A DNA stretch of 64,000 bases from Bacteroidales bacterium (GTDB lineage: Bacteria; Bacteroidota; Bacteroidia; Bacteroidales; VadinHA17): the NCBI GenBank assembly GCA_034002885.1, contig JAVEZS010000008.1:6001-70000 (forward strand). Reading direction: 5' to 3'. The position numbers were made by a program, and so were the translations under genes. Under the pieces are notes generated by a model. That model had not been told where the DNA came from and made no database searches. It saw only the letters and a list, made by a program, of their open reading frames with translations. Positions 1-64,000 of this stretch are shown here, piece after piece (position 1 is the first letter of the stretch; each line of letters begins with the position of its first letter).

Positions 1-1426
1 TGCGGTTCCCATATCCTCAATGGTGAAGGAAGCCCTTAAGGATTTCGGTCTTGATCCAAAGTCGGTACTGCGTACAAAGAATATGTTCGCACTTGGAATG
101 GTTTACTGGCTCTTCGACCGCAAGCTGAAATATACCCTACAGTATTTTGAGAAGAAATTTGCAAAAAAGCCCGAGATGATAAAGGCAAACACCATTGCCC
201 TGAGGGCTGGTTACTTTTATGCCGAGACAATCGAGGCGCTTGCACCGGTTATTAAAATAAATCCTGCACCTATTGCCAGGGGAAAATACAGAAGTATTTG
301 CGGAAATGTGGCAACTGCATGGGGACTAATGGCTGCAGCAGAGAAAGCAGGAATGAAACTCTTTCTCGGATCATATCCCATAACTCCTGCATCCGGAATT
401 CTTGAAGAGCTGGCCCTTCACAGGAATCTCCACGTGAAAAGCTTTCAGGCCGAGGATGAAATAGCCGGCATATGTTCCGCTCTGGGTGCAAGTTTCGCAG
501 GAAACCTTGCTGCAACATCAACATCAGGGCCCGGACTGGCTCTGAAATCAGAGGCGATCGGGCTTGCGGTGATGGCAGAACTGCCTCTGGTAATTATTGA
601 TGTCCAGAGAGGAGGACCTTCAACAGGACTTCCTACAAAAACCGAACAATCGGACCTTCTTCAGGCTCTTTTCGGAAGAAACGGGGAATGCCCGGTGGTA
701 GTGCTTGCGCCTACAACGCCATCCGACTGCTTTCGCTTTGCATTTGAAGCAGCCAGGATAGCACTCGAGCATATGACTCCTGTTATCCTTCTTACCGACG
801 GATACCTGGCTAACGGCACCGAACCCTGGAGAATCCCAGAAATGAAGGACCTGCCTGCAATAAATCCTCCTTTTGCCAAAGCTGACGAACAACCTTATTT
901 CCCGTATATGAGGGATTGTGAAAACTTTGTCAGGTCGTGGGCTATTCCGGGAACACCCGGACTGGAACACAGAATAGGAGGATTGGAAAAAACGATAAAG
1001 GGGACGGTATCTTATATACCAGAGAACCATGAGCTTATGGTTCATAACAGGGAAAACAAGGTGGCCAGGGTGGTCTCCAAAGTCCCCGATATAAAGGTTA
1101 GCGGTGCTGACTCGGGAGATCTTCTTGTTGTGGGGTGGGGTGGATCGTACGGATACCGCGTTGTGGCCGTACAGGAACTCCAGGCTGAGGGCTACAAGGT
1201 AAGCAATGTGACTTTCAATTATCTGAATCCCCTGCCTGAAAATGTCGCTGAGGTGTTCAGCAGATTTAAAAAGATAGTGGTGTGTGAACTTAACCTGGGT
1301 CAGTTCGCGAGTTATCTGCGTATGAAATTCCCCGAATTCAAATATGAGCAGATCAACAAGGTTCAGGGTCTGCCGTTCACGGTTAAGGAGATAAAGGACC
1401 AGTGTAAGGAAATTCTTGAAAGGTAA
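1..1426 (+). CDS. korA: 2-oxoglutarate/2-oxoacid:ferredoxin oxidoreductase alpha subunit (5' end cut by window edge)
   Basis: The frame is open from position 2 with no stop, so the gene begins upstream of the window. OFOR alpha-type motifs are present (GSYPITPAS, EDEIAG, QRGGPSTGLPTKTEQSDL). It is directly followed by the TPP-binding beta subunit. Confidence 0.85.
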   Translation, partial: AVPISSMVKEALKDFGLDPKSVLRTKNMFALGMVYWLFDRKLKYTLQYFEKKFAKKPEMIKANTIALRAGYFYAETIEALAPVIKINPAPIARGKYRSICGNVATAWGLMAAAEKAGMKLFLGSYPITPASGILEELALHRNLHVKSFQAEDEIAGICSALGASFAGNLAATSTSGPGLALKSEAIGLAVMAELPLVIIDVQRGGPSTGLPTKTEQSDLLQALFGRNGECPVVVLAPTTPSDCFRFAFEAARIALEHMTPVILLTDGYLANGTEPWRIPEMKDLPAINPPFAKADEQPYFPYMRDCENFVRSWAIPGTPGLEHRIGGLEKTIKGTVSYIPENHELMVHNRENKVARVVSKVPDIKVSGADSGDLLVVGWGGSYGYRVVAVQELQAEGYKVSNVTFNYLNPLPENVAEVFSRFKKIVVCELNLGQFASYLRMKFPEFKYEQINKVQGLPFTVKEIKDQCKEILER

Positions 1427-1430
1427 AGAT

Positions 1431-2453
1431 ATGGCTGAATCAGAAACAAATCAGTTAACGCCGAAAGACTTTAAAAGCGACCAGGAGGTGCGCTGGTGCC
1501 CCGGCTGCGGCGACCATGCCGTTCTGAACGCTGTGCAGAAAGCTCTTGCGGAGCTTGGTATCCCCAGAGAAAAGTACGCATTCATTTCTGGAATAGGATG
1601 CTCTTCACGCTTCCCTTACTATATGAATACCTACGGATTTCACAGCATTCACGGAAGAGCCTCTGCAATTGCAAGCGGAGTGAAAATTGCCAACCCGGAA
1701 CTTTCTGTCTGGCAGATTACTGGCGACGGCGATGCCCTGGCTATAGGAGGTAATCATTTCATTCATGCAGTAAGACGTAACATCGACATCAACATACTGC
1801 TTTTTAATAATGAAATCTATGGCCTCACAAAAGGGCAGTATTCACCAACATCCGAGAGAGGCCTCGTTACTAAAACATCCCCCTACGGAACGATAGAAGA
1901 ACCTTTTTCAGTTGGCGAGCTTGTAATAGGTGCAAAAGGAAAATTTTTTGCCCGGACCATCGACTCAAATGTTCCGCTCTCAACACAGGTTTATATCGAG
2001 GCGGCCCGTCATAAGGGTACTTCAGTAGTTGAAATACTCCAGAACTGTGTTATCTTCAACGACGGTATACATGATAAAGTATCAGGCAGGGAAGTTCGTG
2101 ACGAGCGTACCATTATCCTCAGACATGGCCAACCGATGGTTTTCGGGAAGAATGAAGACAAGGGACTGATCCTCGACGGACTGAAACTCAGGGTTGTTAA
2201 CCTCGGTGAAAACGGATACACAATAGAAAGTATTCTTGTTCATGATGCCACGGAACCCAATCCCGGTATCCATTATATGCTGGCGAACATGAGATATCCC
2301 GATTACCCGGTCGCACTTGGGGTGATAAGGGCAGTGGAGGGAGTGACTTATGAAGACGAACTTGGCAGGCAGATTGAAACGATCAGCAAATCGTCAGCCG
2401 TAAAATGCATGGATGATCTTATGAACAGCGGTTCGGTCTGGACCGTTGATTAG
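1431..2453 (+). CDS. korB: 2-oxoglutarate/2-oxoacid:ferredoxin oxidoreductase beta subunit (TPP-binding)
   Basis: RWCPGCGDHAVL and GDGDALAIGGNH motifs typical of OFOR beta subunits. ATG 1431 lies 4 nt after the korA stop. The track start at 1416 is a TTG. Confidence 0.88.
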   Translation: MAESETNQLTPKDFKSDQEVRWCPGCGDHAVLNAVQKALAELGIPREKYAFISGIGCSSRFPYYMNTYGFHSIHGRASAIASGVKIANPELSVWQITGDGDALAIGGNHFIHAVRRNIDINILLFNNEIYGLTKGQYSPTSERGLVTKTSPYGTIEEPFSVGELVIGAKGKFFARTIDSNVPLSTQVYIEAARHKGTSVVEILQNCVIFNDGIHDKVSGREVRDERTIILRHGQPMVFGKNEDKGLILDGLKLRVVNLGENGYTIESILVHDATEPNPGIHYMLANMRYPDYPVALGVIRAVEGVTYEDELGRQIETISKSSAVKCMDDLMNSGSVWTVD

Positions 2454-2547
2454 TACTTTTATATATACCTCCGGCTGATCCGATTCACCGTTGGCACCAC
2501 GGGGAAGATAAAGGAATTTTAGTAATTTTAAATCCTGCTTTTTCCCC

Positions 2548-5500
2548 ATGGACTCAAAAAAACATATTACCCCCGAATTCCACCGCCTCCTTCATGAGCA
2601 GAGAGAAAGACTGAAGGAGCTTGGTTGCATCAACCAGACAACTTATATCCTTAAGGAAAACAAGCCTGTGGAGGAAACACTCCAGCAGATTGTGCTTCTT
2701 CTTCCTGATGCATGGCAATACCCGGAATACACTGTAGCAAGGATAACCTTCATGCAGAATGAGTTCGAATCGCTCGACTTTCAGGAAACGAAATGGGAAA
2801 TGGCTCAGGAATTCAATACTATCGATGAAGAAAAAGGTACTATTGAGATCTTCTATACAAAAGAATTCAGGGAGGAATATGAGGGACCTTTTCTGAAGGA
2901 AGAAAGAGATCTTATCGAAAATATTGCCAGCCTTATAACAGGATACATCAACAGCTACAAAGCCCGCGACCTTTTCAGAAAGTCAGCGCTTCCCTTAAAG
3001 GAAGAGGAGGATCCCAAGACTATTTCAAGCAAAAAGCTTCTTCAGAGATTTCTGGACCGGCACAATGCAGAACGTGACATTTTCCACGATCTTCAGCCCT
3101 TCAAGGTAAAGGAGATACTCCTGGTGGCAAATCTTTACGACGCCTACTCCATTGAGGGAGAGGGAAGATTTGCTGACCATATACTTGGAGAATACTACCA
3201 TATGAGCCTGACCACGATACCAAGGGTTACAGGGGTTTCGAGCGAGGAGGAAGCTTTTGTGAGGTTGAGAGCCAGGCATTACGACATGGTAATCATAATG
3301 ATGGGAGTCGATAAGGAAAGCCCGGTGGAAATGTGCCGGAAAATAAAAGACAAATATCCCTACCTTCCTGCATACCTTCTTCTGAACAACCCGTCCGATA
3401 TGGCTTATTTAAAGAAGCAGAAAGGCATGAAAGCTCCTTTTGACAACTATTTTGTCTGGACCGGAGAATCGAAGGTTTTCTTTGCAATGGTTTCCCTCCT
3501 CGAAGACAGGGTTAATGTGGAAAATGATACCCAGAAAGGACTGACAGGTGTTATACTGCTTGTCGAGGATTCAGCCGACTATTACTCAAGCTACCTCCCT
3601 ATGCTGTATAACCTCGTCATGGATCAGACAAAACACCTTATCGATGATGTTTCAACCGATGAACTATACAAGGTGTTGAAGCTGAGAGGGCGGCCGAAGA
3701 TCCTCCTGGCTGATAACTGGGAAAACGCAATAAATATCTTTGATAACTACAGGAATAATATCCTGTGTGTCATCTCAGACATGAGCTTCCCCCGTAACAG
3801 CGAGATGAGCGAGCTTGCAGGATACGAACTGATAAAGCACATTAAAACCCACCTTCCCAATCTTCCGACAGTACTGCAATCCTCGGATCCCGATAATGCA
3901 AAGTACGCATTTAGTCTCAAGTCAAATTTTATTAACAAGAACTCTGAATCCCTCCTTCAGGACCTTAAATCTTTTATCAATTATTATCTCGGGTTTGGTC
4001 ATTTCGTTTACAGGGACAACCACGGCCGCCAGATTGCTGTTGCCCGGTCGATGAAAGAGTTTGAGGCTTACCTCGAGACCATACCTGAAGATTCCCTTGC
4101 CTATCACGCGATGAAGAATCACTTCAGTCACTGGCTGATGGCCAGGGGAGAAGTGAAAATAGCAAGACTGATAAACCCACTCAGGGTTTCCGACTTCGAA
4201 AGCCTGTCGGAGCTGAGGGAATTCCTTCTGAAAATCATAAGAAAGAGACGACAGGAACTCAACAAGGGAAGAGTAATAAATTTTGAGGAATCGGCTGCAA
4301 TCGATGAGACGAACGTTGTAAGCATGTCACCAGGCTCGCTTGGGGGAAAAGGACGCGGACTCGCTTTCGTAAATACCCTGATATACAGCTTTGAACTTGG
4401 CCGACTCATCAATGGCATAAACATCAAGGCACCCATTACTGTTGTGATCGGAACAGATGAATTCGACATGTTCATGGAAAGAAATCATCTCTGGAATCTT
4501 GTCAGGGATGAAAAGGACTTCGGTGAGGTACAAAAGGCTTTCCTTAAGGGTTCACTGAGTTATACTCTTGAGAAAAAGCTCCGGATTTTCCTGTCAAAGA
4601 TCACAAAGCCACTTGCGGTAAGATCTTCCAGCCTTTATGAGGATTCAATGAGTCAGCCATTTTCAGGGATATTCGGAACATGGCTCGTGCCTAACAACGA
4701 CCCTGAAAGGGATGTAAGGCTCCGTCAGCTTTCCGATGCTGTCAAACTTGTCTTCTCATCAATCTTTTCGGAGAACGCACGCTCCTATTTTGAAGCAATA
4801 AGCTATAAAATTGAACTTGAGAAAATGGCTGTGGTTATCCAGGAGGTCGTCGGTAACCGTTATGGCGATTTTTTTTACCCTCATGTCAGCGGGTCGGCCC
4901 AATCGTACAACTTTTATCCTGTTGCCCATATGAAACCGGGTGACGGTTTTGCAGTAGCAGCCCTCGGCCTTGGTCAGTACGTTATGGACGGAAACCTGGC
5001 CTACCGGTTCTCTCCGGCTTATCCGGCTCTTGAAATAATCTCCCAGAAAGATCTTTACAAGAATTCACAGGTTAGATTCTATGCTGTCGACCTTGCAAAA
5101 AAGGACCTTAACCTGCTTGAGGGTGAGAATGCCGGCCTCAGGATGCTTGATATCAGTGTTGCCGAAAGCCATGGAACCCTGGCACATATCGCTTCAGTTC
5201 TCAATCGTGAAAATGATACAATTATTCCGGGACTTGATGCAACCGGACCAAGGGTTATTAACTTCGCCGACATACTGAAGTACAACTATATCCCGCTGGC
5301 TCAGGCGATAAAGACAGTGCTGGATGTGGTCTCGGAGGCCTGTGGCACTCCAGTCGAAATCGAATTCGCAGTTGATCTCAGCAAGGATGCATCGGGAAAT
5401 GCTTCATTCTATCTGCTTCAGATAAAACCCCTTCACGGAACCGGCGCAGGTCACAATATCGATCCTTCAACTGTCGATCAGGACGAAGCGATATTGATAA

Positions 5501-6018
5501 CCAGCGAAAGCATGGGCAACGGAGTTGTTAACGATATTACTGATATAGTGTATATCGAACCTGACGAATTTGATAAAAACCTTACTATTGAAATGGCTGC
5601 GGAAATCTCATCAGTAAATGAAAAAATGGTAAAGGAAAACCGGAAGTATATTCTCGTCGGACCGGGAAGATGGGGTACCCGCGACAGATTCCTCGGGATC
5701 CCGGTTGCATGGCCCCAGATATCAAATGCAAAGGTTATTGTCGAAGTCTCTCTTCCCGACTTTCATGCAGATGCTTCACTTGGTTCGCATTTTTTTCACA
5801 ATATAACCTCTATGAATATAGGGTACTTTTCAGTCCGCCAGCATGGCACAACCGACGGCAGGAATATGATAAAATGGGAAAGCATAAGATCACAGAACAT
5901 ACAGAACAGGGGCAGATTCTACAGGCACGTCAGGTTTACTGACCCCCTTCTTGTGCGCATGGATGGCAAAAAGGGAATGGCAGTAATATCCATTAATCCA
6001 AAACAGAACGACAAATGA
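2548..6018 (+). CDS. Multidomain signalling protein: N-terminal sensor-like module, receiver-like module, receiver module, PPDK_N-type ATP-grasp (PEP/pyruvate-binding domain family), conserved C-terminal module
   Basis: 1156-aa uninterrupted ORF with an ATG start. Motifs: ERLKELGC...WQYPE...GPFLKEE (sensor module); ILLVEDS...CVISDMSFP...TVLQSS...FINK (receiver); GGKGRGLAF...AVRSSSLYEDS...PFSGIFGT (PPDK_N ATP-grasp); GPGRWGTRD...LGIPVAWPQIS...GSHFFHN (C-terminal module). Confidence 0.8.
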   Translation: MDSKKHITPEFHRLLHEQRERLKELGCINQTTYILKENKPVEETLQQIVLLLPDAWQYPEYTVARITFMQNEFESLDFQETKWEMAQEFNTIDEEKGTIEIFYTKEFREEYEGPFLKEERDLIENIASLITGYINSYKARDLFRKSALPLKEEEDPKTISSKKLLQRFLDRHNAERDIFHDLQPFKVKEILLVANLYDAYSIEGEGRFADHILGEYYHMSLTTIPRVTGVSSEEEAFVRLRARHYDMVIIMMGVDKESPVEMCRKIKDKYPYLPAYLLLNNPSDMAYLKKQKGMKAPFDNYFVWTGESKVFFAMVSLLEDRVNVENDTQKGLTGVILLVEDSADYYSSYLPMLYNLVMDQTKHLIDDVSTDELYKVLKLRGRPKILLADNWENAINIFDNYRNNILCVISDMSFPRNSEMSELAGYELIKHIKTHLPNLPTVLQSSDPDNAKYAFSLKSNFINKNSESLLQDLKSFINYYLGFGHFVYRDNHGRQIAVARSMKEFEAYLETIPEDSLAYHAMKNHFSHWLMARGEVKIARLINPLRVSDFESLSELREFLLKIIRKRRQELNKGRVINFEESAAIDETNVVSMSPGSLGGKGRGLAFVNTLIYSFELGRLINGINIKAPITVVIGTDEFDMFMERNHLWNLVRDEKDFGEVQKAFLKGSLSYTLEKKLRIFLSKITKPLAVRSSSLYEDSMSQPFSGIFGTWLVPNNDPERDVRLRQLSDAVKLVFSSIFSENARSYFEAISYKIELEKMAVVIQEVVGNRYGDFFYPHVSGSAQSYNFYPVAHMKPGDGFAVAALGLGQYVMDGNLAYRFSPAYPALEIISQKDLYKNSQVRFYAVDLAKKDLNLLEGENAGLRMLDISVAESHGTLAHIASVLNRENDTIIPGLDATGPRVINFADILKYNYIPLAQAIKTVLDVVSEACGTPVEIEFAVDLSKDASGNASFYLLQIKPLHGTGAGHNIDPSTVDQDEAILITSESMGNGVVNDITDIVYIEPDEFDKNLTIEMAAEISSVNEKMVKENRKYILVGPGRWGTRDRFLGIPVAWPQISNAKVIVEVSLPDFHADASLGSHFFHNITSMNIGYFSVRQHGTTDGRNMIKWESIRSQNIQNRGRFYRHVRFTDPLLVRMDGKKGMAVISINPKQNDK

Positions 6019-9008
6019 GCATTATCGAAGGAATTCACGACCTCCAGAAATATGATTTCACAGATACTTCCTTTGACCTGCTGATGCAGAAGAGAATTCA
6101 CAAGGTCCTGATAATATGCAGTAATTATGATAATTATATGCTTGAGGAGGATGGAAGGATCGACGAGCAGATTTTTAATGAGTATGTCTCCCTGAACCTG
6201 AGGTATCCTCCTAATTTTGTTCAGACCGACAACGCTGAGGATGCTTTCAGAATTTTAAAGGAGAACAAGATAGATCTCGTCATATCGATGCTCAGCCTCA
6301 GGGGAACAGATGTTTTTGCTCTGGCAAAAATGATAAAGGCAAGATATGAGCACATACCGATTGTTGTCCTTACTTACTTCTCAAGAGAGGTCTCACTTCG
6401 TCTTGAAGGAGAGGACCTGAGCGCTATAGATTATGTCTTTTGCTGGCTGGGCGATGCTTCTCTGATCCTGGCAATAATAAAACTCCTCGAAGACAAGATG
6501 AATGCCGACTTCGATATAGAGAATATAGGGGTTCAGGCAATAATCCTGGTTGAGAATTCTATAAGGTACATTTCTTCATATCTCCCGAATCTTTACAGGA
6601 TAGTGCTTCAGCAGTCGATCGATTTTCAGAGGGAAGCCCTCAACGAGCATCAGCGTATGCTAAAAATGAGAGGGCGACCGAAAATTTTGCTTGCTACAAA
6701 TTATAATGATGCACTCGAGCTTTACAAGAAGTATAAATACAATGTTCTCGGAGTAATCTCTGACATAAGTTACAAGAAGGACAATGTGGTTAATGAGAAC
6801 GCCGGGATAGCGCTTTGTCAGGCTGTAATGGCCGACGATGACAAGGTCCCTTTCCTGTTGCAGTCGTCAAGCCTCGTGCACAGGAAGATGGCTGAGGAGC
6901 TGGGAGCAGGGTTTATCTATAAATACTCAAAGAACCTGTCGCTCGAACTCAGGAATTTCATTATCCAGAACCTTGCTTTCGGGCCTTTTGTCTTCAAGAA
7001 CCCCGATACCATGGAGCCCATAGCAATAGCCACAGACCTTCAGAGTCTTCAGCAGAAACTTCTTACAATACCGGATAAAACCCTTGAATATCATGCAACA
7101 AGAAATCATTTCTCAAAATGGCTCAATGCAAGAGCTCTTTTCCCTGTTGCACAGATGTTCAAGTATATAAGAAAAGAAGATTTCGATACCATGGACGAGA
7201 TGCGCCGCTTTCTTTATGTGGCCATCTCAAGTTTCCGGCTTGGAAAGGGGAGAGGAATAATCGCAAAATTCGATAAGTCGAGTTATGATGAGTACCAGAT
7301 TTTTTCGAGGATAGGAGATGCTTCAATAGGAGGAAAGGCAAGGGGTCTGGCCTTCATCAACAGGCTCATAAAGACACATAAGCTTTATAACAGATTTCCG
7401 GGGGTTCTCATAACAATACCCCGGACTGTGGTCCTTAGCACGGACATTTTCGATGAGTTTATGGATCACAATAACCTGTACTCGGTAGCACTTTCCGATC
7501 TTCCGGATGAGGAGATACTGAACCGTTTTCTTGCAGCTGAGCTTCCTGCAAGGGTTTATCAGGATTTCCAGGCTTTCCTGGCTGTTTCCCGGAACCATCC
7601 CCTTGCAGTCAGATCGTCAAGTAAGCTTGAGGACTCGCACTACCAGCCCTTCGCAGGAATCTATTCAACCTACATGATCCCGAGGCATCCGGATAACAGG
7701 AATATGGTCAGGCTTATTTCGGATGCTATAAAGGAGGTTTACGCATCAGTTTATTACAGGGGAAGCAAAGCATACATGACTGCAACCGCGAACCTTATCG
7801 ACGAGGAAAAGATGGGAATAATAATTCAGGAGGTTTGCGGCAACCGGCATGGAGACATATTCTATCCCACCCTGTCAGGCGTCGCTCAGTCGATAAACTA
7901 TTACCCCATAGGATCAGAAAAAGCCGATGACGGAATAGCCAATATAGCCATAGGGCTCGGAAAGCTTATCGTTGAAGGAGGATTGTCGCTCAGATTCTCT
8001 CCCAGACACTCAAAAAAGATACTGCAGCTGTCGTCAGTCGAAAATGCCCTTCGGGATACTCAGAAAGAGTTCAGGGCTCTTGACCTCAGGGTCGAGCATT
8101 TTGTTCCATCAACCGACGATGGAGTAAATATCTTGCGAATGGGGATAAATGAGATTAATAACGACGCTGCAATGAAATACGCTGCGTCAACTTATGATTA
8201 TAACAACAATATTCTGCGTGACGGGATTAACCACCAGGGTAAGAGGCTAATTACCTTTGCCAATATTCTCCAGCATAACCTTTTCCCACTGGCGGACATA
8301 CTGTGCACTCTGCTCGATCTTGGACAAAAGGAGATGAATAATCCTATCGAAATAGAGTTTGCTGCAAATCTTGAAACGCCTCCCGGTGTCCCCAAAATTT
8401 TTAATTTTCTCCAGATAAGACCAGTAGTTCACTCCGAGGAGACCTCTGTGATCAACATTGGGAACATAAAACCTGAAGATGCAATAATTTATTCCGAATC
8501 GGCTCTTGGTAACGGAGTTTTCAAGGGAATACGCGATATTGTCTATGTTAAGCCAGAATCGTTCAATCCGGCAAGAAACAAGGAGATAGCCGGTGATATT
8601 GAGCAAATCAACAGCAGGTTTGTTGAAAGAGGGGAAAGTTATGTCCTTATCGGTCCGGGAAGATGGGGATCGACCGATCCATGGCTGGGAATACCTGTAA
8701 GATGGCCGCAGATATCGGCGGCAAGGATTATAATAGAATCTGGCCTTAAGAGCTACAGGATAGATCCGAGCCAGGGAACCCATTTTTTTCAGAACCTTAC
8801 CTCATTCAGAGTGGGTTATTTTACTATAAATCCTTTTATAAAGGAAGGATCGTACGATGTCGAGTACCTGAACAAGGCCGACGTTGCCTGGGAAGACGGG
8901 AACTTAAGGCATATCAGATTTGATAAACCACTGGAGATCATGGTCGACGGAAAAACCCACAAGGGGATAATCCTGAAACCTGTAGCCGAAAGCCGGGATG
9001 AGTCATGA
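6015..9008 (+). CDS. Paralog of the preceding gene: receiver-like module, receiver module, PPDK_N-type ATP-grasp, conserved C-terminal module (no N-terminal sensor module)
   Basis: 997-aa ORF whose ATG overlaps the upstream stop (ATGA at 6015-6018). It is colinear with the upstream protein. Motifs: ILVENS...GVISDISY...FLLQSS...FIYK; GGKARGLAF...AVRSSSKLEDS...PFAGIYST; GPGRWGSTD...LGIPVRWPQIS...GTHFFQN. Confidence 0.8.
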   Translation: MSIIEGIHDLQKYDFTDTSFDLLMQKRIHKVLIICSNYDNYMLEEDGRIDEQIFNEYVSLNLRYPPNFVQTDNAEDAFRILKENKIDLVISMLSLRGTDVFALAKMIKARYEHIPIVVLTYFSREVSLRLEGEDLSAIDYVFCWLGDASLILAIIKLLEDKMNADFDIENIGVQAIILVENSIRYISSYLPNLYRIVLQQSIDFQREALNEHQRMLKMRGRPKILLATNYNDALELYKKYKYNVLGVISDISYKKDNVVNENAGIALCQAVMADDDKVPFLLQSSSLVHRKMAEELGAGFIYKYSKNLSLELRNFIIQNLAFGPFVFKNPDTMEPIAIATDLQSLQQKLLTIPDKTLEYHATRNHFSKWLNARALFPVAQMFKYIRKEDFDTMDEMRRFLYVAISSFRLGKGRGIIAKFDKSSYDEYQIFSRIGDASIGGKARGLAFINRLIKTHKLYNRFPGVLITIPRTVVLSTDIFDEFMDHNNLYSVALSDLPDEEILNRFLAAELPARVYQDFQAFLAVSRNHPLAVRSSSKLEDSHYQPFAGIYSTYMIPRHPDNRNMVRLISDAIKEVYASVYYRGSKAYMTATANLIDEEKMGIIIQEVCGNRHGDIFYPTLSGVAQSINYYPIGSEKADDGIANIAIGLGKLIVEGGLSLRFSPRHSKKILQLSSVENALRDTQKEFRALDLRVEHFVPSTDDGVNILRMGINEINNDAAMKYAASTYDYNNNILRDGINHQGKRLITFANILQHNLFPLADILCTLLDLGQKEMNNPIEIEFAANLETPPGVPKIFNFLQIRPVVHSEETSVINIGNIKPEDAIIYSESALGNGVFKGIRDIVYVKPESFNPARNKEIAGDIEQINSRFVERGESYVLIGPGRWGSTDPWLGIPVRWPQISAARIIIESGLKSYRIDPSQGTHFFQNLTSFRVGYFTINPFIKEGSYDVEYLNKADVAWEDGNLRHIRFDKPLEIMVDGKTHKGIILKPVAESRDES

Positions 9009-9010
9009 AA

Positions 9011-9892
9011 TTAAAAAGCCGCAGAATCCGTTACTGTGTCCCTGCTTATTTTTTTTATTAGCCCCTGAAGGACCTTTCCCGGTCCGACTTCGGTAAACGA
9101 TGATGCACCATCAGCAATCATGTTCCTTATTGTCTGAGTCCATCTGACAGGAGATGTCAGCTGGGCAACCAGATTTGCCTTGATCGCGTCAGGATCCGTA
9201 GATGGCATAGCATTGACATTCTGATATATACGACAGATGGGCTTGTGAAAAGCGGTGTTCCGTATAGCTTCTTCAAGCTCAATCCTGGCTGGTTCCATCA
9301 GTGGAGAATGAAATGCTCCTCCCACAGCCAATGTCACAGCCATTTTTGCACCCCTGCCTTTCAGAATATCCACAGCAATGGTAACTCCTTCTACTGAACC
9401 GGAGATCACTATCTGGCCCGGACTGTTATAATTTGCCGGTACCACCACACCGCTTATCCCTGAGCAGACCTCCTCTACCACAGAATCATCGAGACCTATT
9501 ATTGCTGCCATGGTTGACGGAGAAGACTCGCAGGCTTTTTGCATGGCAGCTGCCCTCTTTGAGACCAGCAACAGACCATCTTCAAAGGAAATAGCCTTAC
9601 AGGCGACCAGTGCTGAAAACTCGCCCAGAGAATGGCCTGCGACCATTTCAGGTTTTATGGATCCTTCCAGAACCGAGGCAAGTATTGCAGAGTGGAGAAA
9701 AACTGCCGGCTGGGTTACCTTTGTCTGTTTCAGATCTTCATCGGTTCCGGTGAACATCAGGTCGGTTACCCTGAATCCAAGAATTTCATCCGCTCTGTCA
9801 AATAAATCCTTTGCAACCGCTGATCTTTCATAAAGATCCCTGCCCATACCTGTAAACTGCGCACCCTGACCCGGGAAAACATATGCTCTCAT
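9011..9892 (-). CDS. fabD: Malonyl-CoA:ACP transacylase
   Basis: N-terminus FPGQGAQFTGMG, active-site GHSLGEFSAL, 293 aa, typical FabD length. Confidence 0.92.
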   Translation of the reverse strand: MRAYVFPGQGAQFTGMGRDLYERSAVAKDLFDRADEILGFRVTDLMFTGTDEDLKQTKVTQPAVFLHSAILASVLEGSIKPEMVAGHSLGEFSALVACKAISFEDGLLLVSKRAAAMQKACESSPSTMAAIIGLDDSVVEEVCSGISGVVVPANYNSPGQIVISGSVEGVTIAVDILKGRGAKMAVTLAVGGAFHSPLMEPARIELEEAIRNTAFHKPICRIYQNVNAMPSTDPDAIKANLVAQLTSPVRWTQTIRNMIADGASSFTEVGPGKVLQGLIKKISRDTVTDSAAF

Positions 9893-9898
9893 ATTTTT

Positions 9899-10546
9899 CT
9901 AGTGAAGTGTTGAACCTATTAAATGAACAAACTCCTCGCGGGTATTTAGCTGATCGAGGAAAACACCTGTAAAAGCTGATGTAGTTGTTACCGAATGCTG
10001 TTTCTGTACACCCCTTATCTGCATGCACATGTGTTGTGCTTCAATTACCACCGCTACACCAAGAGGACTGAGGCAATCCTGAAGGCAGTCACGAATCTGG
10101 ACAGTAAGACGCTCCTGAACCTGAAGACGTCGGGCGAATGCTTCAACCACCCTGGCGATTTTGCTGAGGCCTGTAATATATCCATTTGGTATGTAGGCAA
10201 CATGAGCCTTCCCGAAAAACGGAAGCATATGGTGTTCACACATCGAGTAAAGCTCTATGTCCTTAACAATCACCATCTGTTTGTATTCTTCCCTGAATTT
10301 TGCCGAATTTATGATTTCGCATGGATTCTGGCTGTAACCCATCATAAGGAAGTTAAGTGCCTTCGAAACGCGAACAGGAGTCTGCTTTAAACCTTCACGG
10401 TCAGGATCCTCACCAATGAGTTGAAGAATCCTGTGATAAAGCGACGCCATCTCATTTATGTTTTCAGCGTTCCACGATTCAATTTTGTTGTATCCGTTTG
10501 AGGATACTCCGCTTCCGTTGTTAACGGTTTCAATTTTTTCAGCCAT
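9899..10546 (-). CDS. folE: GTP cyclohydrolase I
   Basis: [18 protein letters not shown] signature. The ATG at 10546 overlaps the queD stop by 8 nt. The track start at 10555 is a TTG. Confidence 0.9.
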
Positions 10547-10949
10547 AATATTCAATTGTGTTATTTTCTGTCTCTACTATCTTAATGCTGTGAAGCTCTG
10601 CTCCGGTTTCTTCAATGGCAGGCTTCAGTTCATCCCATATCGCGATTGCAAGATTCTCGCTGGTCGCGATCTTACCTTTCATGAAATCAACTTCGGTGTT
10701 GATGTTCCTGTGATCAAGCTTTTCAACTATCCTCTCCCTGATGATCTCTTTCAGGTCTGCAAGGTTCATGAAGAATCCCGTTTCCTCCGACGGTTCACCC
10801 CTGACCGTAACATAAAGAACATAATCGTGTCCGTGCCAGTTCGGATTGGAGCATTTGCCAAAGACCTTAAAGTTTTTTTCGTCAGACCATTCCTGTCTGA
10901 ACATCCTGTGAGCAGCGCTAAATCTTTCTCTTCTAGTGATGTAGATCAT
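10539..10949 (-). CDS. queD: 6-carboxy-5,6,7,8-tetrahydropterin synthase / 6-pyruvoyl-tetrahydropterin synthase family
   Basis: RFSAAHR and [14 protein letters not shown] motifs, about 136 aa counted from the internal ATG ([10 protein letters not shown]...). The track start at 10973 is a TTG. Confidence 0.85.
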
Positions 10950-11056
10950 CGTTACGGATATTTGATCCTGCAATATTAGCTATTTAACCTGATCTTTTTA
11001 AATCTTAAAACAATATATTTATACCTCTGAAATTTAAACATCAGGTTTTGTATATC

Positions 11057-11740
11057 ATGTCGATAAAATTGCTTTTTGTTGCAGCAACCGAAAAGGAAGG
11101 CCAGGTGGTAAAAAACCTTTCCCGGAAAGGGATGTTCCAGGACACGAAACTCTTTAACTCAGAAGAACCGGACCTTCTTATCACCGGAATGGGAGCGGTT
11201 GCCACTGCCTGGGCTCTTACAGCAAGGCTCAGATCAGGAATCAGGCCTGAAATGATAATCAACCTGGGCTTGGCAGGAAGTTACAGGGATGATATAGTGA
11301 TTGGCGAGGTTGTTGTGCCGGTCACCGATTTTTTTGCTGATTCAGGAATCGATACCCCGGAAGGTTTTTTAACCCTCGCCGAAGCTGGTCTTCACAACCC
11401 TGACCAGTTTCCTTTTACTGGGGAAAGGATCGAAGCAGGCGGAGATCATGTTTCCGCCGTCATTAAAAAATTCAGGCCTGTAAAAGCAGCAACAGTGAAT
11501 ATGGCAACAGGCTCAAGGGAGAGAATAAGGCAAATAAACGGTAAATTCAAACCGGATATTGAAACGATGGAAGGTGCGGCTTTTTTTTACGTTTGCAGCA
11601 TGGAGAAAATACCTTTTATTGCCCTGAGGGTTATCTCAAACAAGGTGGAGCCAAGAAACAAAGACAAGTGGAATATTCCGTCGGCCCTCGCTAATCTGGA
11701 AGAAAGGATCCCTGAACTTATAAAGCTTTTATGCATATGA
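11057..11740 (+). CDS. mqnB: Futalosine hydrolase (nucleosidase family, menaquinone via futalosine)
   Basis: PNP_UDP-type nucleosidase fold cues (FVAATEKE, TGMGAVATA, ETMEGAAFF, LRVISN). About 227 aa. Its stop overlaps the mqnD start (ATGA). Confidence 0.7.
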   Translation: MSIKLLFVAATEKEGQVVKNLSRKGMFQDTKLFNSEEPDLLITGMGAVATAWALTARLRSGIRPEMIINLGLAGSYRDDIVIGEVVVPVTDFFADSGIDTPEGFLTLAEAGLHNPDQFPFTGERIEAGGDHVSAVIKKFRPVKAATVNMATGSRERIRQINGKFKPDIETMEGAAFFYVCSMEKIPFIALRVISNKVEPRNKDKWNIPSALANLEERIPELIKLLCI

Positions 11741-12597
11741 GACTTACTCTTGGTTTTTCACCCTGCCCCAACGATACATTCATTTTTGATGCAATGATCA
11801 ACGGCAGGATAGATACTGAAGGACTGGAATTTGATTATCAGCTTTCAGATGTTGAAGAACTTAATAAAATGGCATTCGGAAACCATCTTGATATTACCAA
11901 GATCAGCTGCCATGCCTATGCATATGCCTCCGGCTCTTATATTATTCTTGACTCAGGAAGCGCCCTGGGTTACGGCAACGGGCCTCTCCTGATTTCCGGA
12001 AAGGAAAGCGGGATGGAGTTTCCAGAGGAAATGAGGATAGCTATACCCGGAAAATATACCACTGCAAACCTTCTGTTCAGCATAGCCTGGCCTGAAGCTG
12101 AGAACAAGAAGGAGTACCTGTTCTCGGATATACCCGATGCGATTCTGGCAGACGAGGCTGATGCCGGGCTGATTATACATGAGACACGCTTTACATACCA
12201 GGATAAGGGGCTTGTGAAGATAGCCGATATGGGCGATTACTGGGAAAAACTTACAGGACTCCCTATTCCACTTGGAATGATAGTTATCAGAAGAAACATA
12301 AATGAGGCCACAGCCCTTAAGGTAAACAGGATCCTTCGAAGGAGTGTTGATTTTGCAATGAAGAATCCCCGGACTTCCTCAGGCTTTGTAGCCGCGAATG
12401 CCCGTGAACATGACAAGAGTGTTCTTGACAGCCATATCGGTCTCTTCGTGAACAGTTTTTCTCTTGAACTGGGGAAAATCGGCAGGAGTGCTATTTCTGA
12501 ACTTTACAGGATAGCCTCGGAAAAAAAGGTCATTCCTCACGTACCTTCTGAAATTTTCCTGTCAGAGGATGGCGGGAATGAGCCACGGATTGACTAA
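11737..12597 (+). CDS. mqnD: 1,4-dihydroxy-6-naphthoate synthase (MqnA/MqnD family)
   Basis: N-terminus RLTLGFSPCPNDTFIFDAM is typical of MqnD, and the length is about 286 aa. MqnA cannot be fully excluded by eye. Confidence 0.68.
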   Translation: MRLTLGFSPCPNDTFIFDAMINGRIDTEGLEFDYQLSDVEELNKMAFGNHLDITKISCHAYAYASGSYIILDSGSALGYGNGPLLISGKESGMEFPEEMRIAIPGKYTTANLLFSIAWPEAENKKEYLFSDIPDAILADEADAGLIIHETRFTYQDKGLVKIADMGDYWEKLTGLPIPLGMIVIRRNINEATALKVNRILRRSVDFAMKNPRTSSGFVAANAREHDKSVLDSHIGLFVNSFSLELGKIGRSAISELYRIASEKKVIPHVPSEIFLSEDGGNEPRID

Positions 12598-12602
12598 TTT
12601 TG
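12595..12602 (+). promoter_or_regulatory. Candidate Bacteroidota -7 promoter box (TAATTTTG) for the SOD gene
   Basis: Exact match to TAnnTTTG, 52 nt upstream of the sod ATG, overlapping the mqnD stop codon. Confidence 0.35.
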
Positions 12603-12653
12603 ATAAATGAATAGTTTTCCGGCAGTTTTATTTAATCCTAAAATCTGAAGATC

Positions 12654-13232
12654 ATGACATTTGATTTGCCTAAACTTCCTTACGATCGTGATGCTCTTGT
12701 GCCATTTCTTAGTGAAGAGACTCTTGAGTTTCATCATGGCAAGCATCATCAGGCCTATGTTAACAATATCAACGGACTTATTCCCGGTACCGAATTTGAA
12801 AACGCTACTCTCGAAACAATGATCCAAAAGGCTGATGGCGCAATTTTCAACAATGCCGCTCAGGTATGGAACCATACCTTCTTTTTTGAAGCACTGTCAA
12901 AAAACGGAGCCGGCGCTCCTGACGGGGCTTTGGCAGAAGCAATTCTGAAGTCGTTCGGATCGTTCGACTCGTTCAGGGAGCAGTTTACAAAAGCTGCAGC
13001 AACTCTTTTCGGGTCGGGATGGGCATGGCTTGCACAGAAGGAAGACGGATCACTGACAATAATGCAGGAATCGAATGCCGGCAACCCCCTCAGGAAAGGT
13101 TACAAACCTTTGCTTACCTGTGATGTCTGGGAGCACGCCTATTACATCGATTACCGCAACAGGAGGCCTGATTATATCAAGTCCTTCTGGGAAATTATCG
13201 ACTGGGACGTCGTTTCAGCCAGATGTATCTGA
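12654..13232 (+). CDS. sodB: Superoxide dismutase, Fe-type (Fe/Mn family)
   Basis: PKLPYDRDALVPFLSEETLEFHHGKHH, FNNAAQVWNHTFF (Fe-type Gln position), DVWEHAYYIDY. Confidence 0.92.
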   Translation: MTFDLPKLPYDRDALVPFLSEETLEFHHGKHHQAYVNNINGLIPGTEFENATLETMIQKADGAIFNNAAQVWNHTFFFEALSKNGAGAPDGALAEAILKSFGSFDSFREQFTKAAATLFGSGWAWLAQKEDGSLTIMQESNAGNPLRKGYKPLLTCDVWEHAYYIDYRNRRPDYIKSFWEIIDWDVVSARCI

Positions 13233-13237
13233 TATCA

Positions 13238-13258
13238 GAGGGCACTAGGAGTGTCCTC
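13238..13258 (+). terminator. Hairpin just after the sod stop (9-bp stem with one G-U, 3-nt loop, no U-tract)
   Basis: GAGGGCACT-agg-AGTGTCCTC, 6 nt after the TGA, lying between convergent genes. Confidence 0.3.
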
Positions 13259-13428
13259 CTACAATTATCCTCATCATTCTCAGATTAAGGATAAAGAACA
13301 TAACTATCTGCTTAAGTATGCACCGGCGCCAGAATTTTGTCGCCTTTGTGGGAACTGGCGGATACGCCTCTTCATTGAATCCCCTGACTATGTTTTTTGC
13401 CATTGCTGAAAGTGTTTCAATTGATATT

Positions 13429-14886
13429 TTACTCCGGGAGCAGCCACCAGAAGGGATAGCCTTTTGCTTTGTGAAGGAAGAGATAATGAAGAAGAAGCTT
13501 TATCCAGTGTCCGGCCAGGCCGATCTCTCCAACAGTGTAACTCAGATCTCTTCCCCACTCGGGATATTTCTCCCAGTCGGGAACAATAGGGAAGACAGTC
13601 ATGGCGGCTGCCTGACCCTTTAGCATGCTGAAACCGGCTGAAACGATACAGGCAGCTCCCATCTTTCCCATGGAAGCCTTATGGTGCAGATCAGTCCTTC
13701 CCTTGTTAATCATCTCTGTTATGTTCTGTGCAACAATCTTTCCTGTTACTCCTGATGGCATACCTGTCCGTGGAGGAGCAGGGGTTATTACTGTACCGTT
13801 GGGACTTACCATGGGTTTTGATATCTGATGAGGTGGAGCAAAGGCAATACCGGGGGCAAAATGGTTCTTGTAGACGGGATTCTGATAAACAGAGGGCCAG
13901 TCTTCCACACTCCATTCCTCGAAAGGTTTTACAGAATAATCGGCATCAACTTTCATGAACCCTGACGGGGCGAAAAGAACACTTGTAATATCTTCTCCTT
14001 TCCTGTTGAAAGCTTTCATCCCTGCTCCGGAAAACGCCGGGATCAGCATAGCAAAATCAAAAGTCTCTGTCTTTTTTTCGCCCTGCAGATTCTCGTAGTG
14101 AACAAGGCCTTTTTCAACTTTTGTCACACCTGCCCGTTTTATCCAGCGTATACCGTATTCGGCCAGAACAGATTCGCTGAAGACCTTTGTCGATGTGATG
14201 TAACCGCCCCTTTTCACAAAGGCTCCGCCCATTCCAAAGTCACCAACCTCATACTCGTTCGAAATCCAGACCATTTCGGCGTTGCGCTGAAGCCCCCTTT
14301 TACGTATCTCGTAAGCGACATTCAGGGCATATTCAAATGCTGCTCCCTGACATGTTGCTAGAGGATGGCCTGTTCCGATAAGGAATTTCACCTTTTCTCC
14401 CTTTTCCATCTTCTCAAAGCACGATCTCAACTCATTCCATGTTGCTTCAGCATGATCGCATGAACAGACAGAATGGGTGAACCTGCCCGGACCAAGCCCT
14501 TCTGTGGCCTCGAAATTAAGCCTGGGTCCTGTTGCATTCACAAGAAAGTCATATTCAATCTTTTTTATTTCTCCCTTGAGCGAAGGATCAGTGTATTCGA
14601 TTGTTACGTACGGAGAAGTGTTTGTCTCATCACCTTCAGGAAAAAGAGTCAGCGCCTTTGCCTGTTCAAAGCGGATACCCCACCTTTTGTAAAGTGGCCT
14701 CAGGTCGAACCTTACCTGACTGACTTTCATTTTTCCGATACCGACCCAGATATTGGAAGGAATCCACTGGTAATAAGCTGAAGGAGAAACAACCGTAACC
14801 TCATGTTTTTTTGGCAACTTACGGCGGAGGATTGCTGCGGCCGTATGACCGGCGATACCTGCACCAAGGACTACAACTTTAGCCAT
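13429..14886 (-). CDS. Sulfide:quinone oxidoreductase-like FAD-dependent pyridine nucleotide-disulfide oxidoreductase
   Basis: N-terminal Rossmann VVVLGAGIAGHTAA. Cys-containing segments HSVCSCDHAE and GAACIVSAG lie at SQR-like positions. Hydrophobic/amphipathic C-terminus (HWIKLLLHYLFL...FWWLL). Confidence 0.6.
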   Translation of the reverse strand: MAKVVVLGAGIAGHTAAAILRRKLPKKHEVTVVSPSAYYQWIPSNIWVGIGKMKVSQVRFDLRPLYKRWGIRFEQAKALTLFPEGDETNTSPYVTIEYTDPSLKGEIKKIEYDFLVNATGPRLNFEATEGLGPGRFTHSVCSCDHAEATWNELRSCFEKMEKGEKVKFLIGTGHPLATCQGAAFEYALNVAYEIRKRGLQRNAEMVWISNEYEVGDFGMGGAFVKRGGYITSTKVFSESVLAEYGIRWIKRAGVTKVEKGLVHYENLQGEKKTETFDFAMLIPAFSGAGMKAFNRKGEDITSVLFAPSGFMKVDADYSVKPFEEWSVEDWPSVYQNPVYKNHFAPGIAFAPPHQISKPMVSPNGTVITPAPPRTGMPSGVTGKIVAQNITEMINKGRTDLHHKASMGKMGAACIVSAGFSMLKGQAAAMTVFPIVPDWEKYPEWGRDLSYTVGEIGLAGHWIKLLLHYLFLHKAKGYPFWWLLPE

Positions 14887-15079
14887 AACTTTATTTTTTA
14901 GCAGGAAGTTCTTTCAGGTAATTTAGTTATATCAAATCTAACTAAAAAATATCGAAATGTTAAAGATCATTAAAAGAATAGATGAATATTTTTACAATCA
15001 ATTTACTTCCGGATGATGAATGTATTTTCACATTGAAAATGTCAGAACGGAACTTTATGGGTTTATAAAAAAACAGGAA

Positions 15080-16642
15080 ATGAAGAAATCAATATTCTCA
15101 ATCGCTTTGTTATTAATACTGGTTTCAGGTGCCGAAGCACAGCGCCAGGATGTCGTTGACAGGATAATTGAGCTGGGCTGGACTGACAACCGCAGCATGC
15201 ATCATCTCGACGTAATATCAAACAGATTCGGAGGAAGGCTTGTTGGTTCCGATGCATACGAGAATGCCGCTTTATGGTGTGCTTCGGAATTCCGTAAGTG
15301 GGGTATGGAAGTTATTATGGATGAAGCCGGAACCGTACCAGTCGGATTTAACAGAGGACCATGGTTTGGCAGGTTACTTGCAGAAAACGGAATGGTACTT
15401 CACTTTGCTACTCCCTCGTATACTTCCGGAACAAAGGGACTGCAAAGGGGACATGTACTCATCGAGCCTAAAAACCAGGCTGAGTTCAACAGTATGAAGG
15501 GAGCACTTAAGGGTGCATGGGTCCTTATCGGAGGAAAAAATGACGGCTGGCCTGTCGACTGGTCACCAAAAGCCGATTCGGCAAGAGCAGAAATAATTGC
15601 TTACAACGATTCGATAGGAACATTAAACCGAGAGATAATGAGGCAGAACTATGCAGACCGGACCGCCCCCCCGAAAGACCTTATTCCCCTTAAGCAGGAA
15701 CCTGCCCTGTTTTACAGGCAGATGTGCGAAGCCGGAATACTTGGAGTAATTCAATCATCTTCAGTACCTATCAGAGCCCTTTATGACAGGAAGAACCTCG
15801 GCAGGATGACGTTTGAGGCTCTTCCTGAGGTTTGCGACATAAAACTCGACGAATCGCAGTTTGCAGTTATTGAGAAAATGGCACAAGAGAGAAGATCATT
15901 CCTTCTCGAATTTGATATACGTAACCATTTCAAGCCCGGACCTGTGAAATACCATAACGTTATTGGTGTTATTAAAGGAAGTAAGTATCCGGATGAATAT
16001 GTCATGCTTGGCGGTCATCTTGATGCTTATGATGTGGCGACAGGGGGAGTCGACGACGGTTCGGGAGTGACACCTGCAATGGAAGCGGCCCGGTTAATTA
16101 TGGCTGCAGGAGGAAAACCCAAAAGGACAATACTGGTGTGTCTCTGGGCCGCAGAGGAATTCGGTCTGTTAGGGTCAAAACACTGGGTTGAGACAAACAA
16201 GGATAAACTATCGAGGATTTCGAACTACTTCAACCGCGACGGTGGCCCCACAGTGGCATCGGGATTGAACGTCCCCGATGCCATGTACGACGATTTCGAG
16301 AAGATCTGCAAACCACTTGGCAGCATCAACCCCGACTTTCCCTTCACCCTTACCAGAAACACCAATCCTCCCAGGCCCAGGCCAACAACAGCAGGAGGAT
16401 CTGATCATGCTCATTTTGCCATGAACGGTGTGCCTACCCTTTCATTCGATGTCCCGGATGCCTTAGGCTATAACTTCAGTTACCAGGAAATATGGCATAC
16501 CGAGAACGATCTTTACACCAAAAGTATCCCCGAATACCAGGAGCATACTTCAATAGTTCAGGCTGTTGTAGTCTACGGCCTTGCAAATCTCGATCACCTT
16601 CTTTCAAGAAAGGGCCTTTACCTCGAGGAAGGCAGCAAATAG
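15080..16642 (+). CDS. M28 family metallopeptidase (secreted)
   Basis: Signal peptide MKKSIFSIALLLILVSGAEA. Metal-ligand motifs GGHLDAYDVATGGVDDGSG and AAEEFGLLGS. The track start at 15020 is probably too far upstream. Confidence 0.8.
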   Translation: MKKSIFSIALLLILVSGAEAQRQDVVDRIIELGWTDNRSMHHLDVISNRFGGRLVGSDAYENAALWCASEFRKWGMEVIMDEAGTVPVGFNRGPWFGRLLAENGMVLHFATPSYTSGTKGLQRGHVLIEPKNQAEFNSMKGALKGAWVLIGGKNDGWPVDWSPKADSARAEIIAYNDSIGTLNREIMRQNYADRTAPPKDLIPLKQEPALFYRQMCEAGILGVIQSSSVPIRALYDRKNLGRMTFEALPEVCDIKLDESQFAVIEKMAQERRSFLLEFDIRNHFKPGPVKYHNVIGVIKGSKYPDEYVMLGGHLDAYDVATGGVDDGSGVTPAMEAARLIMAAGGKPKRTILVCLWAAEEFGLLGSKHWVETNKDKLSRISNYFNRDGGPTVASGLNVPDAMYDDFEKICKPLGSINPDFPFTLTRNTNPPRPRPTTAGGSDHAHFAMNGVPTLSFDVPDALGYNFSYQEIWHTENDLYTKSIPEYQEHTSIVQAVVVYGLANLDHLLSRKGLYLEEGSK

Positions 16643-16666
16643 TTGAATAAATTAAGACAAAAGGAA

Positions 16667-17239
16667 ATGCAGCTGAAAGATCTGATTTACAGGACACGGT
16701 CGTATCGTAGATTTCATGAGTCTTTTCATGTTGACCGTCATGAGCTTGAAAATCTGGTCGATATGGCCAGGATGTCGGCATCGGCCGCCAACAGGCAGCC
16801 CCTGAAGTATCTGATTAGCAATACTCCTGACCATTGCGAAGCCATCTTCAAACACCTGGCCTGGGCAGGCTACCTTAAGGACTGGGATGGCCCGGCCCCG
16901 GGGGAACGACCTTCGGCCTATATAATAATACTGGGCGACAAATCAATAACTGAATCATTCAGCGTTGATCATGGTATTGCTGCCCAGAGTATAATGCTTG
17001 GGGCTACCGAGGCAGGATTGGGAGGCTGCATGATCGCATCAATTAAAAAAGAAGCCCTGAGAAGAGACCTGAAAATTGGGGAACAATATGAAATTCTGCT
17101 TGTGCTGGCACTGGGAAAGCCAGCTGAAACAGTTATTATAGATACTTTAAAAGGAGATGATGTGAAATACTGGCGTGACGACAAGGACAATCACCACGTT
17201 CCAAAGAGAGCTCTTGACGATCTGCTTATAAAAGAGTAA
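16667..17239 (+). CDS. Nitroreductase family protein
   Basis: IYRTRSYRRF and SAANRQP motifs, about 190 aa. ATG at 16667; the track start at 16643 is a TTG directly after the upstream stop. Confidence 0.8.
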   Translation: MQLKDLIYRTRSYRRFHESFHVDRHELENLVDMARMSASAANRQPLKYLISNTPDHCEAIFKHLAWAGYLKDWDGPAPGERPSAYIIILGDKSITESFSVDHGIAAQSIMLGATEAGLGGCMIASIKKEALRRDLKIGEQYEILLVLALGKPAETVIIDTLKGDDVKYWRDDKDNHHVPKRALDDLLIKE

Positions 17240-17252
17240 TTTTATCCCTGTT

Positions 17253-17978
17253 ATGAGGACAGTCCGGTTCATTTTCATTGTGTCCCTGATCCTGTACTGT
17301 CAGAATATGGCGGGCCAGGCCGTTGCATCAGGTGAACGACGATTCCTTTTCAGCGGCATTATAAGGGATGCAGGTACATTGAGCCCTTTGTCAGGCTCCC
17401 AGATTATCGTTAACAGGAAATATGCGGCTGCAAGCGCTGACGACGGCACCTTTATGCTGGGTGTAAATATCGGGGATACCGTGGTTTTTACCATGCTTGG
17501 CTACAGAGCTGAAACTTTCTATGCGATAGATTCGCTCCGGGGAAGCGAATTCATGGCAGGTATCTATCTGAATGCCGATACCCTGTCGATCGGAGAAGTT
17601 ATCATTTTGCCACGGATGGCTTCGCTGAGATCCGAAATGATGAAGCCCGCGGTTTCAACCACACCTGAGATGGAAAATGCAAGATACAATGTCGCTGTTT
17701 CCGCATATCAGGGCAGGATGGCTGTTAACCAGCTGGGTGACCCTTCTTCAAACTACGCAATGATCCACAGACAGAATATTATAAACGCATTCGAAAAGGG
17801 AGGGATTCCTTCAGACAGGATTGCGGGGCTAAGTCCAGTCTCGTTGATAGGAATAGTCTATATCCTTCTAAACGGTTTCCCTGAAAAGCCTTCTCCCATG
17901 AAGCCAACCCTTACCAGGCAGGAACTCGAGCAGATACACAAAAAATACATGGAAGAACAGTCTGTGAAGGATAAATAA
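17253..17978 (+). CDS. Secreted hypothetical protein with CarboxypepD_reg-like domain
   Basis: Signal peptide, then SGIIRDAGTLSPLSGSQIIV...DGTFML...GDTVVFTMLGY, which resembles the carboxypeptidase regulatory-like beta-sandwich. Confidence 0.5.
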   Translation: MRTVRFIFIVSLILYCQNMAGQAVASGERRFLFSGIIRDAGTLSPLSGSQIIVNRKYAAASADDGTFMLGVNIGDTVVFTMLGYRAETFYAIDSLRGSEFMAGIYLNADTLSIGEVIILPRMASLRSEMMKPAVSTTPEMENARYNVAVSAYQGRMAVNQLGDPSSNYAMIHRQNIINAFEKGGIPSDRIAGLSPVSLIGIVYILLNGFPEKPSPMKPTLTRQELEQIHKKYMEEQSVKDK

Positions 17979-18071
17979 GGATGGACTGTCAATCGCAGAC
18001 ACGGGAAAGTAGGTACAAGGATTGGGTACTGAGCCTGAATATCTGGAATATATTTTTTAAAACAATATCGG

Positions 18072-18983
18072 TTATCCCTTGTAGAATATGGCTTTAATAA
18101 TGTCGGTTGCCATTTTCGGGTTTTCCTTAAGCCTTCTTGTACAATATCCAAACCATTTCACGCCGTAAGGAACATACACCCTCATAACATGTCCGTCATT
18201 AACAATGCTTTCTCGAAGTCCCGGCGTAACTCCGTAAAGCATCTGGAATTCGTACATATTACCTGGAACATTGTACTTTTTTATCAGTTTGAAGGCACCC
18301 TCAACAAGAGGCTTGTCGTGCGTGGCAATACCGGCATACATCCTGTTCTGGAACATATATTCAAGATCTTCAAGGTAATGCTTGTTGATCTCTTCGTATT
18401 TCTTGTAGGAGATAGCTTCGGGTTCAATGTAAATTCCCTTGCATAACCTGAAATTAAGGGGATGGGTTTCATCGTTCAGTTCCGAGAGGGCCTTAAGATC
18501 ATCAAGCGTCCTTTTCAGATAGGCCTGAACAACAAGGCCTACATTGGCCGGGAACTCTTTCCTTAGCTTTCGGAAAAGCTCGATCTCAAGGTCTGTGCAG
18601 GGAGAATCTTCCATATCGATCCTGATGAATCCCCTGTATGAAGCTGCTTTCTCAACAATTTCCCTTACATGCCTGTAGCATACCTCCTTGTCGATGAGAA
18701 GACCAAAGCTCGTAGGCTTCAGTGAGAAATTGCCATCGATCCCTTCCCTGTTCGATACATCGATAAGGTTCAAATACTCATTCTTGTTCTCTTCCGCTTC
18801 TTCGAGTGATGTTATGAATTCACCAAGCACATCCAGGGTAACTTTTATCTTTTTCCTGTTTAGTTCTTTTGAAACCCTCATTGCATCTTCGATGGTTTCG
18901 CCTGAGATATAGGATTTTGAAAAAAGCCAGATGAATTTCTTCGGAAACCAGGGGAGAATTGCTGCAATAAATTTATTAAACAT
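18072..18983 (-). CDS. Proline dehydrogenase family protein (stand-alone)
   Basis: 303 aa, with GIATHDKPLV and YEFQMLYGV motifs of the PutA proline dehydrogenase barrel. Confidence 0.78.
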   Translation of the reverse strand: MFNKFIAAILPWFPKKFIWLFSKSYISGETIEDAMRVSKELNRKKIKVTLDVLGEFITSLEEAEENKNEYLNLIDVSNREGIDGNFSLKPTSFGLLIDKEVCYRHVREIVEKAASYRGFIRIDMEDSPCTDLEIELFRKLRKEFPANVGLVVQAYLKRTLDDLKALSELNDETHPLNFRLCKGIYIEPEAISYKKYEEINKHYLEDLEYMFQNRMYAGIATHDKPLVEGAFKLIKKYNVPGNMYEFQMLYGVTPGLRESIVNDGHVMRVYVPYGVKWFGYCTRRLKENPKMATDIIKAIFYKG

Positions 18984-19258
18984 TTTACCTACTTTTTTTA
19001 ATTATTTCAAGCAAACGAATTTAAATGGCAAATATATATATACCAGAGCGAACACAAATAAAAATTATTTAACCCCGTTATTAAATGACCTTTGTCACAA
19101 ATCAGTTATGATTTACAGCATGGAAACTGATACGAAAATCATCAGAGGCTCTCTGATCGGGTGTTTGTTTAATCTTCCTTCTAAAAAAACAGGGCTGATT
19201 ATATCAGTTTTTAATAATTACTGCGTTTATATAGCTGGAAGAATCAAATACTTTTCAG

Positions 19259-20278
19259 TTGTTTAGTCATATAAACCTAACAGGATCGGATTTGCTAAAG
19301 AAACTAAAATATTCATTATTAATATCTTGCCTGATAATTTTTAAAAGTTACGGACAGGATCCGACTTTTTCGCAGTTCTACGCCAACCCCCTTTATCTTG
19401 CGCCTTCATTTGCCGGAGCAACAGAAGAATACAGATTTGCCCTGAACTACAGGAATCAGTGGCCGGCAGTGCCGGGCGTCTTCCACACTTACAGCATATC
19501 GTTTGATAAAGCGCTTGTTAATTTCAATTCGGGTATAGGGGTGCTTGCAACATATGATGTCGCTGGATCGGGAGATCTCTCGAACACAAACATCGGCCTT
19601 CTTTATTCCTACGATTTCAGGATAAACGACGACTGGCATATAAGGCCAGGAGTGAACTTCAAGTTTACGTATCTCAGCCTCAATATCAACAAACTGGTCT
19701 TTGCAAGCCAGATGACCGGGAGCGGAACTGTTCCCTCTATATATCCTCCTCCTTTCAGTAAAGTTGCGGATGTCGATTTTTCAACATCGGCCCTTGTTTA
19801 TAACGACAGGATATGGGGAGGCTTTACGCTCGATCACCTTCTTAATCCCAAACAGTCGTTCTACGGTAACGAATCGACTCTTCCCGTGAAATTCAACTTT
19901 TTCGGTGGTCTTCAGATAATGCGTAAGACGAGGCTCAGACAAACCTACCACGAAGTCTTGTCAGTTGCCATGAATTTTCAGAAACAGGCTGACTTCTATC
20001 AAACAGATGTGGGTTTGTACTATTACCGCGATCCTCTGATCTTCGGACTCTGGTACAGAGGAATACCTTTTGCAACATCTCAGGCAGGGGATGCTGTGAT
20101 ATTCCTGGCGGGGATTAAGACACAGCAGCTTCATATAGGTTACAGTTACGATTTCACAATATCAAACCTTATCGGATCAACATCCGGTGCTCATGAGGTA
20201 TCGCTTGTATACGAATTCAATTCGTTTTCTCTCGGACAGCGAACAAAGATAAGGGCCATACCCTGTCCCGAGTTCTGA
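19259..20278 (+). CDS. PorP/SprF family type IX secretion system membrane protein
   Basis: QDPTFSQFYANPLYLAPSFAG family signature after a signal sequence; beta-barrel-like C-terminus. The start is non-ATG (TTG), and an internal TTG 33 nt downstream is also possible. Confidence 0.8.
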   Translation: MFSHINLTGSDLLKKLKYSLLISCLIIFKSYGQDPTFSQFYANPLYLAPSFAGATEEYRFALNYRNQWPAVPGVFHTYSISFDKALVNFNSGIGVLATYDVAGSGDLSNTNIGLLYSYDFRINDDWHIRPGVNFKFTYLSLNINKLVFASQMTGSGTVPSIYPPPFSKVADVDFSTSALVYNDRIWGGFTLDHLLNPKQSFYGNESTLPVKFNFFGGLQIMRKTRLRQTYHEVLSVAMNFQKQADFYQTDVGLYYYRDPLIFGLWYRGIPFATSQAGDAVIFLAGIKTQQLHIGYSYDFTISNLIGSTSGAHEVSLVYEFNSFSLGQRTKIRAIPCPEF

Positions 20279-20314
20279 CCTGAAGAATTCATTTTCCGAG
20301 CTCTTAAAATTAAC

Positions 20315-20340
20315 TTTAATGATATGTCATTATCATTAAA
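20315..20340. repeat. AT-rich inverted repeat TTTAATGATA-tgtcat-TATCATTAAA
   Basis: Perfect 10-bp arms with a 6-nt spacer, between the porP/sprF stop and the ompH start. Confidence 0.5.
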
Positions 20341-20388
20341 TTAATTATCTTTGCGCCTTACTAATACTAAATAACCATTTTGTTCAAG

Positions 20389-20985
20389 ATGAAGAAACTA
20401 ACTGCCGCTTTGTTCGTTGTATTATTTCTTGCTGTTGCAGCTTTATTCCTCCTTCACTTCACCGGAAGGGGAAAATCAGAAAAGGGAACCACTGCCGGAA
20501 GCCAGGTGATTAACACGGGTGGAATAGCATACGTCAATATCGATACCGTAGTTTTCAAATTCAACATGTATGCCGACAGGCGGGCAGATCTTCTTGATAA
20601 GCAGAGCAAGGCTGAAGCTGAACTTAATTCAAAGGGTAGTCAGTACGAGAGAGGTATCAAGGATTATCAGGACAAAGTCAACAAAGGTCTGGTTACCAGG
20701 GCAACAGCCGCCGAAATGGAACAGGCTCTTTATCAGCAGCAGCAGGAGCTTGTCACTCTGCGCGACAAACTGCAGTCAGATCTGCTGGAAGAAGATCAGG
20801 TTATGAACAGGCAGATACTCGAATATATCACTTCCTATCTCGAGGAAAACAAGGACAAATACAATTATCAGTATATCTTCGGAAAGAGCTTTGGCAGTAA
20901 TGTGCTCTACGGTAACTCCGAATTTGATATCACCCAGCAGGTTGTAGACGGACTGAATGCAAAATATCAGACCGAGAAAAAATAA
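20389..20985 (+). CDS. OmpH/Skp family periplasmic chaperone
   Basis: N-terminal signal/anchor MKKLTAALFVVLFLAVAALF, a Gln/Glu-rich coiled coil, about 198 aa. Confidence 0.75.
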   Translation: MKKLTAALFVVLFLAVAALFLLHFTGRGKSEKGTTAGSQVINTGGIAYVNIDTVVFKFNMYADRRADLLDKQSKAEAELNSKGSQYERGIKDYQDKVNKGLVTRATAAEMEQALYQQQQELVTLRDKLQSDLLEEDQVMNRQILEYITSYLEENKDKYNYQYIFGKSFGSNVLYGNSEFDITQQVVDGLNAKYQTEKK

Positions 20986-20991
20986 CCGGTA

Positions 20992-22254
20992 ATGGGTTTT
21001 GCCTGTGATTATCTCAAATACAGATCACTTTTTCCCCCGCTTATAGAAGAGGCCCCCAGAGGAGATACAGGAATTATAGTAGTTATTCCTTCGTTCAATG
21101 AACCCGATATCGCAATTGTCCTGAACTCACTGAACTCATGCATTGTTCCCCCATGTGGTGTCGAAGTCGTAATAATAGTCAACGCTCCGGAAGGAGCGAC
21201 TCCTGAACAGCTTGATAACAACAGGCTTACAGTAGAAGCTGCCATAGACTGGAAGAAAAAAACCCCTGATTGTTTTTTCCGGCTTTATGTCAGGGATGTT
21301 ACAGGAAATGAACCCCCTGAATGGGGCGTTGGCATGGCCAGGAAGACAGGGATGGATGAGGCTGTGAGGCGCCTTGATATCCTGGGGAATCCGGATGGAG
21401 TGATACTGAGCCTTGATGCTGACTGTACTGTCGGAAAAAACTATTTTACAGAAGTATTTGGCAGCTTGCTGAAAAAAAAGGAGAGAACGGGTTGTTCTGT
21501 CTTTTTTGAGCATCCTTCCGAAGGTGATGACTTTCCATCCGAAGTCTACAGGTCAGTAGTTTTATATGAACTGCACCTGAGATACTACTTCAGGGCTCTG
21601 TCGATGACAGGATTCCCCTATGTTCATCACACAGTTGGGTCGGCAATTGCCGTCAAGGCTCTGTCGTACGTGAGATCTGGAGGAATGAACCGCCGGCAGG
21701 CAGGTGAGGATTTTTACTTTATACAGAAACTTGTTCAGACCGGAGGTTTTTTTAATCTCAATTCAACAACAGTCTATCCTTCTCCAAGGGTATCTGACCG
21801 GGTACCTTTCGGAACAGGTCCCGCCGTTGCAAAAATGCTGAACGAAGGTGAAGGGACATTTCTGTCCTATAACCCTGCGGCTTTTGAGGACCTTGGAAAG
21901 CTGTTTGGAAAAACCGAGCCCCTTTACGGGCTGGATACCCGGGGCCTGCGGTCTTTCCACCGTCAGCTGCCGGATAGTCTGAAAAGCTTTATTGGACCTG
22001 AAGAATGGCAATCCAGAGTCACTGAGATAAGAAATAACACTTCCGGACAGCAATCCTTCCGGAAGAGATTCTTTTCATGGTTTAATATGTTCAAAGTTGT
22101 AAAGTACCTGAATTTTGTGCATGACAGTCACTTTGAGAAAAAACCGGTTGTATGGTCAGCTTCTGGACTGATCTCCTCAATGGGTGCTTTATATGTCCCT
22201 GATGACCCCGCAGAACTGCTTTTCTGCTACAGGGTGATGGAGAGGAGCGCTTAG
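20992..22254 (+). CDS. Glycosyltransferase family 2 protein
   Basis: IVVIPSFNEPD and SLDADC (DxD) GT-A motifs; 420 aa. Confidence 0.72.
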   Translation: MGFACDYLKYRSLFPPLIEEAPRGDTGIIVVIPSFNEPDIAIVLNSLNSCIVPPCGVEVVIIVNAPEGATPEQLDNNRLTVEAAIDWKKKTPDCFFRLYVRDVTGNEPPEWGVGMARKTGMDEAVRRLDILGNPDGVILSLDADCTVGKNYFTEVFGSLLKKKERTGCSVFFEHPSEGDDFPSEVYRSVVLYELHLRYYFRALSMTGFPYVHHTVGSAIAVKALSYVRSGGMNRRQAGEDFYFIQKLVQTGGFFNLNSTTVYPSPRVSDRVPFGTGPAVAKMLNEGEGTFLSYNPAAFEDLGKLFGKTEPLYGLDTRGLRSFHRQLPDSLKSFIGPEEWQSRVTEIRNNTSGQQSFRKRFFSWFNMFKVVKYLNFVHDSHFEKKPVVWSASGLISSMGALYVPDDPAELLFCYRVMERSA

Positions 22255-22589
22255 CGGGTTTTTCTTTTTACCTGCCTCTCCTCCTTTGGAGAAAGAATTA
22301 TGTAAAGGTCTTCGTCAGGCCTTTTCATCCTGTATTGTTCCCGTGCAAACTTCTCAAGGTTCCTGTCGCTAGTCCTGAGCTCATGAAGCTTCTTCCTGTC
22401 CTCTTCAATGCGCATTGTATAATATTCCCTGTCTGCTTTCAGTTTCCGGAGATTTTTCATCTCCTTGTGCCTTGAAATGAGATTGTTTGAATCCAGGAAC
22501 ACTATCCAAAGGATAAAGAGGATGATGGTCAGGATATATTTGTTCCTGAGAACAGGGGGAACCTTATCGATATATTTGAACCTTATCAT
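22251..22589 (-). CDS. FtsB/FtsL-like septum formation initiator family protein
   Basis: 112 aa, one N-terminal TM helix (YILTIILFILWIVFL) followed by a coiled coil. Confidence 0.65.
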   Translation of the reverse strand: MIRFKYIDKVPPVLRNKYILTIILFILWIVFLDSNNLISRHKEMKNLRKLKADREYYTMRIEEDRKKLHELRTSDRNLEKFAREQYRMKRPDEDLYIILSPKEERQVKRKTR

Positions 22590-22615
22590 TCGAATACAAA
22601 CCTACAACTTTTTTT

Positions 22616-22819
22616 TTAACCGCCGCTCATAAGATAATGCATCTGAACAATATCACCATCACTGATATATGTGGTCCCGTACTTTTCCGCCGGTATTAGT
22701 GTCCCGTTGATTTTTATTATCCTGAGCCTGAATGAGAATTTTTTAATCATGATCATCTCATTCACGGTCATTGACTTCGCGTCGAACTCTTCCGTCCTGT
22801 TGTTCAAGATGATCTTCAT
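22616..22819 (-). CDS. ThiS/MoaD family sulfur-carrier protein
   Basis: 67 aa, beta-grasp size, C-terminal diglycine (...YLMSGG), immediately downstream of an E1-like gene. Confidence 0.75.
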   Translation of the reverse strand: MKIILNNRTEEFDAKSMTVNEMIMIKKFSFRLRIIKINGTLIPAEKYGTTYISDGDIVQMHYLMSGG

Positions 22820-22832
22820 AACACTTTGCTGT

Positions 22833-23420
22833 TCATTTCAGGTTCATCAGAAGCTCTACCACTATATTGGCTTGCATGCATGCGACTATTCCCACCCTTG
22901 GAGCGAGGGGAGGCTTTTCTTCCGATACCTCCGAGATCTCATCACCGCAAATATAAAGCGTTCCGTCGATCTTTCTAGATCTGAGGCGGTTATTCCCTCC
23001 CCAGCCTGCCATCCCTGATCCTAATATCAGAGGAATTTCAGGGAGCAATAATTGTATAGTCTCGGCAAACATGCGCTTCATTTCCGCCTCGTCGAGAGCC
23101 TCTACTATCACGCTGCAGTCCCCGAAAATTCCGGCCGAATTTTCCCTGTCAAGTCTGACATTCCGGGTAATAATATCAAGATGAGGCCTTATCCTGAGAA
23201 GGTTCTCCCTAAGAGCTTCAGTCTTTGGCATCCCTGACTGTTCAGGAAAATAATACTGCCTCGAAAGGTTTGACATGTCGACATTGTCAAAGTCGGCAAT
23301 TACAAGAGAGCCTATGCCTGCACGTGCCAGAAAAGCCGCACAGTTTGAACCCAGTCCTCCTGCACCTGCAATGCCGACCCTGAATCTGGAAAGATGACCT
23401 TCAATATCCCGTAGGCGCAT
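22833..23420 (-). CDS. ThiF/MoeB/HesA family E1-like adenylyltransferase (compact, 195 aa)
   Basis: GAGGLGSNCAAFLARAGIG...DFDNVDMSNLSRQ nucleotide-binding motif. Confidence 0.8.
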   Translation of the reverse strand: MRLRDIEGHLSRFRVGIAGAGGLGSNCAAFLARAGIGSLVIADFDNVDMSNLSRQYYFPEQSGMPKTEALRENLLRIRPHLDIITRNVRLDRENSAGIFGDCSVIVEALDEAEMKRMFAETIQLLLPEIPLILGSGMAGWGGNNRLRSRKIDGTLYICGDEISEVSEEKPPLAPRVGIVACMQANIVVELLMNLK

Positions 23421-23575
23421 TAGTCAACGGATTAATCAAATACCCTTATGCAAATATACAGAGTTTGGAAATATCTGGTTACTGAAATTGGCACCCATGC
23501 AGATGTTGATTATTATCATTCCCTAAATGTTGCCGAAGGATTAAATTTGAGATTGAATTTTTTAATTACTAAATT

Positions 23576-25753
23576 GTGACAAACAATCAAATCGATGATA
23601 TGGATGTAGCTAAACTAAAATCCGGACACCGGCTGGTGAAGAGGTGGGAATATATCTGGACCCCTCTGAACAAGGGCTATACCGACAAGACTCTCTACAT
23701 CAATGTCGGATCAGCGGAAATCCGCGACAAGGATGTTCCACCGGTCATGAAGGAAAAGTTCATAGGAGGCAAGGGATACGGACTACGTCTTCTCTGGGAC
23801 GGAACAAGACCGGACACCCGCTGGAATGATCCCGACAATGAGATAATTATCTCATCAGGCCCCATTGGAGGAATTACTCAGTACTCCGGAACAGGCAAGT
23901 CGCTGGTGGTTAGTATTTCGCCTCAGACCGACTCAGTGATGGATAGCAATGTCGGAGGATTTTTCGGTCCCTTCCTGAAATTTTCAGGATTCGATGCCCT
24001 CGAAATTCAGGGTAAGGCTGAAAAAGATGTCATAGTCTTTATTGACGGGGTTAATCACTTTGTTGAGATCTTTGAAGCTCCTTATGAATCGGTTGACAGC
24101 CATCTTCTTGCTGAGGAACTGACCGAAATGTTCGCGGATAACGACAGCGATAAAAAGAATATAGGAGTGGTCTCATCAGGATCAGCTGCTGAGAATTCCC
24201 TTATCGGTATGCTTAATTTCAGCTTCTATGATCCCAAAAGGAAAAAGGTCAGACTGAAACAGGCAGGCCGGGGAGGAATTGGAACTGTCTTTCGTAATAA
24301 AAAAATCAAAGCCCTTGTTTGCAAGATCCCGGGAGTGAAGGGTAACCTCAACAATGTGGTAGACCTTGAAGCCATTATGGAAAGAGGCCGCCGCTTCAAC
24401 AGGGAGATGAGGGACCTGGATGACAAGCAATGCCAGATGAGGCAGACCGGTACCGCCCACCTTATGGAGATAATGAACGACCACGACCTGCTACCGGTAC
24501 ATAATTATAAGTTCGGCTCTCACCCCGATGCATATAAAATCGATTCAACTGTATGGAAAAGACACTTCACACAGAACATTCCCGATGGCTGCTGGATAGG
24601 TTGCAATATGTCGTGCAGCAAGGGAGTCGATGATTTTGAGATACAGACAGGCCCCTACAAAGGCCGTAAGGTCATTGTCGACGGCCCGGAATACGAAAAT
24701 GCTGCCGGACTTGGCGCAAATTGCGGAATTTTTGACCCCGGATATGTTATTGAAGCGAATTTCTACTGCGACACATACGGTATCTGCACAATAACCTGGA
24801 GTACCCTCTCTGCTTTTATAATGGAATGCTACGAAAACGGTATTCTGAACATTGAACGGACAGGGGGACTGGAACTTGAATTCGGCAACTCTGAGGCGGC
24901 TCTCGAATTGCTCCACCAGCTTGCCAGGGGAGAAGGTTTCGGGAAAACAGCCGGCCTCGGAGTAAGGAAAATGAAGCAAATGTTCATTGAAAAAGGATGG
25001 GGCAACCCTGACTTTCTCAATGATATCGGTATGGAAAACAAAGGACTTGAATATTCCCAGTATATGCCAAAGGAATCATTGGCACAACAGGGAGGATTCG
25101 CACTGACAAACAAGGGCCCCCAGCACGATGAAGCCTGGCTGATATTTATGGATATGGTTAATAACCAGATACCGACATTCGAGAACAAGGCTGAAGCCCT
25201 TCATTATTTTCCGATGTTCCGCACCTGGTTCGGCCTGGTTGGACTTTGTAAACTTCCATGGAATGATGTAGAACCTGAAAACAATGCTCAGACAGACGAA
25301 CCGGCAAAAGTGCCGGAGCATGTCGATAACTATGTGACCATTTACAAGGCGGTGACCGGAAGGGATTTCGATAAGAACAGACTTATTGAAGATTCCGAAC
25401 GCGTTTATAATTTCCAGAGGATTTTCAATATACGCAGGGGATTCGGTACGAGAAAATACGACCGCCAGCCTTACAGGGCAGCAGGCCCTGTAACAGCCGA
25501 GGAATACGAATCGAGGGCAGAACGATACGATAAACAGCTCAGGGAAAAAATCGGCGTTGATCCCGAAGGCAGAACTACAGCCGAAAAAATGAAGATACTG
25601 CGCAAATACAGGGAAGATCAGTATGAAAGCCTGGTCGATGCCGTCTATAAAAGAAGGGGATGGAACAGCAACGGCGTACCTACCCTTGGATTCCTGAAAA
25701 AGATCGGAATGGACCTTCCGGAGTTGATCGAGACCGTGAAGGACCTGCAGTAA
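23576..25753 (+). CDS. Aldehyde:ferredoxin oxidoreductase (AOR) family tungsto/molybdo-pterin enzyme, long form (725 aa)
   Basis: KFIGGKGYGLRLLW N-domain motif, Cys cluster CWIGCNMSC, later GLCKLPW, C-terminal YKRRGWNSNGVPT. GTG start at 23576; ATG alternative at 23600. Confidence 0.8.
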   Translation: MTNNQIDDMDVAKLKSGHRLVKRWEYIWTPLNKGYTDKTLYINVGSAEIRDKDVPPVMKEKFIGGKGYGLRLLWDGTRPDTRWNDPDNEIIISSGPIGGITQYSGTGKSLVVSISPQTDSVMDSNVGGFFGPFLKFSGFDALEIQGKAEKDVIVFIDGVNHFVEIFEAPYESVDSHLLAEELTEMFADNDSDKKNIGVVSSGSAAENSLIGMLNFSFYDPKRKKVRLKQAGRGGIGTVFRNKKIKALVCKIPGVKGNLNNVVDLEAIMERGRRFNREMRDLDDKQCQMRQTGTAHLMEIMNDHDLLPVHNYKFGSHPDAYKIDSTVWKRHFTQNIPDGCWIGCNMSCSKGVDDFEIQTGPYKGRKVIVDGPEYENAAGLGANCGIFDPGYVIEANFYCDTYGICTITWSTLSAFIMECYENGILNIERTGGLELEFGNSEAALELLHQLARGEGFGKTAGLGVRKMKQMFIEKGWGNPDFLNDIGMENKGLEYSQYMPKESLAQQGGFALTNKGPQHDEAWLIFMDMVNNQIPTFENKAEALHYFPMFRTWFGLVGLCKLPWNDVEPENNAQTDEPAKVPEHVDNYVTIYKAVTGRDFDKNRLIEDSERVYNFQRIFNIRRGFGTRKYDRQPYRAAGPVTAEEYESRAERYDKQLREKIGVDPEGRTTAEKMKILRKYREDQYESLVDAVYKRRGWNSNGVPTLGFLKKIGMDLPELIETVKDLQ

Positions 25754-25800
25754 TTTTGACTTTTACCTTCTTCACTCAAACGAAAACTACCAGAAAACGG

Positions 25801-25995
25801 TTGCGATATATATCAATCATATCGTTGATATTAATCATTTTCTCTGGCTCAATTAACAACACCAGAAGAAAGGGAGAGGTAACTGTTTTTTGTGCCGGCA
25901 GTCTCCCAGTGCCTTTCAAAAGGCTGGCTGCGAAATATGATTCGTTGAACTGGATGAAGACCCTCTTCTCTGACGAATTTCCACACAGGGCTTGA
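25801..25995 (+). pseudogene. Remnant of a periplasmic molybdate/tungstate-binding protein gene (ModA/WtpA/TupA-like), internally deleted
   Basis: The 64-codon frame encodes a signal peptide (LRYISIISLILIIFSGS) and the conserved first strand VTVFCAGSLPVPFKRLAAKY. It then runs into a short C-terminal-like tail and a stop. No permease or ATPase genes follow. Confidence 0.5.
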
Positions 25996-26087
25996 TCTCA
26001 AAGGACCTTTTCCCAGGAAAGACATCCGGCTTTGTGGTGGTTTAGCTCCCGGCTGAAGATTTGAAAATGGAATAAAATAAAAAGAAA

Positions 26088-27263
26088 ATGATTGAATTTC
26101 AAGAAGCGTTTGACATCGTGACCAGCATGGAGTTCAGGACCGGGTCTGAAATAATACACCTGACAAGATCGCTCAACCGTGTTCTGTCTGCAAATGTTGT
26201 AAGCGATATGGATCTTCCTCCGTTTGACAAGGCAGCTGTTGATGGATTTGCATGCAGGAAGGAAGACCTGGGCAATGAACTGGAAATTCTCGAGACAATA
26301 CCGGCGGGGGTCTGGCCCTCGCGGAAGACAGGAAGAAACCAGTGCTCACGGATTATGACAGGGGCTCCCGTGCCTGAAGGCGCCGACTGTGTCTTGATGG
26401 TCGAAGATACGATCATCAATCCTTCGGGAAAAGTGAGACTGACAGTTCCATTTTCAAAGAAAAACATAGCCTTCAGGGGAGAAGATGCAAAAAAAGGAGA
26501 TGTGCTGCTCAGTTCCGGCAGGCTGATCTCACCCCAGGATATTGCTGTTATGGCTTCTGCAGGTTATGTCAATGTGGAAGTAAGCAGAAAGGTGAGAATC
26601 GGTGTTGCAAGCTCGGGAAGTGAACTGGTTGAACCTGACAGGGTACCGGGTCTGTCGCAGATCCGAAACAGCAATTCAGGCCAGCTGATGGCTCAGATCG
26701 AAAGGACCGGGGCAAGCGGTAAGTATTACGGGATTGCACCCGACAATGAAGAACAGACCTTTGAAATAGTGTCAGAGGCAATTTCTGAAAACGACATCCT
26801 GATCATAACGGGAGGGGTTTCCATGGGAGACTTCGACTTTGTTCCTTTGGTTCTTGAGAGAGCCGGGGTTAAGATACTCTTTAACCGGGTTGCAGTCCAG
26901 CCCGGAAAACCAACAACTTTCGGCATTCATCCCGGAGCCTTTGTTTTCGGACTTCCGGGAAATCCGGTATCTTCGTTCATACAGTTTGAACTTCTTGTCA
27001 GGCCGCTTGTATATAAGATGATGGGCCACGACTGGAAGCCACTGGAATTTAAATTACCGATGAGAGAAAGCTATGTGAGGAGCTACGCCGACCGCCTTGC
27101 CTTTATCCCGGTCAGGATTACAGGAAACGGAGCCCTTTCTCCTGTTGAATACCATGGTTCGGCTCATATCTCGGCACTGCCTGGAGCTGATGGAATTATA
27201 GCGATGCCTGTCGGAAAATTCATTTTTGACAAAGGGGAAATAGTAAGTGTACGACCAATATAG
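26088..27263 (+). CDS. moeA: Molybdopterin molybdenumtransferase
   Basis: IMTGAPVPEGADCV, GGVSMGDFDF and GLPGNPVSS motifs; 391 aa. Confidence 0.9.
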   Translation: MIEFQEAFDIVTSMEFRTGSEIIHLTRSLNRVLSANVVSDMDLPPFDKAAVDGFACRKEDLGNELEILETIPAGVWPSRKTGRNQCSRIMTGAPVPEGADCVLMVEDTIINPSGKVRLTVPFSKKNIAFRGEDAKKGDVLLSSGRLISPQDIAVMASAGYVNVEVSRKVRIGVASSGSELVEPDRVPGLSQIRNSNSGQLMAQIERTGASGKYYGIAPDNEEQTFEIVSEAISENDILIITGGVSMGDFDFVPLVLERAGVKILFNRVAVQPGKPTTFGIHPGAFVFGLPGNPVSSFIQFELLVRPLVYKMMGHDWKPLEFKLPMRESYVRSYADRLAFIPVRITGNGALSPVEYHGSAHISALPGADGIIAMPVGKFIFDKGEIVSVRPI

Positions 27264-27542
27264 CAGAAGAATAGAGTATCTCCGCATCCCGGTTACCGAC
27301 AGATGCAACCTCAGATGCAGGTATTGCATGCCTGAAGAAGGAATAAAGCTCCTCAGCCATGCAGATATCCTGACCTTAGATGAGATAGCGGATTTTACAG
27401 CAACAGCTGTCGCGAATGGAATTACTAAAGTAAGAATAACAGGCTGAGACTCACTTCAGACAGAAAGCTTAAACCCTGCCTGTTCAATGATGCCGGGTTC
27501 GATATCAGTGAATGGGATATGAAAAAGTGTTTAAAGCAGTAA
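27247..27542 (+). pseudogene. moaA: GTP 3',8-cyclase (MoaA) remnant: N-terminal 66 codons, stop, then a frame-shifted C-terminal 32 codons; about 230 codons missing
   Basis: The N-terminal piece has YLRIPVTDRCNLRCRYCMPEEG...ITKVRITG followed by TGA at 27445. Another frame reads LRLTSDRKLKPCLFNDAGFDI..., which is the conserved MoaA C-terminal strand. Intact MoaA is about 325 aa. Confidence 0.75.
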
Positions 27543-27612
27543 TAGGAACCAAACCAGCAATCGGACAACGAAACAATAAAAACAGTTTTTATAATATTGG
27601 AGGTTAACAACT

Positions 27613-28059
27613 ATGGAAAAACTAACGCACATCGATGAAAAAGGTAAAGCAGAAATGGTAAATGTCGGCCCGAAGGAAATCCAGGAAAGGATAGTAAAAG
27701 CATCGGGGCATATTAGGCTTGGTTCTGAAACACTAAAGCTGATAAATGACAACCTTCTTGAAAAGGGAGATGTACTTACCGTGGCAAAGCTTGCCGGAAT
27801 AATTGCAGCAAAACAGACTTCGTCACTTATCCCGCTCACTCACAATATTTTCATCGATTGGGTAAACATAGATCTATATGCCGACGAAACGGGGATCACA
27901 GCTGATAGCGAAGTGAGATGCACAGGTAAAACAGGTGCCGAAATGGAAGCCCTAACTTCTGTTAGCATGGCCCTTCTTACAGTATATGATATGTGTAAGG
28001 CAGTTGACAAACTGATGGTCATCGACAGGATAATGGTGACAGAAAAAACCAAAAAATGA
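27613..28059 (+). CDS. moaC: Cyclic pyranopterin monophosphate synthase
   Basis: LTHIDEKGKAEMVNV, SLIPLTH and GKTGAEMEALT motifs; 148 aa. GGAGG lies 9 nt upstream of the ATG. Confidence 0.9.
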   Translation: MEKLTHIDEKGKAEMVNVGPKEIQERIVKASGHIRLGSETLKLINDNLLEKGDVLTVAKLAGIIAAKQTSSLIPLTHNIFIDWVNIDLYADETGITADSEVRCTGKTGAEMEALTSVSMALLTVYDMCKAVDKLMVIDRIMVTEKTKK

Positions 28060-28568
28060 GTATTCCCGTCATATTCAGGGTGCTGATTGTAACTCTCAGC
28101 GACAGGGCTTTCCGGGGCGATTACAAAGACCTTAGCGGCCCCAGGGCAGAAGAAAGGCTGACAAGGTTTTTCGCCGTGCAGAACTGGAAGTGCACGATTG
28201 AGCGAAGTGTGATTCCTGATGATGCAGAATCGTTCAGGAGCCTTCTTGAGAAATCTGCAGGGAATCATGACCTTCTGTTTACAACTGGTGGCACGGGAAT
28301 CGGCCCCCGGGATATTACCGTTGACACAGTTAAGCCATTGCTCGACAAGGAGATCCCTGGAATAATGGAATATATAAGAGTGCGTTACGGTACTGAAAAA
28401 CCAAATGCTCTTCTTAGCAGGGGAGTGGCCGGCATACGGGGAAATACTCTCATCTATACCCTGCCGGGTTCGCTGAAGGCCGTTGATGAATACCTGGATG
28501 AAATTGAGAAATCGCTGGCTCATGCTATATTCATGCTGCATGGGGAGGATATCCACGACAAACACTAA
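28056..28568 (+). CDS. moaB: MoaB/Mog family molybdopterin adenylyltransferase-like protein
   Basis: TLSDRAFRGDYKDLSGP and TTGGTGIGPRD motifs; start overlaps the moaC stop. Confidence 0.85.
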   Translation: MSIPVIFRVLIVTLSDRAFRGDYKDLSGPRAEERLTRFFAVQNWKCTIERSVIPDDAESFRSLLEKSAGNHDLLFTTGGTGIGPRDITVDTVKPLLDKEIPGIMEYIRVRYGTEKPNALLSRGVAGIRGNTLIYTLPGSLKAVDEYLDEIEKSLAHAIFMLHGEDIHDKH

Positions 28569-29878
28569 TCTGTTAGCCGGTTTAAAGTGTTGATGGTCCT
28601 GACTCCCACTACCCTGTCGTATCTCCCACGGGGATTCCGGTAGTATATCAGAACCGTGTAATCATTCTCTGTCTCGTAGTGGCTTCCCTCAAAACTGTTG
28701 GCTATTCCCTCGGTACTGCCATCCTTCATGAAAACAAATTCATAATTGTACCAGCCCTGCTTAAGCATCATAATACATTCGTAAGCCTTTGACTCAGGAT
28801 TATAAACCATCAGGTTGTTGCTGTTGAACTCCCAGTTGTTCAGAGCACCGGAGACGTACATCTTTCCGCCTGCCAGAGGTGCAGATGCCGGGAGACTGAA
28901 ATAAACATACAAATAGTCGGCATCGGTCGAGGGATTCTTTTCTTCCTGAACCGCCACATAAAACTTACCATTGAAATCCTCATTGTAGAAATAGGGCCTG
29001 TATTCCCTGTTTTCACCCGGAGCGAGGTAAACATGGTAGTTTCCCATCAGATAGTCTATTTTTCTGACATATTGCGACTGGTATCTTATGCTTCTTATAT
29101 CAAAATATCTGAATTCATTTCCCCCGGCGAAGATATTTTTGTCAGTAAGAGAACTGTATTTCAGTTCATTGTTGCTGAAAAATTCCGGTTTTAGGTTCTT
29201 TCTGGCATTATCCCACCGGCCGTTCTGAAGTATGAAAGCGTAAATGTCGCCATAGGGATTGTCTATTCTTACCGGAGGCAGCTTTACAGTGAAATCTATC
29301 TGCTGGTGCGTGTCAATCGTTGCAGCCATCCTCGACCTGTGTGCAGAAATACTGACCCCTGCTGTTTCTTCAGAAATTACGAATCTTTGGGAAAGGACAG
29401 GATTATCAGGTTCACCCATGGGGAAGACAACTATTACATAGTTACCCGATATTTTAAGCCGCACCCTTTCATTGGGAAAGCTTACCTGATAATGGACATA
29501 ATTGACTGTGGTGTTGAACGAAAGACTGTAATCCTCCACAGGATTTTCGGGAAAACCCTCCATATAATCATTTGTGAAGATGTCGGATTTGTTCCAGTCC
29601 TTGTCGCAGTGAATAAAAGTGTAGTAATAATTCTCTATATCGTCGCCCAGAAGGTCGAAATTCAGAATAAGCTTTTCGTTCCCTCCGACAGTAAGAACCG
29701 GGTAAGAAAGATTCCATCCTTCCCTGTAAAGCTGGACTGTCCTTACCTTTTCATTGAAAATGTGATTGGTAAGTACAAGTGATCCGGCTTCCTGTGAGAA
29801 AGCACTTCCGGCATTTAGGAAAACCGCACTCAATAGAGATAAAAGCATTCCGTTGCGTTTTGTCGCTAAGGTAAGCAT
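28565..29878 (-). CDS. DUF5103-like secreted protein (family of the T9SS translocon plug protein)
   Basis: Signal peptide, then VRTVQLYREGWNLSYPVLTVGG...ILNFDLLGDD..NYYYTFIHCDKDWNKS, recalled as the signature of the DUF5103/T9SS plug family; 437 aa. The family assignment is from memory only. Confidence 0.55.
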   Translation of the reverse strand: MLTLATKRNGMLLSLLSAVFLNAGSAFSQEAGSLVLTNHIFNEKVRTVQLYREGWNLSYPVLTVGGNEKLILNFDLLGDDIENYYYTFIHCDKDWNKSDIFTNDYMEGFPENPVEDYSLSFNTTVNYVHYQVSFPNERVRLKISGNYVIVVFPMGEPDNPVLSQRFVISEETAGVSISAHRSRMAATIDTHQQIDFTVKLPPVRIDNPYGDIYAFILQNGRWDNARKNLKPEFFSNNELKYSSLTDKNIFAGGNEFRYFDIRSIRYQSQYVRKIDYLMGNYHVYLAPGENREYRPYFYNEDFNGKFYVAVQEEKNPSTDADYLYVYFSLPASAPLAGGKMYVSGALNNWEFNSNNLMVYNPESKAYECIMMLKQGWYNYEFVFMKDGSTEGIANSFEGSHYETENDYTVLIYYRNPRGRYDRVVGVRTINTLNRLTD

Positions 29879-29935
29879 AGTGCAAATTTATTTCATCATT
29901 TTTAGCATTTTTCAAAAACTTTGCCAAGCTATTTA

Positions 29936-29943
29936 TACATTTG
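29936..29943 (+). promoter_or_regulatory. Candidate -7 promoter box (TACATTTG) upstream of nqrA
   Basis: Exact TAnnTTTG match 64 nt upstream of the nqrA ATG. No well-spaced -33 TTTG was seen. Confidence 0.3.
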
Positions 29944-30006
29944 CAGATACTGTTATTTTTATAACAGAAATCTGATCCAGAAGAATTATTAACTGATCCT
30001 TTTAAT

Positions 30007-31359
30007 ATGTCGAGAACTGTTAAGCTAAAAAAAGGATTTGATATCCGGTTGGAGGGAGTTGCCGAAAAAAAGCTTGCCGGAACTGTCAATCCGGTTCTTT
30101 ACGGAGTCAAACCGATCGATTTTCCCGGTCTTGTTCCAAAACTGGAAGTCAGCGCCGGAGATACAGTCGATGCAGGAACCCCTCTTTTTCACGACAAGCT
30201 GAGGCCGGCAGTCAAATTCACATCTCCGGTAAGCGGAAAAGTGATCTCTGTTAACAGGGGTGAACGCAGGCAGATACTGGAGGTTGTGGTTGAAAGCGAA
30301 GGAAACAGGTTCTGTCAATTCGGTAAGTCTGACCCTGTAAGCCTCACGGATGTCGTGATAAAAGAAAAGATCCTGCTATCGGGCCTCTGGCCGGCAATAC
30401 GGCAGAGACCGTATCATGTTGTCGCAAATCCCGACGACAGCCCGAAATCTATTTTTATTTCAGGTTTCGATACGGCACCGCTGGCTCCTGACTATAACTT
30501 CATTGTTGAGAATTCAAATGTTTCCTGGCTGAAGACCGGAATAAAGGCTCTTTCCAGGCTTACTACCGGCAAAATAAACCTTGCCCTGAAGGCAGGAATT
30601 GACGGAAACCACACCCTTGAAGCTCTTGATGGTGTCGTCGTGACATACTTTTCGGGCCCTCATCCTGCAGGAAATGTCGGGATTCAGGTCCATCATGTCG
30701 ATCCTGTCAACAAAGGCGAAACAGTCTGGTACATAAATCTACAGGATGTTGTTGCCCTGGGCCGTTTGTTTGAAGAAGGCGTTTACCGGCCTGAAAGGAT
30801 AATTGCTCTAACAGGTTCCGAGGTGATCGCTCCCCAATATTTCAGAATGATCTCCGGCGGATCTCTTAAACCTCTCGCCGATGGGAAAGTGAAGCAGGGA
30901 AAGCTGAGATACATCAGCGGGAATGTCCTTACAGGAAGAAGAACAGACCCTGGAGGATTTCTGGGATTCTACGATTCTCAGATCACCGTGATCCCGGAGG
31001 GCGACTATTCAGAATTCTTTGGGTGGGCAGTACCAGGAGCAGGGAAGTTAAGCTTCTCGCGTACCTTCCTGTCGTCACTTTTGCCTAAAAAAGTTTTCAG
31101 ACCCGATACCAACCTTCACGGCGGTGAAAGGGCATTCGTCGTGACAGGTCTTTATGAGAAGGTTGTGCCAATGGATATTTACCCCATGCATCTTTTCAAG
31201 GCTATTCTGGCCGAAGACATAGATCTGATGGAAAACCTCGGTATTTATGAAGTTGCAGAAGAAGACTTTGCGCTTTGTGAATTTATCTGCCCTTCAAAGA
31301 TAGAAATACAATCGATTGTCAGGAAGGGACTTGACCTGATGAGAAACGAAATGAGTTAG
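30007..31359 (+). CDS. nqrA: Na+-translocating NADH:quinone oxidoreductase subunit A
   Basis: 450 aa, N-terminus KLKKGFDIRLEGVAE, first gene of a colinear nqrABCDEF set. Confidence 0.92.
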   Translation: MSRTVKLKKGFDIRLEGVAEKKLAGTVNPVLYGVKPIDFPGLVPKLEVSAGDTVDAGTPLFHDKLRPAVKFTSPVSGKVISVNRGERRQILEVVVESEGNRFCQFGKSDPVSLTDVVIKEKILLSGLWPAIRQRPYHVVANPDDSPKSIFISGFDTAPLAPDYNFIVENSNVSWLKTGIKALSRLTTGKINLALKAGIDGNHTLEALDGVVVTYFSGPHPAGNVGIQVHHVDPVNKGETVWYINLQDVVALGRLFEEGVYRPERIIALTGSEVIAPQYFRMISGGSLKPLADGKVKQGKLRYISGNVLTGRRTDPGGFLGFYDSQITVIPEGDYSEFFGWAVPGAGKLSFSRTFLSSLLPKKVFRPDTNLHGGERAFVVTGLYEKVVPMDIYPMHLFKAILAEDIDLMENLGIYEVAEEDFALCEFICPSKIEIQSIVRKGLDLMRNEMS

Positions 31360-31382
31360 TAACCTCTGATTATTCAATAATA

Positions 31383-32558
31383 ATGAATTTCCTAAGAGAA
31401 AAGCTTGACAAGCTGAAACCTCAATTTACCAAGGGTGGTAAGTTTGAGAAATTACAGTCGGTGTTCGAAGGCTTCGAGACCTTCATGTTTGTTCCCGACA
31501 AGGTGACTTTCAAGGGCTCCCATATCAGAGATTCGATCGACATGAAAAGAACTATGACGGTCGTTATCATTGCCCTTATTCCTGCCCTTCTTTTCGGCTG
31601 TTATAATACAGGCCTTCAGCACTTCAGATCGACCGGCATGGAACCGGCCCTGCTACAGGCTGCCTGGTACGGTTTCCTTCGAATTCTTCCACTGATAATT
31701 GTAAGTTATGTTGTGGGACTCGGAATAGAATTTATCGCGGCACAGATAAGAGGACATGAGATAAATGAGGGATACCTTGTTACAGGGCTCCTGATACCGC
31801 TTATTATGCCTGTTGATGTACCACTTTGGATGCTTGCCCTCGCGGTCGCCTTCTCGGTTATTCTTGGGAAAGAGGTTTTCGGAGGAACCGGCATGAACAT
31901 TTTTAACCCGGCTCTTCTGGCCCGTGCCTTCCTTTTCTTCAGCTACCCGGGCTGGATGACAGGCGATATGGTGTGGACCGACGGACTTCTTGCCGGGAAA
32001 AACATTGTCGATGGTTTCTCGGGAGCAACTCCCCTCGCACTTTCCGCTGCCGGCGAGATATCCAGACTTCCTTCATTCATGGAAATGTTTATCGGAACAA
32101 TTCCCGGATCTATTGGTGAAACATCCACTTTGGCAATCCTGATAGGTGCTGCCATCCTTGTAATTACTGGGGTGGGAAGCTGGAAGATAATGCTGGGCGT
32201 TTTCGGCGGAGGCCTCTCAATGGGATTGCTTCTTAATGCATTATCCACAAATTCCTATATGGAGCTTCCTTTTTACTACCATTTTGTAATGGGAGGATTT
32301 GCCTTTGGAGCTGTCTTTATGGCCACTGATCCTGTTTCCGGCTCACAGACAGAGAAAGGCAAATGGATTTATGGTTTCCTGATAGGTGTTTTTTCAGTGA
32401 TTCTGAGGGTCCTTAATCCGGCATACCCCGAAGGCGTGATGCTTGCGATTCTGCTTATGAACGTATTTGCTCCGCTTATTGATTATTATGTAGTTCAGTC
32501 GAATATTAAGAGAAGACTGAAAAGAGCTAAAGTTGCACTTAATACCGGCGTAAAATGA
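31383..32558 (+). CDS. nqrB: Na+-translocating NADH:quinone oxidoreductase subunit B
   Basis: Polytopic membrane protein with the FMN-attachment region GFSGATPL and MATDPVSG; operon position. Confidence 0.92.
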   Translation: MNFLREKLDKLKPQFTKGGKFEKLQSVFEGFETFMFVPDKVTFKGSHIRDSIDMKRTMTVVIIALIPALLFGCYNTGLQHFRSTGMEPALLQAAWYGFLRILPLIIVSYVVGLGIEFIAAQIRGHEINEGYLVTGLLIPLIMPVDVPLWMLALAVAFSVILGKEVFGGTGMNIFNPALLARAFLFFSYPGWMTGDMVWTDGLLAGKNIVDGFSGATPLALSAAGEISRLPSFMEMFIGTIPGSIGETSTLAILIGAAILVITGVGSWKIMLGVFGGGLSMGLLLNALSTNSYMELPFYYHFVMGGFAFGAVFMATDPVSGSQTEKGKWIYGFLIGVFSVILRVLNPAYPEGVMLAILLMNVFAPLIDYYVVQSNIKRRLKRAKVALNTGVK

Positions 32559-33256
32559 AACACTTCAGTAACAGATATATCTTCATATTCTCGGCAATAA
32601 TGGTTGTTGTGGTGGCGACCCTTCTGTCGCTGGCCGCAACCCTTCTTCAGCCGGCCCAGGCGAAAAACCTTGAGATCGAAAAGAAGAGCAACATGCTCGA
32701 ATCGATAAACATTGAGGCAACTCCTGCAAATGCCGAAGAACTTTACAGTAAGTATATAAATGAAGGTTTTGTTCTAAACTCAAGTGGAGAACCAGTTGAA
32801 GGCGTAGACGCTTTTACAGTGGTGCTGAGGAACGAACAGAGAAAGAAACCCGAACAGCAGGCACTGCCTGTTTTCAGGGCAACGGCCGGTGATGGCGAGA
32901 ATTTGATAATAATCCCGGTCGAGGGGAAGGGACTCTGGGGACCTATTTTCGGTTATGTTTCCCTCAAATCGGATATGAACACCATCTACGGTGTTAATTT
33001 CGATCACAAGGGAGAAACTCCTGGACTTGGAGCGGAAATAAACACTTCGGATTTCGAAAGTCAGTTCAGAGGCAAGAAACTATTCGATGACAATGATTTC
33101 ATCTCCGTTCAGGTCGTCAAGGGTGGCGCCCGGGAAGGAGATATTCATGGTGTCGATGCAATTTCCGGTGGAACAATAACCAGCAAGGGTCTTGAGAAAA
33201 TGATCTTCGACTGCCTTAAAAAATATAACGGATACCTTCTAAAAAACAGAATCTAA
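32555..33256 (+). CDS. nqrC: Na+-translocating NADH:quinone oxidoreductase subunit C
   Basis: Single N-terminal TM and the FMN-binding motif GVDAISGGTITS; start overlaps the nqrB stop. Confidence 0.9.
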   Translation: MKHFSNRYIFIFSAIMVVVVATLLSLAATLLQPAQAKNLEIEKKSNMLESINIEATPANAEELYSKYINEGFVLNSSGEPVEGVDAFTVVLRNEQRKKPEQQALPVFRATAGDGENLIIIPVEGKGLWGPIFGYVSLKSDMNTIYGVNFDHKGETPGLGAEINTSDFESQFRGKKLFDDNDFISVQVVKGGAREGDIHGVDAISGGTITSKGLEKMIFDCLKKYNGYLLKNRI

Positions 33257-33259
33257 GAT

Positions 33260-33913
33260 ATGGACAACCAGGAAAAAGAGCCGATCTTCTCGGCCAAAAA
33301 CTTGAAGCTGCTGACCGGACCACTGGGAAAGAACAATCCAATTACTGTTCAGGTTCTCGGTATCTGCTCAGCATTGGCTGTTACAGTGAAACTTAAACCG
33401 GCATTTGTTATGGCCCTTTCAGTTACCATTGTTATAGCCGTTTCAAACGTTGTTATTGCAGCCCTCAGGAAGTATATCCCCGACAGAATAAGGATAATAG
33501 TACAGCTGGTTGTGATCGCAACCCTTGTTATCCTTGTCGACCAGGTTCTGAAAGCCTACCTTTTCGATGTGAGCAAGCAACTTTCGGTTTTTGTCGGACT
33601 TATAATAACAAACTGCATCATAATGGGAAGGCTCGAGGCATTTGCGCTCGCAAATAAACCATGGCCTTCATTTCTTGACGGACTCGGAAACGGAGCCGGA
33701 TACGGAATCATCCTTATCGTAGTGGCGTTCTTCAGAGAGTTGCTGGGATCCGGAACTATTTTCGGCTATCCTGTTCTTGAGAAACTGGGATTGTACAGTA
33801 CCGGCTATGAAAATAACGGAATGGTAATCCTTCCTCCCATGGCTCTGATTTTTGTCGGCCTGATAATATGGTTCCACAGGAGCCGCGACAAAAGCCTTGT
33901 TGAAAAACAATAA
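33260..33913 (+). CDS. nqrD: Na+-translocating NADH:quinone oxidoreductase subunit D
   Basis: 217-aa polytopic membrane protein ([18 protein letters not shown]; ITNCIIMGR). Confidence 0.9.
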
Positions 33914-33924
33914 TACAGGATACT

Positions 33925-34542
33925 ATGGAAAATCTTCTGAATATATTCGTAAAGTCAATTTTTGTCGAGAATATGATCTTCGCCTTTTTTCTGGGCATGT
34001 GTTCATATCTCGCTGTCTCTAAAACAGTAAAGACCTCGATGGGGCTGGGTATTGCGGTTATCTTCGTTCTTGTGATCACCGTTCCGGTTAACTTCCTTAT
34101 AGAGAAATATCTCCTAAAAAAAGGAGCCTTGATCTGGCTTGGTTCCGGCTTCGCCGATGTCGACCTGAGCTTTCTGACATTCATGGTATTTATCGCTGTT
34201 ATTGCCGCAATGGTTCAGCTTGTTGAAATGATTGTAGAGAAATTCAGTCCCGCTCTTTACAACTCACTTGGGATATTCCTTCCTCTGATAGCAGTTAACT
34301 GTGCCATTCTTGGTGCGTCTCTCTTCATGCAGGAAAGGGAGTACGCCAACCTTGCCGAAGCTGCCGTCTTCGGAGCAGGGTCAGGAGTGGGCTGGCTCCT
34401 GGCAATAGTCGGAATAGCTGCAATACGTGAAAAGATGAAATACAGCAATGTGCCCGATCCGCTGAAAGGACTGGGCATAACATTTATTCTGACAGGATTG
34501 ATGGCAATAGCTTTTATGGGATTCATGGGTATTCAACTCTAA
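33925..34542 (+). CDS. nqrE: Na+-translocating NADH:quinone oxidoreductase subunit E
   Basis: 205-aa polytopic membrane protein ([10 protein letters not shown]; IAVNCAILG). Confidence 0.9.
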
Positions 34543-34553
34543 GATAAATTATT

Positions 34554-35810
34554 ATGGTTCTTGTAATTACCACTTTAGGCACTCTTTTGTACAGTATCAT
34601 AGTCTTTCTAGTGATTATTTTAATCCTGGTGGCATTGCTTCTCTTTGCCAGGGACAAGCTAAGCCCGAAAGGCGATGTACATCTTCATATCAATAACGAC
34701 CGGGTAATAACTGTTTCGCCCGGATCAAGCCTCCTGTCAACCCTGTCGTCGAACGGGATATTTCTTCCTTCAGCATGCGGAGGAGGAGGAACATGCGGGA
34801 TGTGCAAATGTCAGATCCTCGAAGGGGGAGGAGCCATACTTCCAACAGAAACAGGCTTCTTCACGAGGAAGGAACAACAAAACAACTGGCGCCTTGGATG
34901 CCAGGTCAAGGTGAGAGAAGATCTGAAGATTGCACTGCCTGAAGCAGTTCTGGGTATCAAAAAGTGGGAATGCGAAGTGGTTTCCAACCGGAACGTGGCA
35001 ACCTTTATTAAGGAATTTGTAGTTAAACTACCAGACGGAGAAGCTCTCGATTTTGAACCCGGAGGTTATATCCAGATTGATGTCCCCAGATATGAAGTCA
35101 GCTACAGGGATTTTATTATTGAAGATGAGTTCAGGCCCGACTGGGATAAATACAACATGTGGACCCTCACCGGTAAAAATTCTGCCGAGACTTTCCGTGC
35201 CTATTCAATGGCCAACTATCCTGCCGAGAAAAACCTTATAAAACTGAATATCAGGATAGCCACACCGCCATGGGATAATACGAAAAAACAATTCAGGAAT
35301 GTTCCTGCAGGGATCTGTTCTTCATATATATTCTCGATGAAAAAGGGAGATAAGGTGATGATCTCAGGACCATACGGCGAGTTCCATATCAAACCTACCG
35401 GAAACGAAATGGTCTATATAGGAGGAGGCGCCGGCATGGCTCCTCTCAGATCCCATATATTCCATCTTTTTCACACACTGAAGACCAACCGGAAGGTGAC
35501 TTACTGGTACGGGGCGCGTTCACTTCGCGAGATATTCTATGAAGACGAATTCAGAGCCATCGAGAAGGAGTTCCCAAATTTCAGGTTCAACATAGCACTG
35601 TCCGAACCTCTTCCCGAAGACAACTGGACAGGCCTTACAGGATTCATTCACAAGGTGCTTCTCGATAATTACCTTAGCAAACATGATACACCCGAAGATA
35701 TCGAATACTATTTCTGCGGACCTCCGGTAATGAATAGCGCTGTCCTGAATATGCTCGATAGCCTGGGTGTGCCCAAAGAGAATATAGCCTTTGATGATTT
35801 CGGGGGCTGA
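34554..35810 (+). CDS. nqrF: Na+-translocating NADH:quinone oxidoreductase subunit F
   Basis: N-terminal TM, 2Fe-2S motif [19 protein letters not shown]-binding RAYSMAN and GGGAGMAP. Confidence 0.93.
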
Positions 35811-35867
35811 GAAAACTCTCCATTTTCCCTGGCGGTCAGAATGGTACCGGTCGTGTTTGTATGAAAG

Positions 35868-36920
35868 ATGAAAAGAATGCCTGTTGGAATGAAGAATTTG
35901 TATAAAAACCCTGTTCTGTATTCATACCTGCTCGTAACTCTGCTGGTGATATTCTCATGCAGCAGGACAATATCGTATGATAATTTTGCCGGTTTTGCCC
36001 AGGGAACAACCTACAGCATGGTGTTCGAAAATGACGGAAGCCTTGATCCTGAAGAGATCAGGGCCGACGTGGAAAAGATATTAAGAGACTTTGATCTTTC
36101 TCTTTCACTTTATGTCGATTCATCAGTTCTGTGCAGGGTTAACAGAAACGAAGATGTCGTCGTTGACCGTTATTTTACTGAGGCATTCGAAAAGTCTGTT
36201 AAGATTTCGGCTATTACAGAGGGAGCATTCGACATAACCGTCGGCCCTCTTGTGAAAGCCTGGGGTTTCGGCCCTGACGAGCAAAGGAATTTCATGGAAG
36301 ACAGGCGAGATTCATTGCTGAGGCTGGTGGGAATGGATAAGGTCAGGCTTGAGAATGGAAGGGTGATAAAGAGCGATCCTGGTATAGTTCTCGATCTGAA
36401 CGCCATAGCACAGGGATACTCCGTCGATGTTATTGCTGAATATTTTAACAGCCGAAGGATCAGAACGTACCTTGTTGAAATAGGAGGGGAGGTGAGAACC
36501 AGGGGTGATAAGCAGGGTGTGCCGTGGAGGATAGGTATCGACCGGCCAGAAGAAAATAACAACATACCGGGAAGCGACCTCCAGGCTATTATCAATCTTA
36601 AGAACAGATCACTTGCTACCTCAGGAAACTACAGAAAGTTTTATGTTGAGGACGGCATAAAATATTCACACACTATCGACCCCAGAACAGGATATCCTGC
36701 CAGGAACAAGCTACTGAGCGCTACGGTTATAGCCTCCGATTGCGCAACAGCCGACGGTATTGCAACTGCCTGTATGGTTTTCGGAATGGAAAAAACACTC
36801 GAGTTTCTGAAACTGCATAATGAATTCGATGCCTTCCTGGTATATTCCGACGAAGAAGGAAAATTCCGGACATGGTCAACCGATAACCTGAAAAAATCTG
36901 TTTCAGAACAGGGATACTGA
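35868..36920 (+). CDS. apbE: FAD:protein FMN transferase
   Basis: Lipoprotein-like N-terminus (LLVIFSCS), FAQGTTYSMVF, AIAQGYSVD, ADGIATA motifs; directly after nqrF. Confidence 0.88.
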   Translation: MKRMPVGMKNLYKNPVLYSYLLVTLLVIFSCSRTISYDNFAGFAQGTTYSMVFENDGSLDPEEIRADVEKILRDFDLSLSLYVDSSVLCRVNRNEDVVVDRYFTEAFEKSVKISAITEGAFDITVGPLVKAWGFGPDEQRNFMEDRRDSLLRLVGMDKVRLENGRVIKSDPGIVLDLNAIAQGYSVDVIAEYFNSRRIRTYLVEIGGEVRTRGDKQGVPWRIGIDRPEENNNIPGSDLQAIINLKNRSLATSGNYRKFYVEDGIKYSHTIDPRTGYPARNKLLSATVIASDCATADGIATACMVFGMEKTLEFLKLHNEFDAFLVYSDEEGKFRTWSTDNLKKSVSEQGY

Positions 36921-36972
36921 AATCTTCCTCCCGCAGAAGCTGTAACTGATAAATCCCATGATTGATTAATAT

Positions 36973-37245
36973 CTACTGCCTGACTTTTGCTGATTCCACA
37001 TGACCGGAACCACCTAAATCATCATAGCTGCTTCCGCAGGCTGGGCATCCTTTAAAATCGCCCGCAGGGGTGCATCCGGTATTTGTGCTCCTGGCACATG
37101 TGATCCCCCTCTTACGCATCTCTTTGTTATGACCAACATGGGTGTCGGGGAAACGTCCGTTACGTTTCAGGAGGATCCTTATTCCAAGAAATATAATGGC
37201 AGTAAGGATGAGTGTAATTGATAATATCAGCAGTTTGATAAACAT
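36973..37245 (-). CDS. Small single-pass membrane protein with a 4-Cys C-terminal segment (function unknown)
   Basis: 90 aa. N-terminal TM MFIKLLILSITLILTAIIFLGI, then FPDTHVGHNKEMRKRGITC-x7-C-x9-C-x2-C. Convergent with apbE across a 52-nt gap. Confidence 0.55.
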   Translation of the reverse strand: MFIKLLILSITLILTAIIFLGIRILLKRNGRFPDTHVGHNKEMRKRGITCARSTNTGCTPAGDFKGCPACGSSYDDLGGSGHVESAKVRQ

Positions 37246-37424
37246 GATGTTCTTCAGCTATGATTGGTTCAGGGATCGATCCGGCATTCAGATTCCGGCT
37301 GAAAGTTGAAGGATCCCTTAATTTTTAGTGCAATTTAGGTATAATCTTCAATTATATATCGTAAATTAAACAACACCACGATTAGTTTGTTTACCTTCTG
37401 TCAGAATAAAAAAACATAATTGTA

Positions 37425-39836
37425 ATGGATCATAAAAACTATATTGAGCATTTGAAATTATCGAAGGAAGAGATTCTTGCCGACTTCAGGCTGGCAAACC
37501 TCAGCCGTAATCTTAGTATCATAGGCCGCCGTGAGGTACTGACCGGAAAAGCAAAGTTCGGAATATTCGGCGACGGCAAGGAGATAATCCAGCTTGCACT
37601 TGCCCGGCAGTTCAGAAACGGCGACTGGAGATCGGGGTATTACCGCGACCAGACCTGGATGATGGCAATGGGACTTTACGACTCTGTCGAGTTCTTTCAC
37701 CAGCTTTACGGAAATACCGACAGGGAAATTAACCCAGGAAGCGGAGGACGGGTCTTTAATAACCATTTCTCAGTTCCCAATATAAATCCTGACGGATCGT
37801 GGCGCGACCTGACAAAACAGAAAAACTCCTCGTCCGATATCTCTCCAACGGCAGGACAAATGCCCCGCCTTCTCGGACTTGCCTACGCCTCAAAACTCTT
37901 CAGGGAGAACAGCGAACTCCACAAGTTCACAACTCTTTCGCTAAAGGGAGATGAGGTAGCCTTCGGTTCTATTGGAGATGCAAGTACCTCTGAAGGACAT
38001 TTCTGGGAGACAATCAATGCTGCAGGTGTACTGCAGGTGCCAATGGCTGTCTCAGTGTATGATGACGGTTACGGGATATCTGTCCCGAAAAAATACCAGA
38101 CAACAAAGGGAAGCATCTCTGATATACTGAGAGGATTTGAGGATGAGCCCGGAAAACCGGGTTACAGGATCTTTAAGGGAAAAGGATGGGATTATCCCGG
38201 ACTGGTAAAGCTTTATGAAGAGGGAATCGGGATCTGCAGACGCGACCATAAGCCTGTGCTGTTTCATATCGAGGAGGTTACACAGCCTCTTGGCCATTCA
38301 ACTTCAGGCTCGCACGAACGATACAAGAGCGAGGAGAGGCTGAAGTGGGAAAACGAATCTGACCCTATCGTTAAAATGAAGGAATGGATTATCAGCGAAG
38401 GCATCGCAACTTCAGATGAGCTCGACGGACTAGCCTCTGAAGCTGAAAATGAAGCAAAGGAATCAAGAAAACGAGGCTGGGAAATGTTCCAGAATCCCAT
38501 AAAGATAGAAAGAGACGCCCTGGTGAAGATAATAAATGAACGCAGCTGCAAGTGCGTTGAGGAGATCAAGGAAGCCGCCGTTGAGGATATTACTGAGGAT
38601 CTCAAAAAAGTTATTTCCCCGATCAGAAAGGATAATTTCATGGCTGCAAGAAAAATTCTCAGGAACATCTGCGGCACCTGTGTCAAGGCCGATAACCTGA
38701 GGGAAGATCTTCAGGGCTGGCTAAAACGTAATTACCGGGATGCTTCTGAAAGCTACAATACCTTCCTTTACAACGAGATGCCTACTTCGGTGATGAAGGT
38801 CAGCCCAGTCGAACCCAGATATCCGGAAAATCCCGAAGAAGTGCCCGGGCGCCAGATCCTGCGCGATAATTACGAAAAGCTTTTTACAAAATATCCCCTT
38901 CTGGTTACTTTCGGAGAGGATACTGGAAACATCGGAGGCGTAAACCAGTCGCTGGAGGGACTCCAGAAAAAATTCGGGGAACTGAGGATCACCGATACCG
39001 GGATCAGGGAAGCTACAATCCTTGGACAGGGTATTGGACTGGCACTGAGAGGAATGAGACCTATAGCCGAGATACAGTACCTCGACTATCTTATGTATGC
39101 CATCCAGATTCTCAGCGACGATCTGGCTACAACCCATTACAGAACTGCTGGGAGAATGGTGGCTCCCCTGATAATAAGCACAAGAGGACACCGGCTCGAG
39201 GGTATCTGGCATTCAGGATCTCCTATGAGCATGCTTATCAACTCGGTGAGAGGGGTGTATGTGTGTTCCCCCAGAGATATGACCCGGGCTGCTGGATTCT
39301 ACAATATCCTTCTCGAAGGGAACGACCCTGCAATAGTTATTGAACCCCTGAACGGATACAGGCTGAAAGAAAAAATGCCGGAAAACATCGGCGAATTCAA
39401 AATAGAACTCGGCGTTCCTGAAATAATGATCCGGGGAACAGACCTTACTCTTGTAACTTACGGGTCGACAGTCAGAATAGCAGCCGAAGCTGTAAAACAG
39501 CTTTCTATGCATGGCATATCGGTTGAACTTATTGACGTGCAGACTCTTGTTCCTTTCGACAGAAAAGGGATCATTGTTGAGTCACTAAGAAAAACCAACA
39601 GGATACTTTTTGTTGATGAGGATGTTCCCGGAGGAACTACGGCATATATGATGCAGGAAGTACTTGAAAAACAGGGAGGCTGGAATTATCTTGATTCTCC
39701 TCCGAGGACTCTTACCGGAAAGGAACACAGGCCTGCCTATACAACCGACGGAGATTACTTCTCAAAACCAAATGCAGAGGATATTTTCGATTCAGTCTAT
39801 GAGACAATGAAAGAATCACGTCCGGATAAATTCTGA
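37425..39836 (+). CDS. Fused alpha/beta E1 component of a 2-oxoacid dehydrogenase (TPP-dependent)
   Basis: 803 aa. The N-half carries TPP-binding E1-alpha features (FGSIGDASTSEGHFWE). The C-half carries E1-beta/transketolase-like features (DTGIREATILGQGIGLA; PRTLTGKEH). Confidence 0.8.
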   Translation: MDHKNYIEHLKLSKEEILADFRLANLSRNLSIIGRREVLTGKAKFGIFGDGKEIIQLALARQFRNGDWRSGYYRDQTWMMAMGLYDSVEFFHQLYGNTDREINPGSGGRVFNNHFSVPNINPDGSWRDLTKQKNSSSDISPTAGQMPRLLGLAYASKLFRENSELHKFTTLSLKGDEVAFGSIGDASTSEGHFWETINAAGVLQVPMAVSVYDDGYGISVPKKYQTTKGSISDILRGFEDEPGKPGYRIFKGKGWDYPGLVKLYEEGIGICRRDHKPVLFHIEEVTQPLGHSTSGSHERYKSEERLKWENESDPIVKMKEWIISEGIATSDELDGLASEAENEAKESRKRGWEMFQNPIKIERDALVKIINERSCKCVEEIKEAAVEDITEDLKKVISPIRKDNFMAARKILRNICGTCVKADNLREDLQGWLKRNYRDASESYNTFLYNEMPTSVMKVSPVEPRYPENPEEVPGRQILRDNYEKLFTKYPLLVTFGEDTGNIGGVNQSLEGLQKKFGELRITDTGIREATILGQGIGLALRGMRPIAEIQYLDYLMYAIQILSDDLATTHYRTAGRMVAPLIISTRGHRLEGIWHSGSPMSMLINSVRGVYVCSPRDMTRAAGFYNILLEGNDPAIVIEPLNGYRLKEKMPENIGEFKIELGVPEIMIRGTDLTLVTYGSTVRIAAEAVKQLSMHGISVELIDVQTLVPFDRKGIIVESLRKTNRILFVDEDVPGGTTAYMMQEVLEKQGGWNYLDSPPRTLTGKEHRPAYTTDGDYFSKPNAEDIFDSVYETMKESRPDKF

Positions 39837-39851
39837 TTCCCTCAGGGAATC

Positions 39852-41612
39852 TCAGGATGTGGCTCCTATTATTTTCAATAACTCAGATGCTGCTTCTGCG
39901 GGACCAGAGGTCTCGTGGCCATGTATCCCCAGACGGGTTCTCATCTGACCGACAAAGACACCGGATCTGAAGAAGGCGCTGAAATACCTTTCAGCTATCT
40001 TTTCGTGAGTATCAAAAAATTCAGGAGGTCCGAAAATATTCGCGAAATAGGAATTTACAAGTCCTGTTGAAGTGGTTGTGCCCTTGCTCATTACCGTTCC
40101 TTCCCTGAACACCCGGAGAGCTTCTGTTGCCGATTCGAACCTTTCTATAACAGGATGGGCCGTATCTGTTTCTTCGTAATTATTGGCGTACAGGATATAG
40201 TCGATCCTGTGTCCCTGAATAATAGTCTCAAAGTTGGTAACCGGTATTACTATCCTTGCATTTACCTGACTTGGGTTCATAATAATAGACCTGTCGAGAT
40301 GGCCGTAGGCATAACCCGGCTGAAGATCATCGAGACGGAGAAAAGCGCCGATCTCTGTACCGAAACCAAGCGGACGTCCCCAGTCATCCAGCTCTATTGA
40401 TCCCATATCGTCGGCAATTATCTTCATATCCCTGATATGCTTTTCTCCCAGTACCCTGAAAGCTTCCAGTGTCTCTGACTTGCCGGCTCCTGTATCGCCT
40501 ATCATCAGTATAGTGGCTTCCCTGGAACCATGGAGCAGTATCTTCACCATCGCACCATGAAAAGGCATGTTTCCTTCCCTCATGATAATTGAATTATGAA
40601 GAGTAAGGATCATTTTCTTCAGGTAACCGAAATACCCGAACTCCGGCCTGTCAGGAATAGCTCCGACAAAAACCGAATTTACTTCATCATTAAAGAAAAC
40701 AGTCGGGCAGGATGACAGCCCGTCGAGTCTGTTACCTCCGACACCGTAAATGAAAACCGCATCAGGTTGTTTTTCAAGCTCAGAATCCTCTGCCAGCTGG
40801 AAGAGATTGCACATTGAAAGCCCAAGTTCAAAAAAGTTAACATGGAAATAAACCATTATGATGAGTTTTCCTACCTTGGCAGGATAGCATAACCAGTCAT
40901 CGGAATTCAGTTCAGCAAGTTCAAGAGGATTCTGATTGATCTTTTTGAAGTCTCCAGTCCTTTTGTTCATGGGCTGTTGGATAACCAGAGGCGGATAAAT
41001 GAGTATCTGACGTATTACCGGGACGCAGTTCAGCTTGTCATATCTGCCGTCATTCCATCCGATTTCCTTGGGAAGGGAAATAACAGCCATTTCAGCACCC
41101 GCAGGTACCTGACGGTAAACAGTAGGATGGCTTCCCGTGGTGTTTTCCTGGATATGCCTGTAAACAGTGCGTACAAGGTGAGTCAGATGCTCAATCGTCT
41201 CGTTGAAGGTGCGGTAAGGCCTCTTGTCGAGCCTGTCACCTTCAGAATCGTTTATAATGAATCTGTCAAAATGCCGCCAGTAATCATACAGGTATTCTAC
41301 AAAACTGTTGAGCTTGTGGGGGTCCTTCAGAAAAACTGACGATTTATCGAAGATGTGGGGAACAACACTCCCCTCATACTTGAAAAGATATGCCAGTGTC
41401 TTTACAAAATCAGTTGTCAGCTCTTCATCGGGATTGACAGTGCCGAATATCTCCATCAGGGGGCTGTCTTTCTCTCTTAGCCTTTTTATGCAGTGATCAA
41501 CCACTGTCCTGAATTTTTCACTTGCCAGCAGTTCCTCGGCAGTTTCGCACATACGCTCCCGTATGTTGAGAACCGCTTTGTTACCAAGAATACGTAATGT
41601 ACTTTTTTGCAT
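39852..41612 (-). CDS. PEPCK/HprK-superfamily P-loop protein with a large N-terminal domain of unknown function
   Basis: About 586 aa counted from the ATG (track start 41627 is a TTG). MPFHGAMV...ILMIGDTGAGKSETLEAF...IADDMGSIELDD...GFGTEIGAFLRLDDL parallels the PEPCK kinase-1a/kinase-2 layout, but with an HprK-like GKSE P-loop. Confidence 0.55.
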   Translation of the reverse strand: MQKSTLRILGNKAVLNIRERMCETAEELLASEKFRTVVDHCIKRLREKDSPLMEIFGTVNPDEELTTDFVKTLAYLFKYEGSVVPHIFDKSSVFLKDPHKLNSFVEYLYDYWRHFDRFIINDSEGDRLDKRPYRTFNETIEHLTHLVRTVYRHIQENTTGSHPTVYRQVPAGAEMAVISLPKEIGWNDGRYDKLNCVPVIRQILIYPPLVIQQPMNKRTGDFKKINQNPLELAELNSDDWLCYPAKVGKLIIMVYFHVNFFELGLSMCNLFQLAEDSELEKQPDAVFIYGVGGNRLDGLSSCPTVFFNDEVNSVFVGAIPDRPEFGYFGYLKKMILTLHNSIIMREGNMPFHGAMVKILLHGSREATILMIGDTGAGKSETLEAFRVLGEKHIRDMKIIADDMGSIELDDWGRPLGFGTEIGAFLRLDDLQPGYAYGHLDRSIIMNPSQVNARIVIPVTNFETIIQGHRIDYILYANNYEETDTAHPVIERFESATEALRVFREGTVMSKGTTTSTGLVNSYFANIFGPPEFFDTHEKIAERYFSAFFRSGVFVGQMRTRLGIHGHETSGPAEAASELLKIIGATS

Positions 41613-41755
41613 GATACTATTAAACAAAACTGGGCAAAAATATTACATTATTCAATCGAAATACGTTTTATGCTTAATTATTTTATATATCATTTGGCAT
41701 GATTTTTATTTGTAAATATTAGAAATGTTTGGATTTGGTTTTTTATTTTTACAAT

Positions 41756-42346
41756 ATGAAACCCGAAATGGATCTTTTCGCAATATTGCCCGAAGACAAG
41801 ATTCCGGAGAAAGGAAAGATACTTATATCTGAGCCTTTTCTTCCGGATACTTTCTTTAACCGCAGTGTTGTGTTCCTTACCGATCATAATCCAAAGGGAT
41901 CGGTAGGATTTATTCTGAACAAAAAACTCGATCTTAGGATAAGTGATGCTGTTTCAGGTTTCGAAGGGTGGGAGGAGAATCTGAGCATGGGCGGACCCGT
42001 TGCTCCCGATACGCTTCATTATATCCACAGCCTCGGACACTTGATCCCCCAGAGTGTTCATGTGGAAGGAAATATTTTCTGGGGAGGGGATATTGATTCC
42101 GTCAGGGCCCTTATCAGGACAGGTACTGTCAGACCAGGTCAGATCAGATTCTTCCTTGGCTATTCAGGATGGTCGGCAGGGCAGCTTGAACGTGAGCTTA
42201 AAGAGAATTCGTGGGTAATAACCCGTGTTAATTCCGAAACGATCATGAACAGCAGGGGAGTCGACAGCTGGAAAAAAGTTCTCAGGTCTTTCAAAAACAA
42301 ATACCGCGTATGGGCCGATTTCCCTGAGTCGCCCGACATGAACTGA
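41756..42346 (+). CDS. YqgE/AlgH family protein (UPF0301)
   Basis: GKILISEPFLPDTFFNRSVVFLTDHN...GSVGFILNK family signature. ATG at 41756; the track start is a TTG. Confidence 0.8.
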   Translation: MKPEMDLFAILPEDKIPEKGKILISEPFLPDTFFNRSVVFLTDHNPKGSVGFILNKKLDLRISDAVSGFEGWEENLSMGGPVAPDTLHYIHSLGHLIPQSVHVEGNIFWGGDIDSVRALIRTGTVRPGQIRFFLGYSGWSAGQLERELKENSWVITRVNSETIMNSRGVDSWKKVLRSFKNKYRVWADFPESPDMN

Positions 42347-42360
42347 CGGTTTTGTTTTCT

Positions 42361-43368
42361 TTAGTGTAAAATCTTATAAATCATCTCTTTCAGAAGATCA
42401 CCCGGCTCGGTGCCCGCATCCCCGAATCCCTTTGACTTCAGATCGTAGGTTCTCAGAAGACTGATGATATTAATGGTACGCGAAGCATTGTATCTTGTTG
42501 CCCACACCTCGTAATCCTTTACGAAAAAGGGATTGATCTTAAGTGCTGCAGCCACATTATTCTTCGATTTGTCGGTCAGATAGTGATAGGCAAGAAGCTT
42601 GGTGAAAAGGGAGAAGAGAGAGGCAACGGTAAGGGTTATTGGATTATCCTTCTGATTCTCGCCGAAATAGTTGACAATCCTGTTGGCTTTCAGTACATTT
42701 CTTTCTCCAACAGCTTTCTGCAGTTCAAAATTATTGAAGTCTTTGCTTATCCCTATATTTTTTTCGATCAGCTGACCTGTTATAACAGGCTTGCCTGCAG
42801 GAAGTGTAATAAGAAGCTTATCAAGCTCATTAGCAATTTTGTGAAGATCGGTCCCCAGATATTCGCTCAGAAGAGCTGACGCTCCGGGATCGATCTTCAC
42901 ACCTTTCGTCATCAGATACCTTTCTGCCCATGGGGCAACCTGGTAGTCGCGTAGCCTCATCGATTCGAAGTAAACGCCCTGAGCCTCGAGTGTCTTGTAT
43001 AGCTTTGTCCTTTTATCAATCACCTTGTATTTGTAGTTGATAACAAGGATTGTTGACAGCAGAGGCTTCTCGAGATACAACGCCAGATCTTCCGTCTTCC
43101 TCAGCGATTGGGCTTCCCTGACGATTACAACCTGATGGCTGGCCATCATGGGAAAACGTTTTGCAGTATCAATGATGGCGCTTATTGTTGTATCCTCACC
43201 GTATAGAACTACCTGATTGAATGCTTTTTCTTCTTCCGTCAGGACTTTCTCAGCAATGAAATCAGTTATAAGATCAATATAATAAGGTTCATCGCCCGCA
43301 AGAAAATAAACCGGCCTGAAGATCCTCTTTCTCAGATCTGACATTATCTCATCATACGATGCAGGCAT
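42361..43368 (-). CDS. holA: DNA polymerase III delta subunit
   Basis: 335 aa, N-terminus PVYFLAGDEPYYID and an overall delta-subunit pattern. Confidence 0.8.
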   Translation of the reverse strand: MPASYDEIMSDLRKRIFRPVYFLAGDEPYYIDLITDFIAEKVLTEEEKAFNQVVLYGEDTTISAIIDTAKRFPMMASHQVVIVREAQSLRKTEDLALYLEKPLLSTILVINYKYKVIDKRTKLYKTLEAQGVYFESMRLRDYQVAPWAERYLMTKGVKIDPGASALLSEYLGTDLHKIANELDKLLITLPAGKPVITGQLIEKNIGISKDFNNFELQKAVGERNVLKANRIVNYFGENQKDNPITLTVASLFSLFTKLLAYHYLTDKSKNNVAAALKINPFFVKDYEVWATRYNASRTINIISLLRTYDLKSKGFGDAGTEPGDLLKEMIYKILH

Positions 43369-43370
43369 AT

Positions 43371-44141
43371 TCAGAATTTAAGGTGTTTTACCGAGATACC
43401 GTTGTCAATAATCTCGCGCAGTGCATCGATCCCTATCTCCAGATGCATGTCGACAAACCTGCTGGTCACAACCTTGTCGCTTTCCTCGGTCTTTATTCCT
43501 GTCGATATCATAGGCTGATCTGAAACAAGAAGAAGAGCACCTGTAGGGATCTCATTGGCAAATCCTACAGTGAAAATAGTGGCAGTTTCCATGTCTATGG
43601 CCATCGCCCTTGTTTTTACCAGATACTTCTTGAACCTTTCATCATATTCCCAAACCCTTCGGTTGGTTGTGTATACAGTGCCTGTCCAGTATTCCTTATT
43701 ATGCCGTGTTATGGAAGCCGATATTGCGCTCTGAAGCTTAAAGGCCGGCAATGCAGGAACTTCCAGAGGCAGATAATCGTTAGACGTACCGTCGCTTCTT
43801 ATGGCAGCAATGGGAAGAATAAGATCCCCCAGCTTGTTTTTCTTCTTCAGACCTCCGCACTTGCCGAGAAAGAGAACTGCCGACGGACTAACTGCGCTCA
43901 GCAGATCCATAATAGTGGCAGCATTGGGGCTTCCCATCCCGAAATTTATAATTGAAATACCTTTCGCAGTGGCGTTGGGCATATTCTTGTCTCTGCCTTC
44001 AACCTCCACATCATGCCATTTTGCGAAAAGCTCCACGTAATACAGGTAATTGGTGAGCAGGAAATATCTGCCAAACTCACTCGTTGGCTTGCCTGTATAT
44101 CTAGGAAGCCAGTTGTTTACTATATCCTCTTTGGTCCTCAT
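43371..44141 (-). CDS. amn: AMP nucleosidase (short form) / PNP_UDP_1 family nucleosidase
   Basis: 256 aa, with FLGKCGGL, AIDMETATIF and LLLVSDQP motifs. Confidence 0.7.
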   Translation of the reverse strand: MRTKEDIVNNWLPRYTGKPTSEFGRYFLLTNYLYYVELFAKWHDVEVEGRDKNMPNATAKGISIINFGMGSPNAATIMDLLSAVSPSAVLFLGKCGGLKKKNKLGDLILPIAAIRSDGTSNDYLPLEVPALPAFKLQSAISASITRHNKEYWTGTVYTTNRRVWEYDERFKKYLVKTRAMAIDMETATIFTVGFANEIPTGALLLVSDQPMISTGIKTEESDKVVTSRFVDMHLEIGIDALREIIDNGISVKHLKF

Positions 44142-44326
44142 ACGCCGAACTCCTGTGGTTTAATTTTTTTCATTTTTATTATTACCTTCTCTTTAATTAC
44201 CTTTGTGGCACCCTCAGTCTGAAAAGCCTGATATGTTAACAGCCGGATGACCTGAGGGCTTCTCCGGATGATGCCGGACCAAATCAAAAAGTATTGATAA
44301 TCCGGGCTTAAAAATACAAAAGTAAG

Positions 44327-44800
44327 TTGAAACAGCTGAATCTTCCTGCATATTCCTTCAGGATAGAAGGAAAAGAAGGATCAGAGAAAATTTTTGACAG
44401 CCTCAGAAGGAAATGGGTAAGACTAACTCCCGAAGAATGGGTACGCCAGAACTTTGTGAGGTACCTTGTGAATGAAGGAGGCTACCCGCCCGGACTTATT
44501 GGCATTGAGGTAAACTTCAAACTCGGAACAATGAGGAAGAGAGTCGACATCCTTGTTCACGACAGGAATGGGAACCCCGTTATGATCGTTGAATGTAAAT
44601 CGCCCGAGGTAAGGATTTCCGATTTCTATGAGGACAAGGTCTACGACCAGGTCGGTGAATATAATTCTGGCTACAGGGTTCCCTATGCTGTGGTAACTAA
44701 CGGGATGTTGCATTATGCCTTCATGTTCAATTCTGCGAAGAACATTTATGAGCATATGCTTGAGATACCGCTTTATGAAGAACTTATTAAAAAGTTGTGA
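44327..44800 (+). CDS. HsdR N-terminal-domain-like stand-alone PD-(D/E)xK nuclease-fold protein
   Basis: 157 aa. EEWVRQNFVRYL then VDILVHD...PVMIVECKSP (D...ExK core). TTG start. Confidence 0.65.
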   Translation: MKQLNLPAYSFRIEGKEGSEKIFDSLRRKWVRLTPEEWVRQNFVRYLVNEGGYPPGLIGIEVNFKLGTMRKRVDILVHDRNGNPVMIVECKSPEVRISDFYEDKVYDQVGEYNSGYRVPYAVVTNGMLHYAFMFNSAKNIYEHMLEIPLYEELIKKL

Positions 44801-45795
44801 TGATTGTTGTTACCTGTGCAATTATAAGGAATGATGAGGAAAAAGTTCTCATCGTCAGAAGGGGTCCGGATTCGGATCATCCTTTTAAATGGGAATTCCC
44901 CGGAGGTAAGATTGCCGCCGGCGAATCTGACGAAGAGTGTATAATAAGGGAGATAAGGGAGGAACTTTCGATGGAAATAGTTATAAGGGAAAGGCTTCCA
45001 TCAACCGATTATGACTATGGTATAAAGAAGATAAGGCTCATACCTTTTATCTGCGATACACTTGACGACATCCCTCTTCTCTCGGAACATACAGAGTATG
45101 AATGGGCAGTTAAGGAGGATCTGAAAAACGCTGATCTCTGTGAAGCCGACCTGATTGTTGCCGGAAGCTATCTGGCGGACTTCAGACCGGAGGTAAAGAA
45201 AGACAGGGCAGGTACTGTTGATGAAAACCCGGAAATGTCGACCGGGTACAGCGAAATTGAGCTTAAAACGCTGGTTGCAGAAACAAGGGGAGCAAAGCAG
45301 GCTGAATGGATGGCTCTTTCTGCTGTTGAGAACAGCGGTATGCTCAACCGGCTTATTGAATATTCATATTCCGGCGATAAAAAACTGGCATCCAAATCCT
45401 CCTGGACACTCTCCAAGCTTTACGACAGCAATCCGGATGTACTCAGCGGCTACCTGCCCGGAATGGCAGAAAGTCTTGACTCATTAGGGAATGAGAGCGT
45501 GCAGCGGTCATTTCTTAGAATATTATCGATCAGCGATCTGAATAAGCTGGATGAGAGGCTTCACGGGATTCTGACAGACCATTGCTTCAGGATGATACGT
45601 TCAAGCTTATCTGCGATAGCCATCAAGGCTTATTCTATGGAGATAATATACAAAATGGCATTGCTGTATCCAGGACTTGCAAACGAACTTTCGGCTGCCA
45701 TCAGGATTATGGAGGAAGAAAAACTTGCTTCCGGTATTCTTGCAAGAGGAAGGGCAATCCTCAGAAAGCTTGCCGCTCCGCCTGAACACTCCTGA
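44800..45795 (+). CDS. Nudix (MutT-like) hydrolase fused to a C-terminal helical-repeat (HEAT-like) domain
   Basis: Nudix box GGKIAAGESDEECIIREIREELSMEI in the first ~130 aa. The remaining ~200 aa are all-helical repeats. The start overlaps the upstream stop (TGATG). Confidence 0.7.
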   Translation: MIVVTCAIIRNDEEKVLIVRRGPDSDHPFKWEFPGGKIAAGESDEECIIREIREELSMEIVIRERLPSTDYDYGIKKIRLIPFICDTLDDIPLLSEHTEYEWAVKEDLKNADLCEADLIVAGSYLADFRPEVKKDRAGTVDENPEMSTGYSEIELKTLVAETRGAKQAEWMALSAVENSGMLNRLIEYSYSGDKKLASKSSWTLSKLYDSNPDVLSGYLPGMAESLDSLGNESVQRSFLRILSISDLNKLDERLHGILTDHCFRMIRSSLSAIAIKAYSMEIIYKMALLYPGLANELSAAIRIMEEEKLASGILARGRAILRKLAAPPEHS

Positions 45796-47194
45796 TCCAG
45801 TCCGACATAAACTGCAGGACTTCAGGACTTATCGTCTCCTCGATCTCTCCGTATTCTGCCGGTAATCCTGTTGATGTAGGCTGAAAAAGGTGATTTAAAC
45901 CCGGAAAAATCTTTACCGTTACTTTATTATTACCTCCCGAATGCAGGGCTCTTTCAATTGAGGAAATGTTAATGCCGGCATTAACCTGAAGGTCCTTGTC
46001 TCCGTTTATGGCGAGCACAGGGCATTTTACCTTCTTCCAGTATAGTGCCGGGTCGGTCTTTATGAAAAATCTCAGCCAGTCGTACGAAGCCGGATTGAGA
46101 CCCGCCTTTAACCGTCCTATTCCCTTTTCTGTTTCCTCCGGCGAGGTGCCGCTTTTTTCAAGAATGCTCCTGTATTTTTCAACTATCTTTCTCTCTGCTT
46201 CATTGTTATCGGTTTCTCTGACAAGGATCCTGAATAGTTTTTTATTGACAGTAATGGCTTCGTCCGTTTCTTTCCTTGGGGCTCCTGATGCAAGGCTTAT
46301 ATCAAGGTTCTGCCTGTGAAGCACCCGATCACCCCTGACACCTGTGCCGGCAAGGGAGATGATAAAGGCGATTTCAGGATTTGCCGAGGCTGCCATCGGT
46401 GCAATGAACCCTCCTTCGCTGTGACCTGCAAGTCCGATGAAGGAAGCGTCAATCATTTTTTCCGACTTCAGAAACCTGAATGCTGCTTCTGCATCGGATG
46501 CAAAATCTGCAGATGTCGCATTAAGGGGAGAACCTTTCGATCTACCTGCTCCACGGTCGTCGTACCTTAGCACAGCAATGCCGTTTCTTGTCAGATGATC
46601 GGCTATGACCAGAAAGGGCTTATGTCCCAGTATCTCTTCGTCCCTGTTCTGGGTCCCTGATCCTGTTATTAAAATAACAGCAGGGTGGGGTCCTTCACCT
46701 TTCGGGACTGTAAGGGTTCCGGCAAGCTCAATTCCCGCAATCTGATTTGGGAATGTAACCTCTCTGGCAGTGTAGGGAAAAGGAGGAACGGGTTCCTGAG
46801 GCCTTTTAAGGGTATACTTCTCCCTGAGCTTTGAAAGAATAAGAGGCAGAGATGTACCTGCCTGTTTGAAGATCCCGTCAATGAGAGTGTCATTTTTTAC
46901 GGTTCCGTTGTACTCAGCAAGCAATAAAGGAGCAACTATACTAATCTCGTTCCCTTTTAAAGTTACGGGACCTACTTCTATTCCCTTTACTCCCTGGTCA
47001 GGACTGTCAAGCGTGGCCGTGAGCGAATCGTTCCCGGTTACGGAGAGATTGAAGATGACCCTCAGATATATACCTCCCGCGTCAAGCTTTCCCATCCACG
47101 AACCTTCAATTCCTGAGCCTGCAATTCCCTGGCCTGAGACCTGATAAGAGAAAAGCATTAATGCAATAAAAGGTAACAGTAAATAATTCTTCAT
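45761..47194 (-). CDS. Secreted alpha/beta hydrolase
   Basis: Signal peptide MKNYLLLPFIALMLFS and nucleophile elbow GHSEGG. The 3' end overlaps the convergent Nudix gene by 35 nt. Confidence 0.72.
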   Translation of the reverse strand: MKNYLLLPFIALMLFSYQVSGQGIAGSGIEGSWMGKLDAGGIYLRVIFNLSVTGNDSLTATLDSPDQGVKGIEVGPVTLKGNEISIVAPLLLAEYNGTVKNDTLIDGIFKQAGTSLPLILSKLREKYTLKRPQEPVPPFPYTAREVTFPNQIAGIELAGTLTVPKGEGPHPAVILITGSGTQNRDEEILGHKPFLVIADHLTRNGIAVLRYDDRGAGRSKGSPLNATSADFASDAEAAFRFLKSEKMIDASFIGLAGHSEGGFIAPMAASANPEIAFIISLAGTGVRGDRVLHRQNLDISLASGAPRKETDEAITVNKKLFRILVRETDNNEAERKIVEKYRSILEKSGTSPEETEKGIGRLKAGLNPASYDWLRFFIKTDPALYWKKVKCPVLAINGDKDLQVNAGINISSIERALHSGGNNKVTVKIFPGLNHLFQPTSTGLPAEYGEIEETISPEVLQFMSDWIRSVQAERQAF

Positions 47195-47389
47195 CAGAAT
47201 ACTCTTTACTGGCAAAAATAAGGATTTATGTCAATCAATTTGAAGGATGGTTACTAATAAGGTCTCAGGACTGCAGTGTTTTCTGCCCTTCTGAAAGAGG
47301 GTAAAGGCAGAATCACTCCAGACTCCTGAACGGAGAGAGAACATTAAGGAATTCTTTTGTATTTTTGCAGGTCATTTAAAATCACGGGG

Positions 47390-48004
47390 ATGCAGATCGT
47401 TGATACTTCGGGGCAGAAATGTCCCGCACCGCTAATAGCAACAAAACGCGCATTAAAGGATTGTGCCGGGGGCGACTCATTTAAGGTCATTACAGACAAT
47501 AAGACTTCCTTTGACAATGTGTGCCGTTACTTAAGGGATAACAGAACAGAGTATACGTACCTTGCTTCAGAGAGTAAGTGGACGATAACTGTCAGAAAGG
47601 TTGAAGCTGACATAATTTCCTCCCCTGCGGAGGACTACTGCACGACGGAAATACCACATTTCCGGAAGGGCGGGTATGTAATAGCATTTTCATCCGACAG
47701 GATGGGTGATGGGGATGAGGATCTGGGAAGGAAGCTGATGCTTAATTTTGTGAAGGCTGTCAGGGACCTCGATCTGCTTCCCGGAAGTATGGTTTTCTAC
47801 AACAGTGGAGTGCTACTGGGCATTGAGGGATCGGAAACCTCTTATCATTTAGAGCTAATAAGCCGGATGGGAGTAAAGCTCTTCTTCTGCGCAACATGCA
47901 TTGAGCATTACAGGCCGGGAAAAATTACCGGTGCAGCCATCCTGAGCAATATGTTCGAAATAGCTCAGAATCTGGCTTCCGCCACAAATGTCATAAAACC
48001 CTGA
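47390..48004 (+). CDS. yedF: Sulfurtransferase-like selenium metabolism protein YedF (TusA-like + DsrE-like)
   Basis: TusA-type motif GQKCPAPLIATKRAL and a C-terminal DsrE-like half with FFCATC. Immediately upstream of selD. Confidence 0.75.
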   Translation: MQIVDTSGQKCPAPLIATKRALKDCAGGDSFKVITDNKTSFDNVCRYLRDNRTEYTYLASESKWTITVRKVEADIISSPAEDYCTTEIPHFRKGGYVIAFSSDRMGDGDEDLGRKLMLNFVKAVRDLDLLPGSMVFYNSGVLLGIEGSETSYHLELISRMGVKLFFCATCIEHYRPGKITGAAILSNMFEIAQNLASATNVIKP

Positions 48005-48018
48005 AGAACATCTTTCAG

Positions 48019-49059
48019 ATGAAAACAGACCTTCTTGAAATGACCGAAAGCGGAGGATGTTCTGCGAAAATACCTCCGGCCAAGCTGGATGAGATCCTGA
48101 GTTACCTTCCTCTTCCTGTCGACCCGAATATCCTTGTAGACATAGATACTCACGACGACGCAGGAGTTTACAGGGTCAATGACGATCTTGCCCTGGTATT
48201 CACCACCGACTTCTTTCCCCCAGTCTGCAGCGATCCCTATGAATTCGGACAGATTGCAGCTGCAAACTCCATCAGTGATATCTATGCCATGGGAGCAACT
48301 CCGGTGATAGCCCTGAATATAATGATGTTCCCATCTGCCAGGCTTCCTCTTGAGGCTTATGCCTCCATTCTAATGGGAGGCGCTGATATGGCTGCAGAAG
48401 CGGGCTTAAGGATAATAGGCGGACATACAATTGAGGATTACCCTCCGAAATACGGTCTGGCAGTTATCGGATACGTCAATCCCGGCAGGATCATCACCAA
48501 CGCGGCCGCAGAGCCGGGAGATCTGCTGATCCTTACAAAACCCCTTGGTACGGGGGTGATCCTTGCCGCCCAGAGGATGAAAATGGCATCGGATGAAGAT
48601 GTGAGTGAGGCAAAACGACTTATGAAAAGCCTTAACCGGTCTGCTGCAGAAGTTATGAAGAACCACGGTGTAAAAGCAGCCACGGATATTACAGGATTTG
48701 GTCTTGCAGGTCATGCCCTCAGAATGGCCATGGCAGGAAATGTCTCATTGAAACTGAACCTTTCAGGCCTCCCTCTTATAGGTGATACCTACAGACTTGT
48801 AGATGAAGGTTGCATCCCGGGAGCATCATTCAGGAACCTCGACTTTGTTGAAAAAGATGCTGTGTTTGCCCCTGGCCTCGATTATAACCTCAGGATGATA
48901 GCTATGGATGCTCAAACATCAGGTGGCTTGCTGATGTGCGTGAAGCCCGATTCAGCCTCAGGCGCCCTAGATGAACTCAGGACCGCAGGAATGACAGCAT
49001 CGGCAATAATAGGATCAGTTACCCGAATGGAAGAAAAACATCTTATCCTTTCGGAATAA
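48019..49059 (+). CDS. selD: Selenide, water dikinase (Cys form)
   Basis: N-terminal SGGCSAKIPP (Cys-x2-Lys), PurM-like AIR-synthase fold motifs DDAGVY, GGHTI; 346 aa. Confidence 0.9.
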   Translation: MKTDLLEMTESGGCSAKIPPAKLDEILSYLPLPVDPNILVDIDTHDDAGVYRVNDDLALVFTTDFFPPVCSDPYEFGQIAAANSISDIYAMGATPVIALNIMMFPSARLPLEAYASILMGGADMAAEAGLRIIGGHTIEDYPPKYGLAVIGYVNPGRIITNAAAEPGDLLILTKPLGTGVILAAQRMKMASDEDVSEAKRLMKSLNRSAAEVMKNHGVKAATDITGFGLAGHALRMAMAGNVSLKLNLSGLPLIGDTYRLVDEGCIPGASFRNLDFVEKDAVFAPGLDYNLRMIAMDAQTSGGLLMCVKPDSASGALDELRTAGMTASAIIGSVTRMEEKHLILSE

Positions 49060-49064
49060 GCATG

Positions 49065-49682
49065 TCAGTCGAAGACAGCTTCAAAGGAACCATACTCCCT
49101 GGCTGAAAAACAAAGGGCTATCTGTCCGGCAGTGTTTCTCTCGGCTGAGAGAGGTGGAAGCTCGTCTTTTCCGAAAAAACCAGCCTCCATGGTCTCGGTA
49201 TTGATTGCAAAAGACTGTTCTATGAGTTCGCACTCAACAAATATCTTGTAAACGGTGTATGGATATGGGAAATTATAATGCCTGTCGGCCTGGTGAATGG
49301 CTATTATCCTTCTGGGTTTGACCTTTGCTCCTGCCTCTTCAAGACACTCTCTGACAGCTGATTCGCTCACCGATGTGGTTACATCAGCCCAACCTCCGGG
49401 AAGCGACCAGGCGCCATCGATCTTCTCCCTTACCATCAGAATCCTGTTATCCCTGAAAACAGCCGACCTTATATCAACTTTCGGGGTCTGATAACCAGTT
49501 TCAGAAGCAAACAGGTCAGTAATTTTTTTTATTCCGGCGTCAGTATATTCATTCATTATCTCAACCGAAATATCCCTTATCTGCTGATAACGGTCAAGGT
49601 CATAGCTGTTCTGACCGAAGGTAAGACCAGCCTGGGCAACCGACTGAAGCCTTAACGCCCAGTCAATCCACTTTTCTTTCAT
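49065..49682 (-). CDS. Nudix hydrolase with N-terminal Nudix_N-type extension
   Basis: WSLPGGWADVTTSVSESAVRECLEEAG Nudix box preceded by a ~70-aa helical N-domain. Confidence 0.75.
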   Translation of the reverse strand: MKEKWIDWALRLQSVAQAGLTFGQNSYDLDRYQQIRDISVEIMNEYTDAGIKKITDLFASETGYQTPKVDIRSAVFRDNRILMVREKIDGAWSLPGGWADVTTSVSESAVRECLEEAGAKVKPRRIIAIHQADRHYNFPYPYTVYKIFVECELIEQSFAINTETMEAGFFGKDELPPLSAERNTAGQIALCFSAREYGSFEAVFD

Positions 49683-49789
49683 CTGTAATAATATTGTTGA
49701 ATGGCTAAAAATACCGATTTATGGGGTATATAAAAAGCTGGCTGGCAGCCTTGTCTTTCTTTTTTCAGATAACAGCTTCCTTTCGTCCT

Positions 49790-49806
49790 GAAATTGTAAC
49801 AATTTC
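49790..49806. promoter_or_regulatory. Perfect palindrome GAAATTGT-A-ACAATTTC upstream of pit
   Basis: 8-1-8 perfect inverted repeat about 145 nt upstream of the pit ATG in a 266-bp intergenic region. Confidence 0.4.
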
Positions 49807-49948
49807 TTAACATGAAAATCTGATTAAATCTTTCTATGATTAGTAATTTCGTATCGGAAAATCAGTAATACGGTTTAACGTATAGTATTGAAAACCATGT
49901 TGTTATTTACCAGACCCGATTAAGTACCCAAAAACCGACAGGATAGTC

Positions 49949-50935
49949 ATGACTTATCTATACATTCTGATCACTCTTGTTCTGATTTTCGATTTTATTA
50001 ACGGGTTTCACGATTCTGCAAATTCAATAGCCACAGTAGTATCAACAAAGGTGCTGTCTCCAATATCGGCAGTTGCCCTTGCAGCAACTTTTAATTTTCT
50101 GGCGTTTCTTATTTTCCCTCTTAAAGTGGCCACAACCATTGGGAAAGGAGTAATCAGCACTGAAATAGTTACACTGAATCTTATTACTGCCGCCGTTCTG
50201 GCTGCAATTATATGGAACCTGATTACCTGGTGGTGGGGGCTTCCCTCAAGTTCTTCCCATACCCTCGTGGGAGGGCTCGTTGGAGCTGCAGTTGCAGGCA
50301 GCGGGTTCGGATCCGTAATCTATTCGGGTGTCGCGAAAATAGGGATTTTTATTGTTGTGGCCCCCGTGCTGGGAATGATAATGTCGTATATCATCTCAGT
50401 GATAGTCCTTCATATTGTAAAGAACAAATCACCCTTCGGGGTCGACAAGCATTTCCGGCGTCTTCAGCTGCTTTCGGCTTCAGCCTTCAGCCTTGGTCAT
50501 GGAGGAAACGATGCCCAGAAATCGATGGGGATAATCTGGGTTGCCCTTATTGCTGCCGGGAAAGTGGCCAACGACTCACCCATTGACCTCTGGATAGTAC
50601 TTTCATGCCATGGGGCAATTGCATTGGGTACTCTCTTCGGCGGATGGAGGATTGTAAAGACAATGGGCCAGAAAATAACCAAGCTGAAGCCTTTTGAAGG
50701 ATTCTGTGCCGAGACCGCCGGAGCATTGACACTCTTTATGGCAACTCATTTCGGAATCCCCGTGAGTACAACCCATACAATAACGGGATCAATAATAGGA
50801 GTGGGGGCAACAAAAAGGGCCTCTGCAGTTCAGTGGGGTGTTACAACGAAGATATTCTGGGCATGGATACTGACAATACCGGTTTCAGCCTTGATCGGAG
50901 CAGGCATTTTCTACATCATCGAATTTATATTCTGA
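49949..50935 (+). CDS. pit: Inorganic phosphate transporter, PiT (PHO4) family
   Basis: FINGFHDSANSIATVVST and GHGGNDAQKSMG duplicated PiT signatures; polytopic. Confidence 0.9.
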   Translation: MTYLYILITLVLIFDFINGFHDSANSIATVVSTKVLSPISAVALAATFNFLAFLIFPLKVATTIGKGVISTEIVTLNLITAAVLAAIIWNLITWWWGLPSSSSHTLVGGLVGAAVAGSGFGSVIYSGVAKIGIFIVVAPVLGMIMSYIISVIVLHIVKNKSPFGVDKHFRRLQLLSASAFSLGHGGNDAQKSMGIIWVALIAAGKVANDSPIDLWIVLSCHGAIALGTLFGGWRIVKTMGQKITKLKPFEGFCAETAGALTLFMATHFGIPVSTTHTITGSIIGVGATKRASAVQWGVTTKIFWAWILTIPVSALIGAGIFYIIEFIF

Positions 50936-50940
50936 TTTAA

Positions 50941-50970
50941 AAGCCGTTCAGCATCGGCTTAAGTTTTTTT
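50941..50970 (+). terminator. Rho-independent terminator after pit
   Basis: AAGCCG-ttcagcat-CGGCTT followed by aagTTTTTTT, 6 nt after the stop. Confidence 0.6.
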
Positions 50971-51099
50971 GACATAAATGAAGTATTCTCATAAACCGGA
51001 CGAAACTGTTTCACTTAAAAGGGAGACAGTATTAATTCCGGTCAGCGAACTGATCGCCATCGTCATCTTTCAGTGCAGGGCATTTTTTATTCAACACAT

Positions 51100-51750
51100 A
51101 TGAGCAGGAACAATCTATTGAACGTATTCGTACCAAAATATCATTCATTATTCCCCTGGTTCGACAGGTACGCCGATAATCTGGCATCGGGAGGTAATAA
51201 TCTCAAACTACTGATGCAGACAAAGGACAGGGAAAAACAGTCGCAGATCATCAGCAGCATACATGATACAGAAAAGGCAGGCGAGAGAATATCTCATGAA
51301 ACATACTCCCTCCTGAGGAGCCTTATAGTAATTCCTTTCGACAGGGAAGACATAAATGACCTCATCAACAAATCTGGCCATTTCCTCAGCATGATAAACC
51401 AGGTAGCCAGGACATTTCAGTTCAACAAACAGGAACGGATATTCACTTCGTATGCGGGAATGTCGGATCTTATTGCCCAGGCGGCCGACGAGGCATGCAG
51501 ATCCATTAAGAACCTCCGTGATGCTGCAGGGAACAGACATAAGATTTCTGCATCCTGCCGTAAACTGAATCAGCTTGCGAAAGATGCTGAGGAGGCCTAT
51601 TATGAAGGCATAATGGATGTTTTTTCGGGTGAGAACAGCGCAAAGGAGCTCACAATGAGAAAAAATGTCCTTGAATCGTTCAGAAAATGTATTTCAGGGA
51701 TTAAAGACCTTAATGAAGCCCTGAGAACCATCATCATAAAAGTATCCTGA
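51100..51750 (+). CDS. DUF47 family (PhoU-like) phosphate-transport accessory protein
   Basis: About 216-aa all-helical protein adjacent to pit. ATG at 51100 (MSRNNLLNVFVPK...); the track start is a GTG. Confidence 0.7.
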   Translation: MSRNNLLNVFVPKYHSLFPWFDRYADNLASGGNNLKLLMQTKDREKQSQIISSIHDTEKAGERISHETYSLLRSLIVIPFDREDINDLINKSGHFLSMINQVARTFQFNKQERIFTSYAGMSDLIAQAADEACRSIKNLRDAAGNRHKISASCRKLNQLAKDAEEAYYEGIMDVFSGENSAKELTMRKNVLESFRKCISGIKDLNEALRTIIIKVS

Positions 51751-51782
51751 CTTCTCTGCCTTTCGGGCTTCAGTGGATCCTG

Positions 51783-53543
51783 TTAATAGCGGGGAAGTGA
51801 AAAGAGGAATTCAGTTCCTCCACCAGCCCTGTTCCGGACACTGATGTCTCCCCTGTGAAGGATGATTGCATTTTTTACTATCGACAGTCCAAGACCTGTA
51901 CCGCCGCTCTTCCTCGACCTGCCTGAGTCGATCCTGTAAAAACGCTCAAAGATCCTGTTTATATGCTCGTGCGGAATCCCGACTCCGTCATCCGAGAATG
52001 AAAAGTAATAGTATTTTTTGTCCTGATTGTAAATAAATATCCTGATTGTGGTGTCATCACCAGCGTAGTTAATGGCATTTTCGATAAGATTCTGAAAAAC
52101 CGACAGAATAAGTGACTTGTCGCCCCTTACAACAACATCATCCCCGATATCGGATTCTACCTTCATCCTTCTGTTCTCAATGGCCGATATGAAATTATCC
52201 CTGACCTCACGTATTATCTTCCGTATCTTAATCTTCACCGGTTTGTAGGATGATCCTGCTTCCTCGATCCTGTTGAGGACCGAAATGTCGTTTATGAGAT
52301 TGGCAAGCCTGTCTGTCTGCCCAAGCGCTTTCTCGAGGAAGTATTTCATCCTTTGAGGCTCAATGTTCGGATCGTTCAGCATTGTCTCGATATAACCCTT
52401 TATAGAAGCTACCGGTGTTTTTAGCTCATGAGCGATGTTTGAGGTCATTTGCTGCTTTATGAGCTTGTTCTTGCCTATTTTTGTTATGTCCTCCAGGATA
52501 ACTTCAAAGCTGTTGTCATGAAAGATGACGCACTGCACTTTGAAAAACTTTCCGTCTTTCGACACCTGATACTCCATCCCTGGTAATTCAGAGGATAGGA
52601 TGTCAGCTCCTGTGTGTTTTTCAACAAAATCGCTGACGGTCGAGAACTCGGGTATCTCGAAAAAGTTGGCTGAGAAGATCTTCAGATCGCCCGAAATAAG
52701 ATTCATAAGCTGTATGAAATGATCATTCCTGAAAATAATCTGCCTTTCACTCGAAAAGATCGCAACACCCTCGTTGAGTGCATTGAGGTGATTGAAAAGC
52801 TTCTCCTTCTCAATTGCAAGTTCGTTCTTTGCCGATAAAAGATTGTTGTAAATGCTCAATATCTCCGAGCCGATCTCCCCGAGTTCATTATGCGGGAAAT
52901 CAGAAATGAAAGGTTTGTCGTCCCTGAGGCTCCTGGTGAAATCCTTCAGACTTGTGACCGATTCACCGAAACGTTTTGTAACTACAAGTAAGATTATACC
53001 AATAAGTATAAAACAACTCAGAAGAACCATCAGAAAAGTAAGGTTGGCTTTCAGGAAGGTGTTTACTCTAATATCGTGAACAAGGGCTGCCCTTATATGG
53101 TAACTCTGGTACAGCTTCGAATAATAATAGTAATTCTGTCCTGTTGTGGCTGACCTCCTGACAGCAGTACCCGATCCTGACTTTCTCGATTCAGCTATTT
53201 CTGGCCTCGACCCGTGATTTCCAAGAAGTCCGGGATCTTTTACGTTGCTGTCGTACAATACATTACCCGAAGTGTCAATTACAGAGAGCCTCAGGTTAGG
53301 CTGGGGGAGAAGCCTGACGAGTGAATCCAGTTTCCGGTATTCCCCCGGGCTGTTGATAAAGTTGATCTTCAGATAATTATCAGTAATCCTGGTAATGTTA
53401 TGGAGTTCATCATTCAGAGCAAGTATCCTGAATTCTTTCTCCCTTCTGTACTGGTAGGCCACGGTCAGAAGAGCAACAATTATGAAAATTGTTGAGTAGA
53501 ACAGAAGAAGGTTGTTCCTGAAGCTGTTTCTCATTCCCGGCAT
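51783..53543 (-). CDS. Sensor histidine kinase (PhoR-like by context)
   Basis: Two TM segments flanking a periplasmic domain, H-box NIAHELKTPVASIKGY, N box, G2 box GGTGLGLSIV. Confidence 0.85.
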   Translation of the reverse strand: MPGMRNSFRNNLLLFYSTIFIIVALLTVAYQYRREKEFRILALNDELHNITRITDNYLKINFINSPGEYRKLDSLVRLLPQPNLRLSVIDTSGNVLYDSNVKDPGLLGNHGSRPEIAESRKSGSGTAVRRSATTGQNYYYYSKLYQSYHIRAALVHDIRVNTFLKANLTFLMVLLSCFILIGIILLVVTKRFGESVTSLKDFTRSLRDDKPFISDFPHNELGEIGSEILSIYNNLLSAKNELAIEKEKLFNHLNALNEGVAIFSSERQIIFRNDHFIQLMNLISGDLKIFSANFFEIPEFSTVSDFVEKHTGADILSSELPGMEYQVSKDGKFFKVQCVIFHDNSFEVILEDITKIGKNKLIKQQMTSNIAHELKTPVASIKGYIETMLNDPNIEPQRMKYFLEKALGQTDRLANLINDISVLNRIEEAGSSYKPVKIKIRKIIREVRDNFISAIENRRMKVESDIGDDVVVRGDKSLILSVFQNLIENAINYAGDDTTIRIFIYNQDKKYYYFSFSDDGVGIPHEHINRIFERFYRIDSGRSRKSGGTGLGLSIVKNAIILHRGDISVRNRAGGGTEFLFSLPRY

Positions 53544-53545
53544 AG

Positions 53546-54238
53546 TCAGTTCCCGAAATCAAAGTAGTATCCATACCCGGTCTTGTTCCTGAGATTCTGA
53601 CCGTAATTACCCAGCTTTGTCCGCAGCCTCGTAATATTTACATCGACTGTCCGGTCAGTTACAATAACATCCTGTCCCCAGACTGTCATAAGTATCTCTT
53701 CCCTGCTGAAAACTTTGGTCTGGTTTTCAAGAAGCAACCTGAGTATCTCGAATTCCTTTTTTGTTAGTTCTATTTTTTCATCGTTGATAATGAGCCTTTT
53801 TCTTACCATATCCATCTCTATATCACCGAATCGTATTGTTGAGGATACCCTGGCTTTTTCGGTCTTTGAACGCTTCAGAACAGCTTTAACCCTTGCTGTG
53901 AGTTCGTTTATGGAGAAGGGCTTGGCAATGTAATCATCTGCTCCCAGGCTGAAACCGGTAAGGATGTCGTTCTCTGTGTCCTTCGCCGTGAGGAAGATTA
54001 TAGGGACGCTGATTCCCATCTCTTTTCTTAACTTATCGGCAAGCCTGAATCCCGACATCGGACCCATCATCACATCCAGGAGAATCAGGTCAAAACCGGC
54101 AAGCGGTCTTTTCAGCGCTTCCTCAGCAGAATGTACCACTTCTGTTGTATATCCTTCATTACCAAGATTATACTGAAGGATCTCACATAGATCCTCTTCG
54201 TCGTCGACAATCAGTATGCTTTTGTTTCTTGTTTCCAT
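53546..54238 (-). CDS. OmpR/PhoB family response regulator
   Basis: ILIVDDEED...LILLDVMMGPMSG...IIFLTAK...KPF receiver plus a winged-helix C-terminus (TVDVNITRLR...GYGYYF). Confidence 0.9.
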   Translation of the reverse strand: METRNKSILIVDDEEDLCEILQYNLGNEGYTTEVVHSAEEALKRPLAGFDLILLDVMMGPMSGFRLADKLRKEMGISVPIIFLTAKDTENDILTGFSLGADDYIAKPFSINELTARVKAVLKRSKTEKARVSSTIRFGDIEMDMVRKRLIINDEKIELTKKEFEILRLLLENQTKVFSREEILMTVWGQDVIVTDRTVDVNITRLRTKLGNYGQNLRNKTGYGYYFDFGN

Positions 54239-54312
54239 AAGAATGGAAATTAGGGTTTTGTCTTGTGTCGCGATAAGGTATAAAGGTAATCAAATTGATT
54301 TTAACCCGACCG

Positions 54313-54355
54313 GAAAAATGCCCGTCAAATCTGGTAGCAGCAGTTCAACGGGCAT
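54313..54355 (-). terminator. Candidate terminator after the TonB-dependent receptor gene
   Basis: On the minus strand: ATGCCCGT-(22 nt)-ACGGGCAT followed by TTTTT, about 30 nt after the stop. Confidence 0.45.
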
Positions 54356-54385
54356 CGATAACCAATTATGCGTCAGGATACCAGT

Positions 54386-57289
54386 CTAAAACAAGGCATA
54401 AGTGAGTTTCAGATGGTAAGTTATCCCGGGCTCCAGTTTTGTGAAAAACTGGTCGGTCGGATTAAAGGATTTGAATACCGATTCTTTTTTGTCATTAAGC
54501 AGATTGTCAACCTTTAACTCAATTTGCATCTTTTTCTCTCTTCCCACTTTCCCTGATGCAGTGAAATTAAGATTATGGAAAGGAAGGGTATATATGTCCG
54601 GTCTGTCTGCAATGCCGACATACTGAAGCGTTTTTCCCTGGACATTGTAAAACAGGCCTGCTTCAAAACCCGACCAGAATGCTTTTTCTCCACCCGACCA
54701 GGTAATTCCGCTGTTGATGATCCATGGCGACTGACCGGCCATTTCACGGGTCCTGCTGATCGATTGTCCGGTACGTGAATTCTCTATTCTTGAATAATAC
54801 TCAGTCAGACTAAGTTCGATACCTGACCTGATGACAGATATATTGGATGAGAAACTGAAGTTATCCATGGCTCTGGTCAGCCTGCCAAGGTTCTGACGAA
54901 CCTCAAGCTCAAGGCCCAGAAGCTGTCCATCCCCAACGTTTCTGGGCTGGAAAGTACCTGTCTGGGTAGCATATTGCACTATCTCGATAGGTTTATTGAA
55001 GTATTTGTAGAATCCGCTGACTGACAGCATCTGGCCTTCTTTGCGATATAGTTCCCAGCGGAGATCGATATTGTGGATATCGGAGCTTTCAAGATAACCA
55101 TTCCAGTATTCCCTGCCTGCCACATCATCGGCATCACGGAACATGCCACCGACAAATGTTCTGCCGCTGATCGGATCTGAAATTTCGGCGAACGACAGCT
55201 CCTTGAATGAGGGCCGGGCAATCGTACGGGCATATGATGTCCTCAGGTTCTGGTTTTCGCTAAGCTTATATATCAGGTTTACCGAAGGGAAGAGCCCGAT
55301 GTCGTCGAGAACCTTATCATTTTTGAGAACAATCGTTCCAAGCTGATTCTGCCCGGTGTATCTCTGGGTGAATTTTTCAACCCTGACACCGGCAATGACT
55401 CTCAGATTCTTTAAAAGAGTCAGCTCGGCAGAAACATATCCTGCACCATTACCGGAACTGGCTTTGAACTGATTGGGATTCGAGGGGAGAAAACCGGCTT
55501 CATAGGTGGTACCGCTTCCAAAATCAGTCCCGTACAGAGGCCAGATATTTTCAGGCCGGAACAGCTCGTCGGGATCTCCTGTCAGAGGAACGTTCCTGAC
55601 ATTGAGCATGAATTTTCTTATCATAAAGTCGCGTTCCTTGTAGGTGTAAGATCCTCCAAAGCTCAGTTTTGCGGCTTCGCCATTGAATTTGAATCCCTTT
55701 GTTGCATGGACAACCCCGGCGTAATTATTCTCCGAAAGGGTCCTCCATATCCTTTCCGGAAAGCCTGATTCAGTATTAATCAGGTAGTTGCCGGAGCTGC
55801 CTTCAACATAGCGAACAAAGCGGGCATCCGGATCTTCAATCTTTGAAATTGTTGGCGAGAGCTTCCAGACCAGATCCCATTCCCCGTTTCTGAACGAGTG
55901 CTTCCCGTCGAGCAGGATGTTTGTAAGCGAGCGCTGGCTGTACTCTAGGTTGTGCTGGTAACCTGAAAAGATGCTTCCCTGATCTGACCCTTCATAATCA
56001 AAGACCCCTGCTTTTGACTCCCCGTTCTGGAGGTGAATGATGTTGAGCCTGAATTTTGAATGTGTTGTTTTCAGGGCGAATCCGGCCAGTCCGCTTAACA
56101 ACACACTGCTTACTCCGAAGTTGCCTTTCTGGAATTCCCTGACTTCCAGATCGGTCACATTGGGATCACTGGCAAGCCCGTAACGGCCGTATTCTGCATC
56201 CTTGTAAAACTCAGTGTTGTTTTTGTACGAGAACCCCACGTTATAACCGAGTGTCACCTTTTTTAAAGGTATCTGGTTACCAAATGAGGCACCGGCACCA
56301 TAATCCATGAAACTCTTCTTCCTTATTGCTGCCATATCCGGATTGAAGCTATTCAGTACTTCACGGTATCTCAAGGCCTGCTCTCCCTCCGGATTGCCAA
56401 TAACAGAAGCAAAGAAGGGAAGATTGTCAGTGGCAGGGATGGATCTGGTTCCATCATCGAATCCAAGGAAATCTGTTTTTCCGCCTTTATAGGTCAGATA
56501 GTCTTTTTTAAAATGATAATCGGGATTGTAACTTGTTCCGATAAAGAAGTTACCCTTTTTTTCATCCGGAAAATCCCTGAGCGCAATATCAATGATTCCG
56601 CCGGTGAAATCAGCCGGAAGCTCAGCACTGAATGATTTATGGACGATGATATTATCTATAAGGTTCGTTGGAAAAATGTCCATCTGCATCGTGTTGCGGT
56701 CAGGATCAAGACCCGGTATGTCAACCCCGTTAAGGATCGTTTTTGTATAACGGTCGCCAAGCCCCCTGACAAATACGTATCTTCCTCCTTCAACTGATAC
56801 ACCCGGAACTCGTTTCATCGAAGCTGCTGCATCGGAATCACCCATCTTTCTGAAGTTTGCTGAGGATATCCCGTCGACAAGATTGGGCGATTCCATCTTA
56901 ATGGTCATTACGGCACTTTCTGTGTTCCTTTTCATTTCAGCGCTGACAGTTACTTCCGAAAGACCGAAGGTTGCAGATTTCAAGGGAAGGTTTTCGAGAA
57001 GCGTGACTTCGCCTGCAGTTACTTTTACTCCGTTTATGGAATGGGTTTCGTACGAAACGAATGAAAATCTTATATTGTAAATTCCCGGTTCAATTGAAAG
57101 ATTGAACTTGCCGTCAAGGTCCGTAAGAATACCACGGGTAGTATTTTCAATAAGAACAGTCACTCCCGTCAGTGCTTCCCCGCTTGCTTCATCAGAGACG
57201 GATCCCCTAATTATACCATTCTGTCCGGAGAGTTCTCCGAAGAACATTATCAGAAAAGCAAGTGCGAATAAGAATTTTGAATAACGCAT
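54386..57289 (-). CDS. TonB-dependent receptor with N-terminal CarboxypepD_reg domain
   Basis: Signal peptide, GIIRGSVSDEASGEALTGVTVLIE, plug motif RVPGVSVEGGRYVFVRGLGDRYTKTILNG, C-terminal ...LKLTYALF. Confidence 0.9.
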   Translation of the reverse strand: MRYSKFLFALAFLIMFFGELSGQNGIIRGSVSDEASGEALTGVTVLIENTTRGILTDLDGKFNLSIEPGIYNIRFSFVSYETHSINGVKVTAGEVTLLENLPLKSATFGLSEVTVSAEMKRNTESAVMTIKMESPNLVDGISSANFRKMGDSDAAASMKRVPGVSVEGGRYVFVRGLGDRYTKTILNGVDIPGLDPDRNTMQMDIFPTNLIDNIIVHKSFSAELPADFTGGIIDIALRDFPDEKKGNFFIGTSYNPDYHFKKDYLTYKGGKTDFLGFDDGTRSIPATDNLPFFASVIGNPEGEQALRYREVLNSFNPDMAAIRKKSFMDYGAGASFGNQIPLKKVTLGYNVGFSYKNNTEFYKDAEYGRYGLASDPNVTDLEVREFQKGNFGVSSVLLSGLAGFALKTTHSKFRLNIIHLQNGESKAGVFDYEGSDQGSIFSGYQHNLEYSQRSLTNILLDGKHSFRNGEWDLVWKLSPTISKIEDPDARFVRYVEGSSGNYLINTESGFPERIWRTLSENNYAGVVHATKGFKFNGEAAKLSFGGSYTYKERDFMIRKFMLNVRNVPLTGDPDELFRPENIWPLYGTDFGSGTTYEAGFLPSNPNQFKASSGNGAGYVSAELTLLKNLRVIAGVRVEKFTQRYTGQNQLGTIVLKNDKVLDDIGLFPSVNLIYKLSENQNLRTSYARTIARPSFKELSFAEISDPISGRTFVGGMFRDADDVAGREYWNGYLESSDIHNIDLRWELYRKEGQMLSVSGFYKYFNKPIEIVQYATQTGTFQPRNVGDGQLLGLELEVRQNLGRLTRAMDNFSFSSNISVIRSGIELSLTEYYSRIENSRTGQSISRTREMAGQSPWIINSGITWSGGEKAFWSGFEAGLFYNVQGKTLQYVGIADRPDIYTLPFHNLNFTASGKVGREKKMQIELKVDNLLNDKKESVFKSFNPTDQFFTKLEPGITYHLKLTYALF

Positions 57290-57318
57290 AATTGATTGAT
57301 TATTTGTAATGATAAAAC

Positions 57319-57340
57319 CCGCAGGCCCGAAGACCTGCGG
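57319..57340 (-). terminator. Intercistronic hairpin between the lipoprotein and TonB-dependent receptor genes (possible attenuator or partial terminator)
   Basis: On the minus strand: CCGCAGG-tcttcggg-CCTGCGG followed by GTTTTAT. Confidence 0.4.
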
Positions 57341-57358
57341 ATTATGTTTGTTTAGTTT

Positions 57359-58783
57359 TTAGAATCCATTGAGAGAACCGGAAACTGCAGTCCACGACCA
57401 GCCCAGGAAAACATCGGGATTTGCACCCACGGTGTTTGATCCTGCTGCTACGGCTGTTGTGAAAGCGTCGCTTCCGCCCTTAAAGAAATCAGCCAGACTT
57501 GTCCCGGCAGGCAGTGTGGCCTCCAGGTCTGTGAAAGTGCATTCGTATTCGGTCGGAAGCTCATCAAAATCCTGCTCTGCTTTTAACCCAAAGAACCAGA
57601 TTCCATCCATATCAACATTTGAATTCGGATCCAGATCGACAAGCCCCTGTGCATTACCCGAATAACAGGTGCCGTTTTTCAGAATGTGCTTTGCAACCAT
57701 TGTTCCTTCCGGTCCGTCAAGCTCAAGGCACTCGTCACCAGGATTTATTACTATAAAGTTGTCCAGAGTTCCTCCCCACGACTGATCAGTGTCAATTGCG
57801 TCATCTCCGGTGTTAAGGATGACAACGTTCTTAACATTGACGCTACCTCCAAACCATTCTATCCCGTCATCCTGATTTGCAACTACTTCCAGGTTCTCGA
57901 TGACAGTACCCGACCCTACACCCCCAAGGGTAAGGCCGTTTATCTCATTTCCCTCTCCGATATTGGCGCCACCGTGACGTATGGATACATACTTAATTGT
58001 ACCTGAATTGTCAGCCGGATCACTGCCTCCGTACAAGCCGTTAAGATCGGATGCCGGAATACCCTCGATCTGCATTGCCTCAGCTTCACCTGATATGGGA
58101 GCCCTGCCAAGGATAAGGAGACCGCCCCAGAGACCATTGACTGTAGGGGCAAGGTTGGGACTTGCTATTTCACCAGGTATAATGTTATCTGAAACCGAAG
58201 TGAAAATAATCGGAGAGTCTGCGGTCCCAACAGCCATAAGCCGCGCTCCTCTTGCAATCATAAGAGCAGTGGCATTGGCCTCGGAACCTTCGCGACCCTT
58301 GACAATGACTCCGGGCTGTATGGTGAGAGTAACTCCCGATACAACCGTTATTCTTCCTTCAAGAATGTATATTTTACCAGCCTCCCATGTAGTATTGGCT
58401 GTAATGTTCTGCGCTACAGATACCACAGGAACACCTTCAATGGTCAGAACGGCAGTTGCAGTAACTGTCTGGCTGTCATTATCGGTGAGAGTCAGAACCA
58501 CCGATCCTGCTCCCGTAGTCTTTCCTGCTGTGAATGTCACTACTATTATTCCGGATGACGCTCCCTTACTTCCGTCTGTCTTTATCTGTGTATCTCCACC
58601 TGTCGATGTAACGGAAACTGATTTGAAACCAGCCATGGCATCGAAACGGAAACTAAGATCGACCGATTCGGTTATTTCAACAGAAGTACTCTGGGGCGCT
58701 GTTAACACAGGCGGATCATTCTCCTTTTTGCAGCTTGCAAGGATGATCGTGATTAAGATAATAATTGTAAAATACTTTTTCAT
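57359..58783 (-). CDS. Surface lipoprotein with an Ig-like N-domain and a parallel-beta-helix-like C-domain (function unknown)
   Basis: Lipobox MKKYFTIIILITIILASCKKE, a Thr/Val-rich beta-sandwich region, then repeat-like NGLTLGGVGSGTVIENLEVVANQDDGIEWFGGSVNVKNVVI. Confidence 0.7.
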   Translation of the reverse strand: MKKYFTIIILITIILASCKKENDPPVLTAPQSTSVEITESVDLSFRFDAMAGFKSVSVTSTGGDTQIKTDGSKGASSGIIVVTFTAGKTTGAGSVVLTLTDNDSQTVTATAVLTIEGVPVVSVAQNITANTTWEAGKIYILEGRITVVSGVTLTIQPGVIVKGREGSEANATALMIARGARLMAVGTADSPIIFTSVSDNIIPGEIASPNLAPTVNGLWGGLLILGRAPISGEAEAMQIEGIPASDLNGLYGGSDPADNSGTIKYVSIRHGGANIGEGNEINGLTLGGVGSGTVIENLEVVANQDDGIEWFGGSVNVKNVVILNTGDDAIDTDQSWGGTLDNFIVINPGDECLELDGPEGTMVAKHILKNGTCYSGNAQGLVDLDPNSNVDMDGIWFFGLKAEQDFDELPTEYECTFTDLEATLPAGTSLADFFKGGSDAFTTAVAAGSNTVGANPDVFLGWSWTAVSGSLNGF

Positions 58784-58833
58784 GTTTATTGTTTATTGGT
58801 TTGACTTTTTGTTTTTGACTTCTTTGACCACTG

Positions 58834-58841
58834 CAAATGTA
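58834..58841 (-). promoter_or_regulatory. Candidate -7 promoter box (TACATTTG on the minus strand) for the lipoprotein-TBDR operon
   Basis: Exact TAnnTTTG match about 50 nt upstream of the lipoprotein ATG. Confidence 0.35.
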
Positions 58842-59163
58842 GACCTGCAATAATTCAGCACGGTTAAGGATCAATTAAGGTTCTGTTACAAAATGGGTAT
58901 CTGTATATTCCATGTTATCAGTATTTTGTGGTTTATTGTAACTCGTTTGTAATTTTCTCGGGGCTGTTGCTGCCTGATGGAGAAATGTTTCAATCAGGTT
59001 TTTTTACGCGAAGACAAAAAGGCAGAGTAAAAAATTTCTCAGGGAGGACCATGTCTCTTCTTACGGAAATTTTATGTGGAACCAGGACTATTGATAAATG
59101 TCAGCATCACTCCTGCATGAGGATGGTGATACACCCATCCGGGTAATTTGAAATGTTTGCAGA

Positions 59164-59236
59164 AAATATTAGAATATTTATCGTAATACAATAGAAATCT
59201 ATTGTAATACAATAGATATTTTACCTATTACAATAT
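59164..59236. repeat. Cluster of AT-rich symmetric and phased repeats (TAWTACAATA x3 at 21-bp spacing, plus palindromes)
   Basis: GTAATACAATAGA occurs at 59183 and 59204, and TATTACAATAT at 59226. There is a perfect 8-1-8 palindrome CTATTGTA-A-TACAATAG (59199-59215) and a second palindrome AAATATT-ag-AATATTT (59164-59179). Confidence 0.6.
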
Positions 59237-59529
59237 TTAATTCAAAATGTTACCTGTTGATTTGATGATGGCATAATAAATCCAGGTCAATGTCGCCCCT
59301 TCTTTTACCAGGCCCTGAAAGGGCGGGATATGGAAATAAAGAGTGTGTTGAGATACAACGAGGCTAAAACCGTATAGAGACACTACCTGACACAAAAACC
59401 TCTAAATCGCCCTGGCCTTTATTAGGTCCTGCTCTGTAAGGATCCTTTTTCCAGAAAGCAACAATCTGCAAACAGGTTTATTCTGTCAGATCAGTTTTTT
59501 TATAACTTGCGCCTTTATTAGAAAAATTG

Positions 59530-60219
59530 ATGAGCAGAAAAATACTCTTACCGGGAATCCTGTTGATATTCTTTCAGGCAGTGCTGAATGCACAGACTAT
59601 AGTCAGTCCTAACTACTCTCTTAAGAGCCATGAGACTCTGAGGATAATAAAAGTGGAGATCAGGCCGGAAGCAGTATTTTTTCACATGAGCATCGAAAAC
59701 CGTATTGAAGGGGGCAGTTTCTGCGCTGATAAGAACATCTCGCTAATTTATTCCGACGGAAAAAAAAGCAGACTTGTTTCCTCTTCCGGAATTCCTGTTT
59801 GTCCTGATACATACAAGTTCAGGTTTCCGGGGGAGAAGCTTGACTTTATACTTACATTTCCTGCCCTGAGGGAAGGAGCGAAGTGGGTTGATCTTGTTGA
59901 GGAGTGTGACGACAACTGTTTTTCATTCTATGGAGTATCGCTCGATGCCGAACTCAATGAAAGGATTGATGCGGCTTTCGGACTTGCCGAGAACGAACAG
60001 GTCACTCTTGCGCTGGCAAGCTTCATCAGCATAGCACAGGAGGTGGAGGGAGGCAATACGGGTACGGAGGGTTTGTTATATATAAATATTATCAGGCTTG
60101 CTGCCGGGAGCGGCGATCATAAAAGAGCCGAGGAATGGTACAGGAAGCTAAGGCTTTCGGGTATCCCGCGGCTGTCCACCTATATTAAATTCCTTAACGA
60201 CCAGGGCATCAGATATTAA
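59530..60219 (+). CDS. Secreted hypothetical protein (beta-rich N-domain, helical TPR-like C-terminus)
   Basis: Signal peptide MSRKILLPGILLIFFQAVLNA. No recognisable catalytic motif. Confidence 0.55.
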   Translation: MSRKILLPGILLIFFQAVLNAQTIVSPNYSLKSHETLRIIKVEIRPEAVFFHMSIENRIEGGSFCADKNISLIYSDGKKSRLVSSSGIPVCPDTYKFRFPGEKLDFILTFPALREGAKWVDLVEECDDNCFSFYGVSLDAELNERIDAAFGLAENEQVTLALASFISIAQEVEGGNTGTEGLLYINIIRLAAGSGDHKRAEEWYRKLRLSGIPRLSTYIKFLNDQGIRY

Positions 60220-60221
60220 TT

Positions 60222-60252
60222 AAAAAGCCGGGCAATTTCAGCCCGGCTTTTT
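60222..60252. terminator. Bidirectional rho-independent terminator
   Basis: AAAAAGCCGGGC-aatttca-GCCCGGCTTTTT between convergent genes. Confidence 0.8.
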
Positions 60253-60274
60253 AATATTTTGTTTATTACAGTGT

Positions 60275-61891
60275 TTAGAAGTTCAGGTCAATTCCTGCTG
60301 CAATGATCATTGTGTCCTTGAAATATGTTTCCCTTGCAGGTATAACAGTATTTGTGGCAGAGAAGAGATGGTTTATTGTAGTCTCCCCATCGAGGTAGTA
60401 AGTGTAGGCAAAACCAAGGTTAAGTGCAAGGTTGTCGAACAGCTTTACCTTTCCGCCGAGACCTCCGGTGTGCGATGTCAGACTGTAAGTAAGGTCGCTC
60501 TGGTAATTGTTGTTTACACCTGTTTTTGAATAGAGGTAGCCGCCGCTGACCAGAAGCCACTCGTTGATTTTGTACTGGAGACCTGCAGAAGCCTCGTAGT
60601 AGTTTTTATCAATAATAATATCATTATCAACAAAAACACCGTTCAGCTTGTGTCCGTAGTTTGCGCTCTTGTCAAAGTAGTAGTGAACACCGGCTGCAAT
60701 GTTGAGTTTTTCTGTTGCACCGTAATCAACTCCCACTGCAAGCATGGCAGGCATGTCGTTCCTTAGTTTCTCGCCGTCGGGGAACATTGTTACGGGAACT
60801 CCCTCACTGGTATAACCGACTGTGAAGTCCTTTGTGGTTTTGTTTTCAAGTTCCAGCTTTGTTGCCATCTCGTATTTGATTCCAATATTAAGGTTCTCGG
60901 CAGGAGAAAGGTTTACGCTTATGAAAGGAGTAATACCTGATCCTGTCTGCTCAACTTCAGCCGACTGATCGCCCAGAAGAGAGGCAGTGGCTGTATATTT
61001 TGCGGCAGCACCTTTAAATACTGCGTCGGCCGTTGCAATTGTAACTGTAATAGGGGATCCGAATCCTGCGAGAGCACCTTCGAGAGCCCCCCTCTGCTGG
61101 GCTGTGATTATTGAAGCAGCTTCAGCCTGAGCAAGGGTCAGCGAACCGGCTCCCCCTCCTACGAGGGCAGTTGTGCTCTGAGCAGCGGTTGTTGCCTGTC
61201 CGGCGATGCCGTTCATAATGGCATCAGCCCTTGTCCACACCGGAGTTTCGGCTGTTCCCATATTGAGTTCAATACCCCTCAGATAACCGTCATAGGTGTT
61301 TTTGGCCATGACGTACCTGACACCTGCGGCAACAGAGATGAAGTCATTTATCTTGTACGATACGCCGCCCTGTAAACCAAAATATACCGAAGTGCCTTCG
61401 AAATACGTATCAAGCCTGTAAGCCTTGGCACCCTGTGATGCAAGTGAAGGAACAAGGTCTGAAGGAGTCATCTCAAACGATGGAAGCCCCTTGTCGAACG
61501 TTGCACCTCCGCCACCACCGATAGGATTGAAGCCCAGTGAGAAGGCAAGCCTGTCGGTCTTGAAGGCAGCATATACCCCGGGGAAAAGCGGAGCTGAAAC
61601 CTTTCCTTTGTAAAGACTTTCATTAAGTCCGAAATTTCCACCCGGACCTGAATAAAAGTTCTCAACCTCCTTGTTCTGGCTTATTACCTGGTTCGAAATC
61701 GATATGTGAAATCCGTTTTCCAGTTTCATTAATCCGGCAGGATTATAGTATACTGCATCAATCTCAGTTGATGCGTCCCGCGCCGGAAGACGAACCCATG
61801 AAGCACTCTGGTTCGTATTGGTGACCAGACCGCCGGCAAAAAGAGAGCCGGTAATCAGCGTTGCGGAAAGAATTGTAAGAATTTTTCTCAT
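60275..61891 (-). CDS. FadL/OMPP1/TodX-like outer-membrane transport protein with an Ala/Thr/Gly-rich insertion
   Basis: Signal peptide, N-terminal NQSASWVRLPARDAS...AVYYNPAGL, alternating beta-strand pattern, C-terminal ...AAGIDLNF; 538 aa. Confidence 0.65.
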   Translation of the reverse strand: MRKILTILSATLITGSLFAGGLVTNTNQSASWVRLPARDASTEIDAVYYNPAGLMKLENGFHISISNQVISQNKEVENFYSGPGGNFGLNESLYKGKVSAPLFPGVYAAFKTDRLAFSLGFNPIGGGGGATFDKGLPSFEMTPSDLVPSLASQGAKAYRLDTYFEGTSVYFGLQGGVSYKINDFISVAAGVRYVMAKNTYDGYLRGIELNMGTAETPVWTRADAIMNGIAGQATTAAQSTTALVGGGAGSLTLAQAEAASIITAQQRGALEGALAGFGSPITVTIATADAVFKGAAAKYTATASLLGDQSAEVEQTGSGITPFISVNLSPAENLNIGIKYEMATKLELENKTTKDFTVGYTSEGVPVTMFPDGEKLRNDMPAMLAVGVDYGATEKLNIAAGVHYYFDKSANYGHKLNGVFVDNDIIIDKNYYEASAGLQYKINEWLLVSGGYLYSKTGVNNNYQSDLTYSLTSHTGGLGGKVKLFDNLALNLGFAYTYYLDGETTINHLFSATNTVIPARETYFKDTMIIAAGIDLNF

Positions 61892-62091
61892 AAGATTAAA
61901 TTTAAGTTTAAAATAGAAGATTGAATCCCTGAATTGGAGAAATTCTTATCCCCTTGATTTTTAATACAATTAAACTCCGGGTTCAAAGAACCAAAGAAGG
62001 GCAAATGTAGAAAAATATTTGAACTATCCAAATAAGTCTAAAATACTATATTGATATTAAGTTATTTGTAATGAATTTTGCGGGGTGTTCG

Positions 62092-62111
62092 AAAACCTGA
62101 AACAGGTTTTT
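62092..62111 (-). terminator. Hairpin terminator after the partial TonB-dependent receptor gene
   Basis: AAAACCTG-aaa-CAGGTTTT perfect 8-bp stem, about 35 nt after the stop on the minus strand, with T-runs on both strands. Confidence 0.6.
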
Positions 62112-62145
62112 ACCCACTGACGCGAAGGTTTGATCCATTTACCGG

Positions 62146-64000
62146 TCAGAATCTGCCGGAGAACCTCAGACTGTAATTCCGCGGTGGCTGAATATCGCCA
62201 GGCCTCCCCATATATTCAGCGTTGAGGAGGTTCTTCAAAGCAAGCGAGAGGGTAAAGTTCTCACTCAGTCTGTATCCTATGTTACTGTCGATGGTTGTAT
62301 GCCCGTTATTATGCCTCGACCAGTAGTAGCCGAAGCCTGGAAGGATGGGAGTAGTAAGGAAAACCTCATCAATATTCAGGATCTTCGATTTAAGGTACAC
62401 GCTAAGCCCGAAGCTTAGCTTTCTCCACGATGATTCAAGAGAGATGATCGCAGAATGTTTTCTCCTGTATTTCAGGAACGTGTCTGTGTCTTCACCCGTG
62501 AACTCATTTACTTCAACAGGATACATATAGGTGTAGCCACCGGTCATTATTGCAGAAAGGCCTCCGAAAGAACGCATCAGCGACATTTCGAACTCGAGAC
62601 CGTAAACCCTCGACTGTCCTACGTTGGTAGCCCTGAATCCCAGTCCTTCGGGATAGATCCCGAACATATACTCGATAAGATTCTTGTTGTTGAGCATAAA
62701 AACCGAAAGATCGGCATGACCTGTGATATTGCCTGAAAGGATACCCTGTTTTATCCCGGCTTCGGCGCTCCAGCCTGATTCTGAAAGAATGTCAGGATTT
62801 GCAATAATGATAACCGATCCGATAGTAGTTGCCGCGAACTTCTCGGCCATGGATGGGAAGCGGTATCCCTGCCCGAACGATGCACGCAGAAATGTCATGG
62901 GAGAGGCCTGCCAGTTGAGACCTGCCCTCACTATCGGAACAAGTTTCTCCTTATCCCCGTCGAGTGAATAATGCTCAAGCCTCACTCCTGCAACAGCCTT
63001 AAGTTTGTCAAGGGGTCGCAGCTCGACCTGTGTGTAACCGGCAAGATTGATCCCGGAATGATCGTTGAAAAAGTTGGAATTGACTTTGCTGAAGTTTCCG
63101 GAGATCCCTGCTGTGAGATCGAGGTAATCGAGTAATCTGTACCATAACTGGTACTCTGAATAAAAAGAAACTGCATCGCTGTTGTTCTGGTCACTTTCCG
63201 GAAGCTTGTTTGTGGTTGACTGAAGGCGCATCCTGAAGTCGTGCTGGAAATGCCCTGGCTTTTTCAGAGACACAAAAGGATCTATTGTCAGAAAAGTTCC
63301 TTTATAATTATTGGCGGTGGAAGGCGATTGCCTGAGAGCCCCCGTTTCTGCATTTTCCCAGAGAACGAAGTCTTTTTTCAGATTATAGCCTCCGTTGACA
63401 GCCACACCGTAATTCAGGCCCTCGACTTTGCTGTTGAAATGCTTGATCTTGAGATTCACACGGGCAAGCTTCTCGTCGTTGAGCCTGCGGTAACTTTCGT
63501 CAATGAAGAGATTTCCCCCTATGCCTATGTCGGTTTTTCCGGTTTTCTGAAGATGTGAAAATGAAAGTGTCGAGAAGACCCTTGGCGTATCCCACCATTT
63601 CCAGTCACTGTTTCTGGGGTTGCCATATAATCCGGCTTCTGTAAAGAACTGTGTGAGAGGAATATTTGTTGCATCGGCTGTCCTGAAGTTGATGATACCG
63701 TTTAGTGCCGACGAACCGTAAAGAACTGAAGATGCTCCCTTTATCACTTCAATCTGGGCAAGATTCTCAAGAGGGATATACTGCCATTTTATATTCCCTG
63801 CATCGGCTGAAAGCATCGGAAGGCCGTCAATAAGGGCAAGAACCCTGCTTCCGGCTCCGTAACTGAATCCGCTTCCGCCTCTTACCGAGGCCTGGCCGTC
63901 GAGCACCTCAATGCCTGAAGTTTTGTTTATTATTTCCTGTGGGTCGGTAAGGTGGTTGTCTGAGAGGAATGAGGTTTTTATGACATTCATCGAAACCGAC
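62146..64000 (-). CDS. TonB-dependent receptor (5' end beyond window edge)
   Basis: Plug motifs (GIEVLDGQASVRGGSG...IDGLPM...IEVIKGASSVLYGSSALNGIIN), beta-barrel, C-terminal ...YSLRFSGRF. The frame is open to the window end. Confidence 0.88.
   Translation of the reverse strand, partial: SVSMNVIKTSFLSDNHLTDPQEIINKTSGIEVLDGQASVRGGSGFSYGAGSRVLALIDGLPMLSADAGNIKWQYIPLENLAQIEVIKGASSVLYGSSALNGIINFRTADATNIPLTQFFTEAGLYGNPRNSDWKWWDTPRVFSTLSFSHLQKTGKTDIGIGGNLFIDESYRRLNDEKLARVNLKIKHFNSKVEGLNYGVAVNGGYNLKKDFVLWENAETGALRQSPSTANNYKGTFLTIDPFVSLKKPGHFQHDFRMRLQSTTNKLPESDQNNSDAVSFYSEYQLWYRLLDYLDLTAGISGNFSKVNSNFFNDHSGINLAGYTQVELRPLDKLKAVAGVRLEHYSLDGDKEKLVPIVRAGLNWQASPMTFLRASFGQGYRFPSMAEKFAATTIGSVIIIANPDILSESGWSAEAGIKQGILSGNITGHADLSVFMLNNKNLIEYMFGIYPEGLGFRATNVGQSRVYGLEFEMSLMRSFGGLSAIMTGGYTYMYPVEVNEFTGEDTDTFLKYRRKHSAIISLESSWRKLSFGLSVYLKSKILNIDEVFLTTPILPGFGYYWSRHNNGHTTIDSNIGYRLSENFTLSLALKNLLNAEYMGRPGDIQPPRNYSLRFSGRF

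Follow-up and report, generated by a model that had tools for sequence, protein, structure and literature searches.

Gene pair and signalling modules

Two long open reading frames lie in tandem on the + strand of the window, the 64-kb stretch of DNA that was analysed. ORF A (2548..6018) encodes paralog A, a protein of 1156 residues with 120 orthologs of 74–100% identity. ORF B (6015..9008) encodes paralog B, a protein of 997 residues with more than 8000 homologs. The stop of A and the start of B overlap in the sequence ATGA at 6015–6018. BLASTP aligns residues 180–1147 of A with residues 8–986 of B at 35% identity over 995 columns (E = 0). The overlap and a colinear paralogy over about 970 residues had both been described in the initial annotation of this locus and are borne out, and the motifs quoted there are all found in the sequences. 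The features described below are likewise on the + strand. A scan of positions 2300–9300 with a tool that has no Bacteroidota promoter models found promoters and terminators at or below the counts expected from shuffled sequence, and no terminator in either the korB–A or the A–B interval. PADLOC defence models gave no match for A or B, and a defence-system identity was dropped on that ground.

A and B share a common build, sequentially composed of a pseudo-receiver (REC1), an intact receiver (REC2), a DUF5752-like linker, an ATP-grasp domain of the PPDK_N type and a C-terminal module of 185 residues. These five parts had been recognized, but an additional N-terminal domain of A was overlooked. 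This signalling domain of about 150 residues (residues 3–153; 2554..3006) belongs to no Pfam family and is absent from B. All 120 A orthologs carry it, each of 120 B orthologs lacks it, and a search against PDB sequences found nothing. Related domains with 31–38% identity form the N termini of partner proteins from other phyla. They also occur in the middle of fused chains, in three copies in protein P0510, and between the REC and PAS domains of a haloarchaeal histidine kinase.

REC1 spans 3100..3537 in A and 6087..6509 in B, and the two are colinear. Pfam Response_reg matches residues 67–142 of B with 38 bits. The ISM of B aligns with the ISD of FleR, which places M92 at the phospho-Asp position; the family alignment places M251 there in A, and Met, Thr, Phe or Leu occupies the position across homologs. 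The conserved lysine is also missing, with an F-x-W-x-G motif in its place. REC1 is thus a pseudo-receiver. The earlier description of this module as lacking the acidic pair is correct and incomplete, since the phospho-acceptor aspartate and the lysine are missing as well.

REC2, in contrast, carries the complete set of receiver residues in both paralogs. These are E340, D341, D411, S445 and K464 in A (3544..3957) and E180, D250 (codon 6762–6764), S284 and K303 in B (6531..6944), where the AF2 model shows an extended helix 1. The match of A to Response_reg (24.7 bits over residues 372–452) falls under the cut-off. Nevertheless, the E/D, Asp, Ser/Thr and Lys positions are each kept in 45–50 of 51 diverse homologs, in agreement with the previous assignment. 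In the AF2 model of B, the two modules form β-α receiver units of CheY-like fold. In Foldseek, this tandem matches PleD and 3LUF as well as single REC domains (TM scores of 0.7–0.79, normalised to the target), and the PleD-type structures 1W25, 2V0N and 9G85 reach E values of about 1e-7. PleD-type regulators similarly place a tandem of receiver and pseudo-receiver upstream of an enzymatic output. In A and B, however, the order is reversed, with the pseudo-receiver first, and the output is an ATP-grasp plus a new domain rather than GGDEF. Because REC2 is intact, control of A and B through the receiver is plausible. No cognate histidine kinase gene is adjacent, and the nearest HisKA/HATPase_c gene lies 45 kb off, at 51783–53543.

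The linker (YHAMKNHFSHWL in A, 3985..4317; YHATRNHFSKWL in B, 6972..7259) had been called helical. A linker does exist, but its Pfam relationship went unmentioned. When scanned alone, the A linker matches DUF5752 (PF19027) with 30.8 bits against a cut-off of 23, covering only positions 20–107 of the 208 in the profile, and many A orthologs carry a precomputed PF19027 annotation. The B linker scores 13 bits against the same cut-off and is modelled by AF2 as a β-hairpin followed by helices.

ATP-grasp domain and C-terminal module

The ATP-grasp domain occupies 4336..5454 in A and 7323..8450 in B. Pfam PPDK_N (PF01326; cut-off 27) matches both proteins, with 121.3 bits (6.9e-35) over residues 597–969 of A and 117 bits (1.4e-33) over residues 437–812 of B. 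The catalytic positions comprise K601, R692, E937, E939, Q958 and K960 in A, and G439, G440, K441, R533, E539, D540, E779, E781, Q800 and R802 in B. Among 51 diverse full-length homologs, G439, G440, K441, R533, S534, S535, E539, D540, Q605, E781 and Q800 (B numbering) are found in all, and E779 and R802 in 50 each. As judged from the alignment, both subunits contain a complete set of nucleotide- and Mg-binding residues.

The domain aligns with that of E. coli PpsA at 96% probability in hhalign. Its best Foldseek match is rifampin phosphotransferase (RPH; 5HV3, E 2.9e-10, about 412–422 columns), so the assignment to the PPDK/PEP synthase type holds. RPH (PDB 5HV1–5HV3, PMC4844700) is a small-molecule resistance enzyme without receivers and differs in its rifampin-binding domain and C-terminal swivel His domain. 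Neither domain is present here: the Foldseek alignment spans the ATP-grasp only, and the NCBIfam model RIF_Ptrans_rph, whose cut-off is 999, scores 15 bits.

PEP synthase (PEPS) and PPDK share a homologous ATP-grasp with A and B, in which the C-terminal module sits exactly where the swivel domain does in those enzymes. Many homologs are named 'phosphoenolpyruvate synthase' or 'pyruvate, phosphate dikinase' in databases, and NCBIfam PEPS models match weakly. These matches reach 20–54 bits against cut-offs of 600–900 and are confined to the ATP-grasp region. The PEP-utilizer swivel domain (PF00391) and the PEP/pyruvate TIM barrel (PF02896) have no Pfam match in A or B, the GG.TSHAA motif is absent from the whole window and from 80 related loci, and each chain ends about 185 residues past the ATP-grasp. 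That A or B is an ordinary PEP synthase or PPDK is scarcely credible, and this identity is refuted by the domain content.

The C-terminal module (C-module) occupies 5455..6015 in A and 8451..9005 in B. A histidine, H1081 of A (codon 5788–5790) and H923 of B (codon 8781–8783), is present in 141 of 141 aligned C-modules and in 51 of 51 full-length proteins, within a PSQG[ST]HFFxN motif that includes the invariant S919 and G921 of B. Several polar residues of the module are invariant as well (R883, D888, E908, S919 and N927), accompanied by a GxGRWG glycine-rich loop. In the AF2 model of the B module (pLDDT 93.4), the histidine opens the helix at model positions 112–120.

The module has no match to Pfam even at E ≤ 10, a profile built from 22 C-modules retrieves nothing relevant from all PDB sequences, and Foldseek of the AF2 model finds no match in PDB or BFVD at E ≤ 1e-3, an intact mobile-domain structure included. 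Aligned alone by hhalign with a swivel profile composed of 78 metagenomic PpsA swivel regions and PtsI, it scores below 1% probability. A comparison with PpsA extends, at 45% probability, from the end of the ATP-grasp into the first hairpin of the C-module, which lines up colinearly with the beginning of the swivel domain in PpsA; the histidine region stays unaligned. Two manual alignments, GTHFF with TSHAA and GPGRWG...LGIPV with GGRTCH...LGIPA, were compared, and neither is preferable. A hidden swivel domain was therefore dropped, as none of the four approaches gave a match over the histidine region. The initial annotation was right that neither a GG.TSHAA swivel nor a TIM barrel is present, but its statement that there is no recognizable His carrier does not stand, since the histidine found in every aligned module had escaped notice.

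The C-module, as modelled, is a domain without detectable relative that carries an invariant histidine at the N terminus of a helix. Such a placement is a hallmark of the phosphohistidine carriers of PPDK_N-type enzymes. To our knowledge, every characterised PPDK_N-type ATP-grasp (PPDK, PEPS, RPH, GWD, HpeHI, and VadK) phosphorylates a histidine. Transfer to histidine has been described for members of this group (PMC4844700, PMC12167813, PMC13400623). We infer that H923 and H1081 are the obvious candidate phospho-carriers. This assignment draws on position, conservation and analogy, because the similarity to swivel domains does not continue past the first hairpin.

Alternatively, the ATP-grasp may directly phosphorylate or ligate a small molecule, such as a 2-oxoacid, glutamate or another metabolite, with the C-module as a substrate-binding or catalytic domain and the invariant His, Arg, Glu and Ser as its acceptor site. 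The module is not detectably a swivel domain, and its invariant polar residues, H923 among them, together with the GxGRWG loop could hold a ligand. Proteins composed only of the ATP-grasp and the C-module exist (P0363 and a 587-residue protein at locus L172), and the metabolic gene neighbours described below would fit a metabolic enzyme. The uniform use of a His acceptor by the characterised relatives and the carrier-like position of the histidine speak against this reading, as do the receiver, sensor and nucleotidyltransferase (NTase) additions, which are commoner on regulators than on pathway enzymes. We consider direct action on a small molecule a serious but somewhat unlikely alternative to a histidine carrier.

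Pairing and gene neighbourhood

The family is widespread. Clustered at 50% identity, it forms at least 1700 groups from several phyla, on contigs of 30–73% GC, and more than 590 matching stretches occur in a set with one genome per GTDB species. A homolog search with the C-module profile returned chiefly metagenomic fragments and few additions. In about 45 of 50 Bacteroidales loci with both genes, the stop of A and the start of B are separated by −4 to +21 nt. Pairs of B-type and A-type genes also overlap in other phyla (loci L171, L172 and L175), an adjacent pair with a 69-nt gap is present at L176, and both units are fused into a single chain in P0257, P0262 and P0301. The tandem is not universal, however, as many genomes have a lone B-type gene. 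The two-unit arrangement is ancient and recurs across phyla in adjacent, overlapping or fused form. The proposal that A and B may form a heteromer, put forward in the initial annotation, is strongly supported by the tight spacing, the overlapping genes in other phyla and the single-chain fusions.

All motifs are kept in both units of the distant pairs and fusions. This bears on the possibility that A, B or both have lost catalysis and serve as scaffolds, since in many paralog pairs one partner has degenerated. K960 of A stands where the family has an arginine (R802 in B), and A has two further substitutions beside its His motif. The invariant residues of the ATP-grasp and the C-module are nevertheless intact in A, in B and in the distant pairs and fusions, making a pseudoenzyme very improbable.

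The core-only proteins and the first units of the fusions lack receivers and retain all catalytic motifs, so the receiver appears dispensable for the core chemistry. This argues against a self-contained phosphorelay, in which the ATP-grasp and C-module would act as a non-canonical histidine kinase that passes the phosphoryl group from its histidine to the REC2 aspartate of the same or the partner chain, the receivers being outputs or intermediates. Such a relay would account for an invariant histidine and an intact receiver aspartate in one chain, and for the lack of an adjacent histidine kinase gene; VadK has also been described as a PPDK-derived histidine kinase. No output domain would follow the receiver, however, and receivers at the N terminus usually serve as inputs, an example being PleD, the best structural match. 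We regard a self-contained relay as quite improbable.

Partner proteins in other phyla often bear a Pol-β nucleotidyltransferase. A and B have no such domain, and as it is missing from A, the chemistry may differ between lineages.

Upstream of A lie two genes for a 2-oxoacid:acceptor oxidoreductase. The korA-like gene (20..1426) encodes the α subunit and matches TIGR03710 (3e-160) from model position 118 and Pfam POR_N. Its 5′ part is probably cut off by the start of the window; the median ortholog at related loci has 614 residues. The korB-like gene (1416..2453) encodes the TPP-binding β subunit (TIGR02177, PRK11866, Pfam TPP_enzyme_C) and ends 94 nt before the start of A at 2548, as had been noted. 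A korAB pair lies upstream in about 41 of 80 loci, but the association is confined to one Bacteroidales clade.

Of 11 diverse members picked blindly, 8, from contigs of 30–73% GC, are directly preceded by a co-oriented gene for ELFV glutamate dehydrogenase (GDH), and gdhA directly follows B in 6 Bacteroidales loci. The 64-kb window contains no GDH gene, and at many loci with a single B gene no neighbour is conserved. When 957 neighbouring ORFs of single-copy B genes in Bacteroidales were clustered, gdhA recurred at 6 loci and a set resembling NuoE/NuoF/FdhA at 5, with nothing general besides. The GDH association is more general and stronger than the korAB link. The metabolic connection would therefore be to 2-oxoglutarate and glutamate, and not to pyruvate as had been suggested from korAB. 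Gene adjacency alone does not make GDH the substrate. Reversible in vivo inactivation of the Bacteroides fragilis GDH was reportedly observed in the 1980s; we do not count this as evidence.

Proposed function and related systems

A literature search found no characterised ortholog of A or B, in line with the initial annotation, and no paper on their architecture, on DUF5752 or on a link between GDH and PPDK_N proteins. By analogy, the closest precedent is VadK (Rv1127c) of Mycobacterium tuberculosis, which likewise combines a PPDK_N ATP-grasp with loss of the PEP/pyruvate TIM barrel (PMC13400623). VadK autophosphorylates a histidine, interacts with and tunes enzymes of central metabolism, and makes no PEP (PMC13400623). 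An ATP-grasp protein with His autokinase activity and metabolic enzymes as binding partners thus has a precedent (PMC13400623). VadK differs from A and B in several respects. It consists of one chain of about 490 residues, lacks receivers, a sensor and a paired paralog, and keeps a canonical swivel domain (His422), whereas the histidine of A and B resides in a domain without detectable swivel similarity. Its partners are methylcitrate-cycle enzymes, whereas the genomic partner of A and B is GDH or KorAB. HpeHI (PMC12167813) is likewise a PPDK_N-type dikinase split over two polypeptides that need each other. In that system, HpeI provides the ATP-grasp and HpeH the swivel and substrate domains, whereas A and B are each complete units.

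GlnE and GlnD, the nitrogen-status enzymes whose covalent modification of GS or PII ties them to the glutamate/2-oxoglutarate node, are also large regulators built of two units. This build and the Pol-β-type nucleotidyltransferase of the A/B-family partners in other phyla suggest a likeness to them. The NTase superfamily is the sole sequence relation, and it does not extend to A and B themselves, which lack the domain.

We tentatively favour, at somewhat less than even chances, the reading that A and B are a receiver-regulated, PPDK-derived pair of His-autophosphorylating kinases acting on the 2-oxoglutarate/glutamate node. The two proteins would be subunits of one signalling enzyme from the PPDK/PEP synthase lineage. 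In each, the ATP-grasp would pyrophosphorylate or phosphorylate H923 or H1081 of the C-module, which would take the position of the swivel domain. Phosphorylation of REC2 (D250 in B, D411 in A) by a histidine kinase would gate the ATP-grasp activity, as would sensing by the N-terminal domain of A. The phosphoryl group would then pass to a target at the node, most likely GDH or KorAB, or their ligand. The pair would be a kinase with a regulatory role towards a metabolic enzyme, much as VadK acts on methylcitrate-cycle enzymes.

As far as we know, PPDK_N enzymes have long been seen as metabolic dikinases or drug kinases that all follow a single fixed plan of an ATP-grasp, a swivel histidine domain and a substrate domain. 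The work on VadK (2025–26) showed that this plan can be reduced to a regulatory autokinase (PMC13400623). In the much larger A/B family, the swivel domain is replaced by a domain without detectable relatives, and the enzyme appears to be placed under receiver and sensor control. Recognition of the family would correct thousands of annotations as 'phosphoenolpyruvate synthase' and 'CheY-like chemotaxis protein'. The adjacency to GDH and korAB leads to a testable hypothesis, namely that the 2-oxoglutarate/glutamate junction of anaerobes is controlled post-translationally. We know of few bacterial mechanisms for controlling this junction. In its widest and unlikely form, the proposal is that A, B and their relatives in other phyla, whether split, fused or NTase-bearing, constitute a widespread, undescribed covalent-modification system that turns GDH on or off in response to two-component and other signals, by way of a new type of phosphohistidine domain loaded by a PPDK-type ATP-grasp. 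In the clade studied here, 2-oxoglutarate:ferredoxin oxidoreductase might be switched as well. If true, it would be the GDH counterpart of GlnE control over glutamine synthetase. A and B would represent a conserved, uncharacterised signalling enzyme, and the position of their relatives beside GDH in many bacteria points to a regulator of the carbon/nitrogen junction.

Architecture of the tandem paralogs

A and B are encoded on the forward strand at positions 2548..6018 (1156 aa) and 6015..9008 (997 aa), and the ATGA at 6015-6018 holds both the A stop codon and the B start codon. They are 35% identical over 995 columns (A 180-1147, B 8-986; BLASTP) and are therefore colinear paralogs, with the N terminus of A extending ~179 residues further. 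The shared region comprises two receiver-like modules (REC1 and REC2), a linker, a PPDK_N ATP-grasp domain and a C-terminal module (C-module). All sequence motifs quoted in the initial annotation are found in the two proteins.

The PPDK_N domain is matched in Pfam at A 597-969 (6.9e-35) and B 437-812 (1.4e-33), and neither protein has a Pfam match to the PEP-utilizer mobile domain or TIM barrel. NCBIfam PEP-synthase models cover only the ATP-grasp, at 20-54 bits where 600-900 would be required; this domain content rules out a true PEP synthase. An alignment of 51 diverse full-length homologs (31-89% identity with B) matches Escherichia coli PpsA over the ATP-grasp with 96% probability (hhalign). 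G439, G440, K441, R533, S534, S535, E539, D540, Q605, E781 and Q800 (B numbering) are invariant in 51/51 homologs, and E779 and R802 are kept in 50/51. A has the same ATP-grasp residues, save for a Lys at the R802 position. The AlphaFold2 model of full-length B (pLDDT 87, pTM 0.82) is closest in the PDB to rifampin phosphotransferase (RPH; 5HV3, E 2.9e-10) over ~412 columns that span only the ATP-grasp; the next matches are PleD and other tandem-receiver proteins.

REC1 has Met at the phospho-acceptor position in A and B (M/T/F/L in the family), and its conserved Lys is replaced by F-x-W-x-G; by these residues, it is classed as a pseudo-receiver. REC2 retains the key positions, as the initial annotation had stated: the Glu/Asp is kept, and the acceptor Asp (B D250, A D411), Ser/Thr and Lys are present in 48/51, 49/51 and 47/51 homologs, respectively. 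The first helix of REC2 is elongated. The linker of A, scanned alone, gives a partial match at 30.8 bits to DUF5752, a family of which we found no mention in the literature searched.

The extra N-terminal domain of A (aa 3-153, window 2554-3006) is present in 120/120 A orthologs and 0/120 B orthologs and has no Pfam or PDB match. It is ~125-150 aa long and carries the motifs L.ELGC, WQYPE and EGPFL.EER.LI. Related sequences occur at the N termini of partner proteins in other phyla (31-38% identity, E 1e-17 to 1e-20), mid-chain in fused family members, and as three tandem copies in P0510 (aa 4-397), a homolog from Chitinispirillaceae. A further copy, 35% identical (E 5e-11), separates the receiver from PAS in a haloarchaeal kinase with the order REC-PAS-GAF-HisKA-HATPase_c (locus L181, 3001-3366). 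The domain looks like an undescribed signalling or sensor module.

No histidine kinase adjoins A or B in the 64-kb window. The nearest, and the sole kinase among the window ORFs scanned, lies 45 kb away at 51783-53543. This sensor kinase (sCache-like, HisKA, HATPase_c) and an adjoining 230-aa ORF, probably its response regulator, occupy 51783-54238 on the reverse strand.

A C-terminal module with an invariant histidine

The C-module (B 813-997, A 970-1156; ~185 residues) goes unmatched in Pfam, even with the threshold relaxed to E<=10. With phmmer, 1.84 billion representative proteins yielded 1727 clusters that contain it, 432 of them at E<=1e-30, and in complete proteins a PPDK_N domain almost always precedes it. 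R883, G892, S919, G921 and H923 are 100% conserved in 141 aligned modules, with 97% or more for G882, W884, G885, P894, E908, F924, F925 and N927; the 51 full-length homologs display the same pattern. The invariant His (B H923, A H1081) lies in the motif PSQG[ST]HFFxN. In the AlphaFold2 model of the module (pLDDT 93.4, pTM 0.90), it occupies the opening turn of a helix preceded by a parallel strand.

The fold could not be matched to a known structure. Foldseek returned nothing at E<=1e-3 from the PDB and BFVD (best query-normalised TM 0.27 and 0.34, respectively), and the module profile found nothing relevant among PDB sequences. Against a swivel-domain profile (E. coli PpsA and PtsI plus 78 PpsA sequences from metagenomes), the family aligns solely through the ATP-grasp end and the first C-module hairpin (45% probability; LGNG..I.DI vs IGxxIGxGxVxVI.DI), and the alignment ends before PpsA His421. 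The C-module alone scores <1% (hhalign). A GG.TSHAA-like motif is absent from the window and from 80 related loci. The canonical swivel domain is thus missing by Pfam, hhalign, Foldseek and motif scan alike, as first annotated; the accompanying claim that no His carrier is recognisable had overlooked the invariant His. Where PEPS/PPDK have the swivel domain, A and B have a new domain whose invariant His caps a helix and is a natural candidate phospho-carrier. The module may be a swivel domain that has diverged beyond recognition, or it may be unrelated.

Characterised PPDK_N enzymes all use the ATP-grasp to load a His (PMC4844700, PMC12167813, PMC13400623). By analogy, the ATP-grasp would load H923 in B and H1081 in A. 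An unlikely alternative is a kinase or ligase that acts directly on a small molecule and uses the C-module as its substrate site. An internal relay from His to Asp, for which the invariant His and the acceptor Asp of REC2 could serve, is improbable.

The nearest functional precedent is VadK of Mycobacterium tuberculosis, a truncated PPDK with an ATP-grasp and a canonical swivel His422, which autophosphorylates and binds methylcitrate-cycle enzymes (PMC13400623). RPH is the nearest structure to the ATP-grasp, PleD is the nearest match to the receiver pair, and HpeHI is a PPDK_N system split over two proteins (PMC12167813). None of the four has the C-module, paired complete units, receiver and sensor control, or an association with glutamate dehydrogenase (GDH). 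A Desulfovibrio nitrate-resistance cluster offers a parallel for receiver-linked PPDK_N signalling in which the parts are spread over separate genes: it codes for a histidine kinase, a free-standing receiver protein, a Tyr/dual-specificity phosphatase and a PPDK_N protein that has a canonical mobile domain (PMC4001038). No study of the A/B family was found in the literature searched. Homologs are named 'phosphoenolpyruvate synthase', 'pyruvate, phosphate dikinase', 'CheY-like chemotaxis protein' or 'PEP/pyruvate-binding domain-containing protein' in databases, which are domain-level guesses. From their sequences, A and B appear to be PPDK_N-type phosphotransfer enzymes with one new domain.

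Distribution of the pair

Scanning one genome per GTDB species gave at least 593 matching coding stretches, and the best 80 of these are all from Bacteroidota-type MAGs. The order korA-korB-(0-4.6 kb)-A-B-fabD/folE recurs in ~37 loci. A further clade has A-B tandems without korAB, at least three loci have korAB followed by B with no A, and more than 20 have a lone B-type gene (57-63% identity). The distance from the A stop to the B start is -4 (ATGA) in 5 loci and 1-21 nt in ~40 of the 50 loci with both genes.

Outside Bacteroidales, the two units are encoded by overlapping genes (L171, with an 8-nt overlap, L172 and L175), by adjacent genes 69 nt apart (L176), or by fused single chains of 1523-1654 aa with two ATP-grasp and C-module units (P0257, P0262, P0301). 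The second unit always starts with an A-type N-terminal domain there, and frequently carries at its C terminus a Pol-beta nucleotidyltransferase whose G[SG]...DxD motif is intact. Gene fusion and conserved coupling provide good evidence that A and B work together. Both units of pairs and fusions keep all catalytic motifs, and a pseudoenzyme partner is very improbable. The fusions and coupling would also fit single B-type proteins acting as homo-oligomers where A is absent.

Several loci deviate from this arrangement. Both orthologs are split into several frames in L047 (7945-14380), which could reflect pseudogenisation or long-read assembly errors. L052 (9515-10456) retains only a ~310-aa N-terminal remnant of A ahead of an intact B. 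In L075 and L079 (300-9971), ~6 kb separate A and B and encode NuoE-like and NuoF-like proteins and a 2Fe2S/GltD-like/molybdopterin oxidoreductase (a formate-dehydrogenase or hydrogenase-type complex), and a small extra ORF resembling the A N-terminal domain precedes A.

Association with the 2-oxoglutarate/glutamate node

Upstream of A are two genes, a korA-like one (20..1426), truncated at the window edge, and a korB-like one (1416..2453), 94 nt from A; fabD and folE follow B on the reverse strand. The surroundings are abundant in redox and 2-oxoacid metabolism genes, including an aldehyde:ferredoxin oxidoreductase (23576-25753), an apparent nqr operon with NqrA first (30007-36920) and a fused E1 alpha/beta 2-oxoacid dehydrogenase component (37425-39836). 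A 591-aa ORF at 39852-41627 on the reverse strand matches no Pfam family at E<=1e-5.

Eleven diverse family members were looked up blind to genomic context. An ELFV-family GDH gene lies immediately upstream on the same strand, at gaps of 7-494 nt, in eight of them (P0301, P0257, P0262, P0518, P0269, P0349, P0344 and P0337), on contigs of 30-73% GC. P0269 has two sets of gdh plus module next to each other. No gdh gene neighbours P0516 or P0510, and the contigs of P0388 are too short to judge. A gdhA of a different subfamily (~32% identical) is directly downstream of B in 6 Bacteroidales loci. The 64-kb window contains no GDH gene; its clade has korAB, a 2-oxoacid:ferredoxin oxidoreductase, as the neighbour instead. 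The Bacteroides korAB enzyme is a source of 2-oxoglutarate for glutamate synthesis. The hint of a link to 2-oxoacid metabolism first drawn from korAB is thus supported, though in modified form, with GDH as the general partner.

Two GDH-linked loci have additional features. L172 (4418-15012) has two neighbouring gdh paralogs, of 447 and 428 aa, and a separate module comes after each: one has a lone B-type protein of 1003 aa behind it, the other a 587-aa core-only protein overlapping an NTase-bearing A-type protein. This arrangement suggests a dedicated module for each GDH isoenzyme. In L163 (4347-8058), a hybrid histidine kinase (HisKA-HATPase_c-REC), possibly a cognate kinase, and a SelO-family AMPylase adjoin the pair of gdh and fused-protein genes.

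The GDH and korAB neighbourhoods support a tie between the family and the 2-oxoglutarate/glutamate node. In the model we favour, loading of the C-module His by the ATP-grasp would be gated by receiver phosphorylation and the A N-terminal domain, and the phosphoryl group would then pass to a target at the GDH/KorAB node. Taken as a whole, this model is tentative, with a chance we place slightly below even.
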